Of a stretch of 64,000 nt of DNA, positions 1-64,000 are shown piece after piece (position 1 is the first letter of the stretch; each line of letters begins with the position of its first letter). This stretch comes from Macrostomum lignano (Eukaryota): assembly GCA_002269645.1 (NCBI GenBank), contig NIVC01000535.1, positions 63,757 to 127,756 on the forward strand. Reading direction: 5' to 3'. A program made the translations under genes and the position numbers. The notes beneath the pieces were generated by a model that was given only the letters and a program-made list of their open reading frames with translations, was not told where the DNA came from and searched no databases.

Positions 1-425
1 CATGTAAAAATCATAGAAACATCAGGTAAACAATCATAGAAGTGTCATAAAAAATCATAGAAGCATCATGTAAAAAATCATAGAAGCGTCATGTAAAAAA
101 ATCATAGAAGTGTCATGTAAACAATCATAGAAATATCATGTAAACAATCATAGAAGCGTCATAAAAATTATAGAAGTGTTTTGCCGAAAGTCATAGAAGT
201 GTCATGTGAAGAATCATTGAAGTGTCATATAAACAATCATAGAAACGTTATATAAACAATCATTGAAGTGTCATGTAAAAATCAGAAGCATCATATAAAA
301 AGTCATAGAAGCGTCATGTAAAAAATTATAGAAGTGTCATATAAAGAATCAAAAGCGTCATGTAAAAAATCATAGAAGTGTCCTATAAAAAATCATAGAA
401 GTGTCATTTAAAAAATCATAGAAGT
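1..425. repeat. Degenerate ~20-23 bp tandem repeat (consensus ~ catgtaaaaaatcatagaagtgt), running off the window start
   Basis: Recurrent atcatagaagtgtcat / gtaaaaa motifs. The same motif reappears briefly at ~856-880, after the LINE insertion. Confidence 0.85.
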
Positions 426-436
426 GTCCTTGACAA

Positions 437-822
437 CAATAACAACAACAACAAGGTACTGCTCCCGCCGGCCACACAGTAGCCAGTAAGGGGGGAGCAG
501 TCAGAAAGTGTGTCTCTGGACCATTGCCCTCAGGAAGTCGCATCCCCCTGCTTGGTCCAGGGCGCCAGCGTCACTCAAGTCTGTCAGGGTATCACACCAT
601 TTGCCCTTGGCCTCGCCTCTGCGGTCCCTGCAGCTTGAGTAGCAGCATGTCGTGTAGCGGCTCAGGACAGTGGGCCTCCAACCGGATGACATGGCCAGCC
701 AGTCAAAGTTGCTGTCCGCGCAGCAGGTCAGAAGGCCGCATCAGGCGCACCCTAGTGTAGAGTGCAGCATTGGTCTTGCTGCCTGGGCCACTGCGCACTC
801 CAAAAGCTGCATGCCGTGCGGC
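437..822 (-). mobile_element. 5'-truncated RTE-like non-LTR retrotransposon 3' end, with (TTG)n tail and 11-bp target-site duplication
   Basis: Minus-strand frame reads AAFGVRSGPGSKTNAALYTRVRLMRPSDLLRGQQL*LAGHVIRLEAHCPEPLHDMLLLKLQGPQRRGQG, resembling the RTE ORF2 C-terminal 'L-GHV-R...G-R-RG' motif. Tail is (caa)n on + at 437-453. gtccttgacaa flanks both sides (426-436 and 823-833). Confidence 0.75.
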
Positions 823-1859
823 GTCCTTGACAAAAGAAGCATTATGTCAGACAGAAAGTGTCATGTAAAAAATTTCATATGAAACTGTGTGCTGTGACTC
901 TTAGGGAGAAATACTTTTGATCTCAAAGCTTATGGGGGGAATAGCTGAGATGTCAAGGCTCATGGGAGAATAACTGAGATGTTAAGGCTAAGTCAGAAGC
1001 TATATATAGTTAATTCAAAACTTTTTATTACATTATTTGTTGCCTTATCATAGGGGAGTATGTTAAGGCTTGTGGGGGGGGAATTGCTAACATATCAAGG
1101 CTTACAAGGGACTGCTAAGGTATATTGCAAAGAGACACTACATGTAGTTTATTAAACTTGTATTGCATTTTTTTGGCTCCCCAATAGGGGGCACTAATTG
1201 CTAGTTGGGGACACTAAGCAATTGGGCGCAATTAAAAAGACTTGGCAGTTGGCATTGATGAGCATTCATAACCCTTATTTCAAGTCACTTATCTATATTG
1301 TCAAATTTGTCATCTCATAGAAACATTATTTTCCTAATAAAAGAGCTTGATGGGTACAACATTCCATTTATTTAAAAAACACAGCTGCACTAAAGGCATA
1401 TTCTTAAAAAAAGGAGATAGCTGGTATAGTCAAATCTGATTTAGCTAGCTCTACTAGCTTGGGAAGGTCAGTGCTATTAGATTTCTAGAATTCACAAACT
1501 GGAATTTCAAAGTTTTTCTAGGCCAGACTTCAGTACAATGATAGTTGGTTGGTGGCCTTGCAAGGAATCTCTTTTTTTTCAAGCTGTTTGCAGTTGTAAT
1601 AGATAATCCTGAAGTAGATCCATTGGCCTCACTTTGGCACTCTTGCAGTGTTATTCTGGTAGAATAGCAAAATTGCAAGAACTTGCTACTGCCTTCTTTA
1701 TTTTAATTTGACTCTTGATTTGCCTATTTGCCTGTGATTATCATGTAGGCATGATTCATTCTATCAGTCCACATGTCTATCATGAAATTGATAACATTTG
1801 GCATTTTAAAATATATCTTTTAGAAAAGCCACTTGCTCTTCAAATAATGAGGCAACTCA

Positions 1860-3620
1860 ATGTGACACCTATTGACTTGGGGCTATATAGCCTAACATAG
1901 CCATTGCAATGAAGCCTGTTATGCCTTTTTTATGGAAATCACCAAATGAGTGACTATCTTGGATAATTGCCTTTATAGCCACCTTGTCTAACTTCTTTAC
2001 AAAGGCACTGAAAAGTAGATGAGTTCTAGGCTTGACAGGTCCCCTGGTCATAACAGTAATAAGAGTGTTAGAAAACTACCAATAAGCTTCACTTGCTTCA
2101 TAGAAGTTAAAGGCTTAGGAGCAGAAGACTGCTCATTTTCCTCACTAACTATTAGGCTTAGTATACTAGACTTAGAAATAGAAGCTAGAACTTTGCTACT
2201 AGTACTTTCTTTAGTAGAAACTAACTTATGCTGACTTCGGAGGTGGTTTAACATTGATTTGGTAGAACCATCCTTTTGAAGCTTAATTTTTGAATTGCAC
2301 TCCTTACAAATGGCATGCTGTTTATTAGCTGCTTTTATAAAATGTTTCCAGATATTAGACTTCATGAATGCATGGCAGTGTTGCAATTGTAGCTTAGCTT
2401 AGCAATATAATTTGTTTTAATGGCAGCTTGGCAGATGACTAAGTAAAGTAGTTGAAATGATTGTATATTCAAAGTAAATAAATTGTGTATAAGAGAAATA
2501 TTTTAATAAAAAAATCAGGGATTCAGGGATTATTATTTTCTTAAAAAATCCCATGTAGACAATGAATACTTAAGGAAAACCATTAAAAATTTGATTTTGT
2601 TCTTATTACACATAGTATACTAACCAAATAGGCTTAAGGCTTAATTATAAAATTTATTCAATTAATTAACTAAAAATAATAATTTTATGAATATCAATAT
2701 ATGCTTTTATACAAAAACATAGGAATAAAAAAGTACTATGGCCTTATATTCTAATGAATTGGCAATAAAATAAAATACAAATATACTTCATTTTCAAAGA
2801 TTTTGTTGAAAGTCTTGGCTCTTAATCCATGGTTAAAAGTGGTTAGTACATTTCTATCTATAGCATAATGATCATATTTTCTAAAATTAGTTTTTGTGTT
2901 GTAGCTTTAGTTAAACTAAATAAATTAAAAATAAATTTTAATTAAAAAAACTTAAAATGCATCTGGCTGGCTAAACTAAAAATAATAGGCCTAGTAGGTC
3001 TAGGCAATTGTGAGGCTAGGCCTAGGCATATTTTTTTAATACAAACAATTACTTAAGAAGAACAAAAAGAACAATGTACTTAGGCTACTATTCTAATACT
3101 ATGCCATATATATAATTATTAAATAGTACTTAATAGATAGTATACTATAGGTATAGTCATTAGTGGGGTGTTTAGTTAAATTTATCTGACAACTGCAACA
3201 TAAGCTACAACTAGGGGGGCCTACAAGCCACAACCCTCAGTGTAGGACTACAATTAATTGGCTAGAATTCTGGAAGCATAATTATGTTTCAATACAGAAT
3301 AGAATTAACAGTAACACTATTATATTTAGGTCTAATAAAGGCTGAATATTATGATATGGAATGCCAATTTGCTAAATGACTGTCAAAATGTTGATAGGTG
3401 AAATCAGAAATGTCACAGGATGATGTGCTATTGTTTTGAAGTTTAAAAATTTGCCTTTTATACTAAGTGTTACATGATGACATTAGGAGAGATTAATTTT
3501 TAAAATAGCTAGTTTATTTTTCATTTAAACCTGAACCTGAACATCCTACCTACCCCAAACCCAGTACCAAACCTGACCCAAAACCTGACCTGACCCCAAA
3601 CCCTGAATACCCTTAATAAC
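1860..3620 (-). mobile_element. Decayed hAT-superfamily DNA transposon (BED zinc finger and transposase N-terminus, plus subterminal repeats)
   Basis: ORF 2048-2386 has a zf-BED motif IWKHF...AICKECNSKIK...GSTKSMLNHLRSQH. The next frame reads AIIQDSHSFGDFHKKGITGFIAMAMLGYIAPSQ, resembling hAT 'D-xPF...G...F...P-Y-xPS'. 3525-3610 has cctgaacctgaa/acctgacc motifs resembling deaminated CCCGAACCCG subterminal repeats. Boundaries are approximate. Confidence 0.7.
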
Positions 3621-4085
3621 TATATAGCATTTTTGTTGTAAAATTTATAAGGATGTGTACGTATAGATTTATAATTAGTGTTTGCCTAAATGGGGTCCTA
3701 CTATAGATGTAGCTGTTGTAAAAACATTTTTAGGCTTTTTGTTATATTTTTACTTTCTCATTGATCCATGCTACCATTTTGATGTAATGTTTCATTTTTC
3801 CTAATAAATAGTTTAAAATAAATAAAAACTAGGGCTTGTTGTTTTCTGTGGGTGTATTTTCAACAGCTATAGGTACCCATTTTACTATAGTTGCTGTAGT
3901 GTTTTTTAGCTATATCTAAAAGTGAAACTAGAAGTTAACTAACTGTAAATGAGTCTTAATTCAATGATTGCTAAGTGGTAGAACATTATTAATCATACTC
4001 ATGCAACTGTTATCTGCCTGAATAGCTTGGTCATAATATTAACAACGAAGTACTAACTATATCAGCTGTCATCAACACACTAATA

Positions 4086-6688
4086 ATGGAAGAGATTGGC
4101 CTGCCCCCTTCCGGTTCGGACAAGGAGCTTTCTGATTTGTCCTCGGCCACTGATTCTGCTGTCCGGCCGGGCAGCGGCCTATCAGCTGTGCCTCCAGATC
4201 CCACTCAGCTGGATTCGGACGATCTGTTTGTCCGACTTAAACGTCTACAACGCGAGCTGGAATTCCTGGATGTTCAGGTAAAGTTTACAGTTAATTAACT
4301 CATTTGTCGAAGGTTTTTTTTTATTTGGGTCGCTCTCGCCTCACCATGCATACACGAGTTGATCCAATACATGAACTACAGGTAGTGAGGTACAGTGGCT
4401 GTGTGCACAGTCTTGAGTACATGTACTGGGGTAAGGTGGCTGTGTACGCAGTCTTGAGTACATGTACTGGGGTAATGTGGCTGTGTACGCAGTCTTGAGT
4501 ACATGTACTGGGGTAAGGTGGCTGTGTACGCAGTCTTGAGTACATGTACTGGGGTAATGTGGCTGTGTACGCAGTCTTGAGTACATGTACTGGGGTAAGG
4601 TGGCTGTGTACGCAGTCTTGAGTACATGTACTGGAGTAAGGTGGCTGTGTACGCAGTCTTGGGTACATGTACTGGGGTAAGGTGGCTGTGTACGCAGTCT
4701 TGAGTACATGTACTGGGGTAAGGTGGCTGTGTACACAGTCTTGAGTACATGTACTGGGGTAAGGTGGCTGTGTACGCAGTCTTGAGTACATGCACTGGGG
4801 TAAGGTGGCTGTGTACGCAGTCTTGAGTACATGCACTGGGGTAAGGTGGCTGTGTACGCAGTCTTGAGTACATGCACTGGGGGGAACAGTGGCTGTGTAC
4901 ACAGTCTCCAGTACATGCACCTTGGGTAACAGTGGCTGTGTGTGTACTCTAGACACTTTCAAATAGTGTTTTATTGATGCAGAAACTTTGGCATCTGGTT
5001 GTAGCGTAAAAAGTAATCTACACTACATATCGGATAGCGACAACGATCTCGGGAGTCGGGGATGATGGTTTCAAATTGGTTTAGCTTCACAGTTTCATCA
5101 TATTAATTGACTGACAGGAAGGCTACGTGAAAGACGAGCAGAAGAATTTAAAGAAGGAATTCCTCCACGCCCAAGAGGAAGTCAAACGAATCCAGAGCGT
5201 GCCGCTGGTTATTGGCCAATTCCTCGAGGCTGTCGATCAGAACTACGGCATTGTGGGATCCACAACCGGTTCTAATTATTATGTCCGCATTCTGAGCACG
5301 CTGGACCGCGAGTCGCTTCGGCCCAGCGCCTCTGTCGCCTTGCACAAGCACAGCAACGCTCTGGTTGACGTGCTGCCCCCCGAGGCCGACTCCAGCATCA
5401 GCATGCTGTCAGCCGATCAGAAGCCAAACGTCACCTATGCCGACATTGGCGGTATGGACATACAGAAACAGGAGGTGCGCGAGGCCGTTGAACTGCCGCT
5501 GACTCATTTTGAACTCTATCGTCAGATTGGCATCGATCCGCCTAGGGGTGTGCTCATGTTCGGGCCGCCTGGTGAGTTCATTTTACACGTGAATGGGGCG
5601 TAGCCTAGCGTCCTAGGCTCGATTCCAACTGCAGTCTAGTTAATTTAGGGCTAAATTAGAATCTCAGCTTGGATCTGCTCGTAAGGCAAATTCTATGTAG
5701 TAAACGGTAGCTTTTAGTTAATTGGTTATTCATTTTGTCGGAGCTACACCTGCAAAGTTAAGCAAAGTTAGTCGCGGTTAGTACGCAGCTGAATAAAATG
5801 TCTGTGTGAGAGCGAGTGTTAAAGACGAAAAATCTAAAAAAATAACTAAATTTCAAACTTAAACTTGTAATAAGCTAGGACCGGTTGCTAGGTGCCTCCG
5901 CTCTTCATCAGCTGGTCTAGCTTCTCAGATCAGCTAGGACCTCACTTGCAGTTTGTCCAAGGTGCTATTTTTAACAATTTACAGAAGAAAAAATAAAACA
6001 CGTTACTTTCTACTCCATTCAGGTAAAATAATGTTATATTTTTTTCATAAAAACAGGCACAGGCAAAACTATGCTAGCCAAAGCGGTGGCCCATCACACC
6101 ACGGCCGCTTTTATCCGGGTTGTTGGCAGCGAATTCGTGCAGAAATACCTGGGCGAAGGGCCCCGCATGGTGCGCGACGTGTTCCGCTTGGCAAAGGAGA
6201 ACGCGCCGGCCATTATCTTCATCGACGAGGTGGACGCCATCGCTACTAAACGGTTCGACGCCCAGACTGGAGCCGATCGAGAGGTTCAACGCATCCTGCT
6301 CGAGCTGCTCAACCAGATGGACGGCTTCGACCAGACCGTGAACGTCAAGGTCATCATGGCCACCAACCGGGCTGACACGCTGGACCCGGCGCTGCTCCGC
6401 CCGGGCCGGCTCGATCGCAAAATCGAATTCCCAATGCCGGACAGGCGGCAGAAGCGCCTCATCTTCCAGGCCATCGCCGGCAAGATGAACCTGTCAGACG
6501 AGCTGGACCTGGAGGACTACGTGGCCAGGCCGGACAAGATCACTGGCGCCGATATTAACGCCATCTGTCAGGAGGCCGGCATGCAGGCTGTGAGAGAGAA
6601 TCGCTACGTTGTGCTGCCTAAAGACTTTGAGAAAGGCTACAAGGCCAGCCTGAAGAAGGACATGCAGGAGTTGGAATTCTACAATTGA
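4086..6688 (+). CDS. PSMC4: 26S proteasome AAA-ATPase regulatory subunit 6B (Rpt3); 3 coding exons 4086-4277, 5118-5571, 6057-6688
   Basis: Splicing restores LEFLDVQ|[27 protein letters not shown] and Walker A GPP|GTGKT; Walker B IIFIDEVD; [28 protein letters not shown]. Canonical GT/AG junctions with consistent phases. Confidence 0.97.
4395..4945. repeat. 41-bp minisatellite (~13 copies) in PSMC4 intron 1
   Basis: Unit gtggctgtgtacgcagtcttgagtacatgtactggggtaag, containing the palindrome agtacatgtact. Confidence 0.95.
5596..5690 (+). mobile_element. 5' fragment of SINE family B in PSMC4 intron 2
   Basis: ggctcgattccaactgcagtc...ttagaatctcagcttggatctgctcgt matches the head of the 48781-49146 element (ggctcgattccaagtgcagtc...ttggaatctcggcttggctctgctcgt). 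Confidence 0.6.
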
Positions 6689-7204
6689 TGCTATTTGCTC
6701 CGTGTCTGCTGTCATGCCCTTTCTTCTGTTCTATCCATGCAAACACACTTATAAATGACAATATAGAATATTTGTTTGTCAGCACTGCTCTTACAGTATC
6801 CTAGTGGGTCTTCGGGGGGGGTACATTTTCTAATGAATAATTAACAAAAGTCAATTAGACTCCGAACTAAAATTTAATATAATTTGTTTCTACCTGCGGC
6901 GCCGTGCATTTTAATTATCCCCAAGTTATTTCGTGTACCGTCAGTTTCAGTTTGCACCTGTTCCATCAGTAGCAGCATCCATTAGTAACCGCCACTTATG
7001 TTATTTAATATCCGGTATATGAATTTGTAATAACAGTCGGGTGAGTTGATCGCACTGTGCCTGCCTAGTTTGACTGGCATAGCAGAAGCAGATAATAAAT
7101 TAATGTATGCCTGGCAATTGACCGCGTTATGTATTTGTGTTTCTCTTTGTGTTCTTGTTTTTTTGTATTTTTGGGCTTAATAAAGAGTCTAGTTGTGATG
7201 CACC

Positions 7205-7885
7205 ATAGTATCCTTCTAAAGTCGGTCAGATCCCGATGGAAAGTCAGCACTTGTGTTAAATCTCTGATAGAAGGTCAGCATGTCAGATCCCTGATTGAAA
7301 ATCAGCGCCTCGTGTCAGATCTCTGAGAGAATGTCAGCACCCCGTGTCAGAGCCCTGACGGAAGGTCAGCACCCGTGTCAGATCCCCGAGGGATGGTCAG
7401 CACCCGTGTCAGACCACTGATGGAAGGTCAGCACTCACTGTGTCAGATCCCCGAGGGAAGGTCAGCACCCGTGTCAGACCACTGATGGAAGGTCAGCACT
7501 CACTGTGTCAGATCCCCGAGGGAAGGTCAGCACCCGTGTCAGAGCCCTGATGGAAGGTCAGCACCCGTGTCAGAGCCCTTATGGAAGGTCAGCACCCGTG
7601 TCAGAGCCCTGAGGAAAGGTCGGCACTCACTCTGTGTCAGACTCAGATCCCCGAGGGAAGGTCAGCACCCGTGTCAGAGCCCTGAGGGAAGGTCAGCACC
7701 CGTGTCAGAGCCCTGAGGGAAGGTCAGCACCCGTGTCAGAGCCCTGATGGAAGGTCAGCACCCGTGTCAGAGCCCCGAGGAAAGGTTAGCACCCGTGTCA
7801 GAGCCCTGATGGAAGGTCAGCACCTGTGTCAGAGCCCTGAGGAAAGGTCAGCACTCACTCTGTGTCAGAGCCCCGAGGGAAGGTT
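7205..7885. repeat. ~31-bp minisatellite between PSMC4 and PSMD14
   Basis: Unit gtcagcacccgtgtcagagccctgatggaag with cactcactgt variants; degenerate at the left edge. Confidence 0.95.
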
Positions 7886-7968
7886 TAACCAGTAGAAGAG
7901 GCTGCAATAGAAGACGAATCCAGTGCAAACCATATTGCAAAACACTTGCAGTTCTAACAAGCACCGGA

Positions 7969-9586
7969 ATGGACCGACTGCTTCGTCTCGGCGCCGCTGG
8001 CGGTCTTGGCTCGCTCGGCCAGACGGCCGCACCGTCGGACGGCCCGATGCCGGACACGGCCGAGCAGGTGTACATCAGCTCGCTGGCGCTATTAAAGATG
8101 CTCAAGCACGGCCGAGCCGGAGTACCCATGGAAGTCATGGGCCTAATGCTGGGCGAATTCGTTGACGATTACACGGTTACCGTTGTTGACGTGTTCGCCA
8201 TGCCGCAATCTGGCACCGGCGTCTCTGTCGAAGCTGTGGATCCCGTATTCCAGGTGAGTTGTGCAGTGACTCCTTGTAGGATGGCGGTTGTGGCTCTCAG
8301 ATAGAGGACCAGTGATTCTCAGATAGAGGACCAGTGACTCGCATGTGTAGGACCAGTTTCTCTCAGGTGTAGGACCAGTGACTCGCATGTGTAGGACCAG
8401 TTTCTCTCAGGTGTAGGACCAGTGACTCGCATGTGTAGGACCAGTTTCTCTCAGGTGTAGGACCAGTGACTCGCATGTGTAGGACCAGTGACTCTCAGGT
8501 GTAGGACCAGTGACTCTCAGATGTAGGACCAGACTCCCAGCTGTTGGACCAGTGACTCTCAGGTTTAGGACCAGTGACTTTCAGATAAAGGATCAGTGGC
8601 TCCCAGATGGAGGACCAGTGGCTCTCAGATAAAAGACCAGTGACTCTCAGATGAAGGACCAGTGACTCTCAGATGTAGGACCAGACTCCCAGCTGTTGGA
8701 CCAGTGACTCTCAGGTTTAGGACCAGTGACTTTCAGATAAAGGATCAGTGGCTCCCAGATGGAGGACCAGTGGCTCTCAGATAAAAGACCAGTGACTCTC
8801 GCGTGTAGAACCAGTGACTTTCAGATGTAGGCCCAGTGACTCTCATTTTAGGCACAGTTGCTCTTTATTAAAGGATCTGGGGACAGCGGCAAAAAGCAAA
8901 AATCTATTAATCCACCCCCTCTTTCACAGGCCAAGATGCTGGACATGCTGAAGCAGACGGGCCGACCAGAGATGGTAGTGGGCTGGTACCATTCGCATCC
9001 GGGATTCGGCTGCTGGCTATCCGGCGTTGACGTGAACACGCAGCAGAGCTTTGAGGCCCTGTCCGAACGAGCCGTGGCCGTTGTGGTGGATCCAATCCAA
9101 TCTGTGAAAGGCAAAGTAGTGATTGACGCGTTCAGGCTAATTAATACCAATATGGTGATGCTGGGCCAGGAGCCCCGGCAGACCACTAGCAACATCGGTC
9201 ACTTGAACAAGCCGTCAATTCAGGCGCTGATCCACGGCTTAAACCGGAACTATTATTCAATACCGATTAACTTTCGCAAGAACCGGCTGGAACAGGCTAT
9301 GCTAATGAATCTGAATAAGCGCAGCTGGCAGGACGGCCTGGCGCTGTGCGATTTTACTCAGCATTGCAAGGACAACGAGTCTACGGTTAAGGCTATGCTG
9401 GACCTCACCCGCTCCTATCACAAAGCGCTAGAGGACGAGCGCCAGATGACTAAAGAACAATTGGCCGTGAAAAATGTTGGCAAAATCGATCCGAAGCGTC
9501 ACCTGGAGGAGCAGGTTGACGGCTTGATGACGGCTAATATTAGCCAGTGCCTCGGGTCCATGCTGCATTCGGTTGTGTTCAACTAA
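7969..9586 (+). CDS. PSMD14: 26S proteasome lid deubiquitinase Rpn11 (JAMM/MPN+); 2 exons 7969-8253, 8930-9586
   Basis: MDRLLRLG...[34 protein letters not shown]...VDPVFQ|[34 protein letters not shown] with an intact JAMM motif. GT/AG phase-0 intron; AATAAA at 9605-9610. Confidence 0.97.
8300..8845. repeat. ~21-23 bp minisatellite in PSMD14 intron
   Basis: Unit aggaccagtgactctcagatgt with higher-order variants. Confidence 0.9.
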
Positions 9587-11377
9587 TTTGCTTTTTTATT
9601 ACATAATAAATCTCTAGCTGTGCTAATGACTGGGTTAACTTTCTGTTGAAAAAAAATAATTAAAATGCGCAACACACTACTGGGGGTTGTGCGATTCAGG
9701 CATGAACTAATTGTCGTCTATCGTAGTTTACGAGTAATCCTTCCCAGCTTATTCCTGCCTAGTTGTCTCCAGACTCTCTCAGCTATTCGAATGTCCCAAG
9801 TTTTGTGCATGTATCGTTTTTTCTATGCTATAATTATATAGTCATGACGCTATCCGGTACTAACTCTAATAACTTAAAGAGTACACCCTCGCATAGGCAA
9901 AATCGGCTTGGTTCCAATTATCAATAAACGGGTTATATGTATCGCTTGAGTTTCGAGTGGATTTGGCAAAAAAGCGCAAGTGTAAAACCGATCAATATTT
10001 CTTCTTTTGCAATATGCAAAATATTTTGATCGTGGCCGTAAATTATTGCCTTGCTTTTTTATTTCAAGAATTTAACCATCTAAATTTATTCTCTATCATT
10101 TTTATTAGAATTCAGGATATGCAGCTAGCAGGAGGAGTGTCAAGGATTTTATGGTAGGGGGCGACACTAAGAACTCTAAACGAAAAATTCCTATATAGTA
10201 TTTTGAGAATCGGTGTTAGCGTGTTGGTGACTGATTTTTGCGCCGCAGGTACTTTCAATTTGGCACCCTGAAGCAAATTCTTGATTTCCATAATGGATCA
10301 CAATTTCGGTTGGGGAGAACAGTATGTAATTGATAATATCAGTTTTTACATACTCTGAGAGAATATCTTTTTTAATCGTAAAAAATCGATTTTTTCATAT
10401 GTATTATTTTAGTGTGGTTGAGTAAGTTTAAAGAATTCGATAGAATGGGCTACTTATATACATGTGAAATTAATTGTTTGACTCAACTGCGTGCGTGGGT
10501 ACCAGTCACTTCATTGTTTTTTACGCATATTTACAATGTGCATTTAATGTATAGCATAAAAATTTCGGACACAAAGCGAAAAATTTTTAGATAAAACTAC
10601 ATACGGCCATTATACATGAAGTACCATGATCTTACTGGTGACTACTTAAGTCGTTCTTGATTACGGATGAGACCTAAGATTTTAGGTGTTTTCTTTAAAT
10701 TATTTTTCAATTTTTTAAATCTTAAGAATAATTAGTATTTCAATAAAAAAGCTTTTTTACTTACGGAATAAATCGTCGGATGGGTAAACTGTTCCGTGTA
10801 TCCTAACTTCAGTGGTCCTTGCATCAGTCCGAAATGATAGAGGCCACAATTTTGTAGTGTGGTGCTTGTGTCGCGATACCCTTGATTATGAATTTTATAT
10901 TAGTAGTCTCAATTGTATTAGGCATGTACAGTAATTGGATGCAAAGCATTACAAAAAGCTTGCCCTTTTGTTTTTTTATTGCGAATTTTAAACCCGATAA
11001 ACAAAAAAACCTTAAGCTTTTAGAAATAAAGATCGCCAATAAAAAGAAACTAACAGCAATGACTTTGTATAAAAAAATAATGAAAATTGTTTTTCCCGGC
11101 TTTCCATTCTTATTTCTCAAAAATCTAAGAGCGGTTTTTCGTACTTAGAGAAATGTCAATTTTTTAAGATGCTTGATCAGCTGATTTCTTAACCTTTTCG
11201 CGCCGGAGCTAGAAATACAAAAGCTCCGTTCCTGCCGACATGGTCAGCTGGGCTGACCTTAGACTATAGCTAGAATCTAATTGTGCCCCTGTGGCCCTGT
11301 GCAAAGCCTTTCTAGCCGAGAAGGGAGCATTTTGTACTCGGCTTGGACAAATCTAGTCCAAGACCTTTTAAACTTTG

Positions 11378-11474
11378 TCCGACTCGGAATATTCCGACCA
11401 TTATTCCGACCTGTAATGCCGCTAATGTGGTTTAATTACCAGTCGGAATAATGGTCAGAATATTCCGACTCTGA
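11378..11474. repeat. Imperfect ~40-bp inverted repeat (17-bp spacer), probably a transposon terminal/subterminal structure
   Basis: tccgactcggaatattccgaccattattccgacctgtaat (11378-11417) versus attaccagtcggaataatggtcagaatattccgactctga (11435-11474). Further attccgact motifs continue to ~11530. Confidence 0.7.
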
Positions 11475-11539
11475 TTCCGACTGATAATTTAATTCGTTGC
11501 AAGAGTCTAAATATCATCCCGACTCTTATTCCAACTGAT

Positions 11540-13245
11540 CATTAAATACAAGCAATTGAGTCAGAATTTATCAATTCTATATTTAGAAAACTTGGAACTT
11601 TATGTTTATTCAGTGTTTATTTAGTTTAGCTCTAAGTAAAAATACATATTAGGCCTAGTTAATATTTAAAACTTTTTTTGACAAATTTTTTATCTTTACT
11701 TTTTAGCAGTTTAGACCCTGTTTAGCAGTTGCTACTATATAGGAAACAACTTTAATATTCTATATTATGTTTACATTATTTACTTTGTTTACTATACCTA
11801 CTATAATATAAGATAAAAAATTAAAGACATTGGCTATAGTAAAAATAAGGGTCAGATATGATGATCACAATTGTGATTACAATTTGTGAATTCATGACCA
11901 TTTTTTTACAATTGTGATTTCCTTGAAACCCATTTATGAGGTATGTGAATTTCTGCTTAGGCCTACTTTTTATTTAAATTATAACTTTTTATTTGATTTA
12001 CTGAAATAAAAAGGTAAACACAAATGTATAAAACAGTAATAGGGCCCCTAAATTTTACATTTGTTGACTTGACAGCATTATCAAGTAGAGGCCTATCTAT
12101 GAGTATTATCTAATATAAAATGATTTTTTTCTTGTTTTGTTATTTTTAAGGCCTATTTTCTACACATTTAACTTACAAGCTTGTAAAACATGTATGCATA
12201 ATAAATAAAAGAGAAAGAAAAGACTATTGACAATTTAATATCATCTTTTATAATAGCAATTATAACATAGTGTCCATTTTGGCATGAATTTGGCAGGAAT
12301 ATAGGTCTAATTCAGATTTTGTATAAATATATAAATATAAATTCACAATCAATCATGCCTAACTTTAAAAAATTTAAAAAAATTCATGCCTAACCAAAAT
12401 TTTCTGCTTGTCAAACCTCTGATAAAAATAAGAGAAATATATATTCTTGTGTTGTCCCTTTGACCCTTCATAGATCTTAAGTCTTAAGCTTGCCTTTTAT
12501 GATTAGGCCCTATGAATATTATTGCAAATGTTTTTATTAATATTTATTATTAGTAATTAAATTTAAAGTTATATTATATTAGATATAAACTAGGATGAAA
12601 ATTTTATACAAAATCCTAAATGCAAAAAACTTACACATTTTGTATGCCCATTATTAGCAAATTCCTGCAGTTGCATACACTTTTTATAAAAAAATCATTT
12701 GTAAAAAGAAAGCTGGAAATTAGGATGAATTATTTGAAAAGGGTTGTATTCCACTTGTGATATATAAAAACTATTTTTGCATATAAGAGGCAATTGGCTT
12801 CGCAAAAAGGTCCTTATGAGCATATAAACCAAAAAGTAACAGTAATGATGTTCAAAATTTTATTTATTTTTATAGCATTTATAGATAATAAATAGTCCCT
12901 ATGCAATTTTATCAAAGACCTAGAATTAAAATAAGTCAATTTTTATAAATAGTTTATTAAAACATTTAGCAATGTTTAGTAGACCTAATAGTAATCACTA
13001 TTATTAAATAATATACTATCCATTTTGATTTTATTGTTTATTTGAAATCAAATGATTTATATATACAACATTTGGTCTGATTTTGAAAAAAACTACTATT
13101 GTAAAGCTTTATATAATCTTGATTGATAATTCTATCTATAATTGTATATTATCCTCCTGTTTATCATAAAATTTCTATGATATCCTTATATTACTCTATT
13201 ACCACACATCAAAGTAGCAAAAAATAATGCTCTAGAATAAGTCTC
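11540..13245. mobile_element. Very AT-rich, CpG-erased block; probable ancient transposon relic of unassigned family
   Basis: About one CpG seen by eye in ~1.7 kb, no ORF >60 aa, and it abuts the 11378-11474 inverted repeat. Confidence 0.3.
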
Positions 13246-13248
13246 TAA

Positions 13249-13717
13249 AAGAGTAAGCCTCCCTACTCATCTGCATTCTTGAGAGTAAGCCTCCCTACTC
13301 ATCTGCACTCTTGAGAGTAAGCCTTCCTACTCAACTGCATTCTTGAGAGTAAGCCTTCCTACTCAACTGCACTCTTGAGAGTAAGCCTTCCTACTCAACT
13401 GCATTCTTGAGAGTAAGCCTTCCTATTCATCTGCACTCTTGAGAGTAAGCCTTCCTATTCATCTGCACTCTTGAGAGTAAGCCTTCCTATTCATCTGCAC
13501 TCTTGAGAGTAAGCCTTCCTATTCATCTGCACTCTTGAGAGTAAGCCTTCCTATTCAACTGCATTCTTGAGAGTAAGCCTCCCTACTCATCTGCATTCTT
13601 GAGAGTAAGCCTCCCTACTCATCTGCATTCTTGAGAGTAAGCCTCCCTACTCAACTGTATTCTTGAGAGTAAGCCTCCCTACTCAACTGCATTCTTGAGA
13701 GTAAGCCTCTCTACTCA
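13249..13717. repeat. 32-bp minisatellite (~14.5 copies) just upstream of MEMO1
   Basis: Unit gagagtaagccttcctactcatctgcattctt. Confidence 0.95.
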
Positions 13718-13814
13718 ATTCAAGCAGATATAAAAAGAACACAAATAGCTGCACACAGATCAGTTTAGCTACACCAAAATACCAAAAACAATCTGTTCAT
13801 TCGCACTTCAGAGC

Positions 13815-15183
13815 ATGGCATTGCGCAGGGCAACTCACGCAGGCAGCTGGTACACTGACCGGCCAGACCAGCTGGACCAGCAGCTCACCAGTTGGCTGGC
13901 CGCTGCCGGACCCCGCGTCGGCGCCGCTCGGGCCATCGTGTCACCCCATGCCGGCTACCAATACTGCGGAGCCGTGGCCGGCTACGCCTACAAGCAGATC
14001 GACCCCGGCCCTATCAGCCGGGTCATCCTGCTCGGGCCCAGTCATCATTTCTCGTTGCGCGGCTGCGGCTTGTCTACCGCCGCCGAGTTTCAGACGCCTC
14101 TGGGCAACCTGCGGGCGGATCAGGCCACCACTGCTGAGCTGCGGGCTACTGGCCAGTTCGAGATGGTGAGGAAGAGTTGAAGGCCTCTGTTTACTTCTTT
14201 ACCTATTGAATTGTCCTCAGTTGACCTGGTCTTGACCCAAACTTATCCTTAGTTGACCCAGTCTTGACCCAAATTTATCCTCAGTTGGCCTAGTCTTGAC
14301 CCAGATTTACCCTCAATGTACCTAGTCTTGACCCAAAATTATCCTCAGTTGGCCTAGTCTTGACCCAAACTTATCCTCAGTTGATTTGGTCTTGACCCAA
14401 ACTTATCCTTGGTCTTGACCCAAACTTATCCTCAGTTGACCTGGTCTTGACCCAACTTATCCTCAGTTGACCTGGTCTTGATCCAAATTTATCCTTAGTT
14501 GACCTGGTCTCGAAGTTGTCGCCAATTGACCTGTGGTTAGCCCTGTTTATCCTGCTCAAATCTGTACTCAACCGACCCTACTAAAACTGCCATGTTCACT
14601 TAGTTCTCGTAACTTGACCTCGTTTGACCAGATCTGACCTCTGACCCCCAAATCTCAGGTGTCGCTAAACCGCGACGAGGCCGAGCACAGCCTGGAGATG
14701 CAGCTGCCCTTCCTGCTGGCCGCTATGCGCCCGAAATCGCCTCGAGACTTTTCGATCGTGCCAATCATGGTCGGCGCCATCGACCCGTCGGTTGAGGCCG
14801 CCTACGGCGCCGTGCTGGCCCCCTATCTGAACGACCCGGCCACTCTATTCGTGGTGTCGTCCGACTTCTGCCACTGGGGCCGGCGATTCGAATACACGCA
14901 CTACGACAAATCCGCTGGCCGGATCTGGCAGAGCATCGAACGGCTGGACCGGCAGGGCATGGAGGCCATTGAGACCGGCCGGCCGGACAGGTTCACCCAG
15001 TACCTGCAGCAGACTGGCAATACCATTTGCGGCCGCCACCCCATTGGCGTCATGATGTGCGCCGCCGCTCGCCACGGCTCCGGTCGATTTCGATTTCTCA
15101 ATTACGCCCAATCGTCCAAGTGCAACGATTTCTCCGATTCGTCTGTCAGCTACGCTGCCGGGGGCTTGTTTGTTAACGCCTAG
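13815..15183 (+). CDS. MEMO1: Protein MEMO1 (AmmeMemoRadiSam protein B family); 2 exons 13815-14165, 14659-15183
   Basis: MALRRATHAGSWY, IVSPHAGYQYCG, LLGPSHH, GQFEM|VSLNRDEAEHSLEMQLPF, VVSSDFCHWGRRF, NTICGRHPI, YAQSS...DSSVSYAAG. GT/AG phase-0 intron. Confidence 0.95.
14215..14510. repeat. 32-bp minisatellite in MEMO1 intron
   Basis: Unit cctcagttgacctggtcttgacccaaacttat. Confidence 0.9.
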
Positions 15184-15189
15184 GGGCTG

Positions 15190-15420
15190 GCTGACCTTAA
15201 ATGACCTTTAACAATTACCTTAAATGACATTTGGTAATAGAGACGACAGCTGATTTACCTTCAATGACCCTAGATAAACTGAGCGACCTTAAATGACCTT
15301 TAGCAGTAGAAACAACCTTAGTGACCTTAAATGACCTTCGGCGAGTTAAATGAGCTTGACCTTAAAATAACCTTTAACAACCACTTTAAATGACCTTTGG
15401 TAATAGACGACAGCTGGTTT
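15190..15420. repeat. Degenerate (gaccttaaat)-type repeat 3' of MEMO1; a related block at ~15885-16110
   Basis: Recurring gaccttaaatgacctt motifs. Confidence 0.6.
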
Positions 15421-17749
15421 ACCCCACAGATACTAAAGTAACTAGGTGGGCCACTCAGGCATATATACTTAGTAAAATAGCTTTCTACTTTCAGCTCAGT
15501 AGCAAAGAAGAATACGTAAGCTTCTTACGTATTTTATAAAAATAAAGGCAGCTGAAATGCCTTTGATAAGTTTAGAAGCCCAAGCTTGCAGGCGTAAACA
15601 ACTTGCTAATTGGTTCAGCAATAATGTACATTAGCCAGTCCACTGAAATGTACATAGCAGCCTTAGGCTGAAAGTTCGAGAAGGCAATAAAAATTGGGGC
15701 TGGCAGGGGTGGTAGTGTGGAAAGGCGCGTAAGAGCCAATAAATTGAACCTTGGCTTTAAAAATACATTAAAATGCCTCTGTTTAACTTACTACTGAACT
15801 GAAAGTAGCTTACACGCAAATGTAAGCTACTTTCTATGTAGAAAGTAGTTCTATGTACTTGCTATGTAGAAATACCTTGCTAAGTGACCTTAAATGACCT
15901 TTGGCAGTCGAAACAACCTGTTGTTTAACCTTAAATAACCTTTAGCGAACTGAGTCACCTTAACTAAATTTGGTAAGGACAGTCAGCTGATTGGCCTTGA
16001 AAACTTAAAGTTAACAAAAGTTTGTTAAAATGACCCTTCTTGACAAACTAATCCATCTTAATCTTTGGTGTTACAAAGAACCTGTTGGTTGACCTTGAAT
16101 GACTTAAATGGCTTGATCGGTAATACTGATAATCTAGCTGTGCTACTTTTATCAGTAGAGCAGGTAGATAAAGTTTGTTGAAAGTGTCTAAATACCATGC
16201 ACCTGACTATTCAATTTAATCGTCGTTTTCGATTTTAATTATCTGCTTTTGCACAGTGTGTTTCTATTTATCGGAGCATGAGCTCAATTTATTTACCGTT
16301 GCACTGGTAGAATTCAGCCTAATAACTGCCTAACATAAGTAGTGCTACTTTTATCAGTAGTCAGTAACACGATGATATTGATGCTACTTACTGTTTTATA
16401 TTGATGCCTTTATACCCGACTGTGTGTTTTTCTAGCACTGAGTAGCATCACCGCAGTTGCAATCTGATCCGAGTCAAGTAATAAAACCCCAAGAGCAGTG
16501 TTGAGCTTTCAGTGGAAAATATCTTTCAATATTAACTGCTTGTTCGTGATTTATTATTATTGTTGTCTGCTAAATAACAGTATGGTTTGCTCTGAGTTGT
16601 TGTCAGTCTTTAAATAAACATTTATTAGGTAATTAAATTTGCGTTTCTATGACTAATCTTTCCATAAAACTGTTTTGAATGATTTTTTGTTGTTTTTTAA
16701 CGTTAATTTATAAGTACTGGCAGTTCGCCACTCGCTACTTAAAGTAGCCAATTGTAGTGCACGCGTAAATTTAAAACTAGACGCCGCGCTTGAACAATAT
16801 AATTATTACTAAGCTTATCTTATCTTATCAATTACCGATAGGTTTTGCTTGTTTACGACCTTCAATACGCTCAGCTCAGTAATGCTGTGTGTTACTCTTT
16901 TACTGGATTGGTAGGCTTCCTCATTTAACACCAAATTCTCTCAATATCTCACCTTCTAGACTTTTGAGAAGGCTCCGTAAGACTGCTAGACTAGAATCCA
17001 ATGCTTCTAGTATATCCGGAAAAGTTTCTTTTATAACATTTTTTCTGGACAAATTTGTTCTTGACAGTGTTTGTCTGTGGTGAAGCCTCATTAAACTTAA
17101 CTTTATTAGACTTTCCTAGCGAGCTCTTTGTTTCATTTACGTGAATAATTTTTCTTTGTGTGTGTCTTTACAGCTTTGTTGTCCATGTAGTTCTGTAACC
17201 ATTTAATGACCGATAATTTTTTTTATTAATATCCGCAAAGTGCAATTTTTGTCGAATAATATTCAGGATTACAATAAAAACAGTGACGTCATGCATAGGC
17301 CCGAATGCAAAGTGAATGCGAAATTCTCTTGTTTATATATTTGTTATCAGGTGAAAATACATAGTAAAGCCATCATTGCTGTATCCGTGTGTTTCTCAAC
17401 TATTCAATTTAGTTTATAATTGTCATTAAATTTGTTAGTCGTTTTTTTCGGATTATTTCTTTAAAATCTGACTGAAAACACCTGATCACTAAGTGCTTTT
17501 AGATGCTATTTACCAAGCAATTGCGTCATCATTTAAGGCCTCCAGTTCATTCATTTCATCAAGTCTCTATCTTGTTGAAGGTCCTTAAAGTGCCAAAGCT
17601 ACTTGAGACTGATAATAAGCAAGAAATTTATGCGTCATAGTTGCTGCAGGTTTTAATCAAAGTTTGATATTTTTGTATCTCAAACAGATTGCTTGATCTT
17701 CCGACCCAGAAAAGACTCGGAATAAACTTTTTATGCAAAAATTCTGTCC

Positions 17750-17962
17750 TTGCCGGACTTGCCGGACCAAATTGTCTGCAATCGGTAACTTGCCGGACCG
17801 AATTGTCTGCAATCGCGGTAACTTGCCAAACCAAATTGTCTGCAATCGCGGTAACTTGCCGGACCAAATTGTCTGCAATCGCGGTAACCTGCCGGACCAA
17901 ATTGTCTGCAATCGCGGTAACTTGCCGGACCAAATTGTCTGCAGTCGGTAACTTGCCGGACC
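17750..17962. repeat. 33-bp minisatellite (~6 copies)
   Basis: Unit cttgccggaccaaattgtctgcaatcgcggtaa. Confidence 0.9.
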
Positions 17963-18850
17963 AGTCGACTAGACATAGTCAGATGTTGGGTACCTCCCAT
18001 GTCCATGACGAGGGTCTCTAATAAAACCTAAGGTTCGTTCAGGATTTCTCGATTAGGATCGCATGGATCGCGCAGGCCTTTTCCTGTTTGTTTGTCTTTC
18101 GTCATGATCGGATGATAATATACTGATGACGCCAGTCTCAGTCTGACATTCAATGATCTGCAGCTTGGCCATTGCTCTTTGGAAGCGTCCCGACCATTTC
18201 ATAATCATGGACAATGAAGTAAAAGGACGTCGGCGCTTTTATTCGACTGATCCGGCAACAAGATACCGATTTCAGACGTGATGTAGTGCAGATTGACAGC
18301 TTATTCAAAGAGTATAGGTACCTTTTAGAAAGATGTAACATCCGAAGCGTAGGTTTACTGTATTTCGACATGTTTTAACCTTAACCTATCTTAATTAGGT
18401 TGAACGTAGAAGATGAAAGGCTCTTATATCTTTGTTGCCTGTACTTTTGTGAGCGGACCCTTGGAGAACCGGAAATCCGGTCAACTTCTCTTTGTCAAAA
18501 ATAATTGAAAACCTCATTTTGCCTGCTGAGCCCTGCAGCTCTGTCTGCTTGTGCCCGAGTGTGTAAAAATGAGAAAATGGATGGAAATCGTTACTATATG
18601 AAGTCATATAGCTTGATTAATAACACTCAGCGCTAAGAGATCGTGCACGTTGCAGTGTGTGAGCTGATTTTTCAAAGTACGAAGTATATTTATATATTTC
18701 GCAGCCGTTCACGATTCATGCTCAGTAACTTTCAAAAGCCCCTTCGAGTCCCGCGCTTCTCTCGCCACTGCAACAGGATTTATAGATTTGGAAAGCTTGG
18801 GAATCGAGTCTATTTTAGGGGCGAGTCAAAGAGTCGAACTCGGGATCTTC

Positions 18851-19240
18851 TCAGGCCAGGCCGCCGCCGACTGACGGGCGGGGAAGCCGCGTTCGCTTGC
18901 AGTCGGCCATCATGAACTGGTAGTCAATGCAGCACCTGTTGAAGGTCGGCCGGTGGAACAGTTGGGCCGACGAGCGGTCCCGCTTCCAGGAGCACAGCAG
19001 GCAGTTGGTGTACTCCTGGGTGCTCTCGCAGTAGCCCTCGATCGCCAGGTCCTCGGCGTCGACGAAGTCCACGGCGTTCGTAGCCGAGACAGCGGGCGTC
19101 CGCGCCAGCGCCAGAAGCAGCGCGCAAAGGCAACAGTTGGCAAACAGAAAAGTGTTCTGCAAGAGTTTGTTCACCGATTTACTTGGTGAGATGAAAGGCC
19201 GAAACATTACAAAGATACTGCAAAGTCCGTGACTTACCAT
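18851..19240 (-). CDS. Secreted 102-aa six-cysteine peptide precursor (neuropeptide/hormone-like); coding exon 1 is ATG only (19238-19240), exon 2 is 18851-19156
   Basis: ATG is followed directly by a perfect gtaagt donor and an 81-nt intron ending ctcttgcag. Splicing gives MNTFLFANCCLCALLLALARTPAVSA (signal peptide) + TNAVDFVDAEDLAIEGYCESTQEYTNCLLCSWKRDRSSAQLFHRPTFNRCCIDYQFMMADCKRTRLPRPSVGGGLA*. Exon is GC-rich; CCAAT box near 19433. Confidence 0.75.
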   Translation of the reverse strand: MVSHGLCSIFVMFRPFISPSKSVNKLLQNTFLFANCCLCALLLALARTPAVSATNAVDFVDAEDLAIEGYCESTQEYTNCLLCSWKRDRSSAQLFHRPTFNRCCIDYQFMMADCKRTRLPRPSVGGGLA

Positions 19241-21466
19241 CGCTGCAGCTCGGACTCGCTGTTGATATTTGATTTTTTCGGAATTATTTTTTCTCTACAA
19301 CGCGCAACGGAAACTGCCTTGTCGAAGCGGCCCGATTTCGCCCTTTTTATGCCTTTTTTTACGGGGCCGAGCCGGAGTTGGCGTCTTCGCAATGGCTCGC
19401 GTTTTTCAAGCACTGCTCGGACAGCTTCTGATTGGCTGGCCACGCAATCTGCTAGTTTAGAGCTGTGCTTGCAACAAGTCTAGATGTGCAGTTGAAAGGA
19501 TGCTAATGTTGAAGTTGCATGTCGCGAGACTCTCTGAGACTCAACACCTTGAAAAGACGTAATACCTACAAAACATAATAAAAAGCAAAATGCTTGAAAG
19601 TTCAGAAGGTTAAATAGTCGAACGCATTGCCGCTCGGCCATCTGAGCTAACTAATTTATGTCAGCTGCATGCCAAGAGTACTGAACTAACCTAATAAGCT
19701 TTTGTATTCTACATCAGTAGATGGAAACTAGACTTTTTGTTATAAATTTTCCAAGAAACGAATGGCTCTTGAACTTATTGTTGGCACATTGAAATCATGC
19801 GGCAAAATCTGAAAGGTCAGGTTTGAAAGCTATACAAGCCGTACAAGTATCACGCCTGTCTACTTGGTGAATGAGCCTCCGCCAATATCCTTGAACGATA
19901 GACTAGCAGTCCAATTCTAATTAGTCATTTCGTCTTGAATTAATTGCACAAAGACAGAAGCAGTTCCCTCGGCAACTATGTAGGCGTAGGCATGGAAGAC
20001 TGACTGAAGAGCTGCACCATCGACCAAAACGTAAATTGGGCATCGTCTGGCCGACCGGAAGTGCTAACCGGAATTGTGACGTACTTGAACATCGGACACC
20101 TGCTTTCAAGTAGCCCAACCCTTGTTGTTGAGAAAACTATCAGAAAATTTGTCTCATACCCAAATTCCATAACTGCCTAATTCAACAAAGAATGCAGATT
20201 ATTCTTAATTGAAAGCAGCTTTATTTTTAGGTGTTTTTTTCTCAGAAAATATGCAATGTTCGGGAGGACACAGGCAGGGTTACCCGCCTACAGACTGCTC
20301 TGCGGTGATTAAAGACTCCTGCTGTCATTCGGTAACCTAGCCTGTAATTATCACCTGCAATAACAGTTATCATAATTATCACAAATGGAAAGCTGAAACG
20401 CTCAAAATACAGCTGCGTTTTCTAAAAAAAAATGTTTTGCATAGATTTGCCTTTTTGGATAGCGCTGACTGGGGTTTCGTCATCGACAAACTCAGTGGAA
20501 AAAGCTCCACGACAAAGCAATGGATTGAAGAGACGGTTTTCCGCGGTTTCCAGAAGCATTTCGTGGAAACACAGACTTGCTTTATTAGTAATTCTGTTGA
20601 TCATATGACAGATGTTATGAATTTACGCGTCCTTCTAGTTTAGTTGACATCAGGGTTAATTATCTTCTAGTTTTCGGTTCTATGTTGCCGGGGGGCATAC
20701 GTTCATAATACTGCTAATGAGTCCTACACGTAATCTTCAAGTTCACAATTTGCAATTGTGTGCCACGGAAAACAGGAAAATACTCAATCAACGACTGTCG
20801 TGACATCCGATTTTCTGATTCGCCTGTTTTAAATCAAGCATATTTTCAGCCAGCGAATTATGCTCGTATTTGTTTCGAATATTTTATTCTAATTTTAACA
20901 ATATTTCATACCAAATTGCATATTTTTATCAGAAATTCGGGGCAATATGAGAGGCAAAATGAGAGAGGCATGAAAATGATTTCTTCGAATATTACACGAC
21001 TTGCAGGCTTTTATGAGTAGTTTGAATATTGTTATTATTATTTTTCCTCTTATTATTGTTATTAAATGCACACGCCACGAGGGTGCTGATATTTTATTAT
21101 ATTATTAAGGCAAACAAATTAATACAGCGCAAGAAAAAAAGAAAAAGTAAATTAATAAAAATGGTTTTCGACGAACGGTAGTCAAAATATAATCTCGTAC
21201 GCAAACAGAGAATTCGAGAATCGACTGACCTTATTTTTTCGGTACTCGAGGCAAGTTTCAGTTGAAGAGCCCCTTGTTCCATCCAGCCAGAGAAATTACG
21301 AGTACTGAGATCCTGGCCCAACGCCTTCGCCGACATGGTCTTACAACCAGCGCTGAGGCAATTTTGGCCATTCCGCTGGCTCCTGAGCACATGCAAGCGT
21401 GCCAATACTGTACGCTGGCACAGCACTCACACAGGCTGTACAGCGGCACTGACTTTATAATCGTCA

Positions 21467-22372
21467 GGCATGTACACTCTCTGCCCCTCTCAATGTACAT
21501 TGCCTATCCAGAGCATGCCCACTCACTGCCTCTCTCAATGTACATTGCCTTATCCAGAGCATGCCCACTCACTGCCCCTCTCAATGTACATTGCCTATCC
21601 AGAGCATGCCCACTCTCTGCCCCTCTCAATGTACATTGCCTATCCAGAGCATGCCCACTCTCTGCCCCTGTCAATTTACATTGCCTATCCAGAGCATGCC
21701 CACTCTCTGCCCCTCTCAATGTACATTGCCCATCCAGAGCATGCCCACTCTCTGCCCCTCTAAATGTACATTGCCTTATCCAGAGCATGCCCACTCTCTG
21801 CCCCTCTCAATGTACATTGCCTTATCCAGAGCATGCCCACTCTCTGCCCCTGTCAATGTACATTGCCTTATCCAGAGCATGCCCACTCTCTGCCCCTGTC
21901 AATGTACATTGCCTTATCCAGAGCATGCCCACTCTCTGCCCCTGTCAATGTACATTGCCTTATCCAGAGCATGCCCACTCTCTGCCCCTGTCAATGTACA
22001 TTGCCTTATCCAGAGCATGCCCACTCTCTGCCCCTGTCAATTTACATTGCCTTATCCAGAGCATGCCCACTCTCTGCCCCTGTCAATGTACATTGCCTTA
22101 TCCAGAGCATGCCCACTCTCTGCCCCTGTCAATGTACATTGCCTTATCCAGAGCATGCCCACTCTCTGCCCCTGTCAATGTACATTGCCTTATCCAGAGC
22201 ATGCCCACTCTCTGCCCCTGTCAATTTACATTGCCTTATCCAGAGCATGCCCACTCTCTGCCCCTGTCAATGTACATTGCCTATCCAGAGCATGCCCACT
22301 CTCTGCCCCTGTCAATGTACATTGCCTATCCAGAGCATGCCCACTCTCTGCCCCTGTCAATGTACATTGCCA
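21467..22372. repeat. 45/46-bp minisatellite (~20 copies)
   Basis: Unit atgtacattgcc(t)tatccagagcatgcccactctctgcccctgtca. A single-T indel distinguishes the sub-blocks; this array explains the spurious long ORFs. Confidence 0.95.
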
Positions 22373-22674
22373 AGAATGCCCCACCTCCTTTAGTCTTTTT
22401 CAGCCCTAAGCCAGGGAACGCTTGCACGAAGCCTGGAACTATGTGTACGTAATTTCAAACAGAGGGGCGAATAAAATTCTAAGGAGGAGAAACGGCAGGT
22501 CAATTAGCTTGATGATGACAATTGCTGCCTAATTTCCTGAGAGCTGTCACAGTTGAGATAACGCAGAGCTCAATGCTATTATTGAAGAGACTCACGAAAG
22601 ATACTAAAAATAGCATAACAGAACCATCGATCAGCAAGCGAACTTTTGCTGCCCTGAATCTGGCTCTGCATTGC

Positions 22675-23041
22675 TCAGTCGAGACTGTCCATGCGGTACC
22701 AGTGAACAGCGGGGTCGTACACGAACAGGCTTGCCGCAGCTGGCTGCAGCTCCATACTGTCCAACCAGCGATAGATCGACTCTACTCGGTCAGTCGGCAT
22801 CAGCTCGTTGTCCCGGATGTACTTCCGGACGCTGACGTAGGCTGGAGACGCGTCTGGATGCCGCCGATCGCAACTCCTGCCGTCTGGATCGTCCAGAGTG
22901 GCCGACAAAAGCGAGCCGGTGCCGCGGCCGAAGAAAGCCATCGGAATTTGACGGCTAGCTGGGATGCGCGGCTTGGACTGCGATACTGGATTAGGCTGCT
23001 GTTGTTGTTGCTGCTGGGGCCACAAGCCCACGTCCGTCAGA
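22675..23041 (-). CDS. Probable terminal coding exon or small gene of unknown function (polyQ; ...RKYIRDNELMPTDRVESIYRWLDSMEL...)
   Basis: GC-rich open frame preceded by a polypyrimidine acceptor cttgctcttcaccgcag (AG at 23043/23042). No family recognised. Confidence 0.45.
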
Positions 23042-25404
23042 CTGCGGTGAAGAGCAAGCATTGGAATGATAAGATAATCAATAATCAAGCATTTTAAGGT
23101 GGCTAGCAGATTGGTAACGGTTATAAATATCCATGGGTTCTAAAATTGCCACATTAATTTGGAGTTCGTGAAGAGAGTCACATTGGTCGCTTTGATTCAC
23201 CATAGCACGCATAGACAGCCCCAGCGAACTCACAAACCAACTTCACTTGTAAATAGTGAACACTCAAAATAGTCTGACAACAGTCTCAGATTTTACCTTA
23301 AAGCGATGCAACTCAAACGACACCATTTATCAGGAAATAAATCGGAATCAGCTTAATTCCCTCGATCTACGCTGCCTGTCCCTCTGAAATTTCTCTGTAG
23401 TCTCCAGACTGCACTGCACCGATTGACCAAAAAGTCAATCAGCAATTGTCCGAGTGGACTTGCCAGCTTCCAGCCGGACGCCATCTCGGAGTCTGTCATT
23501 TGGCGGATTATCGCGAGCGCACGAGACAGTTAAGCGATCCCTCATCGTCTTTTCAATATATCCGGTCATTTTTTCACCATGGTTGTTGAGTAAAACGCTC
23601 TTTAGTATTACATCACTCTCACAAAGCCTTCTTGAAGAAAACCTGTATAACTCCGAGTTTCGCACCCATGAGGACCAACACCCAAGGCACAGAGAAAGCC
23701 CGACAGTTGTGGGATGATGTCACTGAATGTATTCCGTCAGGGTGCCCCACAGGTACTTGAACCGGATCCGTGAATTCCGCCTGAGAACAGCCGCATCTTA
23801 AGCACTTTAAGGTTTTTAACCGGTCTGCTTCTAGGCTATGCAGCTCTGTCTCGAAGAACGACTATTAATATAACAGTCTTAGTCTGGGCTTAATTGGATT
23901 GATGGAGCTTTGAAGGAGAATCGCCAGCAACTGAATCGAGGGGCCCAGCCAGGGATTTCACGGGACACTGTCACGCGCTCCGAAGGAACGCGAGGAATGC
24001 ACTAGTGAGGACCAAAGAAGGAACATTGTCAGGGACTATAGACGACACATTCTCAATTTAGCCATGCAACGAGCGATTTCTTTTCATCAACTGAAATAGA
24101 AATAGACATTCTAAAAATGCCATTTTTTCAGGCTCTACTCAATCATGCTCTGCTCTGCTCAGGCTCAGGCTCTGGTTCCTAAGGGACTCTCAATGACTCG
24201 CAAAAACTGGAACTGCAAGCTGCACAAGAGTCAATTAGTTAGAGCAGCTGAACTGATCTCGCATGGAGTGGCAGGACATTCTCTTTCAGGCAAGAAAGCG
24301 ACGGATATTGGGCATCGGGTAATGAGCCCTTCTACGGAGGATAACTCACCTGCCGCCCAACGCACCTGCGTTGCTTATCATGCCGAACTTGACCCCCAGA
24401 GGGTCGCTTCCTGTGCTCGTATCGGAGATTCGTATCGTAGCTTTCACCGCTAGATAAATATAAATTGAGAAGACTAAAAGTTTGACAGAGCCGGGTATAT
24501 ATTAGATGGAAGTGAGGGAGAGGACACCCTGTGGCTAGCTATATAAGCCGAAACACCGTGGCCCAGTTTACGTAGATATACTTAGGCGGGTGACTCAACT
24601 TGTTGTGTTGGGTCTACTCAACTTGCGCTCAACGGGGCATTCACTCTCTCCCCCCTGTCTCTCTCTAAGTATCTGTGAGTTGGGCAGCTTGCAGCAATTA
24701 TTTTCTGGCTGTTTTTTGCACTGCTCCTATTCTGCACTGTTCCATGTGCGCTGGCTAAAAACAACTCCGGTGTAGTCAAGCTCAGCTTCTCATTCTCGTA
24801 TCTTAAAGAATCAGACGTCATATAAAGCGCATCAATCCGAGACGTTTTAGAAATTGGGCACGTTTTATGATTATGAAACAGTTCTTGGCATCTACTGATC
24901 ACATAAATCAACTGTAACGTCAACAGCTAGCCAACGTTTAGACTTGTTTTTTATGTCAAGACGTCTACAATTTGTTAAGGACAGTGAGCTATTTTACTTA
25001 AGCATTTTGCCAAGTTTCTGATCTGCAATATTCATTGTTTAGCAATTTGACGATCATTATTCACATTATTTATGCAGAACAATACATTAATACAAACAAT
25101 GCATTGTGTGCAGGATCGTCAAGCAGCATAACAATGCAAAGAATCAGCGGTCGCAGCGCGTGACACCGATTTGTCACGATTTGTCACGATTTGTCCTACC
25201 GGCGCTCGCCAGATTGTTAAATTGGCTGCTTCACAAACCCCCTTTTGAGCCATAGACAATGAAAAGAAAGTTTTAAGGGCTTTATTCTGCCTCAGGATTA
25301 AAGGTTTCAGTCGACTTAGAAGATGTTTTATTATCTATGCAATAGTAGTCCTTGGCATTGAAAGAGTCTGCATGTGAAAATCTGAAAAAGCAAAACGGAA
25401 TTAT

Positions 25405-28400
25405 TTAGACATAGAAGATGCCCTCGCAGGACGTCGGCCGAGCCATGTTGGAGCCAGCAGGACAGCCAAATGTCTGCGCGAACTCCGGCATTGTGGACAG
25501 GATGCCGTTTACCCTGGAATGGTGGGGAAGTGAGCGATTGACTGAGTGAGTGAGTGAGTGAGTGAGTGAGTGAGTGAGTGAGTGAGTGAGTGAGTGAGTG
25601 AGTGAGTGAGTGAGTGAGTGAGTGAGCGACTATCGAAAGCAGTAGAGTTTTTATTCCAGTTTCTTGAACATCGACTGAGAACGGTGATGCGATAGATGCT
25701 ATACCATCAGACAGATAATATTCTTCGGAGCCACACTACTTTCAGTAGACATATCAGAGTTTTACTCATGCATATCTGCAATAGTAAAATACTTATACAC
25801 TTAATTTTGGCTCACAGAGTTTCCTCTGGCAGGGCGCGCAGCGTTTCAGCCTTTGTGACGGAGTAGTCCGGATTGCGACTGTAGCACTGGTTCTGCAATC
25901 AGGAACAGGTGTTGAGTACAGGTAGTGAGGGACAGGTATTGAGGGACAGGTAGTGAGGGACAGGTATTGAGAGACAGGTATTGAGGGACAAGTAGTGAGG
26001 GACAGGTATTGAGGAACAGGTAGTGAGGGACAGGTATTGAGAGACAGGTATTGAGGGACAAGTAGTGAGGGACAGGTATTGAGGGACAAGTAGTGAGGGA
26101 CAGGTATTGAGGGACAGGTATTGAGGGACAGGTATTGCGGGACAGGTATTGAGGGACAGGTATTGAGGGACAGGTATTGAGGGACAGGTATTGAGGGACA
26201 GGTATTGAGGGACAGGTATTGAGGGACAGGTATTGAGTATTGAGGGACAGGTAGTGAGGGACAGGTATTGAGGGACAGGTATTGAGGGACAGGTATTGAG
26301 GAACAGGTATTGAGGGATAGGTATTGAGTATTAAGGGACAGGTATTGAGGGACAGGTATTGAGGGACAGGTGTAGAGGGACAGGTATTGAGGGACAGGTA
26401 TTGAGGGACAGGTATTGAGGGACAGGTATTGAGGGACAGGTGTAGAGGGACAGGTATTGAGGGACAGGTATTGAGGGACAGGTATTGAGGAACAGGTATT
26501 GAGGGACAGGTATTGAGTATTAAGGGACAGGTATTGAGGGACAGGTATTGAGGGACAGGTGTAGAGGGACAGGTATTGAGGGACAGGTATTGAGGGACAG
26601 GTATTGAGGGACAGGTATTGAGGGACAGGTATTGAGGGACAGGTATTGAGGGACAGGTATTGAGGGACAGGTATTGATGACAGGTATTGATGACAGGTAT
26701 TGAGGGACAGGTATTGAGGGACATCCCGAAAGAGAACGAAGGTAGAATTCACCTGCGCCCAGGCCAAGAAGAATGTCTGCTGTTGATTCCAGCTGGCCAG
26801 AGGCAGCGGCAACTCGGTGTCACTTCTCAACCGCAGGTAGGTCCGAATCGACAATCGAAGGCCGTCAGCAGCGGCAATGATGTTGCGTAGGTGGCGCACA
26901 AGTAAATTTTCAATGCTCACCTGGCAGGAAATGCAAAATGGATGTTGTAGGAATTTATTGAGTCCTTTTCCTAGCATCCGAGTAAGCTTACCAGTATTAG
27001 ATGCTAACGTTTGAGCAATGGTGTTACATTGACAGACTACCTCATTGTTATCTCAATAAACTACCTCATGGTTACCTTAATAGACTTACGTATTTCGGGC
27101 CACTCTGTGTCGGATAGGGCCCGGCCCGCATGGCTGAGAAGGTCCGGTTCAGGCAGGAGGCCTTCTCTACGTAGCCCAGGTAAGTCTCCTGCCGCGACCA
27201 CATCGGGTTCATGGCTCCGGTCTTGTCAAACAGCTGGCCTGTCACGGAAAAAGAAGGAAGGAAGGGTGTTCGAGCTTTTTACAGTTGAAATTGCGCTGAT
27301 TGGTTATTGAGGGACAGATGAATATGTGGCAGCCAATCAGAGTTCTCGACTACATTCTCGTCCCGATCGATATTAAAACCTAGCAGAGATAGTATATTCT
27401 ATCAGGCTGTTTTAAAGATGAATCCGAAATTGCTTTCAACCACCTCGTGGTATCTTCAATAACCACCTCATGGTATCTTCAATAACCGCCTCATGTTACC
27501 TTCAATGACCGCCTCATGTTATCTTCAATGACCGCCTCATGGTACCTGTCTATTTGCAAAACAAACAATTTCACTCACCGGTGGCGTCGATGGACTTCAC
27601 CAGTTCGGCGCCGATTTTCTCGCCAAGGGTGGCGAAGTTCACGTAGTCCGGCAGGCCGCGACCGTAGTAGGGCCACTGCAGCGACCCGGCCGGGATGGTC
27701 AGGCGCACCAGCTGGTTATTCAAGTGCAGATTGGTGTCGTAGGTGGAGCCGTCCCATTCGCTGCGGTCCGGCTGCTTGCCAATACGGCTGCTCTGGTACT
27801 GCAGGTGAAAAGCTTGCCGATTGATGGCCAGCTGCAGTAAGTAGTCGTTGTCGCCGATGCTGAGCTGCTCGATAGGTTTGGTTAAGAGAAGTTTTTATAT
27901 ACGGAGAGAATGCTTTATAAAATGACTCGTGACTTTAAATTTCATTTTTCCAGTGGCAGATCAAATACCGTTTTGTAGAATGCGTCCAAATATGAATCGG
28001 ACACCTCTGTCTCCGAATATCCTATGAAATCTCTGATGCCGCCAACTTTCTCCTTAGCTTTGGACTTCTCTTCATTTGACAGCCAGGTGAGACGATCGAT
28101 AGACGAAGTCAGCTCATCCTGCAGGGCCTTGTACATGCTGTCGACCTGTAATGACCAGTATTCAGTATCTGACACAGGGTCTTCAGTGTCTTGACACAGA
28201 ACCGTCTGTAGCTATCTGACACAGGGTTTTCAGTGTCTTGACACAGAACAATCTGTAGCTATCTAAAACAGGGTCTTCAGTGTCTTGACACAACCATCTG
28301 TAGCTATCTGACACAGGGTCTTCAGTGTCTTGACACAGAACCATCTGTAGCTATCTGACACAGGGTCTTCAGTGTCTTACACAGAACCGTCTGTAGCTAT

Positions 28401-29689
28401 CTGACACAGGGTCTTCAGTGTCTTGACACAGAACCATCTGTAGCTATCTGACACAGGGTCTTCAGTGTCTTTACACAGAACCATCTGTAGCTATCTGACA
28501 CAGGGTTTTCAGTGCGTGACACAGGCTATTACGAGTTACACAGGCTCGGAGAATTCCATGTTCCTTCCCAACTGCACTTGAGACAGCCAAAATAAACGTG
28601 TCTGCACTCACTTCTCCCTTGACAGAACTCGACAAGTGATCAGCCACAAACAGAGCGCTGACAGCGTGCCGCATCCAGTGACGCGTCTTTCTGTAGCAAT
28701 AGTCAAACCTGTTCTCAAACGCATACGCTTGCGTTGCAATCACCAATTGGAACTCGCGTTTGGCGTGAACGTAACCGCTGGACAGGTCTCCGACGTGACG
28801 ACTGATGATGCGCCAGTTGATATAGTTACTCAGCTTCCTGTCGATGTAGACAATGTTCACTGGCTAGGATTCCAAATGATTTGGTAATTACGAGTACTTA
28901 GGGTACTTTCAGCGGTCCTTGAACAAACCTTTTCGACTGGGTTGGATCTGCCATCAGCTGGCGAATGTACTGGACCATCTTGACCAGGTAATCGGGGTCC
29001 TGTACAGCTACACTTGATGGTGCATTTGAGCCAAAGGCCGTCCTAAAGAAGTCGCTCCACTGGATTGGTTGGTAAGTGAAGTCCATGGACCTGAGAGCTA
29101 CAAGGTTGCTCGGATCCAGCGGTGGCTTCTCGGGACTCGCAGCGTCCTGCGCAATCTAGAAGGAAAGGGTCGTGGATTTGAACTGGTTCGATGGGTTCAA
29201 GAAGACTTTGAGTGAGTTCAAGAAGACTTTGAGTAGGTTCAAAGAGACTTCGAGTGGGTTCAAGATGGCTTATCGAATCTTTCCTCCTCTTACCCTGGCC
29301 AGTTCCGTTTCAACCTCCATCACATCGACCACAAAGGTGTCCACCCGCGACAACGCTCCTGACTGGTCGAGCTTGCCGGGCTCAGTGTCAGCCTGCAGAA
29401 AGGCGGCCACGGTCCGAATGTAGGTGGAGTAGGCTTGCCGGTGCTTGGCGCTCGTCTCCTGTGGTTGCGTAGGCGATGATGAATAGCGGTCACGTGATTA
29501 GGGGAATGGAGCTCTCAATTACTTAAGCGACGAGACGCCTGCTAAATAGAAATCACCTGCTTACATCGCTTGACAAGTAAGACGAAGTTCGCATTTCGAT
29601 TCCACCGCGATTGATCTGAAAAAATAAATTAGTACTTTAATTAAAAGTTATTCGGGCCGACAGGAAACAGGGGAGGATTGAAGACTATA

Positions 29690-29723
<34 letters not shown>

Positions 29724-29724
29724 A

Positions 29725-29761
<37 letters not shown>

Positions 29762-30759
29762 TGATTACACCTGCCCTAATGGCGAGATGTGCAACCGACA
29801 GCTCAGCCGCAGCTATTGCGCGGCGCATCTGAAGGCTGCGTACGGCTGTTCAGTCCAAGGACTGGGGGGTCGCCACACACACCCTAAAAAAGTAGGCTTT
29901 TTAACACCGCCATAAAATCAGATGACTGACACAAGAGGCACGAAAAAGTATGTACAAGCCGACTAATCCCACAAAATAAGGGCTCATTTAATGGCACTTC
30001 ATCCCAGGAGCTCAAATGTCTCACCGAAATTGTGTACTTGTCATTGTCTAGGAAGTTCTCGGTCAACAAGTACTCAAAGAAGACATCGGCACCGTACTCC
30101 AAATAGGCCTGGGAGATCATCGAATTCAAGTCGAACTGATCGACACTCGACGCATTCAGCAGGTAGAGGTTGGACGACAGGAACTGGGCGAGGATGCCTC
30201 CCCGAAACCGCTCGGTGATCAAGTCGTTGGTGCAGATTTCAAATAGTTTCTTCACCTTGCGCTCGTAGGAATCGGTCGTGTTCCGTCTGACGGGGCTGCG
30301 CAGAATCTCTTCAAGCCGGTCCTCGTTCTCTCTGCTCAGCTCGCCGGGGATGGTCCTCTCCTGCACTCCCGGATTCAGGCGCATGATGTACGGCGCCAGG
30401 CCGCACGCGTAGCTGTAAAAGTCTTCGCACGGGCTCGCTGTTACGTTCGCCAGGGCTACGCTGGAGGCTGCGCGCAGCAGGCACGGCTGGCTCTGACAGG
30501 TATTGCCGAGTTCCATGCCTCCGCCGGCACCTCCGCCACCTCCTCCGTGAGTGGCCGCCAAGGTGATGATCAATATGAACATGACGAATGTGACGCCGAC
30601 AAGTACATTCTCTAGCAGAGTGTGGTTGTTGGGATCCAGTTGGTACTTCACTCGCTGCCACAGGTCCCCGCTGTTGCCGCTGCCGGAGCCGCCGCCGCCG
30701 CTGCCGCCGCTGTTGCGGGAGGTGTCGAATTCGACATTGATAGATTCCGCACTCGCCAT
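25405..30759 (-). CDS. Neprilysin/endothelin-converting-enzyme-like (peptidase M13 fold) type II membrane protein, predicted catalytically inactive, ~789 aa. Exons 30025-30759, 29565-29615, 29294-29458, 28929-29155, 28612-28837, 27969-28145, 27579-27864, 27090-27238, 26753-26920, 25816-25892, 25405-25513
   Basis: N-terminal TM (VLVGVTFVMFILIITLAA); CQSQPC...ASPCEDFYSYACG; NYINWR; IGYS; IPAGSLQWPYY; TFFLAWAQ|NQC; VNGILSTMPEFAQTFGCPAGSNM. All 10 introns are GT-AG with consistent phases. Confidence 0.9.
25540..25626. repeat. (GAGT)n microsatellite in the last intron of the NEP-like gene
   Basis: Direct reading. Confidence 0.95.
25910..26722. repeat. 14-bp minisatellite (~55 copies) in NEP-like intron 9
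   Basis: Unit gagggacaggtatt. Confidence 0.95.
28160..28512. repeat. 47-bp minisatellite (~7.5 copies) in NEP-like intron 5
   Basis: Unit gtagctatctgacacagggtcttcagtgtcttgacacagaaccatct. Confidence 0.95.
29690..29885 (-). mobile_element. 5'-truncated SINE family A copy (3' body, (ATT)n tail, adjoining (TTC)n) in NEP-like intron 1
   Basis: 29763-29880 is nearly identical to 35488-35612 (gatgtgcaaccgacagctcagccgcagctattg...ggctgttcagtccaaggactgggggg.tcgccacacac). Confidence 0.75.
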
Positions 30760-31169
30760 GGTAGACCTGAGTTCGATGAGCGCGATTCGTTTTCCGATTT
30801 TATTTTATTCAACTCACCCCAATATAAACTCGTTCGCCTTCTCAATCTTCAGGAGCAGAGTTCGTTTCTGCTTATCTTTGGCCCGAATGAAGATTGAGCA
30901 GCTGCCCGCTTGCTGGCTTCTACCCGGGCGCAGATAAGGCGGGGCTGAAGTTGGTCCCTCTGTGCCATTCTGCACCACAACTCCTCCTCAGCTCTCCATT
31001 ATCAGCATTCGACAAAAATACTTTCGATTCTCTAACCAGTTTTACGAGTATGTACACCAGTCCGTTAACGCAGTTACGCGATTTTATACCGAGAAAAAAG
31101 TTCTGAAAAATTTCACTGGCTCCAACTATGATAATCGCGCATAGTGGAACAATTCGGAATCGTCAAGAC

Positions 31170-31436
31170 CAGGGGTAGACAATCTCCGGCCCGCGGGCCA
31201 CATGCGGCCCTTAAAGCCTTTCTATCCGGCCCATTCCGTGTCCTTTGAAACTTCACAATGGCAATCCGGCCCGTCCAAGATGTGTCTCTTCTCAGCTCAC
31301 TTCGATCTCCAATCTCTTCTCTCCTCTTCTCTCCTTTCCTTTCCTCTCTTCTTGTCTCCCTTGTCTCCCTTCTCTACTGTTCTCTGCACTAGGTTCTCTC
31401 TATCTGGCCCTTGGGGTAAAAACTTGCCGACCCTTG
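31170..31436. mobile_element. 267-bp hAT (Charlie-like) MITE with 8-bp target-site duplication
   Basis: Left end caggggtagacaa...ccggcccgcgggccacatgcggccc; right end ttgccgacccttg; TSD gtcaagac at 31162-31169 and 31437-31444. Confidence 0.85.
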
Positions 31437-32111
31437 GTCAAGACGGAGTGCATGTAGGTTTTTAATGTGCACTCAACAGCATTCAAAACCATGACAATGC
31501 ATTTAAAATTAACTAAGGTAACGGTTTCCACACGGTGCCGAGAATTTGCGATCAGACCTTTACGCAAAATAATACTGATCAAATAATGACAAGTCAAAAC
31601 TTACATGTACTTATTAGTTCCCATTCGCTAGAGAGGTACAATTAATTGCCAGCAGATATTATGTGTATTAGAAGACAATAAAGTAAAGCTGAGAAGCTGA
31701 ATATGCACAAGAAAACAAGATTTACCCAGTTTTTATACACAAGTGCCACTCCGCACATATCGTGAGTAGTCAATGAGACTATAACTTCTCATTCAAAATT
31801 CAACCCAGGAGTTACGCAACTACGCTGTGAGGCCGCATCCTTTTCAAAAAGGCTTTTACTTGGTGTTTATGTACATATTGATGCACATTGAAAAATGAAC
31901 ACAGAAAACCATTGTAAATATACACTTTCAGCCAGACGCCATGGCAAGTTTTGGCCATTACTCCATAGTTGCTCAACAATGTACTTTTTACCCCATGTAC
32001 AAATTTCATCACGTGACTACTTTCCCGCGTTTATTATCTGTCCACCCTTAGTTGTCTTGCATTTGCGTGAAACAAGTGTGGAATAAAGACATCTGTGCTG
32101 GAATAATACAA

Positions 32112-32636
32112 GTACAATGGTAGATTGTGTCTATGACTTTAGGGTCAGACAATTGTAGATTGTGTCTATGGCTTTGGAGTCAGACAATTGTAGATTGTGT
32201 CTATGGCTTTAGGGTCAGACAATTGTATATTGTGTCTATGGCTTTGGAGTCAGACAATTGTAGATTGTGTCTATGGCTTTGGAGTCAGACAATTGTAGAT
32301 TGTGTCTATGGCTTTGGAGTCAGACAATTGTAGATTGTGTCTATCGTTTTGGAGTCAGACAATTGTAGATTGTGTCTATCGCTTTGGAGTCAGACAATTG
32401 TAGATTGTGTCTATGGCTTTGGAGTCAGACAATTGTAGATTGTGTCTATGGCTTTAGGGTCAGACAATTGTATATTGTGTCTATGGCTTTGGAGTCAGAC
32501 AATTGTAGATTGTGTCTATGGCTTTGGAGTCAGACAATTGTAGATTGTGTCTATGGCTTTGGAGTCAGACAATTGTAGATTGTGTCTATCGTTTTGGAGT
32601 CAGACAATTGTAGATTGTGTCTATGGCTTTGGAGTC
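32112..32636. repeat. 35-bp minisatellite (~15 copies)
   Basis: Unit gattgtgtctatggctttggagtcagacaattgta. Confidence 0.95.
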
Positions 32637-33385
32637 ATTGGAGTCGTCCTGGTGGTTCTAGTCGTCCCTGTGACTTTGTTTTCAGCTCAGTGTCTTTGTG
32701 TCGTAAATTTAATTGCAGCGATGAAACTATGGAAAAAGTATTACTTTCAAGCTTCCGTCAGGACCCACGAGGGGATCCGCGCTCGTAGTCAGTGACTTCT
32801 CATGGCTAACTTTATGCGTACACGCATCGCGAGTGAGCATCCACGTTTATTCATCTCGCATCCAGCTAAAATTTGCCACTCTATTTTGTCGCCAATGAAT
32901 GCCTCCCCAGCTAATGGGTTTCCTAAGCTTTCCTCTGGCGCACAGCGCATTTCAAACACAATGGAATTGTCGGAAAAGCAGCTTAAGACTCCTCATAGGC
33001 TTCTTTATTAATTATTGAGGAATCCGCAGAAGCAAAAAGCGGAATGCGGAGCCCATCGGGAATAATTGAAGAGCAGCCAGGAGCTCTGGCGCAACTTACT
33101 CGTCTGGAAAGTAGGCATCGCCCCCCTCATTTGCTTTTGAAGCATTCTGGCTACTTTTAGAGTAGCTGCCTCTACCTTATCCAAGGTCTTCTATTTCTTA
33201 TTTACAGTTCTGGCGTCATGACAACGGAAGATGTGGGAAGAAACTTCGTCAATTTCTGACTGGGAAACCGCGACGCTTTTATTATTCTCGACAACAGATG
33301 CGAGAAGACTGTTTAAAAAGCAAGTTGGGAAGAGCTAGAGCCAGGAAGAGAGAAAACTTGCTGGCAACTTCAATACAGGCATCCG

Positions 33386-34423
33386 ATGGTTCAATCTAAA
33401 ATGAAACTTAGCTGGAATCCGGTTTGGATTCTGTTATTCGCTGCAGCTGCGGCTGCTGACGCCACAACTGTCCGCATGCGCTCCGAGCCGGTCTGCTCAG
33501 AGGCTGTCCTTAACAGCAGCGCCGCCATCGCTGCCGCACCCACCGGCTCGCCAACCGAACTTCGTGAGCTCTCCGGCATCAGCCACGCTCGTGTGTGCTC
33601 GGTGGAGTGCGCGGTCTGGCCGCAGTGCACCGTCGCCATCTACTGGCCCGAAAACCGGACCTGTTTGGTCGGCAACCTCGGAGCTTGGCAGCCTTGCCGT
33701 GTCCAACCGCTGGCGTGGACCCGCACGCCGACCCCGCCGAAGTCTTTGCTGTCGCGACTGCTCGGACTGTACAATTTCCGGTTCGGTTTGGACAATCTGG
33801 TGGCGGGGCTGGCGCCCGGAACTGCTCTGCCTGCGGCGAAGCCCACGCCCTCGGCTAATTTTGTCTATGGCCGAGGTGTCCAGCTTGCTTCCTACATTTC
33901 TTACTTGGAGGTCAACCTGACGGGATTCGGGGGTCGACCGTTCAGCTCCACTGGTCAGGCCACTTTCTACGCCAGGGTTGTCCCCGACTTTTCAATCCCA
34001 TCGTCATCGATGGGCGTCACTCTGCACACGATTCACAATAGCAGCTTCCTGCCTGACACGTTCAATCCGACTGGCAAGTGGTCTTTGGATGCACTTACTG
34101 GCAGCACAAGCTTTGAAGCTCACGATCTTTCGCCGCTTGTCTATACAATGAGCCCGGGCTTCGATCACTATTCGCCTGCCGGCACGGTGCACAGCTTCGC
34201 AGTGGTCTTCGACCCCGCCAACGGTGCCAGATTCTACCACAATGGAGCTTGGACACTCACGACGCTAACGACAGCGGCCGCGACCGCCCCCGCCTACGGC
34301 GAGGACGTCCTCCGAATCGGCCAAGACCAGGTGAAGCCATTCGGCGGCCTGTTCCTGTGCTACGCGGTGGCTGCTGACAATTTGACACTGACCGAGTTGC
34401 AGCAGCTGGATCAAGTCTGCTGA
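33386..34423 (+). CDS. Intronless secreted 345-aa protein: signal peptide + PAN/apple-like domain + concanavalin-A/LamG/pentraxin-like domain
   Basis: Hydrophobic N-terminus WILLFAAAAAA; CSVECAVWPQCTVAIYWPENRTCLV (PAN-type Cys spacing); C-terminal FAVVFDPANGARFYHNG...LRIGQDQVKPFGG...NLTLTELQQL (LamG/pentraxin-like ending). Acceptor-like AG at 33377-33378. Confidence 0.75.
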   Translation: MVQSKMKLSWNPVWILLFAAAAAADATTVRMRSEPVCSEAVLNSSAAIAAAPTGSPTELRELSGISHARVCSVECAVWPQCTVAIYWPENRTCLVGNLGAWQPCRVQPLAWTRTPTPPKSLLSRLLGLYNFRFGLDNLVAGLAPGTALPAAKPTPSANFVYGRGVQLASYISYLEVNLTGFGGRPFSSTGQATFYARVVPDFSIPSSSMGVTLHTIHNSSFLPDTFNPTGKWSLDALTGSTSFEAHDLSPLVYTMSPGFDHYSPAGTVHSFAVVFDPANGARFYHNGAWTLTTLTTAAATAPAYGEDVLRIGQDQVKPFGGLFLCYAVAADNLTLTELQQLDQVC

Positions 34424-35476
34424 GTCCGATGTAGCCTTGTTGGATGCTGATGCACTAAATACCGATAAAAGGCTATAATAGGGATGAAATACCTGTCCGA
34501 AATCCCGAGTCACCAGTAGTGCCAACCTGCGGCAATCACAAGAATCTAATTATACCAAAAACATCCGATACGAAGGGCAAAAATTTCAAATAACGTTTCA
34601 AATTTGATGTCAATGTTATCAACAGTTTTAACCTGTCGATTTTGTTTAATCATCTTAGGCTAGTCTGTATTTCGTATAGCAGCAATCCCTATAGTTTTCT
34701 ATTTTCGAGCTTTATTTTTACTGACTCTGAATTAAAAGATAGCTTGTACATGTACTTATCACTATGTCAATATGTGTTTTTAGATACGCTTCGCTTTTTA
34801 ACGCAAAAATGTTTGCCTCTTGTCTTGGAGTAAAAAATTTCAGCAGTGCAACTTATCTGCGAGTTTTCATCCTTATTTCAGCAATTGATAAATACATAAT
34901 CCTATTTTTATGACGCTTAATTTTGCGAGATATTACCACAAACCAAGGTCAAAGTCAGCTACGCAAAACATTTTGATAGAATAAGTGGTTCTTGTTTGCG
35001 CAATTTGTGACGCTTTTATATGACAGAAAGAAACTTACAGAACGTGACAATTGTACCAAAGAAACACAAGTACAACAAAATGCAAACTAGGCTAAGATGA
35101 CGTCCATGACACGACAAATTTCAATAGTTATCGTTGTTGTCGTTTGTTTGCTGGAATAAACTCGCTAGGTTGCACGCTAGGGACACTTTTGCAGTGCCTT
35201 GCGCTGAGGGAGTTGCGCATCTCCGATGGTCAATGGATGGTCGATGCCCAGCTCGCGGCGGAACGCAATGTTGCCAAACTGCATTTGGGCGGAGCGTGGA
35301 CGAAGAGGCGCCTTCAAGATTTTCCTGCGAGCCACTGGACCTGCTGGAGCCGACTCCCTTCGAAAGTGGAACCTGAAGTGTGATAGATCATAGATAACTT
35401 TGTCACCTAATAAACTAGTTTCAACTTCAAAAAGTGTGATTCCGATTTTTATCAGAGTTTTTGGCGTCATTCTAGG

Positions 35477-35690
35477 TTATTTTTTATTACACCTGACCTA
35501 AGCATGAGCAGATGTGCAACCGACAGCTCAGCCGCAGCTATTGAGCGGCGCATCTGAAGGCTGCGTACGGCTGTTCAGTCCAAGGACTGGGGGGGGGGGG
35601 GGGGTCGCCACACACAGACACAAATTGCTCAGAGTGGGATCGAAAATCGAACCCCTGATCCTCAAGTCGTTAATCCGACGCTCTAAGCCC
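35477..35690 (-). mobile_element. SINE family A copy: tRNA-derived head joined directly to the 3' body (central CORE-like segment deleted)
   Basis: Reverse complement gggcttagagcgtcggattaacgac...ggggttcgattttcgatcccac...caatttgtgtc|tgtgtgtggcgacccc matches the head at 48050-48130 and the tail at 29763-29880. Confidence 0.75.
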
Positions 35691-35722
35691 TTTCACTTTT
35701 TCCTTTTGCTACTGAAAAATCT

Positions 35723-36376
35723 TCACATTCGTGAACAAAAGAATTCAAGCAATAAAGCAAAACAGAACCTCATTGACAAGCGGACAACAACTCGCTGCTT
35801 TGCAGACCCAGTCGACGCGCGTCGTCTGGCTAGCCGCGAATTTCTGTCCGGCGGCAGCGCCAGCAGGTCGCTGGCCAAGCGGTCCAAAATGCGGCGCGAT
35901 TCTGCCAGACTCTTCACGATCGCGAATCCAATTTTGCCAGGAGACGCGGGGTCTGCAGCGGTGGGATCAGTTGAGCCCGCTGAACAAGCTGTTTGCTTTT
36001 CGAGCTCGTCGGAGGAAGCCTCGTCCAGTGTAGAAATTACGTCGTTGTTATTTGCCGAGCAGACTTCGGTGCCACGGTTGAACAATGGCTTAGCGATTCG
36101 GCCGAGAATGCCAGAAAACTGTTCGGCAATCGAGTGAAATTCAGCTCGCAGGCGGGCGACCTGCTGTTGCAACGATCTGCGCTGTCGATTGAGACGGCAA
36201 CGACTTTGCGGCCCGCAGGACGTCGTTGATGCCGCCGCAGCCGCAGTGACTGACACAGATTCTAATCGGCGACGGCATGCGTCGGTGGCGGTCAGCATGG
36301 CTGCTAAGCATTCGGCCATCGGCTCATTTTTATTTGGCTCTGCAGTGTCGGATGATATGATGGCGAACTGCATCAT
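35723..36376 (-). CDS. Orphan 217-aa ORF with coiled-coil segment and hydrophobic C-terminus
   Basis: GC-rich, non-repetitive ORF; heptad-like RLNRQRRSLQQQVARLRAEFHSIAEQFSGIL; C-terminus RFCFALLLEFFCSRM. No family recognised. Confidence 0.45.
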   Translation of the reverse strand: MMQFAIISSDTAEPNKNEPMAECLAAMLTATDACRRRLESVSVTAAAAASTTSCGPQSRCRLNRQRRSLQQQVARLRAEFHSIAEQFSGILGRIAKPLFNRGTEVCSANNNDVISTLDEASSDELEKQTACSAGSTDPTAADPASPGKIGFAIVKSLAESRRILDRLASDLLALPPDRNSRLARRRASTGSAKQRVVVRLSMRFCFALLLEFFCSRM

Positions 36377-37177
36377 GGCGGTTTAACATAAACCGGTGTC
36401 AGATTTGCCTCGATATTTATGGTCTGAGCCTGATGCGCAACTTTTTATAGTTGCCGTTTTCAGCCCGCTGACTCAACCAGAGACAGTGGAAAATTAGGCG
36501 GAATCTATTTTTAGTGCTAAAGGTTTTCTGTTCGCTTTCGACTTTTTTTACATCCTTTTTCCCCCGTTGCATTCGATTGGTCAGCAAGGACCATAGACAG
36601 CATGATTGCTTGCCCGTGTTCCTCTTTGTCAGATTTATGCACCTAAACTGACAATAGTCGTATTAATTCCTATTTTCTATGCAGTCTTGCGTCTGTTGGC
36701 CCCAATCAGGCCGTTCTAATTTGTGCCTGTTGTGTGTATTTATAAATGTTTGTAATACTTTCACGATCGATAATTTAGGCCTCTCTGTGCACGTGGCGCA
36801 CGAAGAGGTTCAGTTTTATTACTTTTTAAATATAACCTGCCTTGCCTCTCTTATCTCTTACGAGCGTACCTTCTCTTATCTTATCTTCTCTTATCTCTTA
36901 TCTTCTCTTATCTCTCTCTCCTCTCGTTCTTCCCATTTTACAACCGATAATAAATTTCATTGTCCGCGTGTTGCTAAATAATAGGCTCTTCAAGTGTAGT
37001 TTATTCTTGGTTAATTTTTCCCACTAGCACTTGGACACTCGGAATGAAAGCACAGCTGAGCACGAAAGCAACTGCGCAGAAATACGATAACTACGCTTTG
37101 CCGTTTAACCACAACCATATCGTGTAGCACACATTGCCGCTACATCCAAAACGGCGACAGTGGTTTTTAGCACATCT

Positions 37178-37452
37178 TGTAATCTCGGCTTGGCTCTGCT
37201 CGTGCAATTAACGGCTTGAGGGCCTACCCCCAAGGCGCAGTGAAGTGTACATGCCTAACGATAAATAAAGTTAGGGCCGCTGTACACTCCTGTGGAGTGT
37301 GTGACTGTGCGTATGACTGCGTACGTATCCGCGCGCTTGTGTGCCTGCTCAGGGGAGTCGGTATAGAATGGGGGCAGTAGTGCCTCTCGCCGGTTGTGTG
37401 CAAATGTCGTTAAAAGTGCGCCAGGGTGCATACAGCCCACTAGCTCTAATAA
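37178..37452 (+). mobile_element. SINE family B copy, 5'-truncated
   Basis: Reverse complement of the 41160-41492, 46634-46944 and 48781-49146 elements. Confidence 0.85.
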
Positions 37453-38632
37453 AATTTCATTAATTCTGAGCTTAATAGCAGCTTGCTCTTTATCTACATT
37501 TGTTTTTGGTAACATGTACCTGTTCATGAGAAGACAATTCGTGAAAAACTTCCTCAATGTAATTAATCCCGAAACCACAGCTAACCATTGTGGCGCTGGC
37601 TTAACAATATCAGCTACTGTTTATTTAAAGTGAAACAATAATCGAGCATCTGAAGCTGATCCCAATCGATAAAAATTGCAGAGCTATATAATAGTGGAGT
37701 GGATAAAGCAAGCAATCACAGGCTATGCTGGAATGGGGTCGGAGATTCTTCAAATTGGCTAATACAACAAAATGAACGCGTATTGTGGCTTCCGGTATGC
37801 ACTTACCATATATAGACAGTGAAAACAGATTAGGACAAATGTACTTTTAGTTACAAACCAAAGCATAAATTGAAACTTGAATAAACAAAACAACGGTACA
37901 AACATCGAAAAACAAACAGCCATTTTTCAAAATAAAAAAAATTGCTTTTGTGCATAAACTAAAAATCCTTCAAATTAGAAACAATTGATTTCTGGATGAC
38001 GCAGATGACTTTTAAACAGCGGTTCCTTTAAAAATTTGTTTGAATGTTTGCTTGCTTGCAATGTTCCACAGTACAGAAGTACATTGTGAGCTGTCACATT
38101 CGGAGGCTCAGATGCACAAAAGAATCGCAAATACTTGTAAAATACATGTTTGACTGCCCTACTTTGAAGCATTCCGGGAGATAGAAGTATTTAAACAAAT
38201 TTCGGTCAAAAAAGGAGATACAGCAAATGAAAATTACGCTGGGAATCAAATTTTGTAAATAGACTGATAGCAGAGAAGCGGTTATTGCTCATAAGTTTGG
38301 ATAAAAATAATTCCAGGGGTGGCACGCGCTTTTACTGGCTGAATGAATTTGCTTCCATAAAATGTCAACCCAATTTCTAAATAAACCCATTGCATACACG
38401 TGAATAGTTCACAGGTGTTGCAGTTGTCAGATGCTAACCTTCATACTTATTCAGAAGTAGTCTGTCCTGGTCTTGTGGGTCTCCCTTTCGTAGGCCTGGT
38501 TTTCGTAGGTGCTCTGAAAAGGTGAGCAAAGTGCATAAAAAATAGATGCGCCTAAAGCTGTGAAATGCCGGAGCAACCCCCTATCACCCCTATCACGGCA
38601 GGGTGAACTGAAGTCCAGCAAAATCAGCTCAC

Positions 38633-40095
38633 CGGGTGATGCGCGGAGTGCTGGGCCCTGGGTATCGATGCATCGCTCATTGCCATAGACTGGGTGCCCT
38701 TGTACCTGCCACCGCTTTGACTTCTGCAAGCGCACGAGACGGGTAAAGTACGTAATTAGGGATAAAAATTGAAAATAAGAGTAATTAGAATGCTTCTTCG
38801 TCTGGATAATTATGTGGAATAGTGGCACTAATGTATACACAGAGATAATGAAATGAAAAGTCAAGGAAGGACCATTTATTCACTAGGAAATATATGCATT
38901 CTGGAGACGATATGCTAAGGATTAGAGCGGAGTATGTGTTAGAGCACTTGACCGGATGTCAATTTGAGTACACCCAGGCGTGCTCAAGGATGGTGGAGGT
39001 CTTATTGAAAGTCCTCTGTTGTACTCAATCGCTCTAAGTACGCTTCATCCACATGCAGGAGGGGGCCTCTGTAAGCATACTGAGTTGACTCTGTCCACTG
39101 CTCACTTTTGCTCAGAAATTTCCTACATACTTTGCAATATTGCATTGACAGCAGAGCACTCACAACGGAAAAATATAAAGACAAACAATAACTATAAAGT
39201 AATTATTGTGTACAGAATAATATATTCTAATACAAATGCACAAGATATCAAAGCCAGAGTACCGCTGTAATAAAATCCAGTTCACCTTGAATTAAACTAA
39301 TGCTAGGCAACACAATAGTTTTAAGAATTTTAACAGAAGGCTCGGTTGTGGTCAAGTTTGTTCAATAGCTTGGGTAACGAATACAGAGTACGATACACCG
39401 TAACCACAGTCTAATTAAACAAAATCGGTGCAAACAGACGGAGGCGAGCCCGCAGCAGTGCCAAATCGAGGACTTACACAGGATTATCAGAGAAGTTGCT
39501 CTGATAGAAATCCGCTCTGTTCTTATCACTTCGATACCTTCAAAATTGCAATGATTGGTCTCGTTTTGGGAAGGATTTCGGCAAACGGAAATCATCTATT
39601 TTTCTATTCTTAATTGCCTTTGCTATTCGACAGAATGCTTAGACTCGCTTCCAGGTGAAGTTAATCAGATTCGAATCCGTCATGCAAATAATTTCCGCAA
39701 TTTCCAGGCAATAATTAGAGGAATGGATCACTGGCTCATTGATCGGAATGGGGCACACGAACAGGTGTAAAATTTTACTTGCTTTCAGTCTTACTGGGAC
39801 TGGCCCACCTTCTAAAGCAGATCGTCGGAGCTACATTGTTGTAAAAAGAGAAGAAGCGCAGAAGCAAGCCTTTTGCAATCCAGTGAGTTCTTGTAATTAT
39901 GGTTGAAGCAATCGGCAGGACTCATTTCTATTCTACTATAGCAGGTTTGCACTATAGCAGGTTTGTAATTTCAGTTGTCTTAAACTCTTACATAAAATGT
40001 TAAAACAAAGAATATTGAGCTAGTTTTATGAGGCAAATTGCTTACCTGTACGCTCAGCAGCCAACGTGGTGGTTCGCATCATTGTTACTTCTAGG
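38633..40095 (-). CDS. Probable cytoplasmic-tail exons of the mucin-like gene (candidates 40046-40095 and 38633-38723; others unresolved)
   Basis: Short AG...GTAAGC/GTGAGC-bounded segments downstream of the TM exon; one frame reads SQSGGRYKGTQSMAMSDASIPRAQHSAHHP. Phases were not fully resolved. Confidence 0.3.
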
Positions 40096-40147
40096 CTATA
40101 CTAATGACCACCCAGTGAGGTAAAGTGGACTAAAAGCAGATACTCAC

Positions 40148-50924
<10,777 letters not shown>

Positions 50925-51531
50925 CGCATCGAAGCGGACTGTGCGTTGCATGACGGTCTTGTTGGCGTCCTGCCTTTGTTCCGCTCGGAGGGAAGGCAGC
51001 ACAGGCGGGTCTCGGTGCGGATACTTGAGGTGGCGATCGCAGGGGCGGTGCCGGGGCGGTGGCGCGAGCGCTTGTTCGATCCCAGAGGGGGTGGCGGTGT
51101 TTGCCGAATCGATTTCTGCAAGGTCCGATCGGGTTTCGATTCTGGCCAGTGCTAGCAGAGCCTAGGAGGGCAGCGGCTGCTTGTCTGGGAGGGCTTAAAA
51201 ACTGATCGCTGGGGGGGGGACGGCGAGAGCAGCAGCTGCGGTCCGGCTCTGCCTTACCTTTGAGCAAATTCTCCCTGCTTTAATCTCTTTCTCTCTCACC
51301 GGTCTATTTCTAGCCTATACTCAAAAGCTCGTATTTTTCTCGCCAAAGTCGCCGCTTGCGTCTTCAATCGGAGATTTGGGATCTCGGAATGAAAGCGGGA
51401 GAGCAAAGGACAAAGAGAGAAAGAGCGAGAAACGGTGCGGCCTGCCTTTTCTAGCCCCGGCCACGACCCTCCTCAGTCAACAATCTCTCTCCAACCTCTC
51501 CGCCCTACCCCCCAGGTGAGGAGATCCGCCA

Positions 51532-51534
<3 letters not shown>

Positions 51535-51566
<32 letters not shown>
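51535..51566. repeat. (GA)n microsatellite in the upstream region of the mucin-like gene
   Basis: Direct reading. Confidence 0.9.
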
Positions 51567-51567
<1 letters not shown>

Positions 51568-52269
51568 AAACAGCCGCCCCAAAGTGCTCGGCTGCCCTCC
51601 CAGAGCAGCCTGAGTCAGCGCTGATGCTAAATTTAGCAGCAGTTCCGCTCCCCTCAATGCCCAATGGGAGAGAGCGCGTCGGCAGGCTGTACTAAACGAC
51701 GGACAAGCTTGTCGACTGCGCGTCGGCAGGCTGCACTAAACGACGGACAAGCTTCTCGACTGCAGTTTTGGGATTTGCCAATTGAGAACCCCGCCCAGAG
51801 TGAGCAGTGGGAGAGAATTTAGTATTACTAGTCGTCTTTCACTGCTTTTCATATTTTATTTCATTTCGCATAACTTCGAGCAAAAAATAGCAAAAATGTG
51901 CTCCGTTGGCGCCTCAGATTAAGTTGTTACCTTCGTTGCAAAACTCCACACTTTCCGACCCACCTATTTTTCATTAACAATAATTTACGGTTGATTACAA
52001 TATGCTAATGGCCTCCTTCCAGGTCCTGTGCAACCGATTCAGGCGAAGTATTAGCCAGGAGGAATGGCTAGGAGGTCTCAGCCCGGCTTCATACTGATTT
52101 CTGGCCCACTAAAAGCCACCAGCTGCGAGAATGCGTGAATTTAAAAAAGCTTTTGTTAGTGCCGCCGCACAACTGCTCCAATTAAGTTGGGAACTCAAAT
52201 TGGCCGCCTAGAAAAAATTGCATTATGCAAATCTTAAACTCGCCACCCACTAAACAACATAGTTAGCAA

Positions 52270-53756
52270 CCCATTATATTCATTGATGTGTTGGCTAGAT
52301 TAGCAATCCATTCTATTCCTTCATTGATGTAGGCTAGATTAGCAATCCATTCTATTCATTCATTGATGTAGGCTAGATTAGCAATCCATTCTATTCTTTC
52401 ATTGATGTAGGCTAGATTAGCAATCCATTCTGTTCCTTCATTGATGTAGGCTAGATTAGCAATCCATTCTGTTCCTTCATTGATGTAGGCTAGATTAGCA
52501 ATCCATTCTATTCCTTCATTGATGTAGGCTAGATTAGCAATCCATTCTATTCCTTCATTGATGTAGGCTAGATTAGCAATCCATTCTATTCCTTCATTGA
52601 TGTAGGCTAGATTAGCAATCCATTCTATTCCTTCATTGATGCAGGCTAGATTAACAATCCATTCTATTCCTTCATTGATGTAGGCTAGATTAGCAATCCA
52701 TTCTATTCCTTCATTGATGTAGGCTAGATTAGCAATCCATTCTATTCCTTCATTGATGTAGGCTAGATTAGCAATCCATTCTATTCCTTCATTGATGTAG
52801 GCTAGATTAGCAATCCATTCTATTCCTTCATTGATGTAGGCTAGATTAGCAATCCATTCTATTCCTTCATTGATGTAGGCTAGATTAGCAATCCATTCTA
52901 TTCCTTCACTGATGTAGGCTAGATTAGCAATCCATTCTACTCCTTCATTGATGTAGGCTAGATTAGCAATCCATTCTATTCCTTCATTGGTGTAGGCTAG
53001 ATTAGCAATCCATTCTACTCCTTCATTGATGTAGGCTAGATTAGCAATCCATTCTATTCCTTCATTGATGTAGGCTAGATTAGCAATCCATTCTATTCCT
53101 TCATTGGTGTAGGCTAGATTAGCAATCCATTCTATTCCTTCATTGATGTAGGCTAGATTAGCAATCCATTCTATTCCTTCACTGATGTAGGCTAGATTAG
53201 CAATCCATTCTACTCCTTCATTGATGTAGGCTAGATTAGCAATCCATTCTATTCCTTCATTGATGTAGGCTAGATTAGCAATCCATTCTATTCCTTCATT
53301 GATGTAGGCTAGATTAGCAATCCATTCTATTCCTTCATTGATGTAGGCTAGATTAGCAATCCATTCTATTCCTTCATTGATGTAGGCTAGATTAGCAATC
53401 CATTCTATTCCTTCATTGATGTAGGCTAGATTAGCAATCCATTCTATTCCTTCATTGGTGTAGGCTAGATTAGCAATCCATTCTATTCCTTCATTGATGT
53501 AGGCTAGATTAGCAATCCATTCTATTCCTTCATTGGTGTAGGCTAGATTAGCAATCCATTCTATTCCTTCATTGATGTAGGCTAGATTAGCAATCCATTC
53601 TATTCCTTCACTGATGTAGGCTAGATTAGCAATCCATTCTACTCCTTCATTGATGTAGGCTACATTAGCAATCCATTCTATTCCTTCATTGATGTAGGCT
53701 AGATTAGCAATCCATTCTATTCCTTCATTGGTGTAGGCTAGATTAGCAATCCAATA
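52270..53756. repeat. 39-bp minisatellite (~38 highly homogeneous copies)
   Basis: Unit ttcattgatgtaggctagattagcaatccattctattcc; the minus strand is stop-free (EWIANLAYINEGI)n. Confidence 0.97.
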
Positions 53757-54163
53757 TACTAAAAATTCCAATCTATTTTCTGATTAATATTGGCTGGACA
53801 ATATAAAATAACTCATTCAACCCCATATCCCGTCAATCCACTTCCGTGAACACTGTCCCAGCAGCAATTTCATTAGCATTGAGCAGTCATTCTGTTTGTA
53901 CACCCTGGGCTGTGTGTTGGCCATCCAAACATCCCTGTTTGTCCCCACGGCCTTGCAAATCCCATCCCAGCTACCTTCCTGGGAACGGAAGCGAAAGTGT
54001 GGGCTCGTATTTCCAAATCGAAAGCAGAATTTCTCTCACAGAGCAGACTATGCGCGCACATGGGCACATGCTTTCTTAAGCCTTGTGCAGACAGTTCCGT
54101 CGGATGATGAGGACAAACTTTATACCAGGATATTCAGCTCGTACCTGGCTGTTTCTTTACCTA

Positions 54164-54755
<592 letters not shown>

Positions 54756-55599
54756 AATATACAAAACAGTTTTTATCTAGCAATGTAACGGTAGTTACTG
54801 CCAATAGTTTGTTTTTGATTTTCGCTACTTCTTCTTCCCAAACGTGTTTCGTGTTTCCGAATTCTTTCTTGTGTTTTTTTCAGAGCTTTATTGCACAGAT
54901 TTTCCTACTAAATGTTGTCCCCGTGAGCAGCTGTTGCTCAGCTATATTTTGCTGCGACGGGAAAACAGTTCTGAATTGGGAAATACGATATAACTCTGAC
55001 TGGGGCGAACTTATGAAAAATAAGGAAGCAGAAAGAGTGCAAAGGCTGAGAGCTCAGTGGGTGGTTCCACGCTGCACTGATTGCTATTTTTAGTGCCAGT
55101 TCCCCACCCCGGGCATCTACTCAAGCCCCCTTGATCGATATCAAATGCAACAGTTGGCAAAATTTGATCGATTTTGGCAACCCCCCACCCTAACCTCCCC
55201 TGCTGACCACAGCGGGAGAGTCCAGCTAATGGCATGACAGGGCAAGCGCGCAAACGTCGACGACACGCTTAAACTTAAACTTAACACAGTATAAAAAAGT
55301 AGAGAGAGAGGAAGAAGTTCTGCTGTAGCTCAACACCCCGCTATCTGAATTGAATTACAGAGTGCATGACCAGACATGAATGAAAGAAGTATTAATATTG
55401 TTGTGAAATAATAAGATAGCTGCTCAGGGACGCTAGACACTATTACTGGGTTGGATTAGTCAGAATTAAGCTGCATAATTTATTCTGTCATTATTTCTGC
55501 CCCGCTAGATAGTTTCCCACACGATATGCTATTTGAAGTAAGAAATCTGCGAAATAGATGGAGCAGTCTGACTCATTCTTGAGCCACCTTTCTTCTTAC

Positions 55600-56000
55600 T
55601 GACGCCACCTGCGTCTATCCGACTTCTTCCTGACCTCACCTGTCTATCTGACTCCTTCCTGACCCCACCTGTCTATCTGACTCCTTCCTGACCCCACCTG
55701 TCTATTTGACACCTTCTAAACCCCACCTGTGTCTATCTGACTTCTTCCTGACCCCACCTGTCTATCTGACTCCTTCCTGACCCCACCTGTCTATTTGACA
55801 CCTTCTAAACCCCACCTGTGTCTATCTGACTTCTTCCTGACCCCACATATGTATTTCTGACTCCTTCCTGACCCCACCTGTGTCTATCTGACTCCTTCCT
55901 GACCCCACCTGAGTCTATCTGATTCCTTCCTGACCCCATCTGTCTATCTGACCTCTTTCCTAACCCCACCTGCGTCTATCTGACTCCTTCCTGACCCCAC
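55600..56000. repeat. 29-31 bp pyrimidine-rich minisatellite, left arm
   Basis: Unit ctatctgactccttcctgaccccacctgt(gt). Confidence 0.9.
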
Positions 56001-57734
56001 CGGCCAAGCCCCGGGAACCAAACCTGCCAGCCGGAGAAGGAGTTGAGGACGAGGCCGGGTCTTCGGAATCCGAGCTCTCCTCGGCCACCCTGGTGGGGTC
56101 TGAAGGCAAAGATGCAGATGAGGAAGCTTCCTCCATCCTGTCATCGCAGCCCGAGGACTCTGCTTGGGGGCTGGTGGGGGTGAGGAGGCCATGGACGTCG
56201 ACCAACTCCCATCTCCCAGTAAAGCCCCAACGGCCTGGGACGAGGACGATTTGCTGTCCAAGTCTCCTTGATGGCCCGGGCTCTAGCCAGCTATTGCATT
56301 TAATACAGTTTGAATAAGCTCCACGCTGCCAAAGGAGCGACATTCTTTATGCAAATAAATTTACAGCATTGCGTATCTGCTTCAGTAAATAGGATGAAGA
56401 TTGCTGAGCTGTACAGGCCAGACCTCATCCTGATCCAGGAACCCTGGATGCGCAACGGTAAGTTGCCCAACATTCCTTCTGGCTACTCTGATTTTTATGT
56501 GTGTGGCCCGGGGAACAGCCGCTGCTGCTTCGCTGCTTCGATTTATGTTCCAGGCGACAGAGACCTGCACATGAGAGTCTACTGCGAGTCCCAGAACGCT
56601 GAGCTGTGCTTAGGGGGCGACCTCAACGCACACCATAAGCACTGGGGCAGCAAAGACACCAATACTAGAGGGGAGGAGCTTCTGGCCCTTATGTCTAATA
56701 CGCTCGTACAAACCTCATGCTCTGCAACCGCGGTAGCACTCCTACCTTTAACAATGGCAGATGGACTGAGGTCCTCGATGCCACACTCGTTACCCCAAGA
56801 CTCTTTGACAGAGTTGAGGAGTGGAGAGTCTGGTCTGAGGAGCCCTCCCTGTCTGACCACTGCTTTATCGCCTTTAATATCGCGGACACTAAACCCCAGT
56901 CCTCGATCACTTGGAGGCGTAACATCCGCTACACTGATTGGGCAGCCTATAAGGCTACCCTTGATCTGCACCTGCAGGAACTCACGGACTTACGTCCGAT
57001 TGAGACCTGCGAGGATGTAGACCATACGCTGAGACGCTGACAGGTTGCATTATTGAAGCCTACGAAGCGGCTTGTCCTGCTCGCGCCTACAAAGGCAAGA
57101 CCTCGGCGCCGTGGTGGAACCCGGAGCTGGGGAAACTCAGGCGGAAGGCCAAAAGCCTTCATCGCCGTGCCATGAAGACCGGAAACCCGGAGGACATGGA
57201 GCTTTTCCGGCAAGCCTCCCGCAACTTCAAATCTGAAGTGCGCAAGGCCAAGGAATGTAAATGGCGCCAATTCTGCAATGAGTTGGATCAAGACAGACCT
57301 ACTTCTAGGCTTGTCAAGGCCCTTGCAATGGAAATGGACAAATTAGACATGATCAGAAAAGATGATGGCTCTCTTACTAAAGACCCTGAAGAAGTGCTTC
57401 AACATATGCTCAGCACATTCTTCCCGAGGGTACCCACCGCTAGATCGGAACCCAACCATTCGATGGATGGAGCCACCCTAGCGTCACTGAAGACTTAATC
57501 GCTCGTGCGGTCAGAACTTTCAAGCCCTTCAAATCTCCTGGACCTGATGGTAACTACCCTGTTTTTCTTCGTGAAGCAGCCAAGATATCCTCGTTCTTGA
57601 GACTTACCCGCAATCTCATGCGAGCCTCTATCCAGCTGGGATACGTTCCCAAGTGCTGGACCAAAGCTCGGGTAGTCTTCATTCCCAAACCTGGGAAGGG
57701 TGAATACCAGAGCGTCAAGGCCTTTAAGCCAATT
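56001..57734 (+). mobile_element. Internal fragment of an R1/LOA-like non-LTR retrotransposon (ORF1 end, APE endonuclease, pre-RT region); frameshifted and truncated at both ends
   Basis: QINLQHC, LILIQEPW, GGDLNAHHKHWGSKDTNTRGEEL, LCNRGSTPTF...LDATL...SDH, AYEAACP...PWWNPELGKLRRK, FKPFKSPGPDGNYP, GYVPKCWTKARVVFIPKPGK...KAFKPI, then an abrupt end. Confidence 0.9.
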
Positions 57735-57992
57735 CTAAACCCCACCTGCGTCTATCTGACTCCTTCCTGAGCCTATCTGTCTATCTGACATCTTCTAAAC
57801 CCCACTTGTGTCTATCTGACTCCTTCCTGACCCCACCTGTGTCTATCTGACTCCTTCCTGACCCCATATGTCTATCTGACCTCTTTCCTAACCCCACCTG
57901 CGTCTATCTGACTTGTTTCTGACCCACTTGTGTCTATCTGACTCCTTCCTGACCCCACCAGTCTATCTGACTTCTTCCTGACCCCACCTGTC
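57735..57992. repeat. 29-31 bp pyrimidine-rich minisatellite, right arm (same family as 55600-56000)
   Basis: ctaaaccccacctgcgtctatctgactccttcctga... Confidence 0.9.
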
Positions 57993-60054
57993 TCTTCGGG
58001 AAGAGGCAGTCAAAAACCAATGCAGATTGAGTCCACATTAATATTTGCTCCAAGACACAGCCATGCAAAATAAGTGCGAAAGGCATGGGTGCAAACAGAT
58101 TAAAAATGAACACGGAAAAGAAACTTGAGCCTTAAATATACGATCGTTTCCATGGCAACCAGAGAACTTAAGAGAGAGAGATTGAGAGAGACAGAGACAG
58201 TAACTGCGAGTGCTCATAAAAAAGCTCTTGAAAGCTAAACCTAACAAAAGTGGGCATTGTGTTCTTTTTAGCTTGGAACAGTCCGCGATAGCGTGCTTAA
58301 TCCTTCCTAAAATTTCGGCTTGAGGAGCGCAGCCTGTTGCTAAAAATAGCAACACTTTATTCAATTAAATTCTTTTTTCCTGAAAATAGTTGAAAAATAA
58401 TTCAGAGCTCACGCGCTACATGCTACTCAGTAGATTCAGTCAGTAGGATGTCTAGCATATTGTATTTACAGTTAGATTCCTCTCGATTGATCCTGCCAAA
58501 ACAATCGCTAATGGATTGGAGGTGGCAATTCAATTTCTGTCTGACCGAGTGCGGGGGTCTGTGGGAATCAACTTTGCCCGTAGGTCAGGCATTGACAGAC
58601 CCCCATCTTGTTTCCCAATCGACCTCAATTCCCCATCTGCTCTCCTGGCCAAGAACTCCGGCAAAGATGGAGCGAGCGACTGACATGCAGTTTGGCTCAT
58701 AATTAGATTCTCCCCAACTCATTGCTTGCTGTGTCTCCGAGCTGTGCAAACGCGGCTGGACGTTGACTCAACCAAATTCTGTTGACGGCGAACTGCATGA
58801 TGAACCTTTCTAGGAAACCTTAAGGCAAAGAGAATTTTCAATTCAAAAACTTAATCAATCCGTTATGATGAGCTCTTTCTACGGGAGAACCCTTCTAACT
58901 TTAATTAATTACAAGCTTTTCCTCATTGGGAGCAGGCCATGTGTTTTTAGATGCCCGAGTCACTATAAGGACTGCAGAGGACACCATGGCTCTAATAGGT
59001 TCTGTCGGTGGACCTCTTAGAGACCGGAAACTGGTCTCAGACTGGTTTCAAATTTTAAAAGGTTCGAATGTATTATCTATGAAGGTCTCTTGTGATGGAG
59101 CTGTACTAAAAGACAGGTCAACTTCAACTCCAGGTCTTTAGGCGACCCCCGCTAAATGACTGATGTTGTAAAACCGTTAGGCTTACGATTAAAGAGATCA
59201 CAATTGCAGGTCAGACGCTTCTATTGGATAGAACCTGCTAGAGTGCTTCCACAGTTAAATTCATATCGAACGGAAGTAAGCAGTTTTAAACTCGAGCTTG
59301 CCATCTCACGATCAGTCCATCAAACATTCCCTCATCTTTGCCGCAATTGTGTCCAGACTCAAACAGGAGTGAGTACAGTATTTGCTCACTGAGAAATTCG
59401 AAATGCTGGGGCTGAGCAAACAATTAAAACTAATGAGAGCTTCCGGTGTGTGGCCGCGGAGAGCTTTGGGAAATTGCGGCAGTTATACAGGCACTGGGTG
59501 GGCAGAGTTTAATGGACAATTTGAGTAGAACTAAAGATCCCGAACCCGGGTAAGCCGCTTGTTTCACATAATTGCTGCCCCAATTTTTATCTGTGCTCAG
59601 CATCCCCCGAGCTTTCAAACCCCCTCCATCCCAGCCCATCCTCAGCCCCGCAGCTGCCCCTCCTCCCGGCTTCATGACAAATGGATTTTTGAGGAGCTTT
59701 GAGGAGCGCCCGGTGAGTGAAGAGGGGGGAGGGTGGGTTCGGCAACAGAGCCTTGGAAATGCATTGGGACGGTTGAACTGTTTGGGGAACCATTTTTCCC
59801 CATGATGAAGCTGCTCAATGGCTTCAGTCTCAATGTGCTCCATCGCACTTAATAGTCGTTTGGACTTCTGGTCTAGAAATGGATATGAAATTGAGGGGAT
59901 AAATTTATTGTTGGGAATCGGCTTTAATGCTTCATTTCAGTGCTTTTCTGAAATATTCTGAGAGCAATATGATTGTCCAGAAAAATGACAGACAGACACT
60001 AAAATAGACAGGCATACATTAAATTAGACAGGCAGACGGACACAAGTCACATGG

Positions 60055-60812
60055 ACATAAGACACTAAGACTCAAAGACACAGGCACTAAGACAATAAGA
60101 CACTTAGACACAGACAATAAGACAATAAGACAATAAGACAACAAGACACTAAGACAATAAGACACTAAGACACTATGACAATAATACACTAAGACACAGA
60201 CAATAAGACACTAAGACACAGACAATAAGACACAAAGACACAGACAATAAGACACTAAGACACAGACAATAAGACACAAAGACACAGACAATAAGACACT
60301 AAGACACAGACAATAAAACACAAAGACACAGACAATAAAACACTAACACACAGACAATAAGACACAAAGACACTATGACAATAATACACTAAGACACAGA
60401 CAATAAGACACTAAGACACTATGACAATAATACACTAAGACACAGACAATAAGACACTAAGACACAGACAATAAGACACTAAGACACAGACAATAAGACA
60501 CAAAGACACAGACAATAAGACACTAAGACACAGACAATAAGACACTAAGACACTATGAAAATAATACACTAAGACACAGACAATAAGACACTAAGACACT
60601 ATGACAATAATACACTAAGACACTATGACAATAATACACTAAGACACAGACAATAAGACACTAAGACACAGACAATAAGACACAAAGACACAGACAATAA
60701 GACACAAAGACACAGACAATAAGACACTAAGACACAGACAATAAGACACTAAGACACAGACAATAAGACACTAAGACACAGACAATAAGACACTAAGACA
60801 CAGGCACTAAGA
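60055..60812. repeat. Modular repeat built from 6-8 nt GAC-initiated words (gacactaa/gacaca/gacaataa/gacacaaa), ~22-bp higher-order unit
   Basis: gacactaagacacagacaataa repeated with variants. Confidence 0.9.
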
Positions 60813-61817
60813 CCTAATGAAACGAAGCACCAGTTCTGACTTTGACAATGACGTCGCCAGACGGTTTCTACAACCGACCCAGCTATCCGGTCGATGTCAG
60901 TTCATTGTCATCAACAACCGGGCCGCAGCCACGGCTAATTGGATCCATAATGTTCAGACGGCCAGAAGCAAAGATCACAGCAGACCATCAGTTACTTAGC
61001 CGTTCCATCCGAGCTCGATTGGTCCCCGGCCAGGAACAGGCAAAGCGACTTTTCCGCCATGTCGCGGCGCCCGTGTTCAGCCCGGCCGGGCTATTGAACG
61101 CTAATTAAAAGCCGCAGATCTGCCTGACTGGCAGGAGGCCGGTGGTGGGGGGGGGGGGGTTCTGGCTGGCGGACAAACGATTGCCGGAAATGAAACGGCA
61201 CCCGGCACAGAAACATTCAGCCAGACAGACAGGCGGACAGATAGATGGATAGAGGAGGCGAATCAGCGATGGAGAAAGAAATGGGCCCGCCAGATGCCAG
61301 CAGAGCCACATGCGGAACACAAACACCATGGGGGGCTGGGGTGCTTATCCTTCCGTTCAGGTGGGCCGCTGGGATTCCCAGTGCAGCTTTCTCTTTTCTC
61401 TCCAACTCTGCGCAGCCCGAAAATGCCCAGCGGATGATGAGATGGCGCAGCGAAGTGTCCCACCGCAGCTGCTGATGATGCATGCATCGGTGTGGACAAG
61501 TGGGATAATTGGGTGGTGGGGTAGGGTGATTCCGGGGCCGGTTTGGAGGGACAACAGTTGATTGGCAGGTCCAAGAGCTGCCAGTTGGAGCAAATTTTGA
61601 GTGGGACATTTTCAGCCTTTTAAGTTAGATGCTGTAAATCTAAAGTTTTGAATAGCTTTTATTTCAAGCCAGCTGGCAGATTTTCTTGTGTCAGATTGTT
61701 GGAAAATTGCAGAATTGAGGCTTCAATCCTCGCCCTGATGCTGCACCACGGTAGCAGACAGGGTTGAGTGAGTGTTGGTTTAGTCACTTCCGAGTACCCA
61801 GCAGTCTAACCCAGGGG

Positions 61818-62092
61818 TGACCGAGTACCGAGTACCGAGCAGTCTAACCCAGGGGTGACCAAGAACCGAGTATCGAGCTATGCAGCTTGTTTTTTAATCT
61901 TCAACTTCACGGGAAAAATCACTTTTTGAAAGTTGATTTCCTGCCTTTTCTAGAAATAAAATTGTGAATATATTGCTTTCAAAGTCTCAATAATCCTGTC
62001 GACATCAAAACTTGACATTGTTGGTTATAATTACTGGCCTAATGCTCGTCGAAACTCCATTATAATCGAGAACCGAGTACTCGCCCAGCCCT
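61818..62092. mobile_element. Possible degenerate hAT-type MITE
   Basis: Left caggggtgaccgagtaccgag (duplicated at 61860) versus right gagtactcgcccagcccta (rc tagggctgggcgagtactc). No TSD found. Confidence 0.3.
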
Positions 62093-62420
62093 AGAAATTT
62101 GCCAAAATTTGCTTTGGTAAAACGAATGGTTTGATGAATGATTAGGAGGCTTTGGCTTTGTACACAGCCAGACTTACCTACCCTGCTGAGCAAACTCACA
62201 TCAACTCGATTTCACGGCTGGCCGATGGTCAATTTGTGCCAGTCAAAGACCCCGAATTTTTAAAAAAAGATGGTCTTGCCATTTTGTTATTGGTGAATTT
62301 TCCGGACGACAGCTATCCAAATAAACAATCACGAATAAATTGTATTTTTAGAAAAATTTACCAAATTTACACGCATTTTTAAGCTGCATGCTAGTACATG
62401 TGTATGTTACCTATTCTGCA

Positions 62421-62492
62421 GGATAAGTGCGGAATCGAACTTAGGACCTTCTGGCGCCAGAGCCAGACGCATTAAAGCTTCGCAGCTCATCC
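62421..62492 (-). pseudogene. tRNA-like remnant (tRNA pseudogene or SINE head)
   Basis: ggatgag/cttatcc acceptor stem and gttcgattcc box B are present, but there is no TGG D-loop, the anticodon loop is 8 nt and the T-stem is broken. Confidence 0.4.
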
Positions 62493-64000
62493 CCGTAGGT
62501 AAATTAGACTTGGATTTCTGTTAAAGTAGATTTATTTGGCCAGAAGTGATTGGCCAAAATGAGCTTTTTGCATTAGAGCTATTAGAGCCGTAAAACGGTG
62601 AGGATTTCCCATTTGAACCACATCTTTCGATCTATTCTCATCTCCTGTTTCTCTCAATTTGCAATGAAGGAACTGTGCAAGAAGTGAAGAGTCCATTTGG
62701 TTCATTAATTACCGGTCCCTTTACGAAGGGCCGAGGCGGGCAGTGGGAAGGCGACGGGTCGGGCGCGGGGCAGCGAGAGGGGATTTTCTCCCTCACAGAT
62801 TTCGCGCTGCGTTTGTTAGCACGCTGAGTCAGACACACTAACACGCATCCCTCAGCGTCTCGCACAATGATCTCTACCCTGCTGCTCCCCTGATTGACAA
62901 GATATTGGGCAGGGCTGAGACACACCAGGATTTTTTGGGGATGTATAGCCAGCCATACATGCAGTCCCAGGCGAGGTTCTCGTTGGCAATCTCATTACTC
63001 GTACAGTGTATTCCTGTGGGCCGTCGGAGCAGTATCTGGACCACCTACGCCCCTTCATTCTTAGCTCACAATTCGTTTTGTACGACCCATGCTACTATAC
63101 CGGTATGAAGATCTCATATACAAGCTTATCAATGCGAATACAGTTCTGTGCTTACCCATACTTAAGTACTTTCTGCGGTAAAGAAATCCTTCGTCGATAT
63201 AGATGGCGCGGAGGACTTGCATTGAGACATACAGTACCATTCGGTTCGCTCGCTATCGCCCGTGTTTCTCTCTGTTCATCAGAGCCAATAGTTTCGAAAG
63301 CAGCGAAAGCCGGGACTCAGAGAGGCTCTAATGAATAGAAAATAGAAAGAGAGAGAGGGAGGAGAAGGAAAGGCCGTGCTTGAGCCGGAGAATCAGCGGC
63401 AGGCGGGGCGCTGTCCCACGGGAAATTATAAAATTGTCTCAGCCCAGAGTCCTAAACCAAAGCGCATAGCGGTGAGCACATCGTCATGAGCATGCATCGG
63501 AAGACGGCTGCTGCTGTTCTCAAGCGCCTCTCTGACGCGAATGTGGATGGCAAACCTCGACATGCGGAGCAGATGATTTCAGTCTGAAGTGCTGATTTCG
63601 GCTAACTGAGTGATTCTGAAAAGGCTTTCAATCCTCGGTGGGACCTGCTGAGGTTATCAAAATCACGTGTTCCACGGACATAGAGCTGAACAAACTCAGT
63701 CACTCAAACCAGTAGCTGTCAAGTGCAGATGAGGAAACTCGCAGGATTTTTGAAGCTATTCATTCTTCCATTTTGTGTCTTGTTCCCACGAATAGCAGTG
63801 CACTTGACTTGTGGTGTGCGGTCGATGCAGCGTTTTAAGTACTTTTATAATTAAAAAGCAAACAGATGATATTTTGCTGTTACATCTTGCTCTTTGAATC
63901 TTGCTCTTGCACACAGAATTAAACCAAGAGAACCACGAAAACGAATGTCTGACTCCCAAGGTCCAATATTTCTGCAAATAAAAGTATAACAGATATTAAA

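Follow-up and report, generated by a model that had tools for sequence, protein, structure and literature searches.

A candidate two-gene spliced-leader operon of the proteasome genes PSMC4 and PSMD14 in Macrostomum lignano

Gene content of the locus

The window analyzed here represents the final 64 kb of the flatworm Macrostomum lignano contig NIVC01000535.1 (assembly GCA_002269645.1), to which its positions 1-19586 were matched with 100% identity. It contains, all intact and all on the plus strand, the genes PSMC4/Rpt3, PSMD14/Rpn11 and MEMO1 in this order, and the features described below lie on the same strand. The exon models were assembled by hand from open reading frames and splice sites, and domains were assigned with Pfam; they bear out the co-orientation of the three genes claimed in an earlier note on this DNA. 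PSMC4, coding for the 19S base ATPase, spans positions 4086-6688 (CDS exons 4086-4277, 5118-5571 and 6057-6688; 425 aa) and its product comprises the domains Prot_ATP_ID_OB_C, AAA and AAA_lid_3. According to the translation, its Walker A motif GPPGTGKT, the Walker B motif and the C-terminal FYN (HbYX-type) are intact, and the top matches are animal proteins named 26S proteasome regulatory subunit 6B with 80-89% identity. PSMD14, coding for the JAMM deubiquitinase of the 19S lid, spans 7969-9586 (CDS exons 7969-8253 and 8930-9586; 313 aa); its product contains the domains JAB and RPN11_C with an intact JAMM motif and shares 78-83% identity with its top matches among animal PSMD14 proteins. MEMO1 is found at 13815-15183 (CDS exons 13815-14165 and 14659-15183; 291 aa, Pfam Memo) and is 52-57% identical to animal MEMO1. 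The three models are 100% identical to the deposited M. lignano entries BOX15_Mlig012618g1, BOX15_Mlig012618g2 and BOX15_Mlig020933g2, respectively. Judged by their sequences, PSMC4 and PSMD14 are genuine Rpt3 and Rpn11 orthologues with intact catalytic motifs.

The distance of 1,280 bp between the PSMC4 stop codon, ending at 6688, and the PSMD14 ATG at 7969 had been given exactly in the earlier note. The minisatellite reported there is also present, its size being 660 bp instead of about 680 bp. It extends from 7225 to 7884 and makes up most of the intercistronic spacer (31-bp unit, 20.7 copies, 81% matches and 58% GC according to TRF), is found in both genomic copies of the PSMC4-PSMD14 locus, and the spacer with this repeat includes 14 AGGTCA motifs. 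The non-repeat part of the spacer, 6689-7224, comprises 536 bp with a TATAAA at 6752 and a donor-like GTGAGT at 7041. The first canonical poly(A) signal past the PSMC4 stop is the AATAAA at 7094-7099, 405 nt further on, which is also the sole canonical signal kept in both genomic copies. Because of this position, most of the unique spacer sequence is probably PSMC4 3'UTR, which would extend from 6689 to approximately 7120 with a poly(A) site predicted from this signal. A transfer of the poly(A) site from congeners was abandoned, since their UTRs are too diverged to be aligned with the M. lignano spacer. For PSMD14, the first AATAAA past the stop codon, at 9605-9610, is the candidate poly(A) signal. 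In the deposited annotation no gene is called between PSMC4 and PSMD14 on either strand, Rfam and tRNA scans of the 64-kb window gave no matches, and no interspersed repeats were recognized when the spacers were compared with the window by self-BLAST.

Trans-splice acceptors, spliced leader and transcriptional units

The trans-acceptor motif published for M. lignano is [T/C]TNCAG (PMC8629364). It fits the sequence TTGCAG at 7946-7951, a putative trans-splice acceptor of PSMD14 that is conserved in the duplicate locus; the mRNA body is accordingly predicted to begin at 7952 with a 17-nt 5'UTR. The deposited PSMD14 CDS PAA81373.1 is 5'-partial and begins at 7954 with LTSTG ahead of the initial M; this start is the first in-frame codon past TTGCAG and lies 2 nt after the acceptor. 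The UniRef model A0A1I8JCP5 from M. lignano crosses the acceptor by 99 nt and reaches the edge of the minisatellite, hence, outron RNA exists. Upstream of PSMC4, a putative acceptor region at 4051-4065 consists of a branch-point-like TACTAAC (4051-4057) and a CAG (4063-4065), is identical in the duplicate locus, and would give an mRNA body starting at 4066 with a 20-nt 5'UTR. An acceptor-like CTTCAG is predicted at 13806-13811, 3 nt 5' of the MEMO1 ATG, and the UniRef M. lignano model A0A1I8JDF9 begins immediately past it.

M. lignano uses a single 35-nt spliced leader (SL) without a specialized downstream leader (PMC8629364). The SL scan found no SL-like sequence encoded in the 64-kb window, therefore any leader on the PSMC4 and PSMD14 mRNAs of M. 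lignano would have to be supplied in trans. The RNA contigs searched for these genes included none from M. lignano. Three PSMD14 RNA contigs from two congeners open with the 3' end of the M. lignano SL (its final 12-25 nt), which is joined directly to the PSMD14 5'UTR, and the PSMC4 mRNA of one of these two congeners likewise opens with the Macrostomum SL. The congeners are diverged, third-position identity being 54-63%. Contigs of P0133 (ERR10172xxx, 84-85% identity) were dropped, because they do not carry the Macrostomum SL. From the acceptor and the congener mRNAs we infer that the SL is probably added to PSMD14 in M. lignano itself.

The locus tags of PSMC4 and PSMD14 have one prefix, Mlig012618, with the suffixes g1 and g2. 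In the M. lignano annotation, such a prefix denotes an assembled 'transcriptional unit' or a cluster of units with 95% identity, and these units were split at trans-splice and poly(A) sites that had been mapped by experiment, which gave the individual genes (PMC5730564). Unrelated genes have a common prefix only if they were derived from one assembled RNA. In the duplicate locus, PSMC4 and PSMD14 again have one prefix (Mlig006117g1/g2). The two locus copies are 93-98% identical throughout, spacers included, hence, the arrangement kept in the duplicates reflects recent common ancestry rather than independent retention. For the same reason, footprinting of the spacer against the duplicate locus was uninformative.

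Proposed operon organization and its alternatives

Published criteria for operons in M. lignano demand that two genes be co-oriented, that the downstream one be SL-spliced and that their distance, adjusted for repeats, stay below 1 kb; the intergenic distances are bimodal, with an operon mode of about 100 bp (PMC8629364). PSMC4 and PSMD14 are immediate neighbors in the same orientation, and the SL is found on the downstream gene in the congener PSMD14 mRNAs. The 1,263 bp from the PSMC4 stop to the PSMD14 acceptor shrink to 603 bp after subtraction of the 660-bp repeat, which is below 1 kb, and the repeat-adjusted distance from the conserved AATAAA to the acceptor is roughly 170 bp, which is near the mode. 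Collectively, these data make it fairly probable that PSMC4 and PSMD14 form an ordinary two-gene operon resolved by SL trans-splicing. In such an operon, RNA polymerase II would initiate 5' of PSMC4 and transcribe through both genes; the PSMC4 mRNA would be cleaved and polyadenylated about 430 nt past its stop codon, probably via the AATAAA at 7094; the spacer, in which the 31-bp minisatellite takes up four fifths of about 830 nt, would be discarded, and the 35-nt SL would be trans-spliced to TTGCAG at 7946-7951 to give a capped PSMD14 mRNA with its 17-nt 5'UTR. Read-through transcription, the PSMC4 poly(A) site and the lack of a promoter inside the unit are presumed here. The SL-resolved operon proposed in the earlier note is thereby supported indirectly for PSMC4-PSMD14 by the common prefix, the acceptor, the congener SL and the distance; it found no support for MEMO1 or for a functional proteasome unit.

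It might also be that PSMD14 is monocistronic and SL-trans-spliced, with its own promoter in the unique part or the minisatellite of the 1.26-kb spacer, an alternative that we regard as rather unlikely. SL addition alone proves no operon, because about 60% of those M. lignano genes that are SL-trans-spliced are non-operonic (PMC8629364). Moreover, no more than 2 kb of upstream sequence is stated to be enough for promoters in this species (PMC5730564), the 536 bp of unique spacer with the TATAAA at 6752 could hold one, and at about 830 nt the raw spacer far exceeds the typical 100 nt. The common prefix would then result from an assembly merge of a long PSMC4 3'UTR with the PSMD14 outron. However, each of the duplicate loci was assembled as a single unit, the repeat-adjusted distance lies where the bimodal distribution published for M. 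lignano has its operons (PMC8629364), and the position of the first poly(A) signal probably assigns most of the unique spacer to the PSMC4 3'UTR.

The inclusion of MEMO1, which the earlier note had proposed for the operon, was not borne out, since the gene has another transcriptional-unit prefix (Mlig020933) and is located 4.2 kb downstream. An extended precursor that crosses this AT-rich gap and yields MEMO1 as third SL-resolved cistron is improbable. It would be compatible with the co-orientation of MEMO1, a gap without called gene, the consensus CTTCAG at which the UniRef model begins, and the published remark that the assembly of units is interrupted where spacers are rich in repeats (PMC8629364). 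However, not only do the prefixes differ between MEMO1 and the Mlig012618 pair, but the 4,225 bp from stop to acceptor still amount to at least 3.3 kb after subtraction of a 468-bp minisatellite and a plausible UTR, and the repeat-adjusted distance hence exceeds 1 kb. Self-BLAST against the window, performed without a RepeatMasker library, recognized no interspersed repeat in this gap, in which the two locus copies are set apart by an indel of 0.9 kb. The sole congener MEMO1 contig is 5'-truncated, so no SL was seen on a MEMO1 mRNA, and the MEMO1 homologue search retrieved no further Macrostomum MEMO1 transcripts. Most likely, MEMO1 is a separate transcription unit, which is probably SL-trans-spliced as well.

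A different question is whether the two proteasome genes are neighbors for a functional reason. PSMC4 and PSMD14 are unlinked in human. Under random placement, at least one co-oriented adjacent pair among 33 proteasome genes is expected with P of about 0.01-0.04. However, the observation is post hoc, and chance would yield about 2-3 'same-complex neighbor' pairs of one kind or another across the genome. Hence, the PSMC4-PSMD14 adjacency alone is only mildly unusual. The synteny check covered a cestode (Hymenolepis diminuta), two trematodes (Schistosoma mattheei and Opisthorchis felineus), a monogenean (Cichlidogyrus casuarinus) and a rotifer (Rotaria sordida), and none of the five has the pairing within 10 kb, so that the functional proteasome operon suggested earlier was not confirmed, nor was the argument for it from the improbability of a chance adjacency. 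In Opisthorchis, a SMARCAL1-like gene lies 3' of PSMD14 in operon-like arrangement, and PSMC4 of Rotaria is part of an operon-like cluster, flanked by USP8-like and RRM genes.

It is therefore doubtful, and we consider it quite improbable, that selection holds the Rpt3-Rpn11 linkage so that base and lid are made in step. The low chance of a co-oriented proteasome pair per genome, the presence of both products in the 19S particle and the retention of the arrangement at both duplicated loci would be in line with such selection, but the agreement of the duplicates goes back to recent common ancestry, the adjacency is missing in the five other lineages, the partners of PSMD14 and PSMC4 are unlike in Opisthorchis and Rotaria, and the pair was noticed post hoc. 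Very improbable is a selected macrostomid innovation, in which one promoter would deliver both subunits in fixed proportion, for example in neoblasts, where 85% of the enriched genes are SL-spliced, and the spacer or its GTGAGT would tune the downstream mRNA. About 15% of the M. lignano genes (roughly 10,000) are predicted to be operonic, and the operons are rich in conserved genes. Most likely, the 19S pairing is a lineage-specific side effect of conserved housekeeping genes being organized into operons rather than a conserved means of co-regulation.

Provided that the bicistron is real, it offers an easily tested case of two subunits of one machine on one promoter in a transgenesis-capable animal, with which one could ask if co-expression in stoichiometric amounts is what metazoan operons bring. 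At present, the pair is one more instance among the predicted operonic genes of M. lignano, and the missing conservation in the lineages checked argues for an incidental proteasome pairing. The practical value lies mainly in annotation, which gains precise boundaries at the 5' and 3' ends, and in the warning that whoever builds a PSMD14 reporter should look for its promoter 5' of PSMC4.

Comparison with known operons

The closest comparison is provided by the SL operons described for M. lignano itself (PMC5730564, PMC8629364). They rely on the same single 35-nt SL, and the acceptor found here fits their motif. Two-gene operons are the commonest size (75% of those predicted), spacers inflated by tandem repeats have been described as seen between PSMC4 and PSMD14, and conserved genes with human homologues, to which both genes belong, are enriched among the SL-spliced ones. 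No structural difference was apparent between these operons and PSMC4-PSMD14, although cistrons for one complex are not general there. Among the papers covered, none singles out this pair, and searching their full texts for the locus names gave no match.

The SL2-type operons of C. elegans are resolved as proposed here, by upstream 3' end formation and downstream SL trans-splicing, and two-gene operons dominate with a typical spacer of about 100 nt, whereas the raw spacer of PSMC4-PSMD14 is about 830 nt long because of the 660-bp minisatellite. C. elegans has an SL2-type downstream leader, in contrast to the single SL of M. lignano, and no U-rich element is evident in the spacer analyzed here. 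Among neodermatans, SL-resolved flatworm gene pairs carry the SL on the second gene, as proposed for PSMD14; enolase is the second gene of a trematode operon, and the intercistronic median in Schistosoma mansoni is 99 bp (PMC12582326). However, the PSMC4-PSMD14 pairing is missing within 10 kb in the neodermatans checked, and in Opisthorchis felineus PSMD14 takes the upstream position in another operon-like pair. Finally, an operon of a chaetognath, another SL-using animal, gathers ribosomal-protein genes together with those for ubiquitin and for subunits of the proteasome; it comprises nine genes, belongs to another phylum and is of independent origin (PMC12460157). Hence, proteasome genes in operons are not unprecedented.

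Gene models and their surroundings

Gene models assembled from open reading frames and canonical GT-AG junctions place PSMC4/Rpt3 (exons 4086-4277, 5118-5571 and 6057-6688; 425 aa), PSMD14/Rpn11 (7969-8253 and 8930-9586; 313 aa) and MEMO1 (13815-14165 and 14659-15183; 291 aa) on the plus strand, in agreement with the common orientation claimed in an earlier note. All three models are intact, their Pfam domains are consistent with the assignments, and the nearest proteins are PSMC4 (80-89% identity), PSMD14 (78-83%) and MEMO1 (52-57%) of other animals, respectively. The PSMD14 model is 100% identical to deposited M. lignano proteins, and window bases 1-19586 match contig NIVC01000535.1 (assembly GCA_002269645.1, Mlig_3_7) at 100% identity; the window forms the final 64,000 of the 127,756 bases of this contig. 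As read from the translations, Rpt3 retains intact Walker A and B motifs and a C-terminal HbYX-type FYN, and Rpn11 an intact JAMM motif. The deposited NCBI MEMO1 CDS (PAA81374.1, 285 aa, 'partial') begins at 13833, 18 nt inside the open reading frame with no AG before it, unlike a UniRef model (A0A1I8JDF9), which begins at 13812 directly 3' of CTTCAG. The next called gene 3' of MEMO1 (18851-19240) lies on the minus strand, so the co-oriented run stops at MEMO1. Further along the window, an exon of an M13 (neprilysin-like) peptidase (29884-30759) and calcium-binding EGF-repeat exons (41425-42912) were found on the minus strand, while long ORFs such as 21262-22452, 25793-26977 and 52356-53771 were rejected as genes, being tandem-repeat artefacts.

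The predicted PSMC4-PSMD14 unit

Several lines of evidence suggest that PSMC4 and PSMD14 probably form a bicistronic operon resolved by the spliced leader (SL). For M. lignano, RNA-seq data have been assembled into 'transcriptional units', of which about 7% are multi-gene precursors. SL and poly(A) sites mapped by experiment served to divide these precursors into genes, and units more than 95% identical were given one common name prefix (Wudarski et al. 2017, PMC5730564). The deposited locus tags are BOX15_Mlig012618g1 for PSMC4 and g2 for PSMD14, and Mlig006117g1 and g2 at the duplicate locus on NIVC01001210.1, where the gene order is identical. The prefix is common to two unrelated genes, which therefore were cut from one assembled unit; in its other usage, the naming joins two genomic copies of MEMO1 (Mlig020933g1 and g2). 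The duplicate locus gives no independent support, because it is 93-98% identical in coding and non-coding DNA alike.

M. lignano uses a single 35-nt SL, CGGTCTCTTACTGCGAAGACTCAATTTATTGCATG, and the trans-acceptor motif [T/C]TNCAG (Ustyantsev & Berezikov 2021, PMC8629364). This motif is matched by TTGCAG at 7946-7951 on the plus strand, the only match within 1 kb 5' of the PSMD14 ATG. The deposited PSMD14 CDS is 5'-partial and opens with LTSTG-M, so that it starts with the first codon in frame 3' of TTGCAG, at 7954. The UniRef model A0A1I8JCP5 continues unspliced across the acceptor for 99 nt and reaches the edge of a minisatellite, hence outron RNA was assembled. In three PSMD14 RNA contigs of two diverged congeners (L002 and L003 from one, L005 from the other), 12-25 nt from the 3' end of the SL are fused onto the 5'UTR, the third-codon-position identity to M. 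lignano being 54-63%. The PSMC4 mRNA of the second congener (L006) also carries the SL at its 5' start. A further congener contig of PSMC4 mRNA (L007) stops 13 nt past ATTAAA, and L006, from a sister run, extends about 60 nt beyond, possibly by read-through past the poly(A) site. No SL-like sequence encoded in the window was found with up to 3 mismatches allowed. The SL ends with AUG, which, once joined at the predicted acceptors, would open a uORF of 2 codons (AUG UUC UAA) before PSMD14 (region 7952-7971) and one of 6 codons before PSMC4 (region 4066-4088); in MEMO1 (region 13812-13817) this AUG would share the frame of the start codon (AUG AGC AUG) and extend the protein by Met-Ser.

The intercistronic spacer and alternative readings

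The distance of 1,280 bp between the PSMC4 stop and the PSMD14 ATG in the earlier note is exact, and the minisatellite reported therein exists, albeit with 660 instead of about 680 bp (7225-7884; 20.7 copies of a 31-bp unit). From the PSMC4 stop to the PSMD14 acceptor the spacer measures 1,263 bp, or 603 bp without the minisatellite. The published operon criterion covers co-oriented neighbours with an SL-spliced downstream gene less than 1 kb apart after repeat subtraction (PMC8629364), and the adjusted distance falls within this limit. The first canonical poly(A) signal 3' of the PSMC4 stop, AATAAA at 7094, is kept at the duplicate locus, while a second signal of this type at 7179 is not. Judged from the sequence, a poly(A) site near 7115 would leave roughly 170 bp of non-repeat spacer.

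Mutually unrelated minisatellites dominate almost every transcribed non-coding spacer of the locus, namely PSMC4 intron 1 (4377-4941, 565 of 840 bp), the PSMD14 intron (8290-8845, 556 of 676 bp), the MEMO1 intron (14214-14510, 297 of 493 bp) and the intercistronic spacer; another minisatellite (13250-13717, 468 bp) lies in the PSMD14-MEMO1 gap, and at least 10 more occur elsewhere in the window. Since the introns and the intercistronic spacer are all mostly minisatellite, the latter appears structurally intron-like. A consensus cis-donor-like GTGAGT (7041-7046), also kept in the duplicate, lies in the putative PSMC4 3'UTR 5' of the AATAAA at 7094; if paired with the acceptor at 7951, it would yield a cis-spliced bicistronic mRNA rivalling trans-splicing. 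The 31-bp unit contains AGGTCA, a nuclear-receptor half-site, and 14 of the 27 plus-strand copies in the 64-kb window fall in 7225-7884, which may be coincidence.

Separate promoters for PSMC4 and PSMD14 represent a possible but rather unlikely alternative. A promoter could fit into the 536 bp of unique spacer DNA (6689-7224), which include TATAAA at 6752, the majority of SL-spliced M. lignano genes are monocistronic (PMC8629364), and a merged assembly unit could also come from an internal start whose outron overlaps the PSMC4 3'UTR. However, the common prefix and the short adjusted gap argue for the bicistronic operon. It is unlikely that MEMO1 is its third cistron, because despite the shared orientation and a consensus CTTCAG acceptor 3 nt 5' of its ATG, where the MEMO1 UniRef model starts, MEMO1 has a different prefix (Mlig020933). 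In addition, 4,225 bp separate it from the PSMD14 stop, made up of 3.7 kb of DNA with 30% GC and the 468-bp minisatellite, with no interspersed repeat recognised that could reduce this distance, and the two M. lignano copies differ there by an indel. This indel (11654-11747 against 13473-14468 of the duplicate locus, about 0.9 kb) is situated in the AT-rich gap. MEMO1 is thus probably outside the operon. Collectively, the two-gene part of the proposed SL-resolved proteasome operon is likely given the prefix, acceptor, congener SL and distance, whereas the inclusion of MEMO1 and the idea of functional selection are unsupported.

Proteasome pairing and known operons

Chance adjacency had been regarded as unlikely. 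When 33 proteasome genes are placed at random, one or more co-oriented neighbour pairs arise with P of about 0.01-0.04, a value to be read as post hoc as the pairing was spotted that way. This agrees with the claim for the proteasome pair itself but not overall, because each genome should contain 2-3 pairs of neighbours from one complex when a dozen large complexes are summed. PSMC4, PSMD14 and MEMO1 are not known to be linked in human. Synteny was searched among called genes and by tblastn in 10 kb around the anchor gene. Within this distance, neither PSMD14 nor MEMO1 accompanies PSMC4 in Hymenolepis diminuta, Schistosoma mattheei and the rotifer Rotaria sordida, and neither PSMC4 nor MEMO1 accompanies PSMD14 in Cichlidogyrus casuarinus and Opisthorchis felineus. 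Hence, the adjacency was not found in the five species checked and, with chance pairs expected, a functional co-regulated proteasome unit is unsupported.

PSMD14 of O. felineus and PSMC4 of R. sordida have different neighbours, with which they form operon-like clusters. In O. felineus (L020/L021, 10001-21112), a co-oriented SMARCAL1-like gene (HARP and SNF2) lies 92 bp past PSMD14; AATAAA (15 nt beyond the stop), a T-rich tract and TTTGCTAG come in this order before the next ATG. In R. sordida (L022, 1-16588), NMD3, a USP8-like gene, PSMC4 and an RRM protein gene are co-oriented with spacers of 109-198 bp; another deubiquitinase family, the USP8-like one, thus adjoins Rpt3 in this SL-using rotifer. 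A chaetognath operon has been reported to unite ribosomal, ubiquitin and proteasome-subunit genes (PMC12460157). The simplest reading is that SL-using animals readily sweep conserved housekeeping genes into operons and that the Rpt3-Rpn11 pairing is an accident of the Macrostomum lineage.

The public annotation already implies the predicted PSMC4-PSMD14 unit, which would belong to a well-described type. In M. lignano, 30% of genes are SL-spliced and about 15% operonic, two-gene operons make up 75% of operons, and operon spacers are inflated by repeats, with a repeat-adjusted mode of about 100 bp (PMC8629364). Like these known operons, the predicted unit comprises two genes, its spacer is enlarged by a tandem repeat, and its adjusted length is in the published range.
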